In this document: in pieces, positions 1 to 38,121 of the stretch | Layout: each line of letters opens with the position of its first letter | Position numbering within the stretch: position 1 is the first letter of the stretch | Source of the DNA: a virus | Lineage: Duplodnaviria > Heunggongvirae > Uroviricota > Caudoviricetes | DNA: 38,121 nucleotides | Virus record (IMG/VR): IMGVR_UViG_2563366897_000009 | Reading direction: 5' to 3' (one strand) | Notes under the pieces: model-generated | Told to the model about the DNA's origin: nothing | The model's input: the letters and a program-made list of their open reading frames with translations, nothing else | The model's database searches: none | Translations under genes and position numbers: made by a program

Positions 1-1005
1 TTAATCCCCCGTGGACACTGCGTGGACACTTACGCCACCTTTCAGCGGATTAAGGGCCACCGCATCCTGCAGGTAATCCGGTGCAAAATGCGCATATGCC
101 ATTGTTTGCTGAATGGTTGCGTGACCAAGAATCTTCTGAAGCGCAATAATGTTTCCTCCGTTCATCACAAAATGGCTGGCGAACGTATGCCGCAGCACAT
201 GTGCAGCCTGGCCTTTTGGTAAATCGGGCTTAACTCTTTTCAGCGCCAGGCAGAATTCCCGGTACTTCACCTCAAACAAGCCGCCTGTTTCTCTGGTTTT
301 GATCGCCTCACAAACTGCCTGCGAAATTGGCACTGTTCTCTTCCGGCCATTTTTGGTTTCAAGAAACGTTACACGGTTATGAACTATCTGTTCACCACGA
401 AGCTTACAAGCTTCACTCCAGCGCGCCCCTGTGCTTAAACACAAAAGCGCAACACGCCAGTAGTCGCCCTCCAGTGTATCGAGCAATAGCGCCACTTCCT
501 TCTGTGACAGGAACGCCATTTCTCGTGGAGATACATAAAGAATAGAAATTCCCCTTACTGGATGTTCTGCATCCCAAAGACCTATTTTTTTCAGCACGGT
601 AAACATTCCGGATAACCGATTCATGTACCTGTTAGCAGATGACGGTTTCAATCCTTCAGCTATCTTTTGAGAACGCCACGCGATAATTTTCAGCTTATCA
701 AGATCCACAGCCTGCATATCAGCGCCAAGCTCATTGATTATGTTGCGCAGTTGTTTTCGGTCTTCTTCCGCCTTACGCCTGTGCTGGCCGTGATACATCC
801 ACCACAACTCAAGCAAATCATTTAGCGTTCGACGATCACGGTAGCCCTGTATATATTCCCGCTTTTCAGCGTTCGCCATGATGTAGCGTTCAGTGGCCAC
901 CGCTACCGATTTTTTGTCAAATACCTTACGCACGCGCTTTCCCTTGCGTCCGTTCGGCCTGATGTCCAGCAAATAACGACCATCTTCGAGCTTCTTAATC
1001 GACAT
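1..1005 (-). CDS. int: tyrosine integrase (P2 Int family)
   Basis: N-terminus MSIKKLEDGRYLLDIRPNGRKGKR resembles P2 Int as recalled; GGAGGG ribosome-binding site before the ATG at 1005; stop codon at 1..3. Confidence 0.85.
   Translation of the reverse strand: MSIKKLEDGRYLLDIRPNGRKGKRVRKVFDKKSVAVATERYIMANAEKREYIQGYRDRRTLNDLLELWWMYHGQHRRKAEEDRKQLRNIINELGADMQAVDLDKLKIIAWRSQKIAEGLKPSSANRYMNRLSGMFTVLKKIGLWDAEHPVRGISILYVSPREMAFLSQKEVALLLDTLEGDYWRVALLCLSTGARWSEACKLRGEQIVHNRVTFLETKNGRKRTVPISQAVCEAIKTRETGGLFEVKYREFCLALKRVKPDLPKGQAAHVLRHTFASHFVMNGGNIIALQKILGHATIQQTMAYAHFAPDYLQDAVALNPLKGGVSVHAVSTGD
11..29. repeat. attL core (left copy of 19-bp direct repeat GTGGACACTGCGTGGACAC)
   Basis: Matches 36941..36959 at 18 of 19 positions; lies inside the 3' end of the integrase gene. 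Confidence 0.6.
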
Positions 1006-1101
1006 TACGAAGCCCTCCAATGAACCGCTCTACAATTTCTCCAGCCTCTTTCCAGCAATAATCAGACCAGACAAAAAGCAGGTCTAACCAGTTTTCTGGC
1101 C

Positions 1102-1422
1102 TCAGCGGGATAATTTTTGGATTGTTTCGGTTGAAACGCGATCTCCCTCCGAATTGCAGGAACCATCAAGAGAGAGAGCCGGAGAAATTTGCCCGACCTC
1201 CGGCATCGTTTCATCTGTTGATAACCAATAAGCATACTTCTTAAATTTAGGGTGTTTCGTAACCTTAAGTAAGGCACCCTCTGTTACTTGCTTCCCCCTC
1301 ACCTCATAGTTAGTTACCGTCCCATAAGGCAGCCCAACACAATCCGCAAACTCCTGGCGGGTCATACCTTCTGCTTCACGAATCAGGCGAAATTTTTCAC
1401 CCATGCTTGACAAAGATGCCAT
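1102..1422 (-). CDS. C: immunity repressor C (HTH); start codon uncertain
   Basis: Short HTH protein (QEFADCVGLPYGTVTNYE) resembling P2 C as recalled, divergent from cox; several in-frame ATGs between 1422 and 1476. Confidence 0.7.
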   Translation of the reverse strand: MASLSSMGEKFRLIREAEGMTRQEFADCVGLPYGTVTNYEVRGKQVTEGALLKVTKHPKFKKYAYWLSTDETMPEVGQISPALSLDGSCNSEGDRVSTETIQKLSR

Positions 1423-1535
1423 ATCGGGCATATCCTCCATCGCAACATGCCACATCGGGCACAAACATAAAAACACTCAAATAAGCCGATATAAGCCATT
1501 TTGAGCCATTCGAACGAATTAGGGAGATTACCACA
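1423..1535. promoter_or_regulatory. divergent Pc/Pe promoter-operator region between C and cox
   Basis: Position between divergently transcribed repressor and cox; contains direct repeats of TAAGCC / AGCCATT that could be operator half-sites. Confidence 0.4.
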
Positions 1536-1823
1536 ATGAGCGAATCAGAGCTTGGGGGGTTCATTCAGGTAGCACCATATCCACTTGAAGCGGTGCCATA
1601 TCAACTATTCGCCAAGATGATCGGCCGCAAGGAATCCACAGTCAGAACCATGATTGACGCAGCAAAGCTACCGACAATTGACTTTGTGAAACCAGGTTCA
1701 GTAAAGACGCGTGCATCAGAAAACTGGGTATATCTGCCAGCATTTAACGAAGGCATGCGCAAAGCGTTTTTTGAGCAACCGAAAGAACGCCGCGACGCAT
1801 GGTTGTTGTGGCTGGGACTTTAG
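1536..1823 (+). CDS. cox: Cox (excisionase / early transcriptional regulator)
   Basis: 95 aa; motifs PYQLFAKMIG, WVYLPAFN and WLLWLGL resemble P2 Cox as recalled. Confidence 0.8.
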   Translation: MSESELGGFIQVAPYPLEAVPYQLFAKMIGRKESTVRTMIDAAKLPTIDFVKPGSVKTRASENWVYLPAFNEGMRKAFFEQPKERRDAWLLWLGL

Positions 1824-2287
1824 TCATAAATGACCAGCCATATCATCAGCGCCATTCTGACCCTTGTTTTTATTGAGATAGGCGTAATAGAGATCTATTT
1901 GTTTCGCAAGTTAACGGACATGAAGAACGCTTTATTGAACTCAGCATTGAATATATCGCCACTTATACCAAAGGACTTTTCCCGGCAGCTATTGGGGCGA
2001 TGTTTATAGCGTTTGTTATCTGGTTTATCGGGTGAGAAACCTGACAACCCACAACTACTGCAATGAGGGTAATTATGTGTGGCATGGACAAATTGGACCT
2101 TATGTTAATTGTAATACTATCAATTAACTTCGGTTACCTCTTAAGCGGCGCAATTCTCATGTGCGGAGGCAAACGAAAATGAACCAGCAGTCCGCAAAAC
2201 GTGAAAACAATGCGATGCGATTTAATCGCAAATATTTTGAGTTCGGCCTCTATGCCGGAATAATTAAATCTGTACAGAGTCTTTAAC

Positions 2288-2629
2288 ATGAAACAGCAAC
2301 GTAATTCACGCTTTCGCAATGGTGCAGAACGCCACGCTAACCGTTTTGCTACCAGTGCATCACGCAGCAACATCCGCTACAGCCTGAGTGATACACACGC
2401 AACGCCGGATGGCTACCCAGTAAAACAAATCGGCGAGCATGCCTGGCTGATTGAGAAAGCTGGAATCGTGATCCACAAATGCCCACGCAATCCGTTTACC
2501 GGAAACCGCATTTTTGCTCTAAGCAGTGGCAACAATCAGTTCGGGCAGGATTTCACATTATACGAAGCACTTCGCACGGTTGATCGTCTGCTTCGCGGGC
2601 AAAGTTTTATTAAACAGGCTGATTTATAA
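2288..2629 (+). CDS. hypothetical early protein
   Basis: 113-aa ORF in the early operon; its start overlaps a preceding mini-ORF (translational coupling). Confidence 0.5.
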   Translation: MKQQRNSRFRNGAERHANRFATSASRSNIRYSLSDTHATPDGYPVKQIGEHAWLIEKAGIVIHKCPRNPFTGNRIFALSSGNNQFGQDFTLYEALRTVDRLLRGQSFIKQADL

Positions 2630-2639
2630 CAGGTGCTTT

Positions 2640-2927
2640 ATGACCAAAGACCATGCACAAGGTGTATTTATCCGTTTTATTGATTTTCGCGGTGAACTGT
2701 TATTACGTGCATCCGCTATTGACGGAGTAACTCCGGCGGGTAAAAACGGAGCCGACGAAGCCACTTACGTTTATCTGAACGGCACGCGACTGCTTGTGGA
2801 ACTTCCGTACCAGACCGTACGAGAAATCATTAGCGAAGCTGAAAAGGCACGCCAGGTTAATGGCGATGAACCCTATATCGAAATTATTTGTATGGATTCA
2901 GAAGCTGAAATACAGAAAGCAGATTAA
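2640..2927 (+). CDS. hypothetical early protein
   Basis: 95-aa ORF starting MTKDHAQGVFIRF, placed directly after the previous stop. Confidence 0.5.
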   Translation: MTKDHAQGVFIRFIDFRGELLLRASAIDGVTPAGKNGADEATYVYLNGTRLLVELPYQTVREIISEAEKARQVNGDEPYIEIICMDSEAEIQKAD

Positions 2928-2938
2928 AGGGCGTTGTG

Positions 2939-3181
2939 ATGGGCAAAGAATATAAAACTCTCATTAACAAAGCACTTGAGCGTTTTTATTTTCGCTTAAG
3001 TGCATCAGGCGCTCATGCTGAACGTGCGGCCCGTGACTCATTGACCAGAGCAATCCGAAGTCTGTATGACGTGGCTTTTTACGCTGATGATCTGGATGCA
3101 CTTAACGAACTTTCCGAGCTGATCTGTGCCGCAGAGTGCGGGGAACATATTGAACCGTATAAGCTGGGGAATATCGCATGA
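2939..3181 (+). CDS. hypothetical early protein
   Basis: 80-aa ORF, tightly packed with neighbours. Confidence 0.5.
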   Translation: MGKEYKTLINKALERFYFRLSASGAHAERAARDSLTRAIRSLYDVAFYADDLDALNELSELICAAECGEHIEPYKLGNIA

Positions 3182-3291
3182 GTATATTTATCTCATGGCT
3201 TGTTCTGATTATTTCGGTGGCCTGCGCTATTGGGATTATGCGAATTATTCATTCAATAAAAAAGATTGAACGCTTTTTCACTGGCGAATAA
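3178..3291 (+). CDS. possible small membrane protein (37 aa)
   Basis: ATGA overlap with the upstream stop; hydrophobic core LVLIISVACAIGIM; below the ORF-track length cutoff. Confidence 0.3.
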   Translation: MSIFISWLVLIISVACAIGIMRIIHSIKKIERFFTGE

Positions 3292-3376
3292 CAGAGCAAA
3301 TAAAACCACAGATTAAATAAGAAAATGTAAAACAATCCGCATTCGCGGAGGTATTCGCACACGCCAAGGAGGCGTA

Positions 3377-3580
3377 ATGGCAATTAAGCATTTTCCTGTC
3401 GTTCGTTTTACCTCCAGAGGGCGTGAATACGAAGTCGACGAACGCCTGATTACCACAATCGACAAACACCGTTCAGAAAAGGATGCACATCACATCTATC
3501 TCACTGACGGCACTTACTTCTGCGCCACGAATGTGGTGCGGGTGAACCTTATCCGACAGGTACAGGAGTCACGCAGATGA
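3377..3580 (+). CDS. hypothetical early protein
   Basis: 67-aa ORF with an AGGAGG ribosome-binding site upstream. Confidence 0.5.
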   Translation: MAIKHFPVVRFTSRGREYEVDERLITTIDKHRSEKDAHHIYLTDGTYFCATNVVRVNLIRQVQESRR

Positions 3581-3822
3581 CCATTCTGGACTATATCGCC
3601 GCCAATCCGGGGTGTAGCGGTGGAGAAATCGCCGCAGCACTGAATACCCCAACCACAGCCATTAATGCGGAGTTACGCCGACTCTGGCGCAGCGGTTCAG
3701 TCATAAGAAAAGAGCGCAAAACAGGCGGTCGCTTTTCTTACCAGATAAACCCGATGCCGTTCGGGTGCGGCAATCCACTTACCAACATGTTTAACCAGCT
3801 ACTGAAGGAAGCCAGAGCATGA
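3577..3822 (+). CDS. small DNA-binding protein (winged-helix-like)
   Basis: 81 aa; MTILDYIAANPGCSGGEIAAAL...LRRLWRSGSV looks like a winged-helix fold; overlaps the upstream stop. Confidence 0.45.
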   Translation: MTILDYIAANPGCSGGEIAAALNTPTTAINAELRRLWRSGSVIRKERKTGGRFSYQINPMPFGCGNPLTNMFNQLLKEARA

Positions 3823-4118
3823 GCGCCATCAACCACCAGGAATTACGCGAACTGGCGACTGACCTGCAACGAATGGCAACGCCTCAAAAATTACTGGCGT
3901 TTCGCGCAATGCTCTCGCCGTCTGCTGTGCTGGCGCTGCTGGATGAGCTGGAGCACGCCAGAACCACACCTCTCGCCATTCGCCTGACGCTCCGTCATGA
4001 AATCGAGGATTTCTGCGCGACGTTGGAGGCGCCAGGCGAACCGGAAACGCCGGAAGCAATACAGCAAGAGCTGCTGCAACGCATTGACAAGGTTTTTGAT
4101 TTTTTTCTGAACCACTAA
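3819..4118 (+). CDS. hypothetical early protein
   Basis: 99-aa ORF, overlapping the upstream stop. Confidence 0.5.
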   Translation: MSAINHQELRELATDLQRMATPQKLLAFRAMLSPSAVLALLDELEHARTTPLAIRLTLRHEIEDFCATLEAPGEPETPEAIQQELLQRIDKVFDFFLNH

Positions 4119-4440
4119 GAAACCAGAACATGCACACACAAAAAAACCGCTTGCCATGCCGCAATCAGTCAGGTTACATTTCCGCTGCACCTCACAAAAC
4201 GGGTGCCGGGTTTCGCAGCCTGCTGACTACACAAGCGCACAACCGCGCCAGCGTTTTTTTTGTGCGTACTGTATTGCCACGTTTTTTTCGCGTCAGAATT
4301 ATGGCGGGGCGTACGGGGCCGACTTCGGTCGGGCCGGGTTCTTGTGTAGCCGGTACTGCGAACCTCGTACGTCTCGCCACCCACAGTTTCGCAGCTCTGG
4401 ATGGTGAGTTTTCACAACTTACTACACAAGGGGCCACACC

Positions 4441-4671
4441 ATGGCAAACCGCAAACCACACCGCGCTATCGCGGAGCGTCGTCACATCCAGACTGAAATC
4501 AACCGCAGACTTTCCCGCGCATCACGCGTCGCGCAAATCATGCACATCAATATGCTGCATGAGCGCAGCCACGCACTATCAAACATTTATTCCGCCTCTG
4601 TTTTCAGCTATCTGGCGGATGATCTGCACGAGCTTCAACAGCTCATCCAGCAGCAAAACAAACTCCATTAA
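4441..4671 (+). CDS. hypothetical small basic protein
   Basis: 76-aa ORF with an AAGGGG ribosome-binding site; follows a 320-bp GC-rich non-coding gap. Confidence 0.45.
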   Translation: MANRKPHRAIAERRHIQTEINRRLSRASRVAQIMHINMLHERSHALSNIYSASVFSYLADDLHELQQLIQQQNKLH

Positions 4672-4743
4672 CTCCTGTTCCGGGCCTTTCCTGCACCTTG
4701 CGGCGGGAGGCCTTCGCACATCTGTAACAAGAGGATTGCCGCA

Positions 4744-5109
4744 ATGATTCTCGCCAACGACTTTCTTGAATACCTGCTCAACACAGAACGTGATCTTGCC
4801 GCTCGCGTGCGTGATCGTTATGACATGTACCTGAAATCCCTGCCTGTACCGCAGCTCGCTGACGGAAAGATTGTTATTGATGGTCGCTACATGATTGACA
4901 GCCACGAGGGAAATTACAGGCTTTACCGCATTGAAGGTGGCACCCCGTCCGTTATTGGCATTTACCAGCGCCCATCCTCTGCAATCGTCGATGTGATTGC
5001 CGACAGCATCCGCATCACACATCGCCATGCCGACACAGAAGACACCGTGCTGGAAATTCAGCGGCTGGCTACAGTCTGCCGCGACACCCTGAATGGCATG
5101 ACGAAGTAA
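4744..5109 (+). CDS. hypothetical protein upstream of A
   Basis: 121-aa ORF with an AAGAGGA ribosome-binding site. Confidence 0.5.
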   Translation: MILANDFLEYLLNTERDLAARVRDRYDMYLKSLPVPQLADGKIVIDGRYMIDSHEGNYRLYRIEGGTPSVIGIYQRPSSAIVDVIADSIRITHRHADTEDTVLEIQRLATVCRDTLNGMTK

Positions 5110-5115
5110 ATCACT

Positions 5116-7938
5116 ATGACGGCAGAGTACATCAGGGGCTGGCAACAACCGCGCCACGCAGTGGGGCGTGAAGGAACGGGGATCCCCGCTCCTGAATCCG
5201 CGCTTTCCTCCTGGCTGGATGCCTACCGGGTAGAGAACGAGCACCGCCAGGAAATGGCTGATGCGGCGTTCTCCGCAACGCCGCTGGGCAACCTGATTAA
5301 TAAAAGCCTGAACGCACAGGAAAAACAGGACAAAACCATCACACTGGCAGGAGATGCCAGAAAACAGGCACGCGGCGCGGTGGATGAAGCCATGGCCTCG
5401 CTGCGCCTGCTGCCGTCCTATCTGCGCGATCCGCTTATTCGCCACCTCTCCTTCCTGCGCAAAAAACAGGAAGCCGATCGTCAGAAAGGCAAAAAGAGCT
5501 GGCAGGCTGAACGCTACGCGCGCGGAAACCTGCGCAAAATATTCGAACGTCTGGATCGCACCGATCACCGCTGGCTGACACAGGGTTATCGCTCCCTTGC
5601 CGGACGCGAACGCCTGGACGATTTGCTTTACCTGCCGCAGCTCAACAAACACCAGATACAGACACTGGCCACCATGACGGCGGCGATGTTCAGCAGCACC
5701 TTCGAAAAACTCTGCGATGGCTTTGGCGCGACCGATGGCGAACTGACCATGGATGTAACGCTGAAGGCGTATCAGATGCTGGCCCGCATGGCGTTACACC
5801 TGCACGCCATGCCTCCACATTATGACGCACTGACAACAGACAAAGACCGGAGGAACGAACCGGACACGGAGCTGCTGCCGGGCGCAATCCTTCGCCTGAC
5901 CTGTGCAGAATGGTGGAAACGCAAACTGTGGCTGTTACGTTGCGAGTGGAGAGAAGAACAACTCCGCGCCGCCTGTCTGGTTTCCAGAAAAACATCGCCC
6001 TATCTGAGCCAGGACGCGTTAAGCGAGTTTCGCGCACAGCGCGAGAAAACACGCGATTTCCTGAAAAGTTTCATGCTGGAAAATGAAGACGGGTTCACGA
6101 TTGATCTCGAGACGGTGTATTACGCGGGAGTAAGTAACCCGGTTCACCGTAAGGCAGAAATGATGGCCACCATGAAGGGGCTGGAACTTCTGGCCGAAGC
6201 CCGTGGCGACAAAGCGGTGTTTCTGACTGTCACCTGCCCGTCAAAATACCACGCCACAACAGAGAACGGTCATCCGAATCCCAAATGGAACGGGGCCACC
6301 ATGCGCGACTCCAGCGATTACCTGGTTAACACGTTTTTTGCGGCGGTCCGCAAAAAACTGAACCGCGACGGTCTTCGCTGGTATGGCATCCGCACGGTGG
6401 AGCCTCACCATGACGGCACCGTGCACTGGCATATGATGGTCTTTGCGCATCCGGAAGAAATCGACAGCATCGTGGCCATCACCCGCGATATTGCCATTCA
6501 GGAAGACCGCCACGAGCTGGGCAATGATATTACTCCGCGCTTTAAGGCGGAGTATGTCGACGGCTCAAAAGGCACACCAACCAGCTATATCGCGACCTAC
6601 ATCGGAAAGAACCTGGACAGCCGCGCCGTGGATGGCATCGACCCGAAAACGGGCAAGCCACGCGTTGACCACGAAACCGGAAAATCAATGGCCGAGAGTG
6701 TGGAGCGCGCCATCGGCTGGGCGCGCCTTCATCGGGTCCGCCAGTTCCAGTTCTTTGGCATCCCCTCCCGTCAGGTGTGGCGTGAACTGCGCCGCCTTGC
6801 CAGCCAGATGGCACGCAACCCGGAAGGCCCGCAACGACTGAAAGATGACGCAATGGATGCGGTACTCGCTGCCGCCGATGCCGGGTGTTTTGCCACCTAC
6901 ATTGAAAAACAGGGCGGCGTACTTGTTCCACGCAAAGACTACCTGATTCGCACCGCCTACGACCTCGCAGATGAGCTGAATGATTACGGCGAACAGAGCG
7001 TACAGATTTACGGGATCTGGTCACCACTCATCGGGGAATCCTCCCGTGTGTGCACGCATCCGGATAACTGGAAACTGGTAAGACGTAAACCGGAAACGGA
7101 AGACAGCGCCCGCGAAAATGGTTTTGACCTTCAGGGCGGCCCTGCCGCCCCTTGGACTCGTGGCAATAACTGTCCCCGTGTACAGGAAACGGACAACAAC
7201 GGGACAGAACAGCCGGAAGAACGGCCAGCACCGTGGCCGCAGCTCCCTGACGGCGTTGAAGTGAACGAATGGATGCGCTCACTGAAACGACACGAACGCC
7301 GGGCGCTGATGCGTTCGCTTCGTGACAAACAGGCAAAAAACAGCAGCGATGAAATGCAGAGCTGGACACAGAGCCGCAAACAGCAGCGGCCTTTGCCTGA
7401 TAACCACGAATTACTCGCTAAAGAATGGCGGGAGTCTGCTGAATCTCTCGGCCTGCATATCGGTGAACAACAGATGCAGCACCTGTTACGGGGCGGCAGT
7501 CTGTACGTTGACGGCAGCATCATTGCACCGCAGGGATTTGAAATTGTACGCAAACCGGATACCCGCCCGGACAGCCGAATCACGCAGCTCTGGCAGCGCC
7601 TGAGCCGTAATCACGGCGTAAGCAGCACGGAGATCCGCCATAACCCGGTCTCCAGCTATCTGGCACAGCTCGGGGCATCAGACCCCGAAGCCGCCGCACG
7701 CCTGGCATCCACACTTCAGCAGGTCCAGAACACCATGAAAACACCCGTTACCGTGCTTTCTGACATGCTGCGCGCCATTCGTGACGCAGAGCACGCACAG
7801 AGAATCAGAGAAACCACTGAACGCGCCCGCCGCAAAGCAAACCTGCTGAGGACTGGCCTGACCAGTGGAAACAAAAAACAGACAGAAACGGGATTCACAA
7901 ATCCCGTAAATGAGCAAAAAACGCGCCGCGATATATGA
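5116..7938 (+). CDS. A: replication initiation endonuclease A (rolling-circle)
   Basis: 940 aa; contains the HWHMMVF HUH-type motif and sits where gpA does in P2-like phages; I recall P2 gpA as shorter, so this copy has a C-terminal extension. Confidence 0.8.
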   Translation: MTAEYIRGWQQPRHAVGREGTGIPAPESALSSWLDAYRVENEHRQEMADAAFSATPLGNLINKSLNAQEKQDKTITLAGDARKQARGAVDEAMASLRLLPSYLRDPLIRHLSFLRKKQEADRQKGKKSWQAERYARGNLRKIFERLDRTDHRWLTQGYRSLAGRERLDDLLYLPQLNKHQIQTLATMTAAMFSSTFEKLCDGFGATDGELTMDVTLKAYQMLARMALHLHAMPPHYDALTTDKDRRNEPDTELLPGAILRLTCAEWWKRKLWLLRCEWREEQLRAACLVSRKTSPYLSQDALSEFRAQREKTRDFLKSFMLENEDGFTIDLETVYYAGVSNPVHRKAEMMATMKGLELLAEARGDKAVFLTVTCPSKYHATTENGHPNPKWNGATMRDSSDYLVNTFFAAVRKKLNRDGLRWYGIRTVEPHHDGTVHWHMMVFAHPEEIDSIVAITRDIAIQEDRHELGNDITPRFKAEYVDGSKGTPTSYIATYIGKNLDSRAVDGIDPKTGKPRVDHETGKSMAESVERAIGWARLHRVRQFQFFGIPSRQVWRELRRLASQMARNPEGPQRLKDDAMDAVLAAADAGCFATYIEKQGGVLVPRKDYLIRTAYDLADELNDYGEQSVQIYGIWSPLIGESSRVCTHPDNWKLVRRKPETEDSARENGFDLQGGPAAPWTRGNNCPRVQETDNNGTEQPEERPAPWPQLPDGVEVNEWMRSLKRHERRALMRSLRDKQAKNSSDEMQSWTQSRKQQRPLPDNHELLAKEWRESAESLGLHIGEQQMQHLLRGGSLYVDGSIIAPQGFEIVRKPDTRPDSRITQLWQRLSRNHGVSSTEIRHNPVSSYLAQLGASDPEAAARLASTLQQVQNTMKTPVTVLSDMLRAIRDAEHAQRIRETTERARRKANLLRTGLTSGNKKQTETGFTNPVNEQKTRRDI

Positions 7939-7979
7939 AGCGCGCACAAAACAGGCGAAAGCGGGATTTAAAAATCCCG
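7889..7979. repeat. two copies of an 18-bp palindrome (CGGGATTnAnAAATCCCG), 73 bp apart, upstream of parM; candidate parC-like centromere or operator
   Basis: Copies at 7889..7906 and 7962..7979; the first lies inside the 3' end of A, the second just before the parM ribosome-binding site. Confidence 0.5.
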
Positions 7980-8014
7980 TAAACGGTTAATTAACCAACA
8001 TAAGGAAAACCGAC

Positions 8015-8974
8015 ATGAAAATTTGTATCGACGACGGCTCCACCAACATCAAGCTGGCATGGACTGAGAATGGCGAACGCCGCAACGCCATCAGCCCGAA
8101 CAGCTTCAAGTCGGAATGGTCTGCGCCGTTCGGTGGCATGCAGCCCGCGAACTACATGCTTGATGGCGTGCGCTATGGTTTTGATCCGGTCAGCGATCGC
8201 TTTGTCCAGACGACCGACACGCAATACCAGTACAGCGATGTGAATGTAATCGCCATTCATCACGCGCTGGTCAAATCAGGCATCACGCCACAAGAGGTGG
8301 ATGTGGTTGTCACCCTGCCACTGAGCGAGTATTTCGAGACAAACGCACAGCCGGACATGGCCAACATCAACCGCAAAAAAGCGAACGTTATGCGCTCGGT
8401 GGAGTACCAGAACGGCGAAGCATTCACTATCCGTAACGTGCGGGTTATGCCTGAATCCATTCCGGCTGGCTTTAAAGCACTGGCTGACATGAGTCCGTTT
8501 GAATCCCTGCTGATTGTGGATTTAGGCGGAACCACGCTGGATGTGGCAAAGGTTCAAGGGCAACTGGCAGGTATCAGCCAGGTGTTTTGCGATCCACACG
8601 TAGGCGTTTCCCTGATGGCCGATGCCGTACTGTCGGTGATGGCCACTAACGGTATGCGCACCAGTCACCACATCGCCAATACCATTATCGAACATCGCCA
8701 TGATGAAGCCTGGCTGCGCCAGCACATCCACAATGACGCGCATTACGCCAGCCTGATGGCGGTTATTCGTGAAAAGGAAGAAACACTGAAACAACGCGTG
8801 ATCCGCGCGCTGGCGGTTTTTTCGGGTTACGGGCGGGTGATGGTTGTCGGTGGAGGGGCGGAGATTGTGGCACCCGCTATCCGCGAAGTCTGCGGAGTTA
8901 ATGCGACTTTCATCGCGGACGGGGTGCCACAGTTTGCTCTGGTTAATGGGCTGTACGCAATGGACAAGGAGTAA
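8015..8974 (+). CDS. parM: ParM/StbA-like actin-type partition ATPase
   Basis: N-terminus MKICIDDGSTNIKLAW and the motifs VMPESIPAG, DLGGTTLD and VGGGAE resemble plasmid R1 ParM as recalled. Confidence 0.8.
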   Translation: MKICIDDGSTNIKLAWTENGERRNAISPNSFKSEWSAPFGGMQPANYMLDGVRYGFDPVSDRFVQTTDTQYQYSDVNVIAIHHALVKSGITPQEVDVVVTLPLSEYFETNAQPDMANINRKKANVMRSVEYQNGEAFTIRNVRVMPESIPAGFKALADMSPFESLLIVDLGGTTLDVAKVQGQLAGISQVFCDPHVGVSLMADAVLSVMATNGMRTSHHIANTIIEHRHDEAWLRQHIHNDAHYASLMAVIREKEETLKQRVIRALAVFSGYGRVMVVGGGAEIVAPAIREVCGVNATFIADGVPQFALVNGLYAMDKE

Positions 8975-8978
8975 ACCA

Positions 8979-9293
8979 ATGACGACACCAACCAGACGGA
9001 TAAGTTTCTATCTGAAGCCCGCCGCCGTCAAGAGTGAACAGGAGGCGTGCAATTACCTCGATAGCCTGCCAGCCTCCGAACGCAGCCGCGCGCAACGCGC
9101 GGCCTTTCTGGCTGGGCTAGCGCTCATAAAGCGCAACCCAGCATTTGCCTACTGGATGGCCGAATGGCCAGAGGACAACCTCCCCTTCAATACCGTTAGC
9201 ATCAAGGAAACATACCAGGATAATCAGCCTAGCGGAGTTGAATGCAATTTTTATAAAATTGCAAAGAATATTCAGACCTTATTCCCAGAATAA
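8979..9293 (+). CDS. parR: ParR-like adaptor (ribbon-helix-helix)
   Basis: RRISFYLKP...LDSLPASERSRAQRAAFLAGLAL resembles the R1 ParR N-terminus as recalled; directly downstream of parM. Confidence 0.6.
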   Translation: MTTPTRRISFYLKPAAVKSEQEACNYLDSLPASERSRAQRAAFLAGLALIKRNPAFAYWMAEWPEDNLPFNTVSIKETYQDNQPSGVECNFYKIAKNIQTLFPE

Positions 9294-9342
9294 TCTGATA
9301 ATTGTATGTGAACTAATAAAATACAGACCAACACATCATTCT

Positions 9343-9365
9343 GGCACCCTTGCTAACAGGGTGCC
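9343..9365. terminator. hairpin between convergent parR and the membrane-protein operon
   Basis: 7-bp perfect stem GGCACCC / GGGTGCC; no clear T-tract. Confidence 0.3.
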
Positions 9366-9376
9366 AATGTTTCAAA

Positions 9377-10219
9377 TCATGATGAAATTGCCGAAGTTTT
9401 TTTATCGTGCTGAAGTACCGCAAATGCCATTAAAACCTCAAGAGAATAGCGGCGATAATACTTAACAAAACCATAATAAAATACTCGGGATGCAGCAATA
9501 CAAAACAAGAGAAGAAAACAAAAAGGTAACAGTCTGATATTTATATCTATTAAAAAGGATAGAAGGAGCAGGAACATAAGCAACCAGACTGAAGCGAGAA
9601 AAACAAATGTAATGTTTCTACAAAAACCATACAAAGCAACATAGTTTTGCATTTTCACCTGATGATTTTTAGAATGTTCATACACATAATGATAAGCAAG
9701 GCGAAAAAGATCGCCCCTCAAGCCCTTACGTCGATATAGCGTAGATACAGAAAAAACATTTATATAACCATCTCGTATTTGCGGCCAAAAGACTTTAATA
9801 AGTATAGAATGCAGTGTGGTTTTATGATGTTCTGCTTTATCAAAAGCTGATACAGGAAATAAAAAAACTCCACGAATAAAATTAACTATACTGAACTTAG
9901 TATTATGTCGTTTTATTTTCAGGGAGCTTCTTTTAGAAAACAGATAAATTGAAGGATACCCAAGTTTACTGTTCATGTATTTTTCAATTAAACAGGATGA
10001 TAGAATAGATATGAAGTGACCTGAAATATATGATAGAACGATTAATACCACATATATAAATACACTTATTATTTCTTTATATTTCAGGATATGGTTAAGA
10101 ATACCTTCTATATAAACAGGGTTAATTTCAATAGAAAACAAAAAAAGGATAAACAGGAATAACCCACCTGGAATTAGATAGCCCAAAAAGTCATAAAATG
10201 AAAACGGATTCTGTGTCAC
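9377..10219 (-). CDS. multi-pass membrane protein of unknown function (hotspot cargo, second gene)
   Basis: 280 aa with about five hydrophobic segments; GTG start preceded by AGGGGGAAG; strongly AT-rich. Confidence 0.6.
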   Translation of the reverse strand: MTQNPFSFYDFLGYLIPGGLFLFILFLFSIEINPVYIEGILNHILKYKEIISVFIYVVLIVLSYISGHFISILSSCLIEKYMNSKLGYPSIYLFSKRSSLKIKRHNTKFSIVNFIRGVFLFPVSAFDKAEHHKTTLHSILIKVFWPQIRDGYINVFSVSTLYRRKGLRGDLFRLAYHYVYEHSKNHQVKMQNYVALYGFCRNITFVFLASVWLLMFLLLLSFLIDINIRLLPFCFLLLFCIAASRVFYYGFVKYYRRYSLEVLMAFAVLQHDKKTSAISS

Positions 10220-10258
10220 ACTTCCCCCTGTGTTACTTGTAAATTAAAGGGTAAAACA

Positions 10259-10756
10259 TTATTTGTTTTTCCGTAAAGGATTAGCTTTCCATCTTCTTAC
10301 TAACCATTCGAATTCTTGATATGTAGTATCCGAATTAATGCTTTCTCTGATTGCTTTAATTAATGGCTCGGCAATATCATATGTCTCTACAACTGTTGTG
10401 TAAGATGTTCTTTTTATCATTTTTTCATCATAAATACCTTCACGAATACTTACAGCAACTCGCTCGTAAAAATTTAAAATATATTGAAATTTTCGGCGCT
10501 CGGCCATTTCTTCATCTGTTATTATGCAACCATCACAAGGAAAAACATAAGAACGAAATGATTTGCCTGAACGATGCACTTGTTTCAGGGTATGCAATGA
10601 CTCTATATATTGCATATCTTGCCGACTCTCAAAAAGAAAGTTGGCCGTTTGAGTTTTTTTTGCGGTACGCACATTGTAGATAATGGTTCCAATGGCAACC
10701 AAAACGCCAAGCAGAACAATAGTATTGCTGATGATTTGTAGTGTTATTGGGTTCAT
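10259..10756 (-). CDS. single-pass membrane protein of unknown function (hotspot cargo, first gene)
   Basis: 165 aa; N-terminal transmembrane helix (residues about 5-27) followed by a charged soluble domain; AT-rich; 40 bp upstream of the 280-aa gene. Confidence 0.6.
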   Translation of the reverse strand: MNPITLQIISNTIVLLGVLVAIGTIIYNVRTAKKTQTANFLFESRQDMQYIESLHTLKQVHRSGKSFRSYVFPCDGCIITDEEMAERRKFQYILNFYERVAVSIREGIYDEKMIKRTSYTTVVETYDIAEPLIKAIRESINSDTTYQEFEWLVRRWKANPLRKNK

Positions 10757-10770
10757 CCTATTTCATCCAT

Positions 10771-10797
10771 AAAAAAGGCGGGGAGCAAATCCCCGCC
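10771..10797 (-). terminator. rho-independent terminator-like hairpin on the minus strand
   Basis: 8-bp perfect stem GGCGGGGA / TCCCCGCC followed by a T6 run on the minus strand, only about 15 bp before the start of the 165-aa gene. Confidence 0.45.
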
Positions 10798-10953
10798 TCA
10801 TTAGAGGTCAACGTAGCTTAGAAACCATCAAATTCATCATACATTTTATTCATATCAACCCCCTCATAGAAATCATAACCACGTTTTGTGGTTTTTGTGA
10901 CGTATAAACTACATCAAAGGCAAGCCACGGTCAAATATATAGGCATGCTTACC

Positions 10954-10980
10954 TGCACAAAAGTGCACAAATTTGCACAA
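10954..10980. repeat. three direct TGCACAA repeats at 10-bp phasing in the cos-proximal region
   Basis: Copies at 10954, 10964 and 10974, with a fourth at 11046; GGATCCGT also occurs twice at 11024..11042. Confidence 0.4.
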
Positions 10981-11076
10981 TTTTTTTGAACGACTTTTTA
11001 CCCTTCCGGCCCGCATGGCGGCTGGATCCGTCAAGGATCCGTGCGTGCACAAAAAAACGCGCTTTTTCTGCGCGCA

Positions 11077-11095
11077 GGTGACGGGGGAACAGCCC
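11077..11095. other. candidate cos cohesive-end region
   Basis: GGTGACGGGGGAACAGC loosely resembles the P2/186 cohesive-end sequence as I remember it; position next to Q fits P2-like cos. Confidence 0.2.
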
Positions 11096-11404
11096 GCGTT
11101 TCAGGGGGTAAATAGTATTCCCTGAGCGATGTCGCAGCGACATAACAGAATGGCCATATTTCTCACGCTGAGCGTGAAAAAGATGTGAGGGCTTTTGATT
11201 TGATGGGGTGAAAGGTAAGGCCGTCAAAATCGCACTGAGGCGGTGAGAACATGCAGTCAGCGCGGTGGGATTGCGTAAGAGTCTGACCGTCGATGATGGT
11301 AATAAACAGGAAAGCGTCGTGAAATTATCTGATTGATACAGGAGCTGGAGAGTCGGGGCATAAATTTTTTATGCCCCGCCGAAGCAGCAGACAAGCGAAG
11401 CGCG

Positions 11405-12451
11405 TCAGGATGTGGGCTGGGTGTCTAACAGTGCGTAAGGGTTAAAGCGAATCACCTCTTCGCCAAGCCAGTCATTGATGTGCTTCATGGCCTCCATGAC
11501 GGGCATCAGCTCGTTAATTGCGTAAACCCGCGCGGCCTTCTCCACATCACCAAACGCACTTTTTTCGCCTGGCATCGCCCCCATCAGTTGCGGCGGAACG
11601 CGGTGCGCAGCCAGCACATCATCACGGGATGCCACCTTAACATTCATGAACTCATCCTTTGCGGTGATCTGCTGGAACGGCAAAATTTGCACCCCCTCTT
11701 TGCCACCGTTGGGCGCATGAATGAGCACGTTTTTAAACGCACCACCACCACGCGCACCCTGTAGCGTTTCTTTCAGGGAGTCCATGCTTTCGCGGTTTAC
11801 CTGCGCTGCACCGATGTAGATGATGCACCCGGCGTGGGATCCGTTGTCGTAATACAGTTTTCTGAACATGTCCGCCGAATGAGACAGGCTGGCCGAGAGT
11901 AATGCGCCGAGATATTCCGGCATGCCGTAGATTTCCTGGTTAATGTCAGGATTCATCAGGTGGCACACTTTGCCAGGGCGAAACTGAAACGCGTCCTTGC
12001 CATCCTGCACATACCACCATGATTCAAGATCGCTTCCGCGTCGCATGTATTTCGCCAGGGCGTGCCGTAATTTAAGCGGTTCGCCGAGCATATTGCTTCG
12101 AAGCTCAAGGAATGCGTTACCGAACACAAACCAGTCCAGCGCCAGCGCCGAGAAATCCTGCCGGGAAAGCAACGGGTGCGGGATGTAGCAACCGAGTAAT
12201 ACATTGCGCTTAAAGTAAAGCGCAGACTGATGCCAGGACGTTTGCCGGGCAGCTCTTGCCAGACCGTACCAGTCCACCGGGGTTTCATACCACCGCCCGT
12301 TATCAGCACAGTACATATTGTCCAGCAGGTCATGCCCGGTCAGGCGATAAGGACCATCAAATGTGAATGCACTGAGCGATGATTCTTTCCTGAGCGCATC
12401 AGCGAGATCAATGCGTGAACTCATGCGCACTTTTTTATTTTTTCTGCTCAT
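11405..12451 (-). CDS. Q: portal protein
   Basis: 348 aa; ATGA overlap with the stop of P; position and size match P2 gpQ. Confidence 0.8.
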   Translation of the reverse strand: MSRKNKKVRMSSRIDLADALRKESSLSAFTFDGPYRLTGHDLLDNMYCADNGRWYETPVDWYGLARAARQTSWHQSALYFKRNVLLGCYIPHPLLSRQDFSALALDWFVFGNAFLELRSNMLGEPLKLRHALAKYMRRGSDLESWWYVQDGKDAFQFRPGKVCHLMNPDINQEIYGMPEYLGALLSASLSHSADMFRKLYYDNGSHAGCIIYIGAAQVNRESMDSLKETLQGARGGGAFKNVLIHAPNGGKEGVQILPFQQITAKDEFMNVKVASRDDVLAAHRVPPQLMGAMPGEKSAFGDVEKAARVYAINELMPVMEAMKHINDWLGEEVIRFNPYALLDTQPTS

Positions 12452-14202
12452 CAGAACTCCATAACCGTGAAACGCTCGTTTTCTCCTTCGCCGCCAATTG
12501 GTTCGTTAATGACAGCAAGCATGGTTGCCCACGCAAGGTCGCCGTGGCTGATCCCCCTCGCGCGGTCCGTTTCGTAAGTGATAAAGCCGCCCGGTGTTTT
12601 CACCTTACGCACGGCGTTAAAGGCCGCGACCAGCTCGCGTTCGGCGCGATCGTATTCCCACCGCCCGGCACGCATTATTTGCAGCATTTTCAGTACCAGC
12701 GACCGTTTTGATGACAGCGTGAAGGTGTACGGAATAGCGGCAGGGAAAAACCGTTTCACTATCTGATAAACAGCCTCCCCGTTCCCGCCCGTCACATCAA
12801 TGCCGATGTGTTCCACGTTGTAGCGACACGTGAACTCTTCAATGACTCTGGCCTGTTCTTCAAACTCCAGCCCCTGAACGCGTCGCGTCTCTACCGTTCG
12901 AAAACGGCCACCAGGAACAGACGGAGGAACCACCACGGACACAGCGCCGCTGTCGCCGTTGCCACTGCTGCCGTTTGCGTCATACCCAATCCATACCGGA
13001 CGATTCCCCATCGGGCGGGGAGCAAAAGGTTTCCAGTCTTTCCAGTCGTCGTATCCGTCAACACCGCAGCCAATCAGGATATTCAGGTTAAATGCCGATT
13101 CCCCTTCGCGGACAAACTCACACATATAGAGATTGAGGAACTCGTCTTCGGTGTTTTCATCACGAATTTCGTCGATATCGGTGTGTTCCCAGCCGTGATT
13201 AACCACATCTTCCAGCGTGACAATTTGCCGCCACGTCCGGTCAGGGCAGATAAGCCCGTTATGCAGCGCTTTCCAGTCCACAGAAAAACGCTGGCGTTTA
13301 TGCGTGACCTTTTTCTCGTTCCAGCGGTCGCCGTTCCAGTAGGCGTATGCCTCGTGCATTTCGGTGGATGGCGTGGAGAAGTAGGTGCGCCGCAGTCCGC
13401 TGAGGGTTGCCATAGCGCCAGCCACCTTGCGCAGTTCAGCAAAGCGACTGACCCAGAAAAATTCATCAAAATAAAAATTGCCCGTATAGGACTGTGCCGA
13501 CGCAGCAGAAGTGCCGAGAAAATGCAGCTCTGCGCCGTTGGAGAGGATGATTTTATCGCCCCCTTTCAGCTCCACATCAACTTCAGCCGCGGCCTTCTGA
13601 ATAATGCTTTTAAACTGGAACGCCTGACGACGCGACGCAGACAAAAAAATCTGGTTACGCTGGTAAGGTTGCGCCACATCGTCACGCAGCGCCATCAGCA
13701 GCGCTTCCTGTGCAAAATACCAGGTCGCCCCAATCTGTCGGGATTTCAGGATCATCCTGTTACGTATCCCTGCTTCCCTGCAAAGGGTCAGGGAGTCAAA
13801 CCAGCCCCGCTGATGCCACTCCAGCCTGCTGATGATTTTTTCCCGCAGTGCGGCAATCTGTTCCGGCGTGAAATGATTTTTAAGCTTTTTCGCCCGGCCT
13901 TTCTTTCCTGTGGCCGTCGCATCCGGCTGGCCATCATGCAGTTTTTTAAGCTGCCGGGTCAGCAGGTCTATTTCCTTGAAGTCACCACCTGTTTTATTCT
14001 GTTTTTCAGTGAGCTGGATGAGGCGCGCATCGATGGACTGCGTGACACGCTGCACGGGTGGCGTTTCATCCCACTGGTCGCGTTTTTTCCACGCATAAAT
14101 CGTGTTCGGGTTTATTCCCATCAGACGTGATATTTCTGCGGGCGGATAACCCTGCCAGTAAAGTTGCCGCGCACGCTGGCGCACAAAAGCGTCCTGAATC
14201 AT
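12451..14202 (-). CDS. P: terminase large (ATPase) subunit
   Basis: 583 aa, divergent from the O operon as in P2. Confidence 0.8.
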   Translation of the reverse strand: MIQDAFVRQRARQLYWQGYPPAEISRLMGINPNTIYAWKKRDQWDETPPVQRVTQSIDARLIQLTEKQNKTGGDFKEIDLLTRQLKKLHDGQPDATATGKKGRAKKLKNHFTPEQIAALREKIISRLEWHQRGWFDSLTLCREAGIRNRMILKSRQIGATWYFAQEALLMALRDDVAQPYQRNQIFLSASRRQAFQFKSIIQKAAAEVDVELKGGDKIILSNGAELHFLGTSAASAQSYTGNFYFDEFFWVSRFAELRKVAGAMATLSGLRRTYFSTPSTEMHEAYAYWNGDRWNEKKVTHKRQRFSVDWKALHNGLICPDRTWRQIVTLEDVVNHGWEHTDIDEIRDENTEDEFLNLYMCEFVREGESAFNLNILIGCGVDGYDDWKDWKPFAPRPMGNRPVWIGYDANGSSGNGDSGAVSVVVPPSVPGGRFRTVETRRVQGLEFEEQARVIEEFTCRYNVEHIGIDVTGGNGEAVYQIVKRFFPAAIPYTFTLSSKRSLVLKMLQIMRAGRWEYDRAERELVAAFNAVRKVKTPGGFITYETDRARGISHGDLAWATMLAVINEPIGGEGENERFTVMEF

Positions 14203-14356
14203 TGCTCCCCCTGAGTAATTACAGGAAGATTACCCGCGCGCGAAACTGTTCTCCTTAACCCCCTGTTCTGGCCGTTTTCTTACAACAAAAGCCCTTTGTA
14301 TCAGCCTGTTACGCTTTGCCATCATGACTGAAGAACCAGTCAGAGGGGCAAAAACT
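14203..14356. promoter_or_regulatory. divergent late-promoter region between P and O
   Basis: Intergenic region between divergent late operons; TGT...ACA dyad-like elements are present but not verified. Confidence 0.3.
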
Positions 14357-15193
14357 ATGGCTAATGAAAAAAAGACATCCCGCAAAAAGTTTCGCGTGGC
14401 TGTCTCCGGTGTAACGGCAGACGGGCGCGAAATCAACGGCGACATGCTGAAAGCTGCCGCCACCAGTTATAACCCGTCCGTTTATGGTGCACGTGTGAAT
14501 ATTGAGCACATCCTGTCACCACTCCCCGGTAGCGAGTTTTCCGCTATGGGCGATGTTGTGGGGTTGAGCACCGAAGACATAACCGATGGCCCGCTGGCAG
14601 GCCGCACGGCACTGTATGCCGAAATTGAGCCGACCGCTCGCATGATGTCCCTGCTTAACGATGGTAAAAAAATTTACTCCAGTATTGAGCTGGAACCACA
14701 GTCAACCATCACGGGAGGCCCTTACCTGCGCGGGCTGGCAATGACCGACACCCCTGCCAGCCTGGGCACGGAACGTCTGGCCTTTGCGGCACAACAACGT
14801 ATGCAACTGATGACATTCAACTGTCAGCAGGGAGACGTGGCGATGTTTACCGCCGCTATGGAGTCAGAACTTATCGAACTCACCGAACAACGTCAGGAAG
14901 AAGGCACCCAGTGGTTTAACCGCGTTATGGGGATTATTGGCCGTGGCCGCAAAGCGGATGACGCCAGTTTCTCCCGTATTCAGGAAGCGGTGGAAGGTGT
15001 CGCAACGTCACAGGCCGACATTATCGACCGTTTTAATGCGCTGGAAACCCGCCATCAGCAGGACAGCCAGAAAATCACTTTACTGACCACAGAGCTGACA
15101 GCACTGAAGGAAAAACTGCGCACGCAGGACGGCGATCCGCAGAACCGGTTCACCGCAACGGGCGCAGCCTCCGATCAACTGGCTGACTTCTGA
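14357..15193 (+). CDS. O: capsid scaffolding protein
   Basis: Conserved blocks shared with P2 gpO as recalled (DVVGL, GLAMTDTPASLGTE); GAGGGG ribosome-binding site. Confidence 0.8.
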   Translation: MANEKKTSRKKFRVAVSGVTADGREINGDMLKAAATSYNPSVYGARVNIEHILSPLPGSEFSAMGDVVGLSTEDITDGPLAGRTALYAEIEPTARMMSLLNDGKKIYSSIELEPQSTITGGPYLRGLAMTDTPASLGTERLAFAAQQRMQLMTFNCQQGDVAMFTAAMESELIELTEQRQEEGTQWFNRVMGIIGRGRKADDASFSRIQEAVEGVATSQADIIDRFNALETRHQQDSQKITLLTTELTALKEKLRTQDGDPQNRFTATGAASDQLADF

Positions 15194-15216
15194 TAAGACA
15201 AAGGAGCAAATTTTTT

Positions 15217-16269
15217 ATGAATCTGGTGATGTCAGATATTACCCGCAACAAGCTGGGTTGCTATATGGCGCAGCAGGCGTCGCTTAACAACATCCCGGTA
15301 TCTGCACTGGTATCGCGATTTACCGTGGAACCCTCGGTGCAGCAGCGTTTTGAAAACGCAGTAAAGGAGAGCACTGAATTTACAAAAAAAATTAACGTGT
15401 TCGGTGTGACCGACCAGAAAGGCGAAAAAATCCTCCTGGACACCACCGGGCCGATTGCGCGCACGAATACCAGTTATGACGGCACAAAACGCCGTAACCC
15501 GAATAACGTGGTTGATCTGAAAAACCGTAAATATCAGTGCGAACAGGTGAACTACGACACGTTTATTTCGTATCCGCAGCTTGATGCCTGGGCGGCACAC
15601 CCTGATTTTCAGTCACGCGTCAGCACACAGATTGCCCGGCAGGTGGCGCTTGACCGCATCATGATCGGTTTCAACGGCACGTCTCACGCAGATGAGTCCA
15701 ACTTCAGCACCAACAAGCTGCTTCAGGACGTTAACGTGGGATGGCTGGAGCACATCAGAACCGACGCCAGCGAGCGCGTAATGAATGACGTGACGCTGAC
15801 CTCCCGCAACATGGACAACACCGTGGCGCACGCGGGTAAGTATGCGAACGCTGATGCACTGGTACAGGACGCGCGCTCATCCCTGCTGGATGAATGGCAC
15901 AAGGAAGCTGACGACCTCGTGGTGATTATGGGGCGCAACCTGTTTAACTCGCTGCGTCTGCCCGTGCTGAACAGCATCAGCGGCCAGAATCCCAATGCGG
16001 AATTACTTGCCGGACAGCTCATCCTGTCATCGCGCGCCATTGGCGGACTGGATGTATTCCTTGCGCCGTTCTTCCCGGATTCAACGATGCTGATCACCTC
16101 GTTCAACAACCTGTCGATTTACTGGCAGAAAGGAACAATGCGTCGCCTGATGAAAGACGAGCCGGAATACAACCGCATCGCCACCTACCAGTCCATCAAT
16201 GACGCTTATGTCGTTGAAGACTATGGCAAGTGCGCGATGGTCACTGGCCTGAAGTTCGCCGACAGCTAA
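15217..16269 (+). CDS. N: major capsid protein
   Basis: 350 aa; FTVEPSV, MIGFNGT and VVEDY blocks as in P2 gpN as recalled. Confidence 0.85.
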   Translation: MNLVMSDITRNKLGCYMAQQASLNNIPVSALVSRFTVEPSVQQRFENAVKESTEFTKKINVFGVTDQKGEKILLDTTGPIARTNTSYDGTKRRNPNNVVDLKNRKYQCEQVNYDTFISYPQLDAWAAHPDFQSRVSTQIARQVALDRIMIGFNGTSHADESNFSTNKLLQDVNVGWLEHIRTDASERVMNDVTLTSRNMDNTVAHAGKYANADALVQDARSSLLDEWHKEADDLVVIMGRNLFNSLRLPVLNSISGQNPNAELLAGQLILSSRAIGGLDVFLAPFFPDSTMLITSFNNLSIYWQKGTMRRLMKDEPEYNRIATYQSINDAYVVEDYGKCAMVTGLKFADS

Positions 16270-16314
16270 TCAACTCACGGCGGGCATCATGCCCGCCTGT
16301 AACGGAGAGAAAAA

Positions 16315-17115
16315 ATGATTACTCCTGCACAGCAACACTGGCAGAACGTGATGGCACAGCGCGCAGGCCGGGCGAATGAAGGCGTGGACCACGCCGCGCG
16401 TACCGCGCATGAAGAGGTGCTGTATCGTCTGCGTCTGGCACAGGCCCGACTTAAGGGCGTACAGGCCAGAAGCGCGAAAGCCGCCATCAAAAAAGAGTTG
16501 TTACCGGACTTTTCCGGCTGGATTGAGGGAACGCTGGAGGCTGACGGCGGGCAGCAAGATGAAGTGATTGCCACGCTGATGGTGTGGGCAATTGACTGCG
16601 GCGATCTTCCGCTGGCGCTGCGTATTGGTGCGTATGTGGTCCGTCACAACCTCATCATGCCGGATAACTTTGACCGTACTGCTGCCACGGTACTGACCGA
16701 AGAAATCTGTAATCCGGTACTGACGCAGGCCGGGACGGATGCCGACGCGGATTTGTCCGCCTTTATCGAACCACTGGACACCCTCCGGGAGATTGTCACC
16801 GACCAGGACATGCCGGACGAAGTGCGCGCCAAATTATGCAAGGCGTGCGCCTTTGCCCGTCGTGGCCTGACCGATGCGGACAGCATGGCCTCATCACTGA
16901 AGCTGCTGCGCGAAGCGATGCACCTGAACCCGAACGCAGGTGTGAAACGCGAGATTGCAACCCTTTCCCGCGCCCTGAAAAAAGCCGATTCCGCAGCCGC
17001 ACCAGAAGATGCCAGCACACCGCAGGCGCAGGACGAAAGCAGCAAAAGTAAAAAGACAACGCGGAAGCCTGCAACACGAAAAACCACCGCGACGCAGAAG
17101 GCGAAGCGCGGTTAA
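16315..17115 (+). CDS. M: terminase small (endonuclease) subunit
   Basis: 266 aa at the gpM position, GGAGAG ribosome-binding site. Confidence 0.75.
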   Translation: MITPAQQHWQNVMAQRAGRANEGVDHAARTAHEEVLYRLRLAQARLKGVQARSAKAAIKKELLPDFSGWIEGTLEADGGQQDEVIATLMVWAIDCGDLPLALRIGAYVVRHNLIMPDNFDRTAATVLTEEICNPVLTQAGTDADADLSAFIEPLDTLREIVTDQDMPDEVRAKLCKACAFARRGLTDADSMASSLKLLREAMHLNPNAGVKREIATLSRALKKADSAAAPEDASTPQAQDESSKSKKTTRKPATRKTTATQKAKRG

Positions 17116-17216
17116 CGACTGACCCCGTCAGCGGGCGGCGTGCGCGGTGTTCCGGTTTGACTCCGTGACCGTTTACACCGCACACCCACCGCCCGATTTT
17201 TTCAGGAGTGAACACC

Positions 17217-17711
17217 ATGAGTATGGTTGCCAGAACCAACCCCGGCCCCGCAGAGGACGACATCACCGATACCGATGATGGTGATACCCGTATTTCAGCG
17301 GGCGCATTCTGGCCGGATATTGTGCTGCGTGAGCTGCGTCTGGCGATACGACTGCCGGGCCGTGTGACCACCTCCCGCCTGCTGCATACCGCCACCGGGG
17401 CCGTGGCACACGTTACCCGCGAGCTGGAAGCGTGGCAGCAGGAACAGCAGGCGGCTGGCCATCAGACGCTGGCCGATGTTCCGGCACCCGTAATTAACGG
17501 AGAAAGCGTCAATCTCTGGCACTGGCGCAATGCTGTTTATACCGCCACGCGCGCCCTGATTCTGGAGCGTTATCGTGATGCAGACACAACGGACAAGGGC
17601 GACCGCCGGGCGGACGCTCTGGATATACAGACATCGGATTTGTGGCGTGATGTGAGCTGGGCCATCTCTGACATTCTGTGCCGCCCGCGAATCTTTGCGG
17701 AGTTGTGCTGA
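17217..17711 (+). CDS. L: head completion / stabilisation protein
   Basis: Motifs AFWPDI, LADVPAPVINGESV and ERYRD...DTT.KGD match P2 gpL as recalled. Confidence 0.8.
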   Translation: MSMVARTNPGPAEDDITDTDDGDTRISAGAFWPDIVLRELRLAIRLPGRVTTSRLLHTATGAVAHVTRELEAWQQEQQAAGHQTLADVPAPVINGESVNLWHWRNAVYTATRALILERYRDADTTDKGDRRADALDIQTSDLWRDVSWAISDILCRPRIFAELC

Positions 17712-17911
17712 TGAAAGTGAAGGCACTGGAAGGCGACACCGTGGATTCGCTCTGTTTCCGGCACTACGGCACGACGCAGGGCGTCACCGAAAAGGTGCTG
17801 GATGCCAACCCCGGACTCTGTCAGCAGGTATTTCTGGACGCCGGGCAGGAAGTGGAGATGCCGGAGCCGGAGAAGAAGAAACGAGAAATGATTCAGTTGT
17901 GGGGGGAGTAG
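17711..17911 (+). CDS. X: tail protein X
   Basis: 66 aa; MKVKALEGDTVDSLCFRHYG resembles P2 gpX as recalled; start overlaps the L stop. Confidence 0.8.
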   Translation: MKVKALEGDTVDSLCFRHYGTTQGVTEKVLDANPGLCQQVFLDAGQEVEMPEPEKKKREMIQLWGE

Positions 17912-17913
17912 CA

Positions 17914-18237
17914 GTGAGCACCATTCAAACAGGGATCACAGAGCAGGTTATTGCATGGCTCTTTGACCACCTGCCAACGGTGTATGCAGTAGGCGCGGCG
18001 GTCAGCATTTCCGCGCTGATGAGTCTTTATGACGGACGAACACTGGTTCAGACCGTAACGGGATCGCTGGCGTGCGGCGTTCTTGCCATGGCTGTGGCCG
18101 GGTCGTTGCGCTTCTTCGGTTTTCCTGAAGATGCCGTGACGTTTATCGGCGCATCAATCGGTTTTATGGGGGCAGAGAAAGCACGCGATAAGGTTATTGC
18201 GGCCTTTAATCGCAGGGTGAAGGAGAAGGACGAATGA
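17914..18237 (+). CDS. Y: holin (GTG start)
   Basis: About 107 aa with hydrophobic helices; first gene of the lysis cassette. Confidence 0.6.
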   Translation: MSTIQTGITEQVIAWLFDHLPTVYAVGAAVSISALMSLYDGRTLVQTVTGSLACGVLAMAVAGSLRFFGFPEDAVTFIGASIGFMGAEKARDKVIAAFNRRVKEKDE

Positions 18238-18626
18238 GCAACACATTTAAATTCAGCAGCCGGAGCGAAAAGAATTTGCAGGGCGTAAATCCTGATCTGG
18301 TGAAAGTGACCCGACGGGCACTGGAAATTTCGGAAGTGGATTTTGGTATCACCGAAGGGTTGCGCAGTCGTTACCGCCAGAAGCAACTTGTGGCCACAGG
18401 TAAGAGCCAGACCATGAACAGCCGCCACCTTACGGGACATGCCGTGGATGTTGTGGCTTATATCGGCAGCCAAGTGTCATGGGAATGGCCGCTGTACGAA
18501 AAAATCGCAGCCGCATTCAAACAGGCCAGCCGGGAACTGAATATTCCGGTGGAATGGGGCGGCGACTGGAAGACCCTGAAAGACGGACCGCATTTTCAGT
18601 TACCACACGGAGCCTATCCGGCATGA
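18234..18626 (+). CDS. endolysin, peptidase M15-type
   Basis: 130 aa with an SRH...GHAVD motif typical of zinc L-Ala-D-Glu peptidases; AAGGAG ribosome-binding site. Confidence 0.7.
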   Translation: MSNTFKFSSRSEKNLQGVNPDLVKVTRRALEISEVDFGITEGLRSRYRQKQLVATGKSQTMNSRHLTGHAVDVVAYIGSQVSWEWPLYEKIAAAFKQASRELNIPVEWGGDWKTLKDGPHFQLPHGAYPA

Positions 18627-19030
18627 AGCTCTGGCCAACGCTTGGCGTTGCTTTCCTTCTGATTGCCGGATGGGGAACATCCATGCGTCTGTCATGGTCG
18701 CTGGGCCGGGAGAACGCCAGAAACGAAGCGCAGGCCAGCACCCTGAAACGTACCGCCGACACCCTGAATATCATCAGCGCCGGGGTACAGGATATGCAGC
18801 AGGTGCTGGCGCAACTCCGCGTGGAAAATCAGCAACGCAATCAGGACGGAGAGGCAAGACGTGAACAGCTACGCAACGATATTGCAAAAGATGAATGCGC
18901 CCACGCTTTGCCTGACGCTCGTTTTACTGACAGGCTGCGCAGGCACGCAGAACGCGCTACGGCCAGCGCCGTCAGTCCGGCTTATACCGCAGACGCTGAC
19001 CATACCGGTAACGCCTCCCCCCTTCCCTGA
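18623..19030 (+). CDS. lysB: Rz-like inner-membrane spanin
   Basis: N-terminal transmembrane helix then a charged coiled-coil-like region; ATGA overlap with the endolysin stop. Confidence 0.65.
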   Translation: MKLWPTLGVAFLLIAGWGTSMRLSWSLGRENARNEAQASTLKRTADTLNIISAGVQDMQQVLAQLRVENQQRNQDGEARREQLRNDIAKDECAHALPDARFTDRLRRHAERATASAVSPAYTADADHTGNASPLP

Positions 19031-19181
19031 CACTCCCACATGGGGAAATCTCGGTATATGGGGCGACCGCCTTCTGGATGCACTGGAAACCTGTAACGCG
19101 GATAAACGGGCCATTGAATTACTGGAACAGCGCAGGCTGCAACGACTGAACAACGAGGACAACAACCATGCTGAAAACTGA
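18861..19181 (+). CDS. lysC: Rz1-like outer-membrane lipoprotein spanin, embedded in another frame; start uncertain (GTG 18861 or ATG 18891)
   Basis: Lipobox LLTGC and a proline-rich mature region; embedded in and extending past lysB as in P2. Confidence 0.6.
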   Translation: MNSYATILQKMNAPTLCLTLVLLTGCAGTQNALRPAPSVRLIPQTLTIPVTPPPFPDTPTWGNLGIWGDRLLDALETCNADKRAIELLEQRRLQRLNNEDNNHAEN

Positions 19182-19635
19182 TTCCCTGCGTGAAGCCATG
19201 ACCCGTTCATGCCGATGGTGTCAGGCCAACCCGGAAAAATTCACCATTTTCGTGGAGAGCGGCAACATTGAAACGACCGGAGAAACGCCCTCGTTTGTTT
19301 ACCGCTATCAGATGGTGATGTTTGTCATGGATTACGCCGGGGAGCTGGACGACCTCACGCTGCCGCTACTGGCGTGGTTATCCGAAAATCAGCCACAGTT
19401 GTTGCTCAATCCGGAGCGTAATCAGGACATCAAATTCTCCGCCGTTATCAATGACGATGACAGCGCCGATCTCCTGTTTACGCTCCCCCTGCGGGAACGC
19501 GTTCGCATTACGCGCAGCAGTCAGGGGACACCGCAGGCAGAGCACCTGCCGGAGCCAAAACCCCGTCTGCCATCTTCCGAAGGCGACTGGTCGCATATAT
19601 TCCAGGATGTGACGTGGGGTGAAAGCGATGGATAA
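19168..19635 (+). CDS. R: tail completion protein R
   Basis: 155 aa at the gpR position; GAGGA ribosome-binding site. Confidence 0.7.
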   Translation: MLKTDSLREAMTRSCRWCQANPEKFTIFVESGNIETTGETPSFVYRYQMVMFVMDYAGELDDLTLPLLAWLSENQPQLLLNPERNQDIKFSAVINDDDSADLLFTLPLRERVRITRSSQGTPQAEHLPEPKPRLPSSEGDWSHIFQDVTWGESDG

Positions 19636-20263
19636 GGCATTCACCCGTGTGGATGAAACCTTTGAGGCCATCCGCGACAGCCTGAATCAGCAGGCCATCA
19701 ATAACATCGCCAGAAAGCTGGCACAGGATTTACGCCGCGCCCAGCAGGCGCGCATCCGGTCACAGAAAGCGCCGGACGGGACCGCATGGACACCACGCAG
19801 ACGCCGCGTAACCCGGATACAGGAGCGCATTCGCTTTATCTGGAATAACGAAGCACGCACGCTGAAAAACTGGCATCACGACACGGGGAAATACGGGCGA
19901 ACCATTACCGGGTGGGATGAGGATAAAAACAATATCCGCACGTTTTACCGGGATGACATCGACCGTTTTCTGGAAATACGCACCCGGCGCATCAACCAGG
20001 ACAGCACAAAGCGCGTCCCCATGTTCGTAAAACTGCGCACCGCCCGCTACCTGAAAGCCCGTGCAGATGCTTCCGGTGTGACGGTGGGTTACAGCGGCGT
20101 GGCCGCACGTATTGCACGCGTTCATCAGTTCGGTGAGCGCGATCAGGTTGCGCCGGGCATTTTCACCGATTACCCGGTACGTGAGCTGCTGGGTATCAGC
20201 CAGGCAGATGAGCGCCTGATTTATAACACGGTGCTGGGCCGGATTGCGGAGGCTGTACGGTGA
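19619..20263 (+). CDS. S: tail completion / virion morphogenesis protein S
   Basis: 214 aa at the gpS position; overlaps the R stop. Confidence 0.7.
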   Translation: MKAMDKAFTRVDETFEAIRDSLNQQAINNIARKLAQDLRRAQQARIRSQKAPDGTAWTPRRRRVTRIQERIRFIWNNEARTLKNWHHDTGKYGRTITGWDEDKNNIRTFYRDDIDRFLEIRTRRINQDSTKRVPMFVKLRTARYLKARADASGVTVGYSGVAARIARVHQFGERDQVAPGIFTDYPVRELLGISQADERLIYNTVLGRIAEAVR

Positions 20264-20841
20264 GCGCAGAACTCATGCGACTGCTGAGCAACATCATCCG
20301 TACCGGGATCATCTCTGAAGTTGATGAGGAATCCTGGTGCGTGCGCGTTCGCAGCGGCGAACTGGAAACAGGCTGGCTGCGCTGGAACACCACGCGCGCG
20401 GGAGCCTTCAATGTATGGCTGCCGCCATCACCAGGCGAACAGGTGGTAATTGCCTGCATTGGCGGCAACCCGGAAACCGCCATGATAATTGGCAGCCTGT
20501 GGAGTGATGCCAGTCCGGCCCCCGGCAAAAGCCTGAAAGAAATCGTGGTCAGCGCGCCGGATGGCGCGGTGTTCCGCTACGACGCGGAAGCAGGCGCACT
20601 GAGCGCCAGCGGCATGAAAACAGCCACCCTGCAGGCATCCGTCAGCGTGACACTGGACACGCCCGTCGTGGAATGCACAGACCTTCTGAGAACGGCGACG
20701 CTTGACGTCACAAAAGGAGGAAAGATGAGCGGCAATATCACGCACAGCGGCGGCAACTTCACCTCAAACGGCATTACCGTGCATACGCATAAACACGGTG
20801 GCGTGAAAGGCGGCAGCGATTCGACAGGAGGCCCGCAGTGA
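20260..20841 (+). CDS. V: baseplate spike protein V
   Basis: 193 aa at the gpV position; GTG start overlapping the S stop. Confidence 0.75.
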   Translation: MSAELMRLLSNIIRTGIISEVDEESWCVRVRSGELETGWLRWNTTRAGAFNVWLPPSPGEQVVIACIGGNPETAMIIGSLWSDASPAPGKSLKEIVVSAPDGAVFRYDAEAGALSASGMKTATLQASVSVTLDTPVVECTDLLRTATLDVTKGGKMSGNITHSGGNFTSNGITVHTHKHGGVKGGSDSTGGPQ

Positions 20842-21188
20842 CAACCCGCTACACAGGAATGAATCCGGACGGGACGGGAAACCTGAACGATATGGAGCAC
20901 CTGAAACAGTCAGTCAGGGATATCCTGACCACCCCGCTGGCAAGCCGGGTTATGCGACGGGAATATGGCAGCCTTGTGCCTGATTTGATTGACGAACCCA
21001 TGAATAACACCACGCGTCTGCAATGCATGAGTGCTGCCGTGATTGCGCTGACACGATGGGAACCCCGCATTGCCCTGGATGCCATCGACGTTGTCTGGAA
21101 AGCGGGAGGCCGCGCCGGGGTGACGCTGTCGGGCACTGTCATGCAGACCATGCAGAATGTTGAATTAACCATCACGCTGAGGGAGTAA
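20838..21188 (+). CDS. W: baseplate wedge protein W
   Basis: MTTRYTGMN...RVMRREYGSL resembles P2 gpW as recalled. Confidence 0.8.
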   Translation: MTTRYTGMNPDGTGNLNDMEHLKQSVRDILTTPLASRVMRREYGSLVPDLIDEPMNNTTRLQCMSAAVIALTRWEPRIALDAIDVVWKAGGRAGVTLSGTVMQTMQNVELTITLRE

Positions 21189-21191
21189 ATC

Positions 21192-22088
21192 ATGCCTGCC
21201 GTTGACCTTTCCCAGTTACCGGAACCCGCCATCATCGCGGAGCCTGACTTTGAGGCAATTCTGGCTGACACAAAGGCCATGATGATTGCGGCTTATCACG
21301 CCGAACAGCGTGAAGCCGTTTCCGCCGCGCTGGAGCTGGAATCGGAACCCCTGAACGTTATCGCCCAGACAACAGCGTTTCGTGAAATGCTGTTACGCCA
21401 GCGGGTCAATGAGGGGGCACGCGCCTGCATGTTAAGCCACAGCGCCGGGACAGACCTGGACAACCTCGCGGGCAATATGAACACAAAGCGCCTGACCATC
21501 ACTCCGGCAACGGATACCACCGACGCAGTGATGGAAAGTGACACCTCGCTGAGACTGCGGGCGCAGCGGGCGTACGATGGCCTGAGTGTTGCTGGCCCGT
21601 CAGGTGCATACGAGTATTTTGCCCGCAGCGCCAGCGGTCTGGTGCGTGATGCGCGGGCTATCAGTCCGTCTCCGGCAAATGTGACGGTTTCCATTCTGTC
21701 CACTGAAGGCGACGGCACAGCAACGGAGGCGTTGCTTAATACCGTTCGCGCCGTTCTGAATGCAGAGGACACCCGCCCGGTGGCCGACCGCCTGACCGTA
21801 CAGAGCGCCAGAATCGTGACATGGCGGCTGAATGCAAAACTGTACTTTTACCCCGGTCCGGAATCCGAACCTATTCTGGCTGCGGCGGAATCGTCGTTCA
21901 GGAAGTGGCTGGCTGAGCAGGGGCTTATCGGTCAGGACGTGGCGTTGTCCGCCATTGCTGCCGCACTGCATGTGCACGGTGTGCAACGCGTGGAGATAAT
22001 CGAACCCACACAGAATATGGCCATCAGCGACATACAGGCGGCGCGCTGTGAGTCATTCACCATCAGCGAAGGTGGGCGCAATGAGTAA
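21192..22088 (+). CDS. J: baseplate protein J
   Basis: 298 aa at the gpJ position; GAGGGA ribosome-binding site. Confidence 0.75.
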   Translation: MPAVDLSQLPEPAIIAEPDFEAILADTKAMMIAAYHAEQREAVSAALELESEPLNVIAQTTAFREMLLRQRVNEGARACMLSHSAGTDLDNLAGNMNTKRLTITPATDTTDAVMESDTSLRLRAQRAYDGLSVAGPSGAYEYFARSASGLVRDARAISPSPANVTVSILSTEGDGTATEALLNTVRAVLNAEDTRPVADRLTVQSARIVTWRLNAKLYFYPGPESEPILAAAESSFRKWLAEQGLIGQDVALSAIAAALHVHGVQRVEIIEPTQNMAISDIQAARCESFTISEGGRNE

Positions 22089-22611
22089 TTCGTTGTTACC
22101 ACCATCAGCCAGCAATTTCATGCGTTGTGCCGAAGCCGTCGGAACACGCATTACAGACATTCCGGTAGACCTCAACACACTGTGGTCGCCGGATACCTGC
22201 CCGGTGCATCTGCTGCCCTATCTCGCCTGGGCATTTTCCGTTGACCGCTGGGATCGCAACTGGCCGGAAGAGACAAAGCGACAGGTTATTCGTGATGCAT
22301 GGCTGATACACCGACACAAAGGGACCATCAGCGCACTGCGCAGGGCCATTGAGCCGCTGGGATACCTCATTCGCGTGTCTGAGTGGTGGGAGTTCGGCGG
22401 AGAACCGGGAACATTTACCGTTGAAGTCGGCACACTGGACAGTGGCGTGACGGAGGAAATGTATCTGGAAATGGAGCGGTTGATTGCTGATGCCCGCCCG
22501 GTCAGCCGCCACATGACAGGGCTGAATATCATTCAGGAAATTCCGGGGGATATTTTCGCAGCGGCGGCAACTTATGACGGTGAAGTTATTACCATTTATC
22601 CGGACGATTAA
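22081..22611 (+). CDS. I: baseplate / tail protein I
   Basis: 176 aa overlapping the J stop by 8 nt; AAGGTGGG ribosome-binding site. Confidence 0.7.
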   Translation: MSNSLLPPSASNFMRCAEAVGTRITDIPVDLNTLWSPDTCPVHLLPYLAWAFSVDRWDRNWPEETKRQVIRDAWLIHRHKGTISALRRAIEPLGYLIRVSEWWEFGGEPGTFTVEVGTLDSGVTEEMYLEMERLIADARPVSRHMTGLNIIQEIPGDIFAAAATYDGEVITIYPDD

Positions 22612-22613
22612 GC

Positions 22614-24038
22614 ATGAGTACCACAACACGAAAATTTAAAACCGTTATCACCGATACAGGTGCAAAAAAATTAGCTCAGGCAGCCGCGCCAGATGGTAAG
22701 CCTGTCCGCCTGACTCATATGGCCGTGGGCGACGGTGGCGGCACGTTGCCCACACCAGACAGTAAGCAGACCCGTCTGGTGCATGAGGTGTGGCGACACA
22801 CTGTTAATCGCGTCATCCTGGACGCAACACATCAGAACCGCATTATTGCGGAGCTGGTTATACCTCCTGAAACGGGCGGATTCTGGATCCGGGAAATTGG
22901 TGTATTTGATGAGCACGGCGATTTAATCGCGGTGGGCAATACTGCCGAAAGTTACAAGCCAACCGTTGCCGAGGGGTCCGGACGTGCACAAACATTTCGC
23001 ACCATTCTGACCGTATCCAGCACTGCCAGCGTGGCGCTTACCGTGGATAACACCATGGTGATGGCCACAGTGGATTACGTGGATGACAAACTGAAAGAGC
23101 ATGAACAGTCACGACGTCACCCGGATGCCTCGCTGACCGCAAAAGGCTTTGTTCAACTCAGTAGCGCCACTAACAGCGATTCTGAAACGCTGGCCGCAAC
23201 GCCGAAAGCGGTTAAGGCCGCGTATGACCTGGCTAACGGAAAATATACCGCTCAGGACGCCACGACGGCACGAAAAGGGATAGTCCAGCTCAGCAGTGCA
23301 ACCAACAGCACGTCTGAAACGCAGGCTGCAACGCCGAAAGCAGTAAAGGCGGCATATGACCTTGCTAACGCAAAATATACCGCTCAGGACGCAACGACGG
23401 CACGAAAAGGGATAGTTCAGCTCAGTAGCGCCACTAACAGCCCGTCTGAAACGCTGGCTGCGACACCAAAAGCGGTTAAGGCGGTAATGGATGAAACGAA
23501 CAAGAAAGCGCCTTTAAACAGTCCTGCGCTGACCGGAACGCCAACAACGCCAACTGCGCGACAGGGAACGAATAATACCCAAATCGCAAGCACGGCTTTC
23601 GTTATGGCTGCGATTGCCGCCCTTGTAGATTCGTCACCTGACGCACTGAATACGCTGAACAAGTTAGCGGCGGCGCTGGGAAACGACCCGAATTTTGCGA
23701 CCACCATGACTAACGCGCTTGCGGGTAAGCAACCGAAAGATGCCACCCTGACGGCGCTGGCCGGGCTTGCTACTGCGGCAGACAGGTTTCCGTATTTTAC
23801 GGGGAATGATGTCGCCAGCCTGGCAACCCTGACAAAAGTCGGGCGGGATATTCTTGCGAAATCGACCGTTGCTGCCGTTATCGAATACCTCGGTTTGCAG
23901 GAAACGGTAAATCTGGCTTCTGGCGCATTACAGAAAAACCAGAACGGCGCAGATATTCCGGGTAAAGATACCTTCACCAAAAACATTGGTGCCTGCCGCG
24001 AAGACGGCGCAGGGATGAAAAAAGGTATGGAGCATTAG
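22614..24038 (+). CDS. H: tail fibre protein H, conserved part plus a 44-aa tail after the crossover site; distal domain appears truncated
   Basis: 474 aa with three tandem 44-aa fibre repeats; the reading frame crosses the invertase site at 23878..23903 and stops at 24036. Confidence 0.75.
   Translation: MSTTTRKFKTVITDTGAKKLAQAAAPDGKPVRLTHMAVGDGGGTLPTPDSKQTRLVHEVWRHTVNRVILDATHQNRIIAELVIPPETGGFWIREIGVFDEHGDLIAVGNTAESYKPTVAEGSGRAQTFRTILTVSSTASVALTVDNTMVMATVDYVDDKLKEHEQSRRHPDASLTAKGFVQLSSATNSDSETLAATPKAVKAAYDLANGKYTAQDATTARKGIVQLSSATNSTSETQAATPKAVKAAYDLANAKYTAQDATTARKGIVQLSSATNSPSETLAATPKAVKAVMDETNKKAPLNSPALTGTPTTPTARQGTNNTQIASTAFVMAAIAALVDSSPDALNTLNKLAAALGNDPNFATTMTNALAGKQPKDATLTALAGLATAADRFPYFTGNDVASLATLTKVGRDILAKSTVAAVIEYLGLQETVNLASGALQKNQNGADIPGKDTFTKNIGACREDGAGMKKGMEH
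23878..23903. repeat. left crossover site for the Gin/Pin-type invertase (gix-like), inside H
   Basis: TTATCGAATACCTCGGTTTGCAGGAA is the inverted counterpart of the site at 27181..27206, differing at a few positions; both share the central TC/GA dinucleotide. Confidence 0.7.
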
Positions 24039-25142
24039 GTATGGACAGCGCCGCCATTTGCTGTTGGGCGGAAGAGTCATCGAGTTTTTAACCGTCGTTC
24101 CAGAAGGAGCACTGGCTCACGGGCTTCTGGAGTTATTATGGCGACTACAGCTACCGGTTGTGATTATACTAGGCTTAACTGTGAAGTGAATGAAGTGATA
24201 GGGACTGGTGGCGCAATGGCCCGTCGTGCTTATGCGGCAAGTACGTCTTCCGCGGGCCAGACTAATGAGCGCCAATTCCCCTATATTGTTCATGGCCATA
24301 AATAAGCTGATGTATGCAGAGTAGATTACGTCACGAGCAACCCGTTTCCTGTACTTGCTTTTGCGCAAAAAGGACTAACGGTCATTGATGAAAATGATGA
24401 TGATTCGATCGGTAATACCAGAGTTAATTATGCAGCAACCAGTCGCGCGTCAACATTCATGCTCCAACTAACTATTCAGGATGGGAACAACGCTCGAGTA
24501 CATTTCCGTGCGAACTCAATATACGGCATTAACTCTTTTCGTACCGCGAATCATGGGAATGGCTTTGCAAATGACTTGTCGGGGTTTTAAATAACAACCG
24601 GAGATACCTATGCGGGGTATATTCGAGCAGATGCTGGGGCGCAATGTACTTATAGTTTTGGTGCGGATGTACTCCTGGGTGGACATGGCTCTGCTCAGAC
24701 ATTAAATGGTATCGGCTCTGCTGAAAGGACGGTTTATGTAGTTTCGAGTGCAGATACCGGTACCCGTAATGAATCATTTAATTCGACGCGGGCTTCGTCA
24801 GTACCAAATTGCACTAATCGGAGGGATTATACAGCGGGGCGTATCTATAGACAGTGCACTTAAGATAACTTACTGACGTTAACCGTAAAACGAAAGAGCA
24901 AAACCAGCAACTGGAGCAACATAAAATCCAATGACGTTAAAGAGGGTAGGCATAGCACAGGGCAAAATAATGGAAGGAACTACTGGCAGACATTGAGCAA
25001 ACGGTGCCCTTCAATACCGGTATTATTTTTTGTAAAGGTTCGGGTGTTTGATCAAAACATCGGGAATGCTCTTGCGGGTTTGTATTACAGGCTAGTACAG
25101 CAAAACATAATGCGGACATGGCGTGTAGAAGGGTGCGTAAAA
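24039..25142 (+). pseudogene. forward-orientation tail-fibre variable arm broken by in-frame stops
   Basis: In the H reading frame only five stops occur across about 410 codons (at 24036, 24303, 24588, 24861, 25143); the translation is fibre-like and homologous to the opposite arm. Confidence 0.5.
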
Positions 25143-26241
25143 TAGGATGAGTGTAAAGAACATCTAAGCGCGAAAAAGAAAAAAGCCAGCACGCTAAAAG
25201 TGAAAAACAAAGCCTGGTATCACTCGGCTTTAATATGAACCAGCGATAGGCCGGTCAGATAAAGTTAAGAATTTTTTCCGAGGAAAATTAACAAATGTTA
25301 ACAGAGTGAATACTCTTTTTGCAGCTAGTCCAATATATGCACAAACGCAGCCTCCCGGTAATTTTTGCGGAGCTGAGGTAACTAGTAATAGCTTCATATC
25401 ACGTCCTGATGTTTACGGTGAATTGATTGGCCAGTCTGGCTCTGCCGTAACACCGAGTCAGACCGTAGATGAGTAGCGTTCACATGAATCAACACGTGAG
25501 GACTCGTTACCTTCCGCAGTAGTCAGCGTGATTGAGCGATTGAGTCGCTGTATAAGGCTGTCTATGTCGGCGAGTGAGGAATGCTCTTGACTTGCGTCCT
25601 GGGGTCGCTGTAGAGCTGTCGTCTAAAGCCGGTAAACGACAAAGCCATCATGGCCCCACAATCTACCTGAGTCGTCAGGGCGCCGGTTGGAGCTTATACC
25701 CGTTCTGGTAACACCGCTAAAACTATCGGCAGGCTGCGAGGAAGTATAGCTTCTAATTTCTACACTAATAGCATCCTCACCGTTAATATTCTTTTATTTG
25801 CGTCGGAAAAGGTGCCTCGCTTTCTCAGAGCAGTCCTTCCCTGCGTCTTATCAAAGACGAACTGTAGCATGCTTTTCTGTTAATTTTCCCTCTGCCAGCT
25901 TTTCACCGTTACCGGATTTTATCGCTTTTCAATGCCTCCTTCTATGAGCATCCAACATCCTGCCATGTGCGAATGGTATATTGTTGTAATAGCCGGTAAT
26001 TAAAAGCCGCTTGATTCTTGCGGAATAAGTAACCAGTCACCCTAATCAATACAACAGATAATACCTGTCTTGTCGTGCACCAGTAGCTCCGTGTTTGGCA
26101 GGTAATTATATTGTTCCTCAGATCAGATCTTAGCATCCTATCAATAACATATCTTGATTTAATGTTGTCCCGGTTGCTTGGATTTATCTGTTGTTTTAGG
26201 GCTGATAGCACTAAGGTTTCTGTAGTGCATCATCGATAGAA

Positions 26242-27180
26242 ACGCCCGGCTTTATACCACCTCCGATCAGCGCCAGATGGTCTTGACCAAGTTCCCCACG
26301 AGTCAATTGATTCATTACGGGTTCCGTTATTTGAACTTGTAACGGCATAACACTACCTGTCAGCACAGTCAATACCCTTCAATGATAGAGCAGAGCACTT
26401 TCTACACAGGCGTATATGCATAATATTACCAGAATTACATTGTGCCTCAGCATCAGTTTGAACATACCCCGTAGAGGTATCTCCGGAAGCGGTTGAATTC
26501 CCCGCCCGGTCAGTAGCAGAGCCAAAACCAAGATTTCCTCTAAAAATGGCATTAACACCGATCCTTGAATTAAAGCAATAATACCCACGAGCGCAGCTCC
26601 ACTCCTGAATGGCTAGGGCGTTGGTGCTTGCTGTTGCACGACTAATAGCTCCCCAATTAAATCCGGTTTGACAGTTCGTGTAATCCTGTGTAGGATTAAT
26701 GACCGTTCGCCCTTTTTGGGCTAAAACAAACGCAGGCAGAGCCTTGTTCGCGACGTAATAAAGGCTGCATCCAGGATCTTATTCATCGCTATTTTTAATA
26801 GAGTGGAATTCGGGCTCATTAATCTGGCCCGCCCAAAACTAACCTGCCGTAGATACGCGAAGGGTAGTCCAGCCGCCAGTGATAATCATTTCATCGACTG
26901 CACATGTATGAAAAGCATTATCACAACTGGCATATGTGGTGGCTATAATCACTGCATAAGCCCATGAGCCTTTGCTCCCTGAGTAAGGCTGGTTAATTGC
27001 TGCCTGCCACTCTCCACCAACAGTAAAATACGGCGCATTACAGACCTACCGATCCCTACCTTTATTCAGCCACACCCCGCATTCGCGGCAGGCACCAATG
27101 TTTTTGGGGAAGGTATCTTTACCCGGAATATCTGCGCCGTTCTGGTTTTTCTGTAATGCGCCAGAAGCCTGATTTACCGT
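26242..27180 (-). pseudogene. reverse-orientation tail-fibre variable arm broken by in-frame stops
   Basis: Read inward from the right crossover site the first 44 codons nearly repeat those after the left site, then a TAG; fibre-like sequence continues with further TAG/TAA/TGA stops. Confidence 0.5.
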
Positions 27181-27206
27181 TTCCTGTAAACCGAGGTTTT
27201 AGATAA
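27181..27206. repeat. right crossover site for the Gin/Pin-type invertase
   Basis: TTCCTGTAAACCGAGGTTTTAGATAA resembles gix/hix-type sites as recalled; lies 55 bp before the invertase start. Confidence 0.75.
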
Positions 27207-27260
27207 TGGCCGTTTCCGGCCTGCATGGCATGATTTGCGCTTTTGGACGGGAGATTCAGT

Positions 27261-27860
27261 GTGCTGATTGGTTATGTAAGGGTATCAACAAATGACCAGA
27301 ATACAGGCCTGCAACGAAACGCTCTTGTTTGTGCAGGATGTGAACAAATATTTGAAGATAAATTAAGCGGGACAAAGACAGACCGACCGGGATTAAAACG
27401 CGCTTTAAAGCGGCTTCAAAAAGGTGACACGCTGGTTGTCTGGAAACTGGATCGCCTTGGGCGAAGCATGAAACATCTGATTTCTCTCGTCGGAGAACTA
27501 CGGGAGCGAGGGATTAATTTTCGCAGTCTGACCGACAGCATAGATACATCTTCTCCAATGGGGCGTTTTTTCTTCCACGTGATGGGTGCCCTGGCTGAAA
27601 TGGAACGTGAATTAATTGTTGAACGTACACTGGCCGGACTGGCGGCAGCGCGCGCACGGGGGCGCACAGGCGGACGTCGCCCGAAGCTGACAAAAGAACA
27701 GCATGAGCAAATAGCAAGGCTGATCAAAAACGGTCATGACAGGAAACAACTGGCGATCATTTACGGCATCGGCATATCGACGATTTATCGTTATCACCCT
27801 GTAGGCGATATACAGGCTGAAGAAACAACCTGGCAGACTCAGGAAAATGAAAACCGCTAA
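27261..27860 (+). CDS. serine DNA invertase (Pin/Gin/Hin/Cin family)
   Basis: VLIGYVRVSTNDQNTGLQRNAL...VWKLDRLGRS is close to e14 Pin as recalled; GTG start with a GGGAG ribosome-binding site. Confidence 0.85.
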   Translation: MLIGYVRVSTNDQNTGLQRNALVCAGCEQIFEDKLSGTKTDRPGLKRALKRLQKGDTLVVWKLDRLGRSMKHLISLVGELRERGINFRSLTDSIDTSSPMGRFFFHVMGALAEMERELIVERTLAGLAAARARGRTGGRRPKLTKEQHEQIARLIKNGHDRKQLAIIYGIGISTIYRYHPVGDIQAEETTWQTQENENR

Positions 27861-27880
27861 TCTGACCATTAGCGGTTTTG
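27853..27880. terminator. hairpin terminator shared by convergent invertase and U
   Basis: 9-bp perfect stem ACCGCTAAT / ATTAGCGGT followed by TTTT; overlaps the invertase stop codon. Confidence 0.5.
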
Positions 27881-27886
27881 CGTTAA

Positions 27887-28381
27887 TCAAAACAGCCCTT
27901 TAACGGAGCTGGCCGCGCTGTTAAGGGATGATGTGACCTTATCTTTGAAGCCGGACAGCATATCACTGAACGATGAGGATTGCAGGCGCTCCCGCAAATC
28001 CTCATCACAGCGTTCAAGGGTCAGTGAAAATTCTATCTTTTTCGCCTTACCGTAGCGATCAAACTCGGAACGGGTCGTATTCGTTCCGGTCAGGACATAC
28101 ATGCCGTAAATCTGCCCGACGCCATCAATCAAAGGCCAGGGTCGTCCTGTATACGCCTGCGTGGTCAGCAGCGACAGCGACACTTCGCCACCTGTAATTT
28201 CAGGATAAAGCACACCAGAAAGAACGATGCGATCATCACCTGCACCGATATACTGCCAGCTTGCTGAACGGTTAACGCGTTCATTTTTCACATGCCGCCA
28301 GCTTTTGTTTTGCTGTAACTGCTGATGCGGCAGCGTGCGCAGCTCAAAAACAAACATGCCGTAGATCATCATCATGGCCAT
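27887..28381 (-). CDS. U: tail protein U
   Basis: 164 aa directly downstream of T on the minus strand; size and position match P2 gpU. Confidence 0.7.
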   Translation of the reverse strand: MAMMMIYGMFVFELRTLPHQQLQQNKSWRHVKNERVNRSASWQYIGAGDDRIVLSGVLYPEITGGEVSLSLLTTQAYTGRPWPLIDGVGQIYGMYVLTGTNTTRSEFDRYGKAKKIEFSLTLERCDEDLRERLQSSSFSDMLSGFKDKVTSSLNSAASSVKGLF

Positions 28382-28387
28382 GACTCC

Positions 28388-31231
28388 TCAATCTTTATCG
28401 TAAAAACTGCCACGCCAGGCACGGGCGCGCCGTTCCATTTCTGCCCTGACCATTTCACCGACCAGTTTCGCCAGTTCGCGGGGATTCTGCGTAACAACGT
28501 TATGCAGATGAACATGAATTTCACCACCAAATCCGGAGGCAACAGGCTCCCGGTTACGGGAAGTTACAGGAACTGATGCCACTGGAGATCGTATAGCCTC
28601 CGCCACCGGGCGGGAGCTGGCCGCAACAACAGGGACCAGCGCCGGAGGCAGCGGAGCCGGGAGCACGGGTGTGATATTAATTGCGGGGGCAGGCTTACTG
28701 GCCTGCGCAATCTTCCGCTCCTGCCACTCCCCACGAACAGCAAGTGCGCGGGGCAGGTTCTTAAAGACAATATCGCCGGGGCCAATGCGTTTTTTCGTCT
28801 CATCAACCAGCTTACCTGTGTTATCAGCAATTTTGCTGAGTCTGCGTAGTGTACCGGTATTGCTGTCTGTGAGCGGTTTGTTGTCTTTGGGTTTATCACC
28901 TCCGGTGCCATTGCCATTTTCCACAGGCTTCGGCGGATTGATTTTCGCCAGGTCCCCCTGAAGCAAGGCAACCTTGTCCTGAAGAATGGCCGCACGCTGT
29001 GCGTCTTCGATTTTCTTTCTCGCCCTTTCCGCTTCATCCGGAAGAACACCGAGTTTTTCAAGTATCCACGCCAGCGTATCCAGCAACATTTTTGCAGGCG
29101 TCAGAACAAGCTGTAACGCGCCACCAAGAACGTTACCGAATATCTCGCCAGCACTGGTACATTTATCCAGCGTTTCCTTGCTGGACTCCATCGGTGACAG
29201 CAGCGATTTAAACCAGTTAAACACCTGGCTGATCCCGCTTCCGATTGCGTCAAAAACAGGACCAAACTGTTCAAAGGTTTCGCGCAACGGGATCAGCCTT
29301 TCCATAATCCCGCTGAACACCCCGGCAAAAAATGCCCTGATGGGATCCCAGTATTTCCAGATAAGAACGGCAGCTCCGGCAAGCGCAGCCACGATAAGAC
29401 CAACCGGACTGAACAGCGCCCCGATAGCACCTCCCAGCAAAGAAACGGAACCCGTCACCATTCCCCATAGTGCTGGCAGGACCCTGACAGCATTCATTGA
29501 TCCGGTCAGGAGAGAAAAACCAAGACGCAGTTTTGCCAGCGGGCCAGCAAGCACACCAATAGCCAGCGACAACGAGCCAACCGTTGCAGTCATTGCCAGC
29601 AACGCACCGCCTGCTATCAGTAGCTGGCGCGTCAGTGTCGGATGGGCCTGCGCCAGCGCCGTCACCCTTGATACCACCCGTGTGAGCCACTGCGTGACAG
29701 AACGCAGCGGACCGTCAATCAGATCTGCAATGCGGATGCGCAACCCTTCCCATGCACTGCCGAGTGATTTCAGATCGCCGTCAAGGTTGTTGGCCATAAC
29801 CTTTGCTGTGCGTTCAGCCTCACCGCGTGCGCCTTCAAGTTCTTTTCTCAGTTTAGGTAAGGAACCGTCACCCGCTGCATCAACGAGCGCCATAAACGAT
29901 GTGAAAGCCTCTTCTCCGGCAATGTCCTTAAAGAACGATACCCGGTCAACTTCCCCGTATTTGCGGGTGGCTTTATAAAGGTCGGCCAGCACATCCTCCA
30001 TCGGGCGCATTTTGCCGTTCGCGTCAGAGACTGCCACACCAAGCTCTTTCAGCGCCTCTGCTGCCGCCTTTGGCGGTGATGCCAGACGAGCCAGGCTGGC
30101 ACGCATTGCCGTCCCGGCATCACTTCCCCTGATACCCATATTCGCCAGCACGCCTGCTATCGCTGCGGCCTGCTCCAGCGATATTCCCAGCTTACCCGCC
30201 ACCGGACCTGCATATTTCATGGTTTCGCCCAGTGCGCGAAGGTCAGTGTTGGTACGGGTAAACGCTGCGGTGAGCGTGTCACCGACCCGGTCCATCTGGT
30301 CGGCAGAAAGGCCGAACTGCGTCAGGATGTTTGAGCCAATATCCGCCGTCTCGCCGAGATCCATACCGCCAGCCGTTGCCATGCTCAGTACACCGGGAAG
30401 CGCAGCCTGAATGGCCTGTGGTGTGAAGCCAGCCATTGCAAGAAATGCCTGTCCACTGGCGGCATCTCCAGCGGTGAACTGCGTTTCAGAGCCAAGTTTT
30501 AACGCCTGCTCACGCAGCGCCTTAAACTGCGGGCTGTTTTTGTCGATTCGCGTCAGTGCCTGAACGCGGGACATCTCTTTGCCGAACCCGATCGCAGGCT
30601 GCAAAAAACGCCCGGCAGCATAGCCGCCAGCCGCTGCAGCACCAATTGCCAGCGCACCACCTGTTTTCAGTTTTCCCGCTGTTTCCTGCACGCGCGAATA
30701 CCGCTCACGCGCCCGCGTTACACGCGCAAGCGCCTGCCGTTCGCGTTCAAGCTGGTTGTTGTACTGTTCGGTGCGTCTGATGGCCTGCTGGATGGTGTTA
30801 TCGCTGCCTGTCAGGGAAATGCCGTGGCGTTTCAGCTCTCCGCCAAGTTCCCGCATTTTCTGAATTTCCCGTGTGCGCGATTCATTCAGGCGTTCAAGCC
30901 GGGTGCTTAACTGCTGCATCAGCTTTTGTTGTTTTTCGCTGAGCACTGTACCCGTGCGTTGTAACTGATTAAGGGCGTTAAGCTGGCGTCGTGCTTTCAC
31001 GATACCCGCATCCGCTTTACTGACAGCGTCGCGGGCGCGCTCAAATGAACGCGCCTGACGCTCGAGATTTTTGATCGCCCCCTGCGTTCGCTGGATGGAG
31101 TCACCAAACTGCCTCATCAGGCGGCGGGCGTTTTCGGCAGGCCGGGTCAGCCTGTCAACGGCGCTGAAAGCGACCCGGATATCAAGAGTCTTCATTGTCT
31201 GCATTCCCGCTGCGAAGTGCCGCCCGCTCAC
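28388..31231 (-). CDS. T: tail tape measure protein; start uncertain (GTG 31231, ATG 31204 or ATG 31195)
   Basis: 947 aa, Ala/Gly-rich with coiled-coil and hydrophobic segments. Confidence 0.8.
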   Translation of the reverse strand: MSGRHFAAGMQTMKTLDIRVAFSAVDRLTRPAENARRLMRQFGDSIQRTQGAIKNLERQARSFERARDAVSKADAGIVKARRQLNALNQLQRTGTVLSEKQQKLMQQLSTRLERLNESRTREIQKMRELGGELKRHGISLTGSDNTIQQAIRRTEQYNNQLERERQALARVTRARERYSRVQETAGKLKTGGALAIGAAAAGGYAAGRFLQPAIGFGKEMSRVQALTRIDKNSPQFKALREQALKLGSETQFTAGDAASGQAFLAMAGFTPQAIQAALPGVLSMATAGGMDLGETADIGSNILTQFGLSADQMDRVGDTLTAAFTRTNTDLRALGETMKYAGPVAGKLGISLEQAAAIAGVLANMGIRGSDAGTAMRASLARLASPPKAAAEALKELGVAVSDANGKMRPMEDVLADLYKATRKYGEVDRVSFFKDIAGEEAFTSFMALVDAAGDGSLPKLRKELEGARGEAERTAKVMANNLDGDLKSLGSAWEGLRIRIADLIDGPLRSVTQWLTRVVSRVTALAQAHPTLTRQLLIAGGALLAMTATVGSLSLAIGVLAGPLAKLRLGFSLLTGSMNAVRVLPALWGMVTGSVSLLGGAIGALFSPVGLIVAALAGAAVLIWKYWDPIRAFFAGVFSGIMERLIPLRETFEQFGPVFDAIGSGISQVFNWFKSLLSPMESSKETLDKCTSAGEIFGNVLGGALQLVLTPAKMLLDTLAWILEKLGVLPDEAERARKKIEDAQRAAILQDKVALLQGDLAKINPPKPVENGNGTGGDKPKDNKPLTDSNTGTLRRLSKIADNTGKLVDETKKRIGPGDIVFKNLPRALAVRGEWQERKIAQASKPAPAINITPVLPAPLPPALVPVVAASSRPVAEAIRSPVASVPVTSRNREPVASGFGGEIHVHLHNVVTQNPRELAKLVGEMVRAEMERRARAWRGSFYDKD

Positions 31232-31711
31232 GCCAGCTAACCACTTCGCCGGGCGTCATCATGAAGATTTCGGCGGGCGACCAGTTAAAAATGGCGGCAA
31301 TATCCGCCACAAAGTCTTCTATGTACTCAAAGCACACAACCGTGATCAGGCTTCCGTCGCCTGTTCGTTCTTCCCGCCAGAGTCCGCACCGCTCAAAAAA
31401 TTTACGGCAACCACACATAACTGAATAAAGTCACGGGATGCCATTTTTTTGATCGTCACTTCATCCAGTCGCGGTGATGTCACGCGTGACAGCAGCGTAA
31501 ACATGGATTCCGCTTTCAGATTCAGCACATCAGACAGCGACAAATCTCGCAGAGATCCAGCCTGCTCAATAGCTCCGGTAATCTCCACATACGTGATTTT
31601 TTCGCCGCCTCGCTCAATTGGTTGGGTAAGTTTTACGCCACGCTCACTGGTTTCTTTCACAGTGTCAGCAACGACCGTGTTTTCGTTATCGATGTTTTTC
31701 GTCTCTTTCAT
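31182..31711 (-). CDS. tail assembly chaperone E+E' (product of a programmed -1 frameshift)
   Basis: The 31182..31418 ORF is in the -1 frame relative to E; the canonical P2 slippery heptamer TTTTTTG is at 31394..31400 on the minus strand. Confidence 0.6.
31346..31711 (-). CDS. E: tail assembly chaperone E
   Basis: 121-aa ORF between FII and T. Confidence 0.7.
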   Translation of the reverse strand: MKETKNIDNENTVVADTVKETSERGVKLTQPIERGGEKITYVEITGAIEQAGSLRDLSLSDVLNLKAESMFTLLSRVTSPRLDEVTIKKMASRDFIQLCVVAVNFLSGADSGGKNEQATEA

Positions 31712-31765
31712 CAGGAAACTCCTTTCAATCAGAGGCGACGCACTGCGCCGCCTGCATATTACTTA

Positions 31766-32278
31766 TCAGCCAAGCCTAAGCGCGGAACGGATGCGATCGG
31801 GCACAATGTCCTTGCCGTCCTTCCGGTAAATGAAGTTCAGCAGGTCAATCTCCCACAACGGGCGATCGTTAACACTCAGCTTGTAGTAGGTGTTTTTAAT
31901 GGCGTAAGTGTGTGATGTGGCTTCGCCCTGTTTGGCTTCCCCCATATCAATTTCCGTCACACGTCCGCGCATTTCGACTTCATACAGGTCGCTTTCTGCA
32001 TCGGTGTAGTATTCACCCGCAAAACGCAGCAGCGTGCCGTCAATCGTGCCGCCATACTTAAGGAACAGCTCACGAACTGCGCCCCCCATGACAAAGCTCG
32101 CATCAAGCGCGGAGTCGTCCAGACCGAGATCAATACTTACCGCACCCATCATGCCGCCCCCCCGGTAGCTGTCGGTTTTGCGCGTCAGTTTGGGCAGAGT
32201 GACGGACGTCACCTTACCCACTTCGTTTTCACCATCCACAAACAGCGTAAAAAAGCGAAGATGTTTTGGCACAGCCAT
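31766..32278 (-). CDS. FII: tail tube protein FII
   Basis: 170 aa directly after FI; size and position match P2 gpFII. Confidence 0.8.
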   Translation of the reverse strand: MAVPKHLRFFTLFVDGENEVGKVTSVTLPKLTRKTDSYRGGGMMGAVSIDLGLDDSALDASFVMGGAVRELFLKYGGTIDGTLLRFAGEYYTDAESDLYEVEMRGRVTEIDMGEAKQGEATSHTYAIKNTYYKLSVNDRPLWEIDLLNFIYRKDGKDIVPDRIRSALRLG

Positions 32279-33462
32279 CAGGCACCTCCCAGCACCGCAA
32301 ATGCGGGTTCAAAGTATTCATCAGTAAACGTCTGGTAAAGCTCCATGTCTTCCAGTGGCGGAACGGGCGTATATTTGTAGCGAATACGCACACGTCCCTG
32401 ACGTAAATCCGTGGTGCTGTTATCCACCACGTCATACCAGCACTCCGCGCCAATCAGTTTCCCGGCAGTAACCAGTGAATCCAGTTTTGCCCTGATGGCA
32501 CTGATAACATCCTTCACGTTCGCAGGCGTCAGTGGACTGTCGATGGTTTCAAACTGCGCTTCTGCAATTGAATCAGCCAGCACCTGTGCGGTTCGGGTAT
32601 ACACCTCAAAGATGTAGGCGTTCGTTTCCGGTGTGCGGTTGCCCCAGAAGCGGAACCCGTTGCGACGAATAATGGTCGTGATTTCTTTGTTGTTGAGGCT
32701 GTTGGCATCGCTGTCTTCGGCCTGCAACGACCAGAACACATGCCTCGACATCCCCAGCACATTTTTAACCGGAACGTTGGACAGTGATTTGTGCCATCCC
32801 TGCTCATGGTCAATGTACGCACGAAGGCCGCACGCATAGGCAGGCGCGGGGAACGTTTCGTTTTTGCCACTTTTCGGGTTGTAGGCGATGAAGTCCGGCC
32901 ATAAGAGCATCACCTCACGTTCGTTGAATTTCTGGCGGTAGGTAATCGCCTCAGCCATCGTGTTACAGCCGTGACATGAGGCATACACAAACGCGCGCAG
33001 TTTACCCGCAATCACGCACAGGGATTTTGTTACCGCCTCCGTGTCCAGCTCCGGCGCGGCCAGAATACGCGGACGGTATCCGATGCTTTCATCCTGCTCT
33101 GCAACAAGCAGCGCATACATCCCCGTATAGCTGCCGTCAGATTCAGAACCACCGATAACCAGTTGATCCTGCGTCTTTCCGTCTTCTTCTTTGTGTTCAG
33201 CCACGCGAACGACGATCACCTTTGTGCTCACCTGGTCTGCAATGGCCTTAAGCGCACGATAAAGCGTCCCCGTTGTCCCGCATTTTCCCAGCACGTCATT
33301 GACGCGGGTCAGCAGTGTGGGCTTGTTCAGCGGGAACAGCTTCGCGTCCGCATCATCCGCCGTTGCCACGATACCGATAACGCTGGAATCAACATCGTTA
33401 ATCGCTGTTACCAGGTCGGTATTTTCCGTAACACGGGCACCATGAAAACGAGTTTCACTCAT
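32278..33462 (-). CDS. FI: contractile tail sheath protein FI
   Basis: 394 aa; conserved blocks shared with P2 gpFI as recalled (DQEQGWHKTLSNV, GFRFWGNRT, YTRTAQV, YTPVPPLE). Confidence 0.85.
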   Translation of the reverse strand: MSETRFHGARVTENTDLVTAINDVDSSVIGIVATADDADAKLFPLNKPTLLTRVNDVLGKCGTTGTLYRALKAIADQVSTKVIVVRVAEHKEEDGKTQDQLVIGGSESDGSYTGMYALLVAEQDESIGYRPRILAAPELDTEAVTKSLCVIAGKLRAFVYASCHGCNTMAEAITYRQKFNEREVMLLWPDFIAYNPKSGKNETFPAPAYACGLRAYIDHEQGWHKSLSNVPVKNVLGMSRHVFWSLQAEDSDANSLNNKEITTIIRRNGFRFWGNRTPETNAYIFEVYTRTAQVLADSIAEAQFETIDSPLTPANVKDVISAIRAKLDSLVTAGKLIGAECWYDVVDNSTTDLRQGRVRIRYKYTPVPPLEDMELYQTFTDEYFEPAFAVLGGA

Positions 33463-33619
33463 AGCTTCAGCCCCTTGTATCCGTTAAATGATTCGGCAAC
33501 AATCATCACCCACCACGCGCGTAATCTCACCCCTGCGCCGTTCTCCCGACCCGGCGACAACAAAAAGCAGTAACCCCCTCCGCACGCACATGCGACCATG
33601 CCGCACAGGGAGGGAACAG
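33463..33619. promoter_or_regulatory. divergent promoter region between FI (minus) and D (plus)
   Basis: 157-bp gap between two divergently oriented late genes; one boundary of the inverted tail block. Confidence 0.3.
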
Positions 33620-34729
33620 ATGACCGACACCACCATGCAATTGCTCAGTCAGGGCACAGACCCCGTGAAAATGCCGGATTTTGATATTCTCGCGGAGGGT
33701 AAAACGCTGTCAGGCGTGGCAGAGCGCCTGATGAGCCTGTCACTGACCGACAACCGGGGATTTGAGGCGGACCAGCTCACCATCATGCTGGATGATGCAG
33801 ATGGTCAGTTGCAGCTACCGCCACGGGGCGCGCACCTGACGGTTCTCATTGGCTGGAAAGGAGAACCGCTGACAGAAAAAGGCACTTACATTGTTGATGA
33901 AATCGCTCACGAAGGACCGCCGGACAGGCTGACTGTTTCAGCCAGAAGCGCAGATTTTCGGGATGAATTTAACGTTAAACGTGAGGTGTCCTGGCATGAT
34001 GTGACCATTGAGCGTGTGGTATCCGCCATCGCTCATCGGTATGGTCTGAAACCGCAAATCAGCGAAATGCTGATGGATATCGAAATCGACCACGCCGACC
34101 AGACCGAAGAAAGCGACATGTCCTTCCTTACGCGCATGGCGGAAATGCTGGGCGCAATCACCACGGTAAAAAGCGGTAATCTGTTATTCATTATGCCAGG
34201 CGGTGGCGTGAACGCACAGGGCCAGCCGTTGCCATCGTTCGCCATCACGCGCAGCAGTGGCGATCGCCATCAGTTCCGCATTGCTGACCGCGAGGCGTAT
34301 ACGGGGGTACGCGCTTACTGGCTTGATCTTAATTACGGGAAAAAGAAAAAAGTCAGCGTGAAACGCCGCAAACCGCCAAAACCCAAAAAGGAGAAAAGCA
34401 GCAGCCGTGAAGGTGATTATATGGAAGGCGCGGAAGGCAATGTGTTTGTGTTACGCAAGACTTATCAGAACGAGCAGGCAGCAAGACGCGCAGCGGCGGC
34501 AAAGTGGCAGCAGCTACAACGCGAAGCCGCATCATTCTCCATCACGCTGGCACGTGGTCGTGCAGAACTCTACCCCGAAATGCATGGCACGGTAACAGGA
34601 TTTAAAAGCGAGATTGATAATCAGGACTGGATTATTGCAAAAGCCGAGCACACCATCGATAACAGCGGCTTTACCACGCAGCTTGAGCTTGAGGCAAAAA
34701 TCCCGGAATGGATAGCAGAAACAGAGTGA
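33620..34729 (+). CDS. D: tail protein D (late control gene D family)
   Basis: 369 aa immediately upstream of ogr; GGAGGG ribosome-binding site. Confidence 0.7.
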   Translation: MTDTTMQLLSQGTDPVKMPDFDILAEGKTLSGVAERLMSLSLTDNRGFEADQLTIMLDDADGQLQLPPRGAHLTVLIGWKGEPLTEKGTYIVDEIAHEGPPDRLTVSARSADFRDEFNVKREVSWHDVTIERVVSAIAHRYGLKPQISEMLMDIEIDHADQTEESDMSFLTRMAEMLGAITTVKSGNLLFIMPGGGVNAQGQPLPSFAITRSSGDRHQFRIADREAYTGVRAYWLDLNYGKKKKVSVKRRKPPKPKKEKSSSREGDYMEGAEGNVFVLRKTYQNEQAARRAAAAKWQQLQREAASFSITLARGRAELYPEMHGTVTGFKSEIDNQDWIIAKAEHTIDNSGFTTQLELEAKIPEWIAETE

Positions 34730-34771
34730 GCAACTTAGAATAGCAGCAGCACCACGTTAAGGGAGGTCGCT

Positions 34772-35032
34772 ATGTTCCGTTGTCCGCTTTGTGGCGCATC
34801 TGCCCGTATCCGCACCAGTCGTCCGGAAAATGATTCAAACACCGTGCGGCAAAAGTATTACCAGTGTAACAACCTGGAATGCGGCGTATGCTTCTCAACA
34901 CTGGAAGCTTTCCATAAATTCACATCAAAACACGCCTCCGGTGTTCACTCTTCAGAAGGTATCCCGTGGCATGAGCTGCCAGCTTCACACAGGGGAAACA
35001 ATCAGATGAGTTTGCCTTTATCTCAGAATTAA
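34772..35032 (+). CDS. ogr: Ogr/Delta zinc-finger late-gene activator
   Basis: MFRCPLCGASARIRTSR...YYQCNNLECGVCFSTLEAF matches the Ogr Cys4 pattern; AGGGAGG ribosome-binding site. Confidence 0.85.
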   Translation: MFRCPLCGASARIRTSRPENDSNTVRQKYYQCNNLECGVCFSTLEAFHKFTSKHASGVHSSEGIPWHELPASHRGNNQMSLPLSQN

Positions 35033-35223
35033 CAGGCAGAATTGCCGGAGTAACAAAAAAGCGATAGATTACGCGCGGGTGCCTTTCGGCTGATGGTCGG
35101 AGGGAATACCCGAAGGCCAGATGTGGAAAGGCCCCGGAAAACATTTCTGTTTAACCGAGGCCCTAACATATCTACCTTAAGCAAGTGATAGGTTAGCGCC
35201 TCTCCAACAAAGGAGCAAGCGCT

Positions 35224-35364
35224 ATGTCGCAAAAATCGCTTACGGCCATCACGTTCTGCGTGACGGTAATCCTCATCATCTGGATGCTGCACGGTTCGCT
35301 GTGTGAAATACGGATGAGCTTTTGGGGAGCGGAGTTTGCGGCGTTCTTACAGTGTAAGCAGTAA
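35224..35364 (+). CDS. Hok/Gef-family type I toxin (46 aa)
   Basis: MSQKSLTAITFCVTVILIIWMLHGSLCEIR...EFAAFLQCKQ: transmembrane helix then the SLCEIR and AAFL signature; AAAGGAG ribosome-binding site; below the ORF-track cutoff. Confidence 0.65.
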   Translation: MSQKSLTAITFCVTVILIIWMLHGSLCEIRMSFWGAEFAAFLQCKQ

Positions 35365-35382
35365 GGAAACCGCGACGGGGGA

Positions 35383-35404
35383 GTAATCCCCCGTCAATCG
35401 GTTG
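35383..35404 (+). terminator. hairpin at the 3' end of the hok-like mRNA
   Basis: GACGGGGGA-GTAAT-CCCCCGTC: 8-bp GC-rich stem just downstream of the toxin stop. Confidence 0.4.
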
Positions 35405-35626
35405 CTAGGGTAAGGTCGATAAGGCACCCTATCTCACAGCTCTAAATGCAAAAATTCCATGAAACTGTGGGATTTTTGCATCACATACTGATACAGACCA
35501 GCCCTTCTATATGCCTCACTCTATACCAGCTAATCAATTGACACTTATCAATAAAAATAAATCTGATAAAATCAAAATGTTTTGTAACAAATATCAACTC
35601 GTATTAATCCAAAGGAGGCGGATTAC

Positions 35627-35959
35627 ATGGCATTAATCAAATGTCCTGAATGCCAGAAAGAGGTGAGCGATTCAGCATTGTATTGCCCTGCTTGTGGTAA
35701 ACAACTGCAAAAACTTAAGCGTTCATTTTTTGGACGGATCATTAAGTGGGTTTTTATATTATTTAATATTTTTATGATCTATACGCTTTTAGTTGGAATA
35801 GGAGGCACTAGTGAAATAATAAATAATGCCACATCCGATGCCGAAAAAGCCGGTGCAGTTATTGGTACAGGCTTAGGTTTAATTACCATTGGAAGCTTAT
35901 GGGTTATTGGCGATATCATTATCGGAATTTTAGTATTTCTTACTAAACCAAAGGGATAA
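35627..35959 (+). CDS. zinc-ribbon membrane protein (cargo)
   Basis: 110 aa; N-terminal CPEC...CPAC zinc ribbon followed by two hydrophobic helices; AAGGAGG ribosome-binding site; AT-rich. Confidence 0.6.
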   Translation: MALIKCPECQKEVSDSALYCPACGKQLQKLKRSFFGRIIKWVFILFNIFMIYTLLVGIGGTSEIINNATSDAEKAGAVIGTGLGLITIGSLWVIGDIIIGILVFLTKPKG

Positions 35960-35963
35960 TAAA

Positions 35964-36857
35964 ATGAAAAATATAATTTTTTCTATAGGTGCATCATTTA
36001 TATCAATTAGTGTACTGCCTGTTCACGCAGCAACTGAACATAAGAACTTCAATGCAGTACTTCAGTGCCGAGCAATAGAAAATAATAAAGACAGACTTTC
36101 TTGTTACGATAAGTCAATACAACCGACTCGAACGAAAGTTGCTGAAAAATTCGAAAGCAGAGATCAATGCCCTGATGAGAAAGATGATGATAGACGTTTA
36201 TCTTGTTATGATCGTTTCTTTTCTCCAACATTTACTCCATCTGTAAACTCAAAATCTAAAACGGAAAAGCCAGTAACAACAGAGGCTCAGCAACCAAATC
36301 TTTCTGAGATATCTAAATGTCGTGCAGAAAATGATAAAGAAGCCAGACTAAACTGCTACGATAAACTATTCCCACAGGATAAAATCGCTCAAGCTGAATC
36401 AAAATTAGAGAAAGCCACAGATGTAGGAAAATGGCACACATCCATTACTACATCGCCAATTGATGATTCGAAAAATGTAATTTTATCGTTAGAAAGTGAT
36501 GATTATATCAGAACTCCATTTGGAGAAGCGGTTACTCCTACTCTTTTTATAGCTTGCCGAGAAAAGAAAACCGAAGTATTTCTTAGTTGGGATGTATATT
36601 TAGGCCTTGAACAAACCAGCATGCTTTATCGCCTTGATAAACAGAAAGCAGTTGAGCGAAACTGGCTAGTATCTACAGATACAAAGGCTGTTTTTTATAA
36701 AGGTAATGACATTGATTTCATCCGAAAACTAGCCAACTCAAGCAAAATGTATACAAAAATAACGCCTTATAATGAGAGCCCCGTAAGTGCAACTTTCAAT
36801 TTAAACGGCCTGTCAAACGCGCTAAAACCGCTTCAAGCTGCTTGTAACTGGAAATAG
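35964..36857 (+). CDS. secreted or periplasmic Cys-repeat protein (cargo)
   Basis: 297 aa; signal peptide ending VHA-A; three roughly 45-aa repeats each ending RLSCYD(K/R); AT-rich. Confidence 0.6.
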   Translation: MKNIIFSIGASFISISVLPVHAATEHKNFNAVLQCRAIENNKDRLSCYDKSIQPTRTKVAEKFESRDQCPDEKDDDRRLSCYDRFFSPTFTPSVNSKSKTEKPVTTEAQQPNLSEISKCRAENDKEARLNCYDKLFPQDKIAQAESKLEKATDVGKWHTSITTSPIDDSKNVILSLESDDYIRTPFGEAVTPTLFIACREKKTEVFLSWDVYLGLEQTSMLYRLDKQKAVERNWLVSTDTKAVFYKGNDIDFIRKLANSSKMYTKITPYNESPVSATFNLNGLSNALKPLQAACNWK

Positions 36858-36885
36858 TATTAAATCATGTGGCTTAGCCACAATC

Positions 36886-36929
36886 ACAGATAACACAAAG
36901 CCCGTGAAAACGGGCTTTGTGTTATCTGT
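36886..36929. terminator. long perfect hairpin (19-bp stem) after the cargo operon
   Basis: ACAGATAACACAAAGCCCG-TGAAAA-CGGGCTTTGTGTTATCTGT, about 30 bp past the stop of the 297-aa gene and 12 bp before attR. Confidence 0.5.
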
Positions 36930-36940
36930 AACTCGAAAAT

Positions 36941-36959
36941 GTGGTCACTGCGTGGACAC
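36941..36959. repeat. attR core (right copy, GTGGTCACTGCGTGGACAC)
   Basis: Direct repeat of 11..29 with one mismatch; sits between the last prophage cargo gene and flk. Confidence 0.6.
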
Positions 36960-37125
36960 GCGCTGACATAAATCCTTTTACATCAATAAATTAAGTCATC
37001 ATTTTTTTCATCAACAAGGATTTTCACGTTTGTGTTACCTGTATGAGACGAGAGTTAACCAGACAAGTGTGCCATAATCTCGCGGCCAGGCATACTTGCG
37101 AAGATTTCAGGTATAAGGATACGTA

Positions 37126-38121
37126 ATGATACAACCTATTTCCGGCCCTCCTCCTGGGCAACCACCAGGTCAGGGAGATAACCTGCCGTCTGGCGCGGGC
37201 AATCAGCCTTTATCCAGTCAGCAACGTACTTCGCTGGAAAGCTTAATGACGAAAGTGACCTCACTGACGCAACAACAAAGAGCAGAACTGTGGGCGGGTA
37301 TCAGGCACGATATTGGTCTGTCGGGAGATTCACCGCTGCTTTCGCGTCACTTCCCTGCCGCTGAGCATAATCTGGCGCAACGTCTGTTGGCCGCGCAGAA
37401 AAGCCATTCTGCCCGCCAGCTTTTAGCGCAATTAGGGGAGTATTTACGTCTGGGGAATAATCGTCAGGCGGTCACGGATTATATCCGTCATAACTTTGGT
37501 CAGACGCCGCTGAATCAGCTCTCACCGGAGCAATTAAAAACCATTCTCACCCTGTTGCAGGAAGGGAAGATGGTTATTCCGCAACCACAGCAGCGCGAGG
37601 CGACCGACCGTCCTTTATTACCGGCGGAGCACAATGCGCTCAAACAGCTGGTGACCAAACTTGCGGCAGCAACGGGGGAACCCAGCAAACAGATCTGGCA
37701 ATCGATGCTGGAACTTTCCGGGGTGAAAGATGGCGAGTTAATTCCAGCGAAACTGTTTAACCATCTGGTGACCTGGCTACAGGCGCGTCAGACGCTAAGC
37801 CAGCAAAATACGCCGACGCTTGAATCACTACAGATGGCGCTGAAACAACCTTTAGATGCCAGTGAACTGGCGGCGTTATCGGCATATATCCAGCAAAAAT
37901 ATGGCCTTTCTGCGCAATCATCGCTTTCTTCTGCCCAGGCCGAGGATATTCTTAACCAGCTTTATCAACGGCGGGTTAAAGGGATTGAGCCGCGTGATAT
38001 GCAACCGCTGCTTAATCCTTTTCCACCGATGATGGACACGTTGCAAAATATGGCAACGCGTCCCGCGCTGTGGATACTGTTAGTCGCGATTATCCTGATG
38101 CTGGTCTGGCTGGTTCGTTAA
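37126..38121 (+). CDS. flk: host flagellar regulator Flk (C-terminal membrane anchor)
   Basis: 331 aa; Pro/Gln-rich N-terminus and hydrophobic C-terminal anchor match E. coli Flk as recalled; lies outside attR. Confidence 0.7.
   Translation: MIQPISGPPPGQPPGQGDNLPSGAGNQPLSSQQRTSLESLMTKVTSLTQQQRAELWAGIRHDIGLSGDSPLLSRHFPAAEHNLAQRLLAAQKSHSARQLLAQLGEYLRLGNNRQAVTDYIRHNFGQTPLNQLSPEQLKTILTLLQEGKMVIPQPQQREATDRPLLPAEHNALKQLVTKLAAATGEPSKQIWQSMLELSGVKDGELIPAKLFNHLVTWLQARQTLSQQNTPTLESLQMALKQPLDASELAALSAYIQQKYGLSAQSSLSSAQAEDILNQLYQRRVKGIEPRDMQPLLNPFPPMMDTLQNMATRPALWILLVAIILMLVWLVR

Follow-up and report, generated by a model that had tools for sequence, protein, structure and literature searches.

A type II partition cassette with a candidate two-palindrome centromere in P88-like prophages of Escherichia coli

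The centromere of plasmid R1, parC, consists of ten 11-bp direct iterons (2 x 5) that flank the promoter, and in R1/NR1 as well as in pB171 the elements of the ParMRC locus follow each other in the order centromere, parM, parR, which is also the order, with a candidate centromere, in the locus described here. In type II systems, parC acts in cis, is built from repeated ParR sites and usually holds the autoregulated promoter. A module of this type has been characterised in the SXT/R391 ICEs, where srpMRC stabilised a test plasmid and bound its own centromere (Carraro et al. 2015, PMC4489591). Among phages, the RefSeq and GenBank records of P88, Citrobacter phage phiSM and other Xuanwuvirus members annotate a ParM or partition protein, and about a fourth of P2-like phages were reported to carry a putative partition system, which may allow their maintenance as plasmids (Rousset et al. 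2022). An earlier note on the present DNA had called such a module unexpected in a prophage that integrates into the chromosome. In view of these annotations and of the system noted by Rousset et al., this can no longer be said: the module is a conserved feature of this phage group that has already been annotated and commented on in the literature. What is absent from the P88, phiSM and Rousset et al. papers is the candidate centromere, the phage-specific clade of ParM and the fixed position of the genes by gpA.

The gene pair and its host prophage

The window, i.e., the whole stretch of 38,121 nucleotides that was analysed, holds a P2-like prophage of E. coli from the P88-like group (Xuanwuvirus), inserted beside flk. 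It begins with the gene for a tyrosine integrase (int, 1-1020) and has the host gene flk at its far end (37126-38121); flk-pdxB is the site used by this type of integrase, and these features bear out the earlier description of the host as an integrated P2-like prophage. Furthermore, the region aligns without gaps and at 100% identity with the natural chromosome of E. coli strain AH21F008. Gene A (5116-7938, plus strand, stop codon 7936-7938) encodes a rolling-circle replication initiator of 940 aa (gpA; Pfam Phage_GPA, 3e-131). The pair parMR (8015-9293) sits between this gene and the portal gene (11405-12451), with cargo genes between parMR and the portal gene.

The first gene of the pair, parM (8015-8974, plus strand, 319 aa), encodes an actin-like segregation ATPase. 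As had been proposed earlier, it is full length: both the StbA_N domain (1.4e-81) and the ParM C-terminal domain (1e-68) of Pfam are matched over their full length, PHROG 691 ('partition protein') matches at 2e-89, and the structures of R1 ParM (1mwk and others) match with an E-value of 3e-92 and 46% identity over 317 columns. No variation is seen in the nucleotide-binding motifs DDGST, PES, DLGGTT and GGGA, and the residues that do not vary across the phage clade are D6, D7, G8, S9 and T10, E147, D169, G171, G172, T173 and T174, and G279-A282, such that the phosphate-1, phosphate-2 and adenosine motifs of an actin-fold ATPase are intact. The dN/dS of parM ranges from 0.06 to 0.19, and the cassette is under purifying selection. 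A Shine-Dalgarno sequence, AAGGAAA, can be read in front of the gene (8003-8009, plus strand), with a TTAATYAA motif, kept in relatives, ahead of it.

The second gene, parR (8979-9293, plus strand, 104 aa), has its ATG at 8979, five bases past the stop of parM, and is a small ParR-family gene whose product is a predicted ribbon-helix-helix centromere-binding adaptor. It matches PF10784 (Plasmid_stab_B) at 7e-29 over positions 1-70 of 72 and PHROG 2515 at 1e-54, and a profile built from it and its relatives matches the ParR of pB171 (2jd3; E 1e-12, residues 7-130), in agreement with the earlier claim of a ParR-like adaptor behind parM. The protein is conserved at its two ends, in the strand TRRISFYLKP at the N-terminus and in the tail NIQTLFPE at the C-terminus, while the middle is hypervariable. 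Despite this hypervariable linker, a C-terminal N-x-x-x-(L/F)-F-P motif is found in all ParRs of the phage clade, and in the alignment it coincides with the LF at the C-terminus of pB171 ParR. parM and parR are bona fide type II partition genes.

The two palindromes upstream of parM

Two palindromes of 18-20 bp lie upstream of parM, CGGGATTCACAAATCCCG at 7889-7906 and CGGGATTTAAAAATCCCG at 7962-7979, with a start-to-start distance of 73 bp, as the earlier note had stated. Each is embedded in a 39-nt direct repeat consisting of an A-rich flank and the palindrome, and the two repeats are 82% identical. Candidate parC repeat unit 1 (7872-7910), in which the palindrome can be extended to ACGGGATTCACAAATCCCGT (7888-7907), lies within the last 22 codons of gpA and ahead of its stop, so that the first palindrome is indeed inside the 3′ end of gene A. 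Candidate repeat unit 2 (7945-7983) lies in the 76-bp spacer between gpA and parM, 36 bp upstream of the parM ATG. The 73 bp between the sites correspond to about seven helical turns, which would place both palindromes on one face of the DNA.

Single palindromes with 7-bp arms are not rare in this DNA, since 36 were counted in the window as compared to about 19 in simulations. The signal is rather that the same palindrome is duplicated, and that the pair is conserved in diverged relatives. Within the 38 kb window, the pattern CGGGAYT-N4-AATCCCG is matched exactly at the two palindromes only, and 7800-8020 contains one two-copy repeat family only. A paired GGG-N12-CCC site near the parM ATG is present at a matching offset in the E. 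coli, Hafnia and Plesiomonas relatives, and in these three diverged lineages the paired dyads lie at -126/-53, -128/-55 and -133/-61 from the ATG, i.e., with spacings of 73, 73 and 72 bp. In Hafnia, the open reading frame upstream of the sites is not gpA but another one, which suggests that the candidate sites travel with parM rather than with gpA. Furthermore, a natural variant without parMR (L073) has lost repeat unit 2 along with the genes. In the Serratia/Enterobacter subclade, the N-terminus of ParR differs (NRKISFYL), and the repeats differ, too.

Palindromes of this kind might also be RNA hairpins, either intrinsic terminators for the minus strand or stabilisers of the transcript at the end of gene A, instead of a centromere. 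Within the E. coli group, the two palindromes form 8-bp hairpins of -10 to -14 kcal/mol (z-scores -2.1 to -4.0), each is followed by a T-rich run on the minus strand, and one of them was called terminator-like. However, no minus-strand gene ends at the palindromes, the nearest such end being at 9377, and the plus strand has no U-tract. Moreover, the stems shrink to 3-4 GC pairs with 10-nt loops in Hafnia and Plesiomonas, and the T-runs are absent there, yet the GGG-N12-CCC dyads persist in pairs at 72-73 bp. The conservation of the two-site geometry where the potential for RNA hairpins is lost supports a centromere bound by ParR, and a hairpin function in its place seems very unlikely to us. 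As far as can be judged from the sequence, the upstream palindromes are thus a credible candidate for a ParR-binding centromere.

The number of sites is far smaller than in characterised parC loci, with ten iterons in R1, four 20-bp repeats in pSK41 and four 13-bp repeats in srpC. The coupling of ParR to the filament may need a larger complex than two sites.

With respect to expression, a consensus scan between gpA and parM found no plus-strand terminator and no sigma-70 promoter, the latter being a weak negative, and a scan for Ogr-type dyads or promoters near parM gave none. In P2, gpA is part of the repressed early operon. Since parMR follows gene A immediately and the scans gave no promoter for it, it is probably co-transcribed with gene A and expressed with the early replication operon.

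Distribution and possible roles of the cassette

Among 5426 complete E. coli genomes, about a quarter (1304) contain the cassette, strains of O157:H7, O127:H6 and ST131 being among them. A comparison of genomes with the cassette (1272) to those with this type of gpA (1321) shows that the two go together in about 96% of cases in E. coli. Outside this species, ParMs with 53-62% identity occur in prophages of Hafnia, Plesiomonas, Serratia and Enterobacter in the same order, gpA-parM-parR-cargo-portal, so that the survey of P2-like prophages proposed earlier reveals a gpA-adjacent parMR conserved across genera. The genes that come after parR are not the same among these prophages, whereas the position of parMR stays fixed. 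In a neighbour-joining tree, the phage ParMs form one clade (149 of 200 bootstraps) apart from the plasmid ParMs, and the true plasmids in PLSDB reach at most 52.6% identity. None of these plasmids has a similar parC.

These data bear on the earlier suggestion that the cassette is acquired hotspot cargo. It would then be a plasmid-derived moron serving defence, exclusion or incompatibility towards plasmids or superinfecting relatives. The location between gpA and the portal gene is indeed that of the known gpA-gpQ (tin/old) hotspot of P2, and parR occurs in at least three alleles with a mosaic structure and a recombination breakpoint at about 9033, the allele of the window being 54% identical to P88 ParR. 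However, the composition is not atypical, since the GC content of the cassette (0.54) is like that of the phage core, as compared to 0.31-0.38 in the downstream cargo (9377-10756), and the cassette is not swapped among close relatives but accompanies this gpA type almost throughout. The phage-specific ParM clade is syntenic across genera, and PADLOC returned zero matches. Furthermore, the parR alleles vary without covariation of the DNA-reading strand of ParR or of the sites, and two loci (L010 and L011) pair a P88-type ParR with window-type sites. We therefore regard a cargo function as highly improbable. Incompatibility towards plasmids, in particular, is unlikely because no plasmid shares the candidate centromere or has a close ParM.

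A second possibility is that P88-like phages are facultative phage-plasmids, in which ParMRC keeps the unintegrated, repressed prophage as a low-copy plasmid. One circular record deposited as a plasmid (NZ_CP148288.1, 34,461 bp) contains the whole of a P88-like genome, closed at attP, and a sister strain has the identical phage inserted at flk-pdxB. Also, the only other phage with this type of ParM in 50,697 phage records is D6, a P1-like plasmid prophage. Against this, 1442 of the 1444 places that hold the cassette in complete E. coli genomes are chromosomal, and the window, P88, L002 and the Plesiomonas relative all encode a tyrosine integrase, the other related loci stopping short of the int position. 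gpA is the sole replication gene among the open reading frames scanned, which were a part of those in the window, and in P2 it belongs to an operon that is repressed. pENTAS02, a P2-like phage without parMR, was likewise deposited as a circular plasmid, which means that such records can simply be excised circles. Phage-plasmids are kept outside the chromosome, have a plasmid-type replicon and mostly lack an integrase. In genuine P2-like phage-plasmids of Arsenophonus, int is replaced by RepA, ParA and a ribbon-helix-helix protein. Thus, even though a plasmid lifestyle was speculated upon by Rousset et al. 2022, we think it unlikely as the explanation of the cassette, while an episomal state of the phage as such is a plausible possibility.

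The module might, alternatively, serve the lytic cycle, with ParM filaments positioning or dispersing replicating circles for replication or packaging, comparable to PhuZ and unrelated to inheritance. In P2, the packaging substrate is monomeric circles. Such a role would agree with a location immediately after the gene for the initiator and with the failure of the scans to find a separate promoter, as well as with the conservation of the module in the active, inducible phages P88 and phiSM. However, P2, 186 and most other Peduoviridae do without it, as illustrated by the mere 16 of 50,697 phage records that have this ParM, and variants of P88-like phages without parMR exist. Moreover, a centromere together with an adaptor that has a ParM-binding tail is the architecture of a machine for pairwise segregation. 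A lytic role is improbable, about as much as the plasmid lifestyle.

With moderate confidence, we instead propose that the cassette is a functional type II (ParMRC) segregation module which belongs to the backbone of P88-like and related P2-like phages and distributes extrachromosomal circles. ParR dimers would occupy both GGG-N12-CCC palindromes via their N-terminal ribbon-helix-helix strand, their C-terminal tail would catch the ends of ATP-ParM filaments, and growth of a filament between two ParR-parC complexes would move sister phage circles to opposite cell halves. An integrated prophage segregates with the chromosome, and the module should therefore be of use only as long as the phage genome replicates as a circle outside the chromosome. 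Its active phases would be the time between infection and integration, and again the time once the prophage has been excised or induced. The gain would be phage DNA in both daughter cells, such that abortive lysogens become rarer and the excised element is lost less often. Most likely, then, its role would be to distribute phage circles before integration or after excision, a service that srpMRC provides to the SXT/R391 ICEs. A ParMRC system can matter only if two or more copies are present and the cells grow for some time. A lytic/lysogenic decision inside one generation would leave little room for a benefit. In addition, the natural variants without parMR look intact, implying that the function is dispensable for prophage persistence. 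Our search of the literature returned no binding, stabilisation or expression data for this module.

It is tempting to go further and to picture bimodal temperate phages, in which a phage-specific ParMRC with a minimal two-palindrome centromere, expressed with the initiator, actively segregates unintegrated or excised genomes and so creates, in roughly one E. coli strain out of four, a heritable carrier or plasmid-like state besides integration, while the rapid allelic turnover in the ParR linker reflects competition of co-infecting relatives. This extension is possible but doubtful. If the module is active, integrating tailed phages, like the SXT/R391 ICEs, would invest in the active segregation of transient circles, which would be relevant to how efficiently lysogens form, to abortive lysogeny, to carrier states and to the loss of prophages once excised. 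The sites would then also represent a very compact natural centromere, with two 18-20 bp sites within about 110 bp.

Comparison with known segregation systems

Among plasmid systems, the locus resembles R1/NR1 in its full-length ParM with all nucleotide-binding motifs, and pB171 in its ParR, which belongs to the same Pfam family and can be aligned from end to end, the C-terminal LF tail included. The carrier, however, is an integrating P2-like phage and not a plasmid. The earlier designation as R1-type is apt insofar as the type II ParM and ParR are related to those of R1 and pB171, but it does not extend to the centromere, which has two palindromes in place of the R1 iterons. With a single two-copy repeat family and a ParM from a separate clade, the locus is not an R1/NR1 parMRC. 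Plasmid parC loci, as exemplified by an IncI plasmid, are long AT-rich regions with many iterons, whereas the phage candidate is confined to two palindromes in and next to a short spacer, overlaps the upstream gene and has no recognisable promoter.

Among phages, P88, phiSM and other Xuanwuvirus (Peduoviridae) carry the cassette at 96-99% nucleotide identity. The integrase of the window is only 44% identical to that of P88, and the window prophage uses flk-pdxB. D6 has a ParM of the same StbA type, 47% identical to that of the window. The Arsenophonus elements demonstrate that a virion module of the P2-like kind can exist in plasmid form, but they lack an integrase and have a RepA replicon with a ParA-type partition system, whereas the window prophage keeps int.

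The best functional analogue is srpMRC of the SXT/R391 ICEs. In both cases a ParM-type module resides on a normally integrated element, and in both a small centromere, in the phage a candidate one, with few direct and inverted repeats lies upstream of the ParM gene (PMC4489591). The two differ in that SrpR has no recognisable ParR domain, whereas the phage ParR is a clear member of the StbB/ParR family, and in that the host of srpMRC is an ICE and not a phage.

The prophage and its parMR genes

The window spans a P2-like prophage in full, and nucleotide identity places this prophage in the P88 group (genus Xuanwuvirus, Peduoviridae). A tyrosine integrase gene on the minus strand (1-1020) is followed by the genes for a C-type repressor and Cox (1102-1823) and by further early genes, after which comes gpA, the gene for the rolling-circle initiator (5116-7938; Phage_GPA, 3e-131). 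The P2-type portal and the remaining P2-like virion gene set lie between the gpA side and flk, the host gene at the right end. The integrase shares 99.4% identity with those of the elements in NZ_CP148288.1 and NZ_CP148378.1; its identity to the P88 integrase is just 44%.

Inside or adjoining an Ash-family ORF (4130-4747), Rfam matches were obtained on the plus strand for the Hfq-binding RNA isrK (4187-4261, 57.5 bits) and for a C4 antisense RNA (4297-4384, 83 bits). These matches mark 4187-4384 as a c4-like antisense immunity element of the P1/P7 type, situated among the early genes of a P2-like phage. At the attR end, with ogr/gpD on one side and flk on the other, low-GC cargo on the plus strand (35627-36857) encodes a VasI-like protein (PF11319, an accessory of type VI secretion) along with a zinc-ribbon protein. 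In the phiSM paper, ORF1 of that phage is named a 'T6SS VasI family protein'.

The first ORF directly behind gpA is parM (8015-8974, plus strand). Both ParM Pfam domains are matched end to end (1.4e-81 and 1e-68), and the product matches the crystal structures of R1 ParM with an E-value of 3e-92 and 46% identity. It is followed on the same strand by parR (8979-9293), whose 104-aa product matches PF10784 (StbB/ParR, 7e-29) and PHROG 2515 'partition protein'; a profile made from this product and its relatives matched pB171 ParR (2jd3) over its whole length (E 1e-12). The earlier note had recognized a parMR cassette here and proposed a profile search, and the Pfam domains of ParM, PF10784 and the matches to solved structures bear this identification out. 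With a dN/dS of 0.06-0.19, parM is under purifying selection.

Neither the finding nor its main interpretation is new, since the GenBank/RefSeq records of P88, of phiSM and of over a thousand E. coli chromosomes annotate the genes as ParM or partition protein, parM is given in the phiSM paper as a fitness factor, and Rousset et al. have commented on it. What is new here is the fixed backbone position of parMR, a phage-specific ParM clade across Enterobacterales, a conserved geometry of two dyads and the allele mosaic of parR.

One part of the window is anomalous. An E. coli strain, AH21F008, carries a chromosomal prophage that is otherwise 100% identical to the window, but the block 24,001-27,190, which covers the tail-fibre C-terminus, the tail-fibre-assembly gene and the alternative-fibre region, is only ~64% identical, in perfect ungapped register and with no indels. 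Transitions and transversions in this block number 383:730 (ratio 0.52), the three codon positions do not differ in mismatch rate, and the block contains no ORF of more than 89 aa. By these signs, it looks like the product of random, non-biological substitution rather than of natural divergence; the parMR finding is untouched by it. To its right lies a gene for a Gin/Cin-type serine invertase (27243-27860, plus strand; Resolvase, 7e-50), with 83-87% DNA identity to the invertase region of Mu, D108 and P88, which implies that the segment to its left, scrambled in the window, is an invertible tail-fibre segment.

Backbone position and ParM lineage

It had been considered that parMR might be acquired hotspot cargo, but this was not borne out. 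The GC content of parMR (0.54) is like that of the phage core, whereas the two minus-strand genes that follow (9377-10756) have a GC content of 0.31-0.38. The latter are real variable cargo, and the genes at their position vary among P88, the circular record NZ_CP148288.1 and more distant relatives. In the window they encode a 280-aa predicted membrane protein (PHROG 12528, with a weak PADLOC match to Csx27 at 1e-5) and a DUF4760 protein, a pair also found in AH21F008 and in the IS26-captured prophage fragment on the IncC plasmid pC-Ec2-KPC.

The parMR cassette is present in 14 phage records and in 1304 of 5426 complete E. coli genomes, where 1442 of its 1444 places are chromosomal. A matching gpA (coverage of at least 80%) was counted in 1321 genomes and parMR in 1272, and therefore the two nearly always travel together; natural variants without parMR exist, but they are few. 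Together with the core-like GC content and a syntenic ParM lineage specific to phages, this near-constant pairing argues that parMR is part of the phage backbone.

The lineage itself is apparent from several comparisons. Across 72,556 plasmids, identity to the window ParM shows a clean gap: at 94% or above, the records are without exception pieces of this prophage, whereas the ParMs of genuine plasmids are all at most 52.6% identical. Among 50,697 phage records, the P88 group and phage D6 are the sole carriers of this ParM type. Relatives with 53-62% identity come from Hafnia, Plesiomonas, Serratia and Enterobacter, and all of them sit in P2-like prophages in the order gpA, zero to two small ORFs, parM, parR, cargo and portal, even though their gpA and portal proteins are only 29-56% identical to those of the window. 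A survey of P2-like prophages, which the earlier note had suggested, thus does find parMR behind gpA in E. coli and in these four genera. When 53 ParMs were placed in a neighbour-joining tree, those linked to phages grouped in one clade (149 of 200 bootstraps). The single exception to the rule that a ParM of at least 53% identity has a phage context is a frameshifted parM, 61% identical over its N-terminal part, on a 44-kb plasmid of Apirhabdus; this is an ordinary Rep3/ParA/umuDC plasmid and was rejected as a phage.

Enterobacterial ParM genes also turned up in assemblies labelled Vagococcus, Streptomyces morookaense, Clostridiales and Lachnospiraceae; one of the contigs, 226 kb long, carries a P88-like prophage (97% identity). 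Contamination or mislabelling of the assemblies is the probable explanation.

It was also proposed that parMR might act in defence or incompatibility against plasmids. This is unlikely and, as regards incompatibility, did not hold up: neither ParM nor ParR has a PADLOC match, and no plasmid was found with the window type of upstream repeats (parC) or with a close ParM.

Paired dyads upstream of parM and the mosaic parR

The palindrome pair described in the earlier note is real. CGGGATTCACAAATCCCG (7889-7906) lies inside the end of gpA and CGGGATTTAAAAATCCCG (7962-7979) within the 76-bp spacer that follows; they are 73 bp apart, each within a 39-nt direct repeat, and the motif has no other exact copy in the window. 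Palindromes of this size are common in the window, and it is the duplication and conservation of the pair that carry the signal.

Two related GGG-N12-CCC dyads are present in each of the E. coli group, Hafnia and Plesiomonas, at -126/-53, -128/-55 and -133/-61 from the parM ATG, respectively. Their spacing of 73, 73 and 72 bp is about seven helical turns, and in all three the stop codon of the upstream ORF falls between them. Since the upstream ORF in Hafnia is not gpA, the dyads go with parM. Good RNA hairpins are possible only in the E. coli versions. A terminator or RNA element does not fit, since the stems in Hafnia and Plesiomonas are reduced to just 3-4 GC pairs with a 10-nt loop, yet dyad and spacing persist. 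A dyad kept without its hairpin fits a site for a dimeric DNA-binding protein.

In ribbon-helix-helix proteins, the N-terminal strand reads the DNA. This strand of ParR is TRR(I/V)SFYL(K/N)P in the E. coli group, Hafnia and Plesiomonas; in a Serratia/Enterobacter subclade it reads NRKISFYLKP, and the repeat found upstream is another one, long and inverted. Within the E. coli group, parR has at least three alleles (window, P88 and E. albertii types) that are 54-62% identical to one another, whereas the adjacent parM stays 97-99% identical. All phages of the group have in common 18 codons at the start of parR and ~8 at its end, where the C-terminal tail is N-I-(Q/R)-x-(L/F)-F-P, and a recombination breakpoint lies near window position 9033, where many database matches end exactly. 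The gene parR is a mosaic. Its alleles show no covariation with the inner palindrome bases within the E. coli group. Two more perfect palindromes lie within parR, GCCGCGCGCAACGCGCGGC at 9085-9103 and GCAATTTTTATAAAATTGC at 9244-9262, the latter ~30 bp ahead of the stop codon.

Possible role and comparison with known systems

An integrated prophage has no need of partition, and in P2 the C repressor shuts off the early promoter in the lysogen. The stretch between gpA and parM was scanned and showed neither a sigma-70 promoter nor an Ogr-type late promoter (TGT-N12-ACA) nor a plus-strand terminator. The simplest reading is thus that the early promoter drives gene A and parMR together, as one transcript; ParMR activity would then fall in the phases with replicating circles, once the phage has infected a cell or been excised. 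A purely lytic role, in which parMR organises replication, seems improbable to us. We prefer a role in which ParMR would spread replicating phage circles over both daughter cells: ParR at the two dyads would couple the DNA to growing ParM filaments, and these would push two DNA copies apart, as in any ParMRC system. The benefit may be less abortive lysogeny and less loss of the excised element. In the literature searched, ParM of P2-like, P88 or CP-933T prophages is mentioned only in passing and no functional study was found, and the supplementary tables of O157:H7 proteome and transcriptome work contained no usable ParM/ParR data on expression in lysogens.

That parMR might instead serve stable plasmid lysogeny, an idea voiced in passing by Rousset et al., we consider rather unlikely. 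In its favour, NZ_CP148288.1, a 34,461-bp circular plasmid record of a cat isolate (strain Z1323PEC0009), consists of a whole P88-like genome, with the circle joined at attP. In a sister strain, a human isolate of the same project, the identical phage (100.0% over 24.9 kb) is found integrated, with flk on one side and pdxB on the other (NZ_CP148378.1, 2649492-2683653). However, such circular records can be excised circles, because pENTAS02 of Enterobacter soli (NC_015969.1), a P2-like phage with an integrase and without partition genes, was likewise deposited as a circular plasmid. The overwhelming majority of observed copies are integrated, and every related element with a visible int region (the window, P88, NZ_CP148288.1 and Plesiomonas) has an integrase. 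The 33.6-kb P2-like phage-plasmids of Arsenophonus, in contrast, have replaced int by RepA and a ParA-type system; in A. nasoniae (NZ_CP123572.1), RepA, a ParA-type ATPase and a ribbon-helix-helix protein occupy the usual int position, and among the window ORFs scanned no comparable replicon was found. Other 'plasmid' records with the cassette were rejected as episomal evidence, namely pC-Ec2-KPC, in which an IncC plasmid carries an IS26-flanked piece of prophage, and a linear, IS-ridden Shigella fragment; the remaining ones, of 0.27-1.4 Mb, are uninformative on this point.

For an integrating element that uses a ParM-type system in the way preferred above, there is an experimentally supported precedent in srpMRC of the SXT/R391 ICEs (PMC4489591). 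As to the plasmid systems, the label 'R1-type' in the earlier note suits the proteins in a broad sense, but it is unsuited to parC because the candidate phage centromere, with its two dyads, is far smaller than that of R1. The parC of R1 consists of ten 11-bp iterons, and an IncI plasmid offers the example of a 400-bp AT-rich region with several repeats.

Follow-up and report, generated by a model that had tools for sequence, protein, structure and literature searches.

Accessory cargo between genes A and Q of a P2-family prophage: a micro-ORF, terminator and DUF4760 unit beside a gene with a probable remote relationship to Csx27

What an AT-rich stretch of membrane-protein genes contributes to a P88-like, P2-family prophage of E. 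coli, and whether its genes constitute one system or several, is the question raised by this locus. The window analyzed here is the whole stretch of 38,121 nucleotides of virus record IMGVR_UViG_2563366897_000009, in which a sequence-only reading had described a minus-strand operon of two membrane-protein genes between genes A and Q as a candidate uncharacterised defence or exclusion system. The two minus-strand ORFs, of 165 and 280 amino acids, are indeed present with a gap of 39 nt, and the proposed AT-richness holds: GC content is 0.349 for the first gene (DUF4760), 0.317 for the second (M280) and 34% (0.34) for the block 9300..10953, against 52% (0.516) for the whole window. The features of this region are as follows:

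9300..10953, no strand assigned: variable cargo block, its extent judged against P88-type relatives
10259..10756, minus strand: gene 1 (DUF4760), 165 aa
10220..10258, minus strand: intergenic spacer of 39 nt, containing the Shine-Dalgarno sequence GGGGGAAG before the M280 start
9377..10219, minus strand: gene 2 (M280), 280 aa, GTG start; a basic four-TM protein without a Pfam family
9343..9365, minus strand: hairpin GGCACCCT-GTTAGCA-AGGGTGCC, read from the sequence, where the M280 and ParR-like genes converge

The placement between A and the portal gene (Q) stands, although a ParM/ParR pair at 8015..9293 separates the block from A, so that its immediate flanks are ParMR and Q. Comparison of the A-Q interval across P2-like prophages identified 9300..10953 as variable, the flanks alone being alignable: with Xuanwuvirus and P2-like records, alignment is confined to window positions ~9000-9300 and 10954-11400. 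Among 5426 complete E. coli genomes, 289 (~5%) contain the full block, and the RefSeq annotation of the identical locus lists prophage genes only. Its assignment as accessory cargo in the old/tin (A-Q) hotspot of a P2-family prophage is supported. The organization is best explained as a prophage "moron" transcription unit in which two independently mobile single-gene modules are stacked; the first, again as the best explanation, comprises a promoter, an acidic 11-residue micro-ORF, an intrinsic terminator and DUF4760 as a fixed three-part unit, while the second is best explained as a four-TM Csx27-like protein that is solitary elsewhere.

The pair is not new as an object. It appears in Table S5B of Rousset et al. 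2022 (Cell Host Microbe; PMC9122126) as P2-hotspot system #3, "DUF4760", with 1102 occurrences, in the A-Q hotspot beside StbA/Plasmid_stab_B; protein 2 of that entry is identical to that of the window, protein 1 differs by one residue, and the accompanying Phobius note reads "1 TM in protein 1, 4 TM in protein 2". The pair is not undescribed; it was catalogued rather than assayed, system #3 being absent from Table S2 of the same paper. The entry is a catalogue line and carries no micro-ORF, terminator, linkage statement or fold/family assignment. Neither the Vassallo 2022 supplements nor those of a 2026 P2/P4 preprint contain these proteins, no paper was found that cites the RefSeq accessions or prints the peptide strings of the N-termini, and "DUF4760" was found in the main text of a single, unrelated Serratia paper. 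The new part is the leader formed by the micro-ORF and terminator.

Profile-HMM searches assigned the 165-aa protein to Pfam DUF4760 (PF15956) with 120.2 bits against a gathering cut-off of 25 (E 1e-34; profile positions 2-141 of 141), and it also matches phrog_2284. Its single hydrophobic segment (residues 8-26), as had been read, is followed by K/R-rich sequence, and the protein is predicted from the positive-inside rule to comprise an N-terminal inner-membrane anchor and an all-helical domain on the cytoplasmic side. Residues R45, R68, R99, K115 and R137 of DUF4760 are invariant. The dN/dS of DUF4760 is 0.1-0.5; across the diverged comparisons, dN/dS is 0.1-0.28, a sign that the cargo is under selection. 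The best match of DUF4760 in PADLOC-DB v2 was PDC-S35 (E 0.004-0.015, none better than 0.004), and the DUF4760 profile gave 0 matches to PDB sequences at E<=10.

The AF2 model of DUF4760 has a pLDDT of 93. Its best and sole consistent structural match, by two methods and over ~140-150 aligned residues, is the EP domain of the EDS1 family, with weak Foldseek E-values (0.24-1.7); on the basis of this model, DUF4760 would adopt the EP-domain fold. Pfam EDS1_EP gave no match to DUF4760 at E<=1, and hhalign of the DUF4760 alignment against AtEDS1 EP 366-623 returned a probability of 0.2%, with no signal. The EP domain of plant EDS1, PAD4 and SAG101 serves as a receptor for TIR-made nucleotides. Both domains are all-helical and both are found in immune-conflict settings, whereas EDS1 carries a fused N-terminal lipase-like domain and forms nucleotide-binding heterodimers, and the 165-aa DUF4760 has a TM anchor in place of the lipase-like domain. 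The plant ligand is a nucleotide, while that of DUF4760 would likely be an encoded peptide; no similarity of DUF4760 to the EP domain was found at the sequence or profile level, and any homology is putative.

M280 contains four strong hydrophobic segments (12-30, 50-68, 206-224, 230-248), slightly fewer than the "about five" first counted. It matches phrog_12528, has a dN/dS of ~0.25 and belongs to a family of 1082 cluster-50 representatives with no Pfam model; NCBIfam yielded no match to either protein. Its PADLOC matches are Csx27 and "tm_4" only. The PADLOC Csx27 model, which has no curated threshold, matches M280 of the window with E 1.1e-5 and is matched by 32/32 close and 32/46 distant M280 relatives (best E 2.2e-10), a consistent but weak signal. 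M280 belongs to a large family that is probably a remote relative of Csx27. Csx27 is reportedly a membrane accessory protein of type VI-B1 CRISPR-Cas. Four predicted TM helices, a feature of the Csx27 family, are shared by M280, both in the segments located here and in the Phobius entry of Rousset Table S5B, but M280 exceeds Csx27 by ~80 residues and has a conserved stretch of ~135 residues inserted between its TM pairs, and its surroundings contain no cas13b, competence, ubiquitin-like or WYL genes. A cas13b gene or CRISPR array beside M280 is absent from the RefSeq-annotated identical locus; the contexts of its homologues are prophage morons, and lone homologues occur in lambdoid prophages. 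PMC7642515 summarises the proposal of Makarova et al. 2019 that Csx27-family proteins are nucleic-acid channels, and records family members outside CRISPR loci as well. As to the claim that neither protein bears a known signature, PADLOC, Pfam and NCBIfam gave no enzymatic match and no validated defence system for either one, in agreement with it, but the DUF4760 and Csx27 matches now qualify it.

The sequence-only reading treated the two genes as one candidate system, and DUF4760 and M280 might accordingly form a single obligate two-component membrane defence. The 39-nt spacer holds neither a detectable promoter nor a terminator, and the two genes are therefore co-transcribed in this lineage; they are also listed as one system by Rousset et al. 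(PMC9122126). Furthermore, a diverged M280 allele (87% identity) lies behind a 99%-identical DUF4760, so the pair persists within the lineage and some functional coupling of both membrane proteins is possible. However, DUF4760-M280 adjacency is confined to a >=96%-identical E. coli lineage (8/59 DUF4760 and 7/52 M280 viral loci), and the partner is missing within 5 kb at 51/59 DUF4760 and 45/52 M280 viral loci. In some P2-like prophages DUF4760 is the sole hotspot cargo; it is solitary in the same Q-A hotspot of Pectobacterium and Kluyvera, occurs at tail-gene moron sites and in P2-likes without ParMR, and is found as a lone copy among metabolic genes of the Rahnella chromosome. The dS values within the cassette are discordant (0.049 vs 0.276), which indicates separate histories even there. 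An obligate pairing is therefore improbable: each family is overwhelmingly solitary elsewhere, and DUF4760 and M280 are independent families rather than an obligate two-gene system.

The two-gene description was also incomplete, having missed an 11-codon ORF (10853..10818) that has a strong Shine-Dalgarno sequence and directly precedes the hairpin noted before the operon. The region upstream of DUF4760 is organized as follows, where A3 denotes an alignment of the sequences preceding DUF4760 at 11 loci in different genera:

10929..10934, minus strand: -35-like hexamer TTGACC of the putative cassette promoter, 17 nt before TAGTTT, proposed at consensus level
10906..10911, minus strand: putative -10-like hexamer TAGTTT, its TA..TT invariant in A3
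10877..10893, minus strand: 5′ stem-loop AACCAC-AAAAC-GTGGTT of the predicted leader
10859..10865, minus strand: micro-ORF Shine-Dalgarno GAGGGGG; GG.GGT is invariant, 5-8 nt 5′ of the ATG (A3)
10818..10853, minus strand: micro-ORF MNKMYDEFDGF, 11 codons and a TAA stop
10803..10808, minus strand: ACCTCT box, complementary to the micro-ORF Shine-Dalgarno, of uncertain significance
10771..10799, minus strand: intrinsic terminator with a 9-bp GC-rich stem, 7-nt loop and T6, between the micro-ORF and DUF4760

The TTGAC core is invariant across the 11 aligned regions, and at other loci the site of the 5′ stem-loop has different sequences that still form a hairpin. The hairpin before the operon proved to be an intrinsic terminator, GAGGCGGGG-ATTTGCT-CCCCGCCTT followed by a T-run (dG ~-19 kcal/mol), which occupies 10799..10771 and leaves 14 nt to the ATG at 10756. 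It is not peculiar to this locus, being part of a family-wide micro-ORF/terminator leader: a hairpin and T-run are found at this site in 40 of 47 micro-ORF-bearing loci, with stems that are unrelated between clades and, at one locus (L015), a compensatory change. Since only 14-40 nt separate the T-run from the ATG across loci, there is no room for a promoter in that gap, and the suspicion of non-canonical regulation was justified. A promoter within or after the hairpin was rejected on the same ground, and no hexamers there are conserved across clades. A P2-type cos site was likewise discarded: GAGGCGGGGA is common to the hairpin and P2 cos, yet a search allowing up to 3 mismatches did not find the 19-nt P2 cos, and the hairpin accompanies DUF4760 into non-P2 contexts. 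Rfam searches of the leader returned two sub-threshold matches at chance level (E 0.15 and 0.17). At the other end of the block, the hairpin at 9343..9365 has no T-run after it and is a putative terminator only.

The micro-ORF belongs to DUF4760. An equivalent ORF precedes 47 of 50 non-redundant DUF4760 genes, down to ~31% identity, and none of 351 background or neighbouring genes; it was likewise found before 0 of 35 solitary M280 genes. The small upstream gene and the downstream candidate effector are thus kept as a pair in one predicted transcription unit (47/50 vs 0/351), as in a toxin-antitoxin module. Selection acts at the level of the peptide: the last three codons vary synonymously only (GAT/GAC, GGT/GGC/GGA/GGG, TTC/TTT), the stop is TAA in 28/30, and conservation is strongest over the last six residues and the stop, the N-terminus of 8-35 aa being variable. 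The peptide tail differs with the DUF4760 clade (DEFDGF, DEFEWV, D/EVIDGL, EGWDGF), and in some peptides the motif is repeated internally, as in DEFEGF-DEFDGF. In the most distant clade the micro-ORF overlaps the DUF4760 start (TAATG) and the terminator is absent. The acidic composition and terminal Phe may recall the C-terminal tips of SSB-type proteins; we take this, and a possible likeness of the peptide to T7 gp2.5 tips or to the YxF tails of OMPs, as a lead only. The string "FDEFDG" in a paper on the ribosomal P0 protein of T. cruzi was judged coincidental.

Although DUF4760 almost always has its peptide, the converse does not hold: at least 88 of 124 mini-ORFs ending in DEFDGF and a stop have no DUF4760 downstream, and a looser pattern scan gave 80 of 116 matching stretches, these counts of free-standing copies being lower bounds. 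Such copies occur in T4-like, lambdoid and other enterobacterial phages. In Karamvirus PG7, one is an annotated 21-aa gene (CG98_gp053) adjoining gene 47, and a copy in a T4-like phage directly precedes gene 61, in what we take to be the T4 neighbourhood that contains dmd. The mini-ORF and a hairpin also precede unrelated genes, namely gene 47 (+64 nt), a 174-aa gene (+41 nt) and primase, while many free-standing mini-ORFs have no close co-directional gene downstream.

A short leader ORF followed by an intrinsic terminator ahead of a gene is the arrangement of an attenuator, and the leader could act solely in cis: the nascent peptide ending in DEFDGF and the stop, maybe together with a small molecule or ribosome state, would stall or destabilise the ribosome and set terminator read-through, the released peptide would be functionless, and the membrane proteins would still be defence or exclusion cargo. 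TnaC, SpeFL, the erm/cat leaders and MgtL are leader-peptide attenuators or arrest peptides, and the present leader shares with them a short Shine-Dalgarno-led ORF, a conserved C-terminal motif with its stop, and a terminator before the gene. The serial order of micro-ORF, spacer, terminator and gene without promoter space, conservation concentrated in the last six residues and the stop, and the same mini-ORF and hairpin before gene 47, the 174-aa gene and primase all fit such a device, as does the ACCTCT box beside the terminator, which is invariant in the P2-type subgroup (and absent from the others) and pairs with the Shine-Dalgarno region in the minimum-free-energy fold. We nevertheless consider a purely cis-acting leader rather unlikely. 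The ribosome tunnel does not change, yet the peptide tail co-varies with the DUF4760 clade; repeats within the peptide are unexpected of an arrest motif, and the motif also stands free in many places without a close co-directional gene. No antiterminator conserved across clades was found, the minimum-free-energy fold showing only the Shine-Dalgarno:ACCTCT helix and the terminator; the hairpin begins 18-30 nt past the micro-ORF stop, beyond the footprint of a terminating ribosome; and in one clade the ORF runs into the start of DUF4760 and the terminator is missing.

A peptide acting in trans, as a partner of DUF4760, is the favoured alternative. As a tentative working model, to which we give less than even odds, the stacked modules would include an anti-phage module in which excess peptide restrains DUF4760 as a membrane-anchored effector. 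Most transcripts would end at the terminator, supplying the peptide in large excess, and read-through would supply a little DUF4760 and, in this lineage, M280. The peptide would bind the cytoplasmic domain of DUF4760 and hold it inert, as antitoxins do with their toxins. If an infecting phage shut down expression of host genes or dislodged the peptide, this short-lived inhibitor would be lost, and the freed membrane protein or proteins would act at the inner membrane, so that infection is aborted or excluded; the free-standing peptide genes of lytic T4-like and other phages could then be antidotes. The binding, toxicity, trigger and anti-phage effect in this scheme are what we infer.

RnlA/RnlB with T4 Dmd, and ToxIN with pseudo-ToxI, are toxin-antitoxin abortive infection systems with phage-borne antidotes. 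The module proposed here might work like them in having a small upstream inhibitor over-expressed relative to its effector and orphan inhibitor copies in lytic phages. Unlike theirs, its inhibitor would have just 8-13 residues, with stoichiometry set by an intrinsic terminator, and its putative effector is a membrane-anchored helical protein rather than a nuclease. We know of no precedent for an antitoxin as short as 8-11 residues. Extending the structural match, DUF4760 could be a membrane-tethered EP-like receptor, related or convergent to EDS1/PAD4, whose ligand is the encoded acidic peptide, its last residue aromatic or hydrophobic (C-terminal DEFDGF and a free carboxylate); together they would be the smallest known peptide-gated immune switch of temperate phages, with the free-standing mini-genes as antidotes or mimics. 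We regard this more specific version as distinctly speculative and improbable as a whole.

One or both membrane proteins could instead be constitutive superinfection exclusion factors that block DNA entry at the inner membrane rather than triggered suicide effectors. P22 SieA, T4 Imm, HK97 gp15 and lactococcal Sie2009 are exclusion factors that block DNA entry in this way, and the DUF4760 layout of an N-terminal anchor and a ~140-aa domain in ~165 aa presumably recalls the Sie2009-type proteins. Both proteins are small, of the inner membrane and encoded by single-gene morons of temperate phages (sited in the P2 hotspot, among tail genes L/K/I, or beside int/xis), and the nucleic-acid channel proposal for the Csx27 family, summarised in PMC7642515, would suit such a role. 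This explanation is unlikely, given that, by the positive-inside rule, the domain of DUF4760 is cytoplasmic and faces away from the incoming phage, that a harmless constitutive blocker needs neither tight attenuation nor a dedicated peptide, and that PADLOC, Pfam, NCBIfam and PHROG searches revealed no homology to known Sie proteins.

It is very unlikely that the cargo is not antiviral at all and serves lysogenic conversion, envelope physiology, element maintenance (e.g., linked to ParMR) or stress tolerance. In E. coli the block always adjoins ParM/ParR, about one quarter of P2 hotspots hold non-defence cargo such as partition systems or the cdt toxin, and the Rahnella copy has metabolic genes as neighbours; yet ParMR is missing beside DUF4760 in other P2-likes and at the tail-gene sites, and without a role in conflict it is difficult to account for the orphan peptide genes of lytic phages. 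Homology to O-antigen modification or lysis proteins, named at the outset as a possible refutation, and to transport families was sought in Pfam and NCBIfam, and none was found.

The locus ranks third in abundance among the cargoes of the best-studied hotspot for phage defence and is carried by ~5% of complete E. coli genomes. The catalogue entry is recast as a three-part unit whose key element is invisible to gene callers, and as two separable modules, and the lytic Karamvirus phages become a source of natural candidate antidotes. If control by the peptide is true, it would add a class of micro-peptides to phage-host conflict and would explain a widespread, unannotated mini-ORF of enterobacterial phages. 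It would also provide the first EP-like fold in a prokaryotic protein, with a bearing on how the TIR-EDS1 pathway of plants arose. If peptide control is false, the conserved micro-ORF/terminator leader remains a new regulatory device.

Between the replication and portal genes of this E. coli prophage, which is of the P88 type (Peduoviridae, Xuanwuvirus) with an integration site adjoining pdxB, lies a cargo of two minus-strand membrane-protein genes preceded by a micro-ORF. The region is organized as follows:

First in gene order, before ParM: replication endonuclease A
8015..8974, plus strand: ParM (StbA_N plus ParM C-terminal domain, E 1e-81)
Ending at 9293, plus strand, 3′ of ParM: ParR/StbB-like protein (Plasmid_stab_B)
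9377..10219, minus strand: 280-aa ORF, M280
10259..10756, minus strand: 165-aa ORF, DUF4760
10799..10771, minus strand: intrinsic terminator of textbook form, 14 nt upstream of the DUF4760 start codon (ATG)
10853..10818, minus strand: micro-ORF MNKMYDEFDGF, 11 codons, strong Shine-Dalgarno
About 650 nt between the 165-aa ORF and portal gene Q: non-coding DNA
11405..12451: portal gene Q

Both the AT-rich two-ORF block and the terminator-like hairpin before it, as described in the sequence-only reading, are borne out, the GC content of the two ORFs being 0.32-0.35 against 0.516 for the window. P88 and similar relatives align only as far as ~9300 and then from 10954 onward, which delimits the swapped block as 9300..10953; this block is present whole in 289 of 5426 complete E. 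coli genomes, and NZ_CP196263 is identical (100%) to the window across the locus. ParM with ParR/Plasmid_stab_B is the most frequent P2-hotspot “system” of Rousset et al. (4592 loci; PMC9122126), and its presence, between gene A and the cargo, suggests that plasmid-like persistence of these prophages is possible. Beyond the cargo, three TTGTGCA repeats (AAAATTGTGCAAATTTGTGCACTTTTGTGCAG; window ~10955..11060, minus strand) are kept in all aligned P2-like relatives, and because the phage P88_4B11 genome record begins at about window 10999, this interval probably contains cos, the virion end; the P2 cos 19-mer itself was looked for and is absent. Further along, a recombinase-family (invertase-like) gene between oppositely oriented tail-fibre assembly genes (~27260..27860, located from L001 38262..38861) probably marks an invertible host-range segment.

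The two-gene locus is real and not undescribed: it has been catalogued before, though not tested. Rousset et al. (2022) entered it through the RefSeq proteins WP_001539201 and WP_000193205 (Table S5), and their Table S5B lists it as P2-hotspot system #3, “DUF4760”, with 1102 occurrences in 18,150 loci, the sequences of both proteins and the note “1 TM in protein 1, 4 TM in protein 2”; it is absent from their table of tested systems (PMC9122126). Our literature search found no other paper treating this locus.

Comparison of loci makes an obligate two-gene system unlikely. The search for partners covered 59 viral loci carrying a DUF4760 relative, 52 carrying an M280 relative, and genomic contexts as well. 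Adjacency is limited to the near-identical E. coli cassette: M280 was not found within 5 kb at 51 DUF4760 loci (31-89% identity), nor DUF4760 within 5 kb at 45 M280 loci (36-47% identity). As the suggested comparison of the A-Q interval across P2-like phages brought out, DUF4760 is the sole hotspot cargo in those of Kluyvera and Pectobacterium; lambdoid phages carry it as a moron, inserted between tail genes (L, K, I) or following the tail chaperone, and it is solitary in a Rahnella chromosome. Solitary M280 relatives lie in lambdoid prophages near int/xis or 3′ of a yfdR-like gene. The commonest, of 288 aa (>1000 contigs), is found in the E. coli chromosome near lexA-dinF-zur (loci L002-L006), in a lambdoid prophage remnant 3′ of yfdP/yfdQ/yfdR-like genes and 5′ of a PyocinActivator-family gene, with a SocA_Panacea-domain gene close by. 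In L134, a cassette variant retaining the pair, DUF4760 is 99% and M280 87% identical to window 9377..10756, and the discordant synonymous divergence (0.049 vs 0.276) indicates a recombination breakpoint between the genes. Both are under purifying selection. The simplest reading is that two single-gene modules have been stacked to form one transcription unit, and within the cassette lineage they may cooperate to some degree.

In the proposed profile and structure searches, the 165-aa protein matches Pfam DUF4760 (E 1e-34) and phrog_2284 and, as previously described, has a single N-terminal hydrophobic helix; the R/K-rich sequence that follows implies that the remaining ~140 residues should be cytoplasmic. 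AlphaFold2, run on a 40-sequence alignment, predicts an all-helical structure (pLDDT 93, pTM 0.81), for which Foldseek ranks EDS1-family chains top by probability (0.63-0.99) and TM-score (0.52-0.56), every other match reaching TM ≤0.31. Because the Foldseek E-values for these chains are weak and sequence methods gave no DUF4760-EDS1 signal, the modeled protein is best labeled EP-domain-like in fold, homology unproven. At L051-L053, one to three tandem ~165-aa genes just downstream of DUF4760 encode proteins with an N-terminal TM helix (e.g. MDNTLISAVISAAVAIFIACVTVYW…) and no Pfam match; sharing the DUF4760 architecture, they may be analogues or very distant paralogues.

M280 is a membrane protein as anticipated, but with four strong TM segments rather than about five, arranged as two pairs flanking a conserved basic region of ~135 residues. 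It has no Pfam family, and its mediocre structure model (pLDDT 71) matched nothing specific. The family is large (1082 cluster-50 representatives at E≤1e-3), and the PADLOC Csx27 model is matched by 32/32 close and 32/46 distant relatives (best 2e-10), some also matching “tm_4”; both models represent type VI-B accessory membrane proteins. DUF4760 matched no defence model; for M280, whose family matches Csx27 consistently but weakly, the claim that no known-defence signature is present is slightly too strong.

Upstream alignment across genera reveals, 5′ to 3′, a TTGAC…TA..TT promoter-like pair, a hairpin, a strong Shine-Dalgarno, the 11-codon ORF (missed in the sequence-only reading), a terminator and the DUF4760 start. 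In all 30 non-redundant leaders compared, the final three codons encode Asp-Gly-Phe, with one Trp for Gly, through varied codons (GAT/GAC, GGT/GGC/GGA/GGG, TTC/TTT), and the stop is TAA in 28. Under a looser definition (6-35 aa, Shine-Dalgarno-led, with the C-terminus [DE]x[FYWVI][DEG][GW][FVLIY]), a micro-ORF precedes 47 of 50 non-redundant DUF4760 genes, down to ~31% protein identity, and none of 351 other genes of the same loci or 35 solitary M280 genes. These patterns are evidence that the micro-ORF is real and selected as a peptide. A hairpin and T-run separate it from DUF4760 in 40 of the 47 loci; the stems are unrelated between clades, so structure rather than sequence is kept. With only 14-40 nt from T-run to start codon, transcription of DUF4760 must, judging from this spacing, depend on read-through. 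The most divergent clade lacks the terminator, and there the stop codon of the micro-ORF and the start codon of DUF4760 overlap (TAATG). No Rfam family matches the leader. In ST131 and other strains (L133, NZ_OX637964, 2270..3650; L232; L247), IS421 (IS4 family) lies inside the terminator hairpin (window equivalent ~10783..10793; ~11-bp duplication, GGATTTGCTCC), placing ~1.35 kb between micro-ORF plus promoter and DUF4760/M280, which is a natural uncoupling of leader from genes.

The DEFDGF-stop pattern is also common without DUF4760 in the scanned collections; among the matches listed, 36 of 124 precede it. In Karamvirus PG7 (NC_023561; L175, 1604..1669), an annotated 21-aa gene between a-gt.2 and gene 47 encodes MFSLRKFD(A/E)ED(V/F)(D/E)(V/F)FDEFDGF (also in L140, L144, L146 and L153), sharing its terminal heptapeptide with the DUF4760 leader peptide; a hairpin lies 3′ of it, gene 47 is 64 nt downstream, and 38 phage records, most of them of T4-like Enterobacter phages, match the surrounding region. 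The 163-kb T4-like contig L189 carries tandem mini-ORFs (MILDEFDGF and MPCVLDEFEGFDEHPDF, each followed by a stop), then a hairpin, directly before a gene 61-type primase; in T4, the ORFs adjoining gene 61 include dmd. In lambdoid contigs (L169, L225, L186, L238, L248), mini-ORFs such as MLDEFEGFDEFDGF or MLDEFDGF, each with a stop, followed by TTCCCCCGAATTCGAGGG, lie between a putative Q-like gene and holin/lysis genes, and could be expressed in lysogens if this interval is a late-operon leader. Further copies stand before unknown genes. Conservation of the C-terminus plus stop, the hairpins adjoining the mini-ORFs and their occurrence before unrelated genes are what a cis-acting leader-peptide attenuator, the main rival, has on its side. 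We favor a released peptide that would bind DUF4760, orphan copies being putative antidotes or mimics, because the tail co-varies with the downstream protein by clade (DEFDGF; DEFEWV at 43-50% identity; D/EVIDGL at 33-40%; EGWDGF at 31-35%), the motif is repeated inside several peptides (e.g. DEFEGF-DEFDGF), and linkage is asymmetric, DUF4760 being almost always accompanied by the peptide but not the reverse.

With a released, DUF4760-binding peptide, the terminator would keep the peptide abundant and DUF4760 (here with M280) scarce; upon infection the labile peptide would be lost or displaced, freeing an effector at the inner membrane. Such a peptide-restrained, membrane-anchored effector, for which we infer binding, toxicity, trigger and anti-phage activity alike, is a tentative and somewhat doubtful model. 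The anatomy and conservation of the cassette are established; some kind of role in conflict, whether phage-phage or phage-host, is on balance mildly probable. The internal logic of the cassette differs from that of the two-gene operon first proposed, and is richer.

Follow-up and report, generated by a model that had tools for sequence, protein, structure and literature searches.

In bacteriophage P2, the tail genes FI-FII-E-E'-T-U-D form an F operon codirectional with the tail-fibre gene H, in which D comes last, its start overlapping U. P2's own record places H, FI through U, D and ogr on one strand, as a sequence-only reading of the locus described here had stated. At the P2 promoter pF, the -10 hexamer (GAAAAT) lies 45-50 nt from the centre of an activator dyad, and the start has been mapped to 17626-28. 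For the divergent promoters pP and pO, the same record gives a single activator site, at 55.5 nt from both mapped starts. We compared these systems with a stretch of 38,121 nucleotides from a Caudoviricetes record (IMGVR_UViG_2563366897_000009), the whole of which we call the window. There, sheath, tube, the E/E' chaperone pair, tape measure and U stand in P2 order on one strand, the minus strand (27887-33462), whereas H, a DNA invertase gene, D and ogr are on the plus strand. D is not the final gene overlapping the end of U but lies on the opposite strand, divergent from FI. Pfam identities and strands thus bear out the sequence-only reading, which had FI through U inverted relative to H, D and ogr. 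We consider it very likely that a subclade of P2-like phages (Peduoviridae) has inherited this layout as its standard architecture and that the prophage in the window did not acquire it on its own.

The features of the locus are collected in Table 1. The 121-amino acid ORF at 31346-31711 on the minus strand has no match in Pfam; it was named E because the -1-frame ORF at 31182-31337 is annotated as GpE family and because a P2-like TTTTTTG heptamer is present. The heptamer is in frame with E, and the same heptamer occurs at the annotated frameshift site of P2. Like P2, the tail block is therefore predicted to use a programmed -1 frameshift from E into E' at a T-rich heptamer. During these comparisons we noted errors in public annotation, namely in the FI start of Reipivirus, in the D start of KSP20 and in a truncated D in one RefSeq genome.

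Table 1. Features of the tail block, its flanks and the compared sites (window positions)
Feature	Position	Strand	Remarks
P/O divergent spacer, matching activator dyad (comparison)	14267..14284		TAATCT -10 toward P at 44-49 nt
H N-terminus, tail fibre	22614-24038	+	Pfam
True left gix-type recombination site	23878..23903	+	3 mismatches to Mu-type gix query; none expected by chance
True right gix-type site, inverted vs left	27181..27206	-	1 mismatch to gix query; 23/26 identical to left site
Serine DNA invertase (Gin/Hin type), convergent with U	27261..27860 (annotated start; Pfam ORF 27243-27860)	+	Pfam Resolvase 7e-50 and HTH_7; RefSeq start
Predicted bidirectional intrinsic terminator hairpin, invertase gene and FI-U operon	27850..27879		12-bp stem, A-run before, T-run after
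"Degenerate gix-like" 26-mer of the sequence-only reading	27883..27908	+	overlaps last codons of U
U, tail protein, last gene of leftward F operon	27887..28375	-	RefSeq coordinates; Pfam Phage_P2_GpU 1.5e-38 (27887-28381)
T, tape measure	28388..31195	-	RefSeq coordinates; Pfam PhageMin_Tail 1.8e-58 (28388-31231)
E and E+E'	31182..31711 (E = 31346-31711; E' = -1-frame ORF to 31182)	-	TTTTTTG slippery heptamer 31400->31394
FII, tail tube	31766..32278	-	Pfam Phage_tube 5e-46
FI, tail sheath, first gene of leftward operon	32278..33462	-	Pfam sheath domains
Predicted -10 of leftward PF, GATGAT	33502..33507	-	44-49 nt from dyad centre; predicted start ~33495
P2-type late-activator (Ogr) dyad, TCT-N12-ACA in GTTCTC-N10-GACAAC	33542..33559, centre 33550.5		proposed for PF and PD
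Predicted -10 of rightward PD, GACCAT	33594..33599	+	44-49 nt from dyad centre; predicted start ~33606
D, baseplate hub / late control D	33620..34729 (Pfam Phage_GPD ORF 33488/33620-34729)	+	start as in NR1430 RefSeq and P88; GGGAGGG Shine-Dalgarno
ogr-type late activator	34772..35032	+	Pfam Ogr_Delta 5e-14

Because the FI-U block is inverted, D is cut off from the F operon and requires a separate promoter. The sequence-only reading was right on this point, and a candidate promoter lies in the FI-D spacer. This spacer (157 bp) holds one P2-type activator dyad, which emerged only once the FI/D spacer was set against the P/O spacer and both against KSP20 and SEN5. The exact TGT-N12-ACA dyad occurs at none of the late-gene spacers of the window; the FI/D dyad matches it at five of six bases, with the mismatch in one half (TCT, not TGT), and one imperfect half is also found in the annotated activator sites of P2 itself. 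Only two places in the window match the motif GTTCT-N12-ACAACAAAA perfectly: this site and the dyad of the P/O spacer. In KSP20 and SEN5, perfect TGT-N12-ACA dyads occupy the same place in the FI/D spacer, and Reipivirus has TCT-N12-ACAACAAAAAG there after correction of its FI start. The distance from dyad centre to FI ATG is 88.5 nt in the window and 81.5-88.5 nt across the lineages, as against 82.5 nt in P2. The window also encodes a cognate activator, an Ogr_Delta zinc-finger protein.

All four lineages carry, on either side of the dyad, a hexamer of the form xAxxAT at exactly 44-49 nt from its centre, a conservation that is not fully independent evidence because the lineages share ancestry. 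On the PF side the counterparts of the window's hexamer at this offset are GAATAT in KSP20 and Reipivirus and AATGAT in SEN5; on the PD side they are AATCAT in Reipivirus, AACCAT in KSP20 and GACGAT in SEN5. A scan for the sigma-70 consensus gave no match in the FI/D spacer and no -35, which is uninformative, being the outcome to be expected of an activator-dependent promoter that lacks a -35. On these grounds, FI through U would be transcribed leftward from PF and D rightward from a separate promoter, PD, with the activity of both promoters and their dependence on Ogr predicted from motif and spacing. Both would use the single dyad-symmetric Ogr-type site, ~55 nt upstream of each start, so that one site probably serves two late units as a bidirectional promoter.

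D might instead be independent of Ogr. An ordinary promoter, constitutive or early, would then drive it from within FI or from the spacer, where TAATCT at 33522-33527 is one candidate, and the dyad would be left to PF only. The spacer sequence CGCGCGTAATCT does resemble the sequence around the -10 of the P promoter in the window, and the leader predicted for PD is unusually short (only ~14 nt). We nevertheless regard this arrangement as unlikely: the TAATCT block is not kept in Reipivirus, KSP20 or SEN5, the D-side hexamer recurs at its fixed offset in every lineage, and in P2, D belongs to the late structural genes. The bidirectional site offers a simple account of how D remains under late control after its separation, and the design of P2 pP/pO, one site for two promoters, seems to be used again in the FI/D spacer. 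At the other end of the block, the FI-U transcript is proposed to end at a bidirectional hairpin shared with the convergent invertase gene. This hairpin has a predicted stability of -23.9 kcal/mol (z = -3.3) and is kept in P88 and PhiR44_2.

The inverted layout is also present in P88, PhiSM, PhiR44_2, Salmonella SEN5, Klebsiella Reipivirus and Serratia KSP20. Plaques are formed by P88 and PhiSM, both of them functional phages (PMC6456863), and by PhiR44_2. Because these six share the orientation, synteny contradicts the view that the block in the window had undergone a secondary inversion by the resident invertase; a conserved predicted promoter architecture also lies between FI and D. Among complete E. 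coli genomes, the 7.9-kb stretch from invertase and U through FI, D and ogr is collinear in 1107 of 5426; the FI/D junction has some match in 1377 and is unbroken in 1358 of these, with no second orientation of FI-U seen among them. FI of the window is 46-49% identical to its counterparts in the canonically ordered P2, Pseudomonas phiCTX and Klebsiella ST437-OXA245phi4.1, versus 56-71% for the inverted-layout relatives. In sampled tblastn rows, wherever the position of D was checked, FI matches of 56-71% identity were divergent from D and those of at most 49.4% were canonical. This split between divergent and canonical FI sequences fits one old event. As a discovery the layout counts for little: deposited genomes of isolated phages already show it, and so do about a fifth of complete E. 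coli genomes. We found no description of the arrangement or its promoters in the literature on P88, PhiSM, SEN4/5, KSP20 and Xuanwuvirus. Its bearing is on the choice of reference: P2 gene order is unsuited to serve for all P2-like prophages, since in one enterobacterial subclade the inverted FI-U is the normal state.

We propose that the FI-FII-E/E'-T-U operon was inverted along with its late promoter in the ancestor of this subclade, which would comprise the Xuanwuvirus/P88-like, Reipivirus, Senquatrovirus and KSP20-like phages. D would have been stranded on the far side of the dyad-symmetric site of PF, turning one Ogr site into a bidirectional switch.

The sequence-only reading had suggested another origin, an invertase-mediated secondary inversion. 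On this view, the resident invertase would have flipped FI-U, either recently or within this very prophage, through recombination between the gix-like 26-mer overlapping the end of U and a second site at the opposite boundary. Its description of the 26-mer was accurate as to position, sequence, overlap with U and score, which is 16/26 against the right true site (14/26 against the left); the significance attached to it was not. Eleven other positions in the window score at least 16/26, and composition-matched simulated sequences give 10.1 +/- 3.2. The score at this position falls to 14/26 in P88 and PhiR44_2, relatives of 95-97% identity, to 12/26 in Reipivirus and to 13/26 in the canonically ordered P2 and SopEPhi. 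The central dinucleotide is GC, versus TC in both true sites; in Hin/Gin recombination, non-identical core dinucleotides give no stable recombinants. The 26-mer thus lacks an above-chance match, a core shared with its partner and an inverted partner at the other breakpoint, and by these measures it is a chance resemblance. A second 16/26 match (33462-33487, opposite strand), adjoining the FI start, was considered as the partner and rejected. It overlaps the FI ribosome-binding site and lies within the moved unit, between FI and the PF activator site; a crossover there would split FI from PF, but the P2-like distance between them is kept, and it is therefore not the breakpoint. Scored against the true sites, neither junction yields a credible recombination site. 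The invertase gene does adjoin one boundary of the block, but its cassette is 88-91% identical in nucleotide sequence to the gin regions of Mu and D108, and judged by this identity it is mobile and much younger than the FI-U inversion. The layout, moreover, is common to lineages only 56-71% identical in FI, some of them without any invertase, and more than 1100 complete E. coli genomes have it as a fixed arrangement, with no sign of orientation polymorphism. We therefore judge a recent inversion by the resident invertase very improbable.

An invertase could also have acted much earlier, founding the clade by an inversion at secondary sites that have since decayed, with its gene then directly upstream of FI. 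In the canonically ordered SopEPhi a fragment of an invertase lies directly upstream of FI, SopEPhi and Fels-2 today show the position proposed for the ancestor, and in the window the invertase stands directly beside the end of U, so that it is found by one presumed breakpoint in both layouts. No recognisable recombination site remains at either FI-U boundary, however, and the cassette is far younger than the inversion. Invertase is absent from the examined stretches of Reipivirus, KSP20 and SEN5, that is, from three of the four inverted-layout lineages. In PhiR44_2 the invertase has been lost but the last ~100 nt of its gene and the terminator remain, which makes this phage a weaker invertase-free example because the remnant shows secondary loss. 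Ordinary illegitimate or repeat-mediated recombination would account for the inversion equally well, and we hold an ancient role for a serine invertase to be improbable, if somewhat less so than a recent one. When inverted and canonical phages were aligned at the N-terminus of D and the C-terminus of U to look for breakpoint scars, both ends proved variable in all of them. Mis-orientation of the block during assembly, which the sequence-only reading had raised, has nothing found in its favour and a negligible probability; it is refuted by the collinearity of both junctions in 1107 complete genomes as well as in phage genomes that were sequenced independently. An old inversion inherited by the whole subclade remains the reading that we prefer.

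The window nevertheless contains a genuine switch of the Gin/Hin/Cin/Pin type (as in the Mu G segment), with two inverted 26-bp sites and an adjacent invertase. The FI-U block lies outside it, with no credible site at its boundaries, and the resident invertase is expected to act on only the two true sites flanking the tail-fibre segment. Within this invertible segment, positions 24001-27151 differ by 35% random-looking substitutions from a genome that is identical elsewhere; these are very probably not biological.

The closest relatives of the locus are P88 (Xuanwuvirus) and Citrobacter phage PhiSM (Shae_phiSM), with 95-99% nucleotide identity over invertase, U through FI, D and ogr. Order, orientation, the 157-bp FI/D spacer and the terminator are identical to those of the window; the tail-fibre alleles and cargo genes differ, and the invertible segment of the window is corrupted by substitutions. 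Identity of 95-99% to P88, P884B11, PhiSM, 500465-2 and PhiR44_2 places the window among the P88-like phages (Xuanwuvirus), and the stretch of invertase, tail block, D and ogr is 100% identical to that of E. coli AH21F008 and NR1430. With the P2 F operon the window shares genes, internal order and the TTTTTTG frameshift site, as well as an activator dyad ~83-88 nt upstream of the FI ATG and a -10-like hexamer at 44-50 nt from its centre; it differs in that FI-U is inverted and D forms a separate, divergent unit. In geometry the FI/D spacer resembles P2 pP/pO, where a single dyad sits midway between divergent late units, ~55 nt from each start. The P2 site serves the packaging and head operons, whereas that of the window is proposed, from its sequence, to serve FI-U and D.

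The window holds a P2-like prophage that runs from int at its left end to ogr, cargo genes and host flk at its right. Pfam assignments agreed with the gene calls of the sequence-only reading, and the inversion of the FI-U tail block relative to H, D and ogr was borne out: in the P2 record H, FI to U, D and ogr share a single strand and the start of D overlaps the end of U, whereas in the window FI-U is flipped relative to D. A Pfam search with E gave no match; the E region carries a slippery heptamer, TTTTTTG, from 31400 to 31394, identical to the P2 heptamer at the annotated frameshift site. The leftward operon ends in a hairpin that is common to FI-U and the convergent invertase gene. Cargo of low GC (38-41%) occupies 35224-36857, between ogr and flk, and the early region (8015-9293 and 9377-10756) includes genes annotated for ParM-type plasmid segregation and for plasmid partitioning/stability, together with an adjoining minus-strand cargo pair of low GC (34-39%) that encodes one hypothetical and one DUF4760 protein.

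Coordinates of features in the window
Feature	Coordinates	Strand	Basis or remark
GTTCT-N12-ACAACAAAA, match 1	14265-14290		P/O spacer
H N-terminus	22614-24038	+	Pfam
True fibre-switch site, left	23878-23903	+	
True fibre-switch site, right	27181-27206	-	
Invertase, resolvase-type	27243/27261-27860	+	Pfam
Hairpin	27850-27879		12-bp stem, A-run 5', T-run 3', -23.9 kcal/mol
U	27887-28381	-	Pfam
T, tape measure	28388-31231	-	Pfam
GpE family protein	reaching 31182		annotated; -1-frame ORF overlapping end of E
E	31346-31711	-	
FII, tube	31766-32278	-	Pfam
FI, sheath	32278-33462	-	Pfam
D	33488/33620-34729	+	Pfam
GTTCT-N12-ACAACAAAA, match 2	33540-33565		FI/D spacer
ogr	34772-35032	+	Pfam
hok/gef-type toxin ORF	35224-35364		
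Zinc-ribbon protein	35627-35959		
Protein annotated TagO-like	35964-36857		

The layout is not peculiar to this prophage. The region spanning the invertase to ogr gave a single collinear match to a set of phages at 95-97% identity, and U to FI lie on one strand, with H and D on the other, in the records of P88, PhiR44_2 and Serratia phage KSP20. Klebsiella phage ST16-OXA48phi5.4 (Reipivirus), which has a DUF262 cargo gene between its fibre genes and U, and Salmonella phage SEN5 (Senquatrovirus) show the same inverted layout without an invertase. Both P88 and PhiSM function as temperate phages, forming plaques and lysogens (PMC6456863). Among complete E. coli genomes, 1107 of 5426 carry a 7.9-kb stretch with both junctions in collinear form, which excludes an assembly artefact; of the 1377 that matched the FI/D junction at all, 1358 had it unbroken, and no second orientation of the block was found among the E. 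coli genomes compared. SopEPhi (Felsduovirus) differs in retaining the P2 order and has an invertase fragment immediately upstream of FI. In sampled tblastn matches, FI homologs at 56-71% identity were divergent from D where its position could be checked (SEN5, Klebsiella Kp48xx), whereas those at or below 49.4% had the canonical order where checkable (Klebsiella ST437-OXA245phi4.1 and ST11-OXA245phi3.1, P2, 9W, Mannheimia 1152AP). This pattern fits a single old inversion in an enterobacterial subclade, for which the P2 order would be ancestral.

As had been proposed, D in this position requires its own promoter, and the FI/D spacer contains a candidate activator dyad and -10-like hexamers. 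The motif GTTCT-N12-ACAACAAAA, which matches perfectly at just two places in the window, includes a P2-type dyad, TCT-N12-ACA, inside GTTCTC-N10-GACAAC, and matching dyads are present in the FI/D spacers of KSP20, SEN5 and Reipivirus. Hexamers of the form xAxxAT stand at an identical offset from the dyad centre, on both sides, in every lineage compared.

Activator dyads and -10-like hexamers (distances in nt from the dyad or site centre)
Genome	Dyad	To FI ATG	To D ATG	Hexamer toward FI	Hexamer toward D	Hexamer distance
Window	TCT-N12-ACA	88.5	69.5	GATGAT	GACCAT	44-49
KSP20	GTTGTC-N10-GACAAC, perfect	83.5	68.5	GAATAT	AACCAT	44-49
SEN5	TGT-N12-ACA, perfect	81.5	76.5	AATGAT	GACGAT	44-49
Reipivirus, FI start corrected	TCT-N12-ACAACAAAAAG	85.5	69.5	GAATAT	AATCAT	44-49
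P2 pF, start mapped	annotated activator site	82.5	not applicable	GAAAAT		45-50

The P2 record annotates one activator site for the divergent promoters pP and pO, centred at 3071.5 and 55.5 nt from each of the mapped starts (3016 and 3127); for pF, the centre of the site is 17569.5 and the starts are 17626-28. In the window, transcription toward FI (from PF) and toward D (from PD) is predicted to start at about 33495 and 33606, respectively. PF and its dyad would have been inverted together with FI, and D would then have come to lie beyond a symmetric site able to act in both directions. A bidirectional activator site shared by PF and PD is our best reading of sequence and comparison, and the spacer can be likened to the pP/pO pair, with the two divergent promoters here being predicted ones. 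The 3' end of gene L, which precedes X and the lysis genes, contains a further late-activator-like dyad of the window, GTTGTG-N10-GATAAC (17569-17590; one mismatch per strand); it may mark an additional late promoter or have arisen by chance. Several public records misplace starts around this spacer: the spacer of Reipivirus is hidden by 42 surplus codons in the annotated FI (error at L003 11545-11671), and the KSP20 D is annotated from an upstream start, overlapping FI (error at L004 3783-4059). In RefSeq, D of the E. coli AH21F008 prophage is split into an 801-nt gene and a pseudogene (error at L008 3393-4246); its sequence is that of the 1110-nt D annotated in NR1430.

The sequence-only reading suggested that a degenerate gix-like 26-mer at 27883-27908 would fit a secondary inversion mediated by the invertase. 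The 26-mer reads as quoted there and matches the two true sites at 16 and 14 of 26 positions, but scores of 16 or 17 occur at 11 further positions in the window, against 10.1 +/- 3.2 expected from composition-matched simulated sequences. Its central dinucleotide is GC, versus TC in both true sites, and in Hin/Gin recombination a mismatched central dinucleotide prevents productive exchange. The score is not kept at the equivalent position in relatives (14/26 in P88 and PhiR44_2, 12/26 in Reipivirus, 13/26 in the canonical P2 and SopEPhi), and the 26-mer spans the final seven codons of U plus a small hairpin. Its resemblance to gix sites does not hold up. A possible partner in inverted orientation, 33462-33487 on the minus strand, is a chance-level 16/26 match at the FI start codon, overlapping the FI ribosome-binding site and lying between FI and its own activator site; because a crossover there would part FI from its promoter, yet P2-like spacing is kept, we regard it as coincidence. 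The invertase cassette has 88-91% identity to the Mu and D108 gin regions, whereas tail genes of the inverted-layout lineages share only ~66-69% DNA identity with each other, so the cassette is far younger than the inversion. The analysis does not support an invertase-made inversion; the switch at the fibre genes is truly of Gin type, and FI-U takes no part in it. PhiR44_2 has neither invertase nor invertible segment, but ~100 nt from the 3' end of the invertase gene survive there with the shared terminator (L002, 5835-6095; 90% identity), and the phage thus lost the switch by deletion.

Outside 24001-27151 the window is nearly identical to the AH21F008 prophage, with few SNPs and one 1-nt indel. 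Within this part of the invertible segment 1108 of 3151 positions (35.2%) differ, with zero indels, about equal frequencies of the twelve substitution types, geometric spacing and an even spread over codon positions 1, 2 and 3 in all four original genes. Stop codons occur throughout every reading frame, no ORF survives and H seems truncated at 24038; in AH21F008 the segment has the C-terminus of H intact, along with two fibre-assembly genes and an alternative C-terminus for the fibre. This pattern is unlike natural divergence, and is most likely non-biological, random substitution introduced outside the organism.

We found no paper commenting on the inverted FI-U arrangement; annotated phage genomes with this layout have plainly already been deposited. 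The window's prophage is P88-like (Xuanwuvirus-type), and its FI-U inversion, correctly observed, is an ordinary lineage trait. Apart from the detachment of D, the gene set corresponds to a P2 F operon in all respects tested.

Follow-up and report, generated by a model that had tools for sequence, protein, structure and literature searches.

What do the two genes that close a P2-like prophage encode, and what might they do for the lysogen? The pair lies in a window of 38,121 nucleotides, the whole stretch of DNA that was analyzed, and a first-pass annotation had proposed a lysogenic-conversion, exclusion or envelope-modifying module. Such a role is compatible with all findings described here and is proven by none of them.

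Position, layout and distribution of the gene pair

ORF1 (35627-35959, plus strand; 110 aa) and ORF2 (35964-36857, plus strand; 297 aa) are separated by 4 nt from stop to start, in agreement with the tight linkage described before. In an identical E. coli record PGAP calls the same two CDS, and its name for ORF2 is 'TagO'. Strong ribosome-binding sites had been assigned to both genes. This holds for ORF1, for which the sequence AAGGAGG (35612-35618, plus strand) is read 8 nt 5' of the ATG at 35627, whereas the ORF2 site AAGGGA (35951-35956, plus strand), located within the end of ORF1 and 7 nt 5' of the ATG at 35964, is weaker. The AT-richness is confirmed by a GC content of 0.362 for the pair versus 0.517 for the prophage; only 33 of 715 same-length windows are as AT-rich, the 12 with the lowest GC all lying in a second island at ~9150-9800. 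A 19-nt direct repeat (18/19 identical, copies 36,930 nt apart) marks attL at 11-29 and the attR core at 36941-36959 (no strand assigned), and thereby places ORF1 and ORF2 inside the prophage as its last genes. The integrase gene is located at 1-1005 and the host gene flk begins at 37126. The pair, inserted between ogr/hok and attR, is cargo outside the P2-like core genes and lies at the attR end of the prophage, as had been noticed. The sole matches of an Rfam scan of 34700-37200 were a sok match below threshold, next to hok, and spurious miRNA matches on the terminator hairpin.

A consensus scan identified a promoter-like site at 35545-35572 (plus strand; -35 TTATCA, 16-nt spacer, extended -10 TGaTAAAAT); such matches are no more frequent in the region than expected by chance. 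Loci of Klebsiella, Dickeya, Enterobacter and Brenneria, and others from IMG/VR, keep the motif T(T)GTCA/TTATCA, 16/17 nt, TGATAAAAT at the same place 3' of a terminator. Downstream of ORF2, the hairpin reported earlier with a 19-bp stem is real (fold z = -8.9 versus shuffles), but its stem is perfect and 20 bp long with a 4-nt loop, and its role as an intrinsic terminator (36886-36929, plus strand) had been passed over. In this hairpin TTTGTGTT comes after the GC core AAAGCCCG/CGGGCTTT and pairs with an A-rich arm upstream. A GC-rich stem and a T run are found at the same place 3' of the VasI-like gene in the sequence-unrelated loci L012, L016, L021, L024 and L126. The pair hence carries the features by which phage morons are recognized (an own promoter 5', a terminator 3', deviant base composition and a non-core position), which identifies it as a moron, an autonomous unit of predicted promoter, genes and terminator with a layout conserved across genera. 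The conserved promoter and terminator fit a lysogen-expressed conversion or exclusion module.

The Enterobacterales homologues looked up were all located 3' of ogr in P2-like prophages, at differing chromosomal sites, and the same was seen in 80 IMG/VR loci. The phages bearing the pair are P2-like (Xuanwuvirus/Peduoviridae) and carry it at the ogr-attP end. Besides E. coli, the hosts of such prophages include Klebsiella, Enterobacter, Citrobacter, Dickeya and Brenneria, and 27 of 50,697 phage records contain the pair. Across 46 distinct pairs ORF1 and ORF2 co-diverge (r = 0.93). An initial impression that ORF1 is more conserved than ORF2 was dropped, as these 46 pairs show equal conservation (75.5% vs 74.3%).

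The pair might be a selfish passenger, in which a captured host DrpB-like gene and a VasI-like gene hitch-hike at the att end and decay, with no benefit to phage or host. Its sparse occurrence, with the full pair in only 237 of 5426 complete E. coli genomes (~4%), would suit such an origin, as would ORF2 copies that are interrupted by IS1 or frameshifted, which also imply that ORF2 is dispensable for the phage. However, dN/dS values of 0.13-0.32 for ORF2 and 0.39-0.68 for ORF1 (close relatives) indicate purifying selection on both genes, and the pair is kept together with promoter and terminator from Escherichia to Dickeya and Brenneria at 50-75% protein identity. Conservation of the unit across genera is not expected of junk, and we regard a mere passenger as very unlikely.

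ORF2 and its relation to the T6SS accessory protein VasI/TagO

ORF2 had been described as an exported Cys-rich repeat protein, and this description stands. Its N-terminus resembles a signal peptide (residues 1-22, MKNIIFSIGASFISISVLPVHA|A; 35964-36029, plus strand) with a predicted cleavage site VHA|A at residue 22 and no lipobox, as read from sequence only; all homologues have a comparable hydrophobic N-terminus. Three C-x11-C-Y-D motifs follow, of which two contain RLSCYD and one RLNCYD, so that the three RLSCYD repeats of the first-pass annotation are correct in number and in two of the three sequences. Motif 1 (residues 35-49, CRAIENNKDRLSCYD; 36066-36110, plus strand), found with a regular expression on the translation and modelled by AF2 as helix-turn-helix (29-35 / 41-51), is missing from one-motif homologues. 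Motif 2 (residues 69-83, CPDEKDDDRRLSCYD; 36168-36212, plus strand) was delimited by regular expression, AF2 and homologue alignment. The homologue alignment marks motif 3 (residues 119-133, CRAENDKEARLNCYD; 36318-36362, plus strand) as the ancestral VasI motif: it aligns with the single motif of E. coli T6SS VasI, and C119, R128, L129, C131 and D133 are invariant in 24 of 24 aligned homologues. The C-terminal domain (residues ~150-297; 36411-36854, plus strand) is a beta-sandwich that is modelled with confidence in the predicted structure. Its cysteines C198 and C294 are invariant in the 24 homologues, as is W296, and the same columns align with the T6SS VasI of EDL933.

The Pfam VasI profile (PF11319) matches ORF2 with 88.8 bits (E 4.6e-25), passing the gathering score of 26.5, in three stretches, the best of which aligns residues 118-296 with profile positions 1-184 of 184. 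ORF2 shows the VasI architecture of an export signal, Cys...RLxCYD, a beta domain with conserved Cys and a C-terminal C-x-W. It shares with VasI/TagO (PF11319, TIGR03360; V. cholerae VCA0118, E. coli T6SS-cluster VasI) the export signal, the helical C-x11-C-Y-D motif and the beta-sandwich ending in C-x-W, and differs from T6SS VasI by the tripled Cys motif, by its prophage location next to attR and by its partner, a DrpB-like zinc-ribbon protein. Judged by these sequence features, ORF2 is a member of the Pfam VasI family (PF11319, annotated TagO) and not an orphan, an assignment to a named family that had been missed. PDB sequence searches with ORF1, ORF2 and the Cys-repeat region alone gave no meaningful match. 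A fold match was obtained between the VasI/IalB-type beta-sandwich of ORF2 and IalB, the invasion-associated locus B protein of Bartonella (PF06776; PDB 3dtd), which lacks the Cys-motif N-terminal region found in ORF2. Since IalB itself has no assigned molecular function, this match names the fold of ORF2 and no mechanism. Many phages, among them Escherichia phage RB16 and Klebsiella phage KP15, encode uncharacterized proteins in which the VasI fold recurs.

Both genes of the pair are already named in databases, and a near-identical phiSM gene is cargo in the literature, where phiSM ORF1 appears as 'T6SS VasI family protein - virulence' (Magaziner et al., 2019; PMC6456863). In that virulence-cargo reading, which the listing supports, an extra or variant VasI/TagO would join or tune the T6SS apparatus of the host, or protect the lysogen when a T6SS or tailocin attacks, and would alter interbacterial competition. 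That ORF2 is a true VasI homologue with the same architecture, with its PF11319 score and 26% identity over 195 aa to the VasI of the EDL933 T6SS cluster, which was inspected as an example of T6SS in E. coli, points the same way. E. coli, C. rodentium and Klebsiella, the named hosts of sequenced phages with close homologues, commonly carry T6SS. However, TIGR03360 gave ORF2 75.9 bits, below the equivalog cut-off of 124.2, compared with 257.4 for the cluster-encoded VasI of EDL933 and 35-57 for other phage-borne homologues, and neither ORF2 nor any homologous locus looked up lies within a T6SS cluster, where the E. coli position is between tssH and tssA. The conserved partner is DrpB-like and not a Tss/Tag protein. 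Furthermore, weaker VasI-like matches (28-36% identity over the C-terminal half) occur in phages of Pasteurella and of Brucella, which to our knowledge has no T6SS. On score, identity and prophage location a true T6SS VasI/TagO equivalog was rejected; these sequence comparisons identify ORF2 as a phage-specific paralogue of the T6SS accessory protein VasI/TagO and not as a T6SS component. Modulation of a T6SS is considered unlikely, and it predicts little, because a 2026 review (PMC13584744) gives the function of VasI/TagO itself as 'Unknown'.

ORF1 as a zinc ribbon joined to a DrpB-like membrane module

The description of ORF1 as a zinc-ribbon membrane protein is supported by a Pfam match to Zn_Ribbon_1 (PF13240, E 1e-7) and to phrog_6586 (E 5e-41), by four cysteines (C6, C9, C20 and C23) that are invariant in the family alignment A2, and by two predicted TM helices, which span 34-66 and 71-105 in the AF2 model. 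The charge distribution suggests an N-in/C-in topology with a cytoplasmic C4 zinc ribbon, followed by a DrpB-like two-helix membrane module (residues ~28-110) whose loop at residues 58-78 would be periplasmic. Comparison of the ORF1 family A2 with the DrpB family A3 by hhalign gave a probability of 93.3% (E 2.7e-7, 78 columns). In this alignment R32-S33, G36-K/R37, W41, F43, T106 and P108 of ORF1 correspond to R14-S15, G18-K19, W23, F25, T89 and P91 of DrpB, so that R-S-x2-G-K...W-x-F and T-R/K-P are common to both proteins. The two-helix module resembles DrpB/YedR (NF038392, PF28000), including the motifs R-S-x-G-G-K...W-x-F and W-Y-T-R-P, and the DrpB HMM also matches 74 of 144 representatives of the ORF1 family. 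ORF1 itself scored 21.3 bits against NF038392 (E 2.6e-4; residues 28-109 vs profile 2-84 of 86), short of the NCBIfam cut-off of 50 bits. As far as sequence can tell, the two-helix membrane part of ORF1 is a distant homologue of DrpB (YedR), a relation that the present analysis adds to the existing annotation. It comes close to homology with a characterized housekeeping family, which had been named as a finding that would speak against a dedicated phage module; the homology is, however, distant and below the NCBIfam cut-off, and ORF1 is phage-borne. A complete lysis cassette is located elsewhere (17914-19181), and ORF1 was therefore rejected as a holin or lysis protein.

DrpB, a non-essential divisome protein and multicopy Rcs activator of E. 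coli, shares with ORF1 the two-helix inner-membrane module and the juxtamembrane motifs. ORF1 differs from it by the N-terminal C4 zinc ribbon, by being phage-borne and by an exported, presumably co-transcribed partner. DrpB localizes to the septum, suppresses ftsEX defects and activates Rcs, and its T89A mutant loses Rcs activation (PMC11709261). Like DrpB when overproduced, an active ORF1 might switch on the Rcs (and Psp) stress responses or act at the divisome, with ORF2 as a periplasmic cofactor. Capsule, motility or cell-wall behavior may then be changed, and phage resistance may be an indirect capsule effect. In favor of such envelope signaling or division conversion are the hhalign result, the alignment of the invariant T106 of ORF1 with the functionally critical T89, and the large size and often chromosomal location of the ORF1 family. 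A lone chromosomal relative was found in Haemophilus paracuniculus, between genes that we take to be uvrB and leuB. However, the homology is distant, and the DrpB effects were observed on overexpression, with no Rcs phenotype known for the single-copy gene (PMC11709261). Among close relatives, constraint on ORF1 is the weaker of the two, as the dN/dS values show. Of the 65 distinct loci tabulated, 19 have the VasI-like gene but lack ORF1, frameshifted copies making up at least four of these 19, and in one locus the gene stands beside a different zinc-ribbon TM2-domain protein. That it is kept without ORF1 in ~15 distinct phage loci argues for ORF2, and not ORF1, as the core of the module, and a primary role of ORF1 in envelope signaling or division seems improbable.

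A candidate envelope module of the lysogen

The reading that we favor, with a probability of about 40%, is that the pair forms an envelope module expressed in the lysogen and acting in superinfection exclusion or defense. The unit would be transcribed in the lysogen from its own sigma-70 promoter. ORF2 would be exported by Sec, oxidized by DsbA to form up to four disulfides, for which the pairs 35-47, 69-81, 119-131 and 198-294 are predicted, and act in the periplasm, with the DrpB-like ORF1 as membrane partner or regulator. Together they would protect the lysogen envelope from incoming phages at the entry step. Other phages encode the VasI-like protein on its own, and it is therefore taken as the putative effector. 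In the Pfam-checked locus L146 the VasI-like gene lies on one strand between an HTH repressor-like gene and an integrase gene, the layout of the P2 C-int lysogeny operon, and L151 and L153 have the same gene order. Expression of the pair in lysogens is supported by this C-int-like layout and by reports of transcribed prophage genes (~90% in C. rodentium; PMC6456863).

Phage morons and superinfection-exclusion proteins are typically AT-rich cargo at the edge of temperate genomes, with their own promoter and terminator and with envelope-targeted products, and the pair is alike in these respects. P1 Sim, T4 Imm/Sp and P22 SieA are such periplasmic or membrane exclusion proteins; they have no sequence or fold relation to the pair. 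Several observations count against exclusion. The dN/dS of ORF2 gives no sign of accelerated, arms-race evolution, and the DrpB homology points equally to division or Rcs signaling. The PADLOC models of known defense systems matched neither ORF1 nor ORF2 nor hok. Interrupted ORF2 copies and lone chromosomal ORF1 relatives exist, and the pair, placed between ogr and attR, is outside the P2 defense hotspot described so far, which is flanked by gpA and gpQ and adjoins cos (Rousset et al., 2022). In this prophage other cargo occupies the gpA-gpQ slot (~7940-11400).

The analogy behind the favored reading is with Serratia defense island candidate 4 (SDIC4), whose SDIC4B protein has a 'VasI-like fold' according to its authors (HHpred, AlphaFold) and alone confers 10-200-fold phage protection (bioRxiv 10.1101/2024.01.28.577318). 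SDIC4B has 157 aa, and its translation starts with a signal-peptide-like segment. Like the pair, SDIC4 is a two-gene operon on mobile Enterobacterales DNA with a signal-peptide-like start, a reported VasI-type fold and a component that may act alone. In contrast to the zinc-ribbon membrane protein ORF1, SDIC4A is, judged by its N-terminus, likewise exported, and SDIC4 is associated with BrxR in chromosomal islands, whereas the pair is found in P2-like prophages. A Pfam scan of SDIC4A and SDIC4B together with direct and profile comparison revealed no similarity to ORF2: for SDIC4B, BLASTP gave E 51, hhalign against the ORF2 family a probability of 0.3%, and a Pfam VasI match was lacking. The pair was therefore not filed under SDIC4, and the analogy rests on a likeness of fold reported by others.

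More speculatively, the pair could form an unrecognized two-part envelope barrier, in which a periplasmic VasI/IalB-fold protein with a variable number of disulfide-stapled helical hairpins would, together with ORF1, capture the contractile devices used for injection (tails of myophages, tailocins, spikes of T6SS) or prevent DNA from entering. We hold this specific mechanism to be quite unlikely. If it were true, it would provide the first molecular function for the VasI/TagO fold and the DrpB family. If the pair proved to be an exclusion system, the ogr-att slot would join the known defense hotspots of P2-like phages. VasI/TagO, IalB and DrpB are named families without known mechanism, and paralogues of VasI and DrpB are joined here in one small, portable and presumably self-expressed unit, so that the cheap cloning of two genes would inform three orphan families at once.

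Position and regulation of the two-gene unit

In gene content, the window matched part of the E. coli NR1430 chromosome exactly. It comprised a complete P2-like prophage, in which the integrase gene (1-1005) is followed by the C/Cox switch, gpA, portal, terminase, capsid, lysis and tail genes, gpD and ogr. The two copies of a 19-nt direct repeat (18/19 positions identical) are attL (11-29) and attR (36941-36959), and host flk (NF007987, 507 bits) is the first gene past attR. The closest sequenced phages were Citrobacter phage Shae_phiSM (99.3% over 1.6 kb), Escherichia phages PhiR44_2 and 500465-2 and Xuanwuvirus P884B11. Beside the gpA-gpQ slot, ParM-like and partition/stability genes were annotated (8015-9293), which are unusual for an integrating phage. 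A second AT-rich island (9377-10756, minus strand, GC about 0.32) encodes a DUF4760 protein and a 280-aa protein for which PADLOC gave only a weak Csx27-like match (E 1e-5); since these lie in the gpA-gpQ slot, a P2 defence hotspot (Rousset et al., 2022), they are a candidate uncharacterised defence pair. The tail-fibre gene contains three tandem 132-nt direct repeats (23123-23518; identity to the first copy 79% and 67%), and a resolvase/invertase gene (27261-27860) adjoins oppositely oriented tail-fibre-assembly genes (region 25144-27860), which suggests a host-range inversion switch.

The last prophage genes before attR are ORF1 (35627-35959, 110 aa), encoding a zinc-ribbon membrane protein, and ORF2 (35964-36857, 297 aa), encoding a VasI-like protein that is predicted to be exported. 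The 4-nt gap between them and their GC content (0.362 vs 0.517 for the prophage) bear out the tight linkage and AT-richness described in the first-pass annotation; a single further island, at about 9150-9800, matches this AT-richness. Both ribosome-binding sites had been called strong, which is true for ORF1 (AAGGAGG), whereas that of ORF2 is weaker (AAGGGA). Compared with copies 88-94% identical, dN/dS was 0.13-0.32 for ORF2 and 0.39-0.68 for ORF1, and therefore both ORFs are real genes under selection. That the pair is a functionless passenger appears quite improbable.

Directly upstream lies a hok/sok-type type I toxin-antitoxin locus (35077-35364) with a Hok/Gef ORF (35224-35364; Pfam E 4e-7, phrog MokW-like) and a sok match (35077-35234; Rfam 47.9 bits, under the gathering score of 59). 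The slot contains this locus in its E. coli and Citrobacter versions but lacks it in those of Klebsiella and Dickeya. Past the hok terminator, a promoter-like TTATCA-16 nt-TGaTAAAAT (35545-35572) precedes ORF1. The succession of a terminator, T(T)GTCA, 16-17 nt and TGATAAAAT was kept 5' of ORF1 homologues in Klebsiella, Dickeya, Enterobacter and Brenneria, and also 5' of one VasI-like gene without ORF1. The hairpin downstream of ORF2 (36886-36929) was recovered with z = -8.9 against shuffled sequence, its perfect stem being 20 bp and not 19 bp as first reported. Its T-rich tail pairs with the upstream A-rich arm, which accounts both for the 20-bp stem and for its being missed by a simple terminator scan; in sequence-unrelated loci, a GC-rich stem with a T run after it always stood downstream. 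Given the conserved promoter-like site upstream and the terminator downstream, the unit has a classic moron layout. A palindrome (TCAATTGA, 35531-35545) overlaps or adjoins the -35 element, and the promoters of four homologous loci (L017, L024, L127, L128) also carry one at -35, which reads TGTCAATTGACA in the Dickeya and Brenneria loci. This palindrome may be an operator for some regulator.

ORF2 and its relatives

ORF2 has a signal-peptide-like N-terminus (...VHA|A), as proposed earlier, and its three Cys repeats share C-x11-C-Y-D (residues 35-49, 69-83 and 119-133); the RLSCYD ascribed to all of them is found in two, the other having RLNCYD. ORF2 belongs to a named family that the first-pass annotation had missed: Pfam VasI (PF11319) matched it in three stretches with 88.8 bits against a gathering score of 26.5, the N-terminal part of the model matching each Cys motif. 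The phiSM copy was already listed as 'T6SS VasI family protein' cargo (Magaziner et al., 2019; PMC6456863). In its GenBank record (OR565851.1, 165-1395) the labels are swapped, with 'tagO' on the zinc-ribbon gene and the VasI-like gene called hypothetical. An AlphaFold model built on 24 homologues displayed three short helix-turn-helix units with one Cys pair each, connected by disordered linkers, and a confident beta-sandwich (residues 150-297, pLDDT mostly 85-96).

On TIGR03360, the NCBI equivalog model for T6SS VasI, ORF2 scored 75.9 bits, under the cut-off of 124.2, while the VasI of the EDL933 T6SS cluster, encoded between tssH and tssA, reached 257 bits and shared only 26% identity with ORF2 across 195 residues. 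ORF2 is therefore not a T6SS VasI. Modulation of the T6SS, or protection from it, is a proposal that we consider unlikely; a 2026 review of accessory factors of the T6SS (PMC13584744) enters the function of VasI/TagO itself as 'Unknown'.

An initial homology search with ORF2 yielded 92 cluster representatives of about 210, 250 or 297 aa, a length series that reflects the number of Cys motifs (one, two or three). Of the three motifs in ORF2, the last is invariant and ancestral. All Enterobacterales homologues looked up (Klebsiella, E. coli, Citrobacter, Dickeya) followed ogr at the end of P2-like prophages, which were integrated at differing chromosomal sites. An ORF1 homologue lay immediately 5' of the VasI-like gene in about 65/80 IMG/VR loci. 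After removal of duplicates, the two proteins of 46 distinct pairs diverged in step (r = 0.93), with mean identities to the window of 75.5% (ORF1) and 74.3% (ORF2 C-terminal domain).

About 15 distinct loci had a VasI-like gene without ORF1, in some cases alone beside ogr. In three others (phage contigs L146, L151, L153; about 5500-7560), a one-motif VasI-like gene is located between HTH repressor-like and integrase genes on one strand, divergent from a gene called Cox-like from position and size, with no Pfam match. As this order is that of the P2 C-int lysogeny operon, the VasI-like gene lies inside a lysogeny operon. Another P2-like prophage (L009, E. coli GCA_009776205.1, 8001-9126) carries at its ogr/hok end a VasI-like gene of 250 aa with two motifs, convergent with a gene for a 98-aa zinc-ribbon and TM2-domain membrane protein, so that a different zinc-ribbon two-helix protein occupies the partner position. 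Weaker matches (27-36% identity, C-terminal half) were obtained in phages of Pasteurella, Brucella, Roseibium and Klebsiella, and many phages, Escherichia phage RB16 and Klebsiella phage KP15 among them, encode uncharacterised proteins with the VasI-like fold. ORF2 copies interrupted by IS1 or split by frameshifts (H29, a further homologue in NZ_AP027419.1, and loci L093, L095, L101-L105) indicate that the gene is dispensable and decaying in some lineages.

ORF1 and its similarity to DrpB

The description of ORF1 as a zinc-ribbon membrane protein was upheld by a C4 ribbon (residues 1-27, PF13240), whose four Cys (C6, C9, C20, C23) vary hardly or not at all, and two modelled long helices (34-105). 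Six Lys/Arg before helix 1, an acidic loop (58-76) and a TKPKG tail predict, from charge distribution, an N-in/C-in topology. NCBIfam gave a weak, nearly full-length DrpB/YedR match (21 bits), and several homologues have precomputed PF28000 matches. Aligned by hhalign with a purpose-built DrpB family alignment, the ORF1 family scored 93.3% probability (E 2.7e-7, 78 columns), superposing R-S-x2-G-K...W-x-F before helix 1 and T-R/K-P after helix 2. Invariant T106 of ORF1 aligned to T89, the only position at which mutating DrpB eliminated its activation of Rcs (PMC11709261). A role of the pair in signalling to Rcs or the divisome, in the manner of DrpB, would be conceivable, though rather doubtful.

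The ORF1 family comprised 330 representatives at E <= 1e-10, among them many of 85-100 aa that lack the zinc ribbon; a DrpB HMM also matched half of the top representatives. Beyond P2-like phages, ORF1-like genes were lone chromosomal genes or lay 3' of a gene for a zinc-ribbon-TM-periplasmic-domain protein, and only 7/55 genome loci had a VasI-like neighbour. In eight loci (L031, L035-L037, L040, L045, L053, L063; about 5200-6330), the ORF1-like gene starts 1-30 nt after that for a 166-256-aa protein that combines a zinc ribbon with a single TM helix and a periplasmic domain lacking any Pfam match; these loci are from Photorhabdus, Xenorhabdus, Shinella, Brucella/Ochrobactrum, Pseudoalteromonas and a Desulfovibrionaceae MAG. 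This protein is a second recurrent partner of the DrpB-like module.

Proposed role of the pair

The name of the ORF2 family and the occurrence of the gene on phiSM were public before this analysis. A phage-specific VasI clade failing the T6SS equivalog test, the conserved pairing of a VasI-like gene with a zinc-ribbon DrpB homologue, the one-to-three Cys-motif series and the conserved promoter-terminator frame appear to be new; a literature search found no paper describing or testing the ORF1-ORF2 pair.

The only experimental lead for the VasI fold is SDIC4, a Serratia defence island candidate, whose 157-aa SDIC4B has a VasI-like fold according to the authors and alone conferred 10-200-fold protection against several phages (bioRxiv 10.1101/2024.01.28.577318). 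SDIC4A and SDIC4B were recovered from plasmid sequences in the supplement of that paper, and translated SDIC4B begins with a signal-peptide-like segment. Neither SDIC4 protein had detectable sequence similarity to ORF2 or its family. Therefore, SDIC4 serves as an analogy of mechanism and not as a family assignment.

Taken together, the moron layout, the VasI-like genes in lysogeny operons, the placement of both products at the envelope, the addition of Cys motifs as modules and the exchanged membrane partner in L009 point to one role of the pair as the single most likely, with a probability of roughly 0.4: it would shield the lysogen from other phages at the level of the envelope, and ORF2 would act as the effector.
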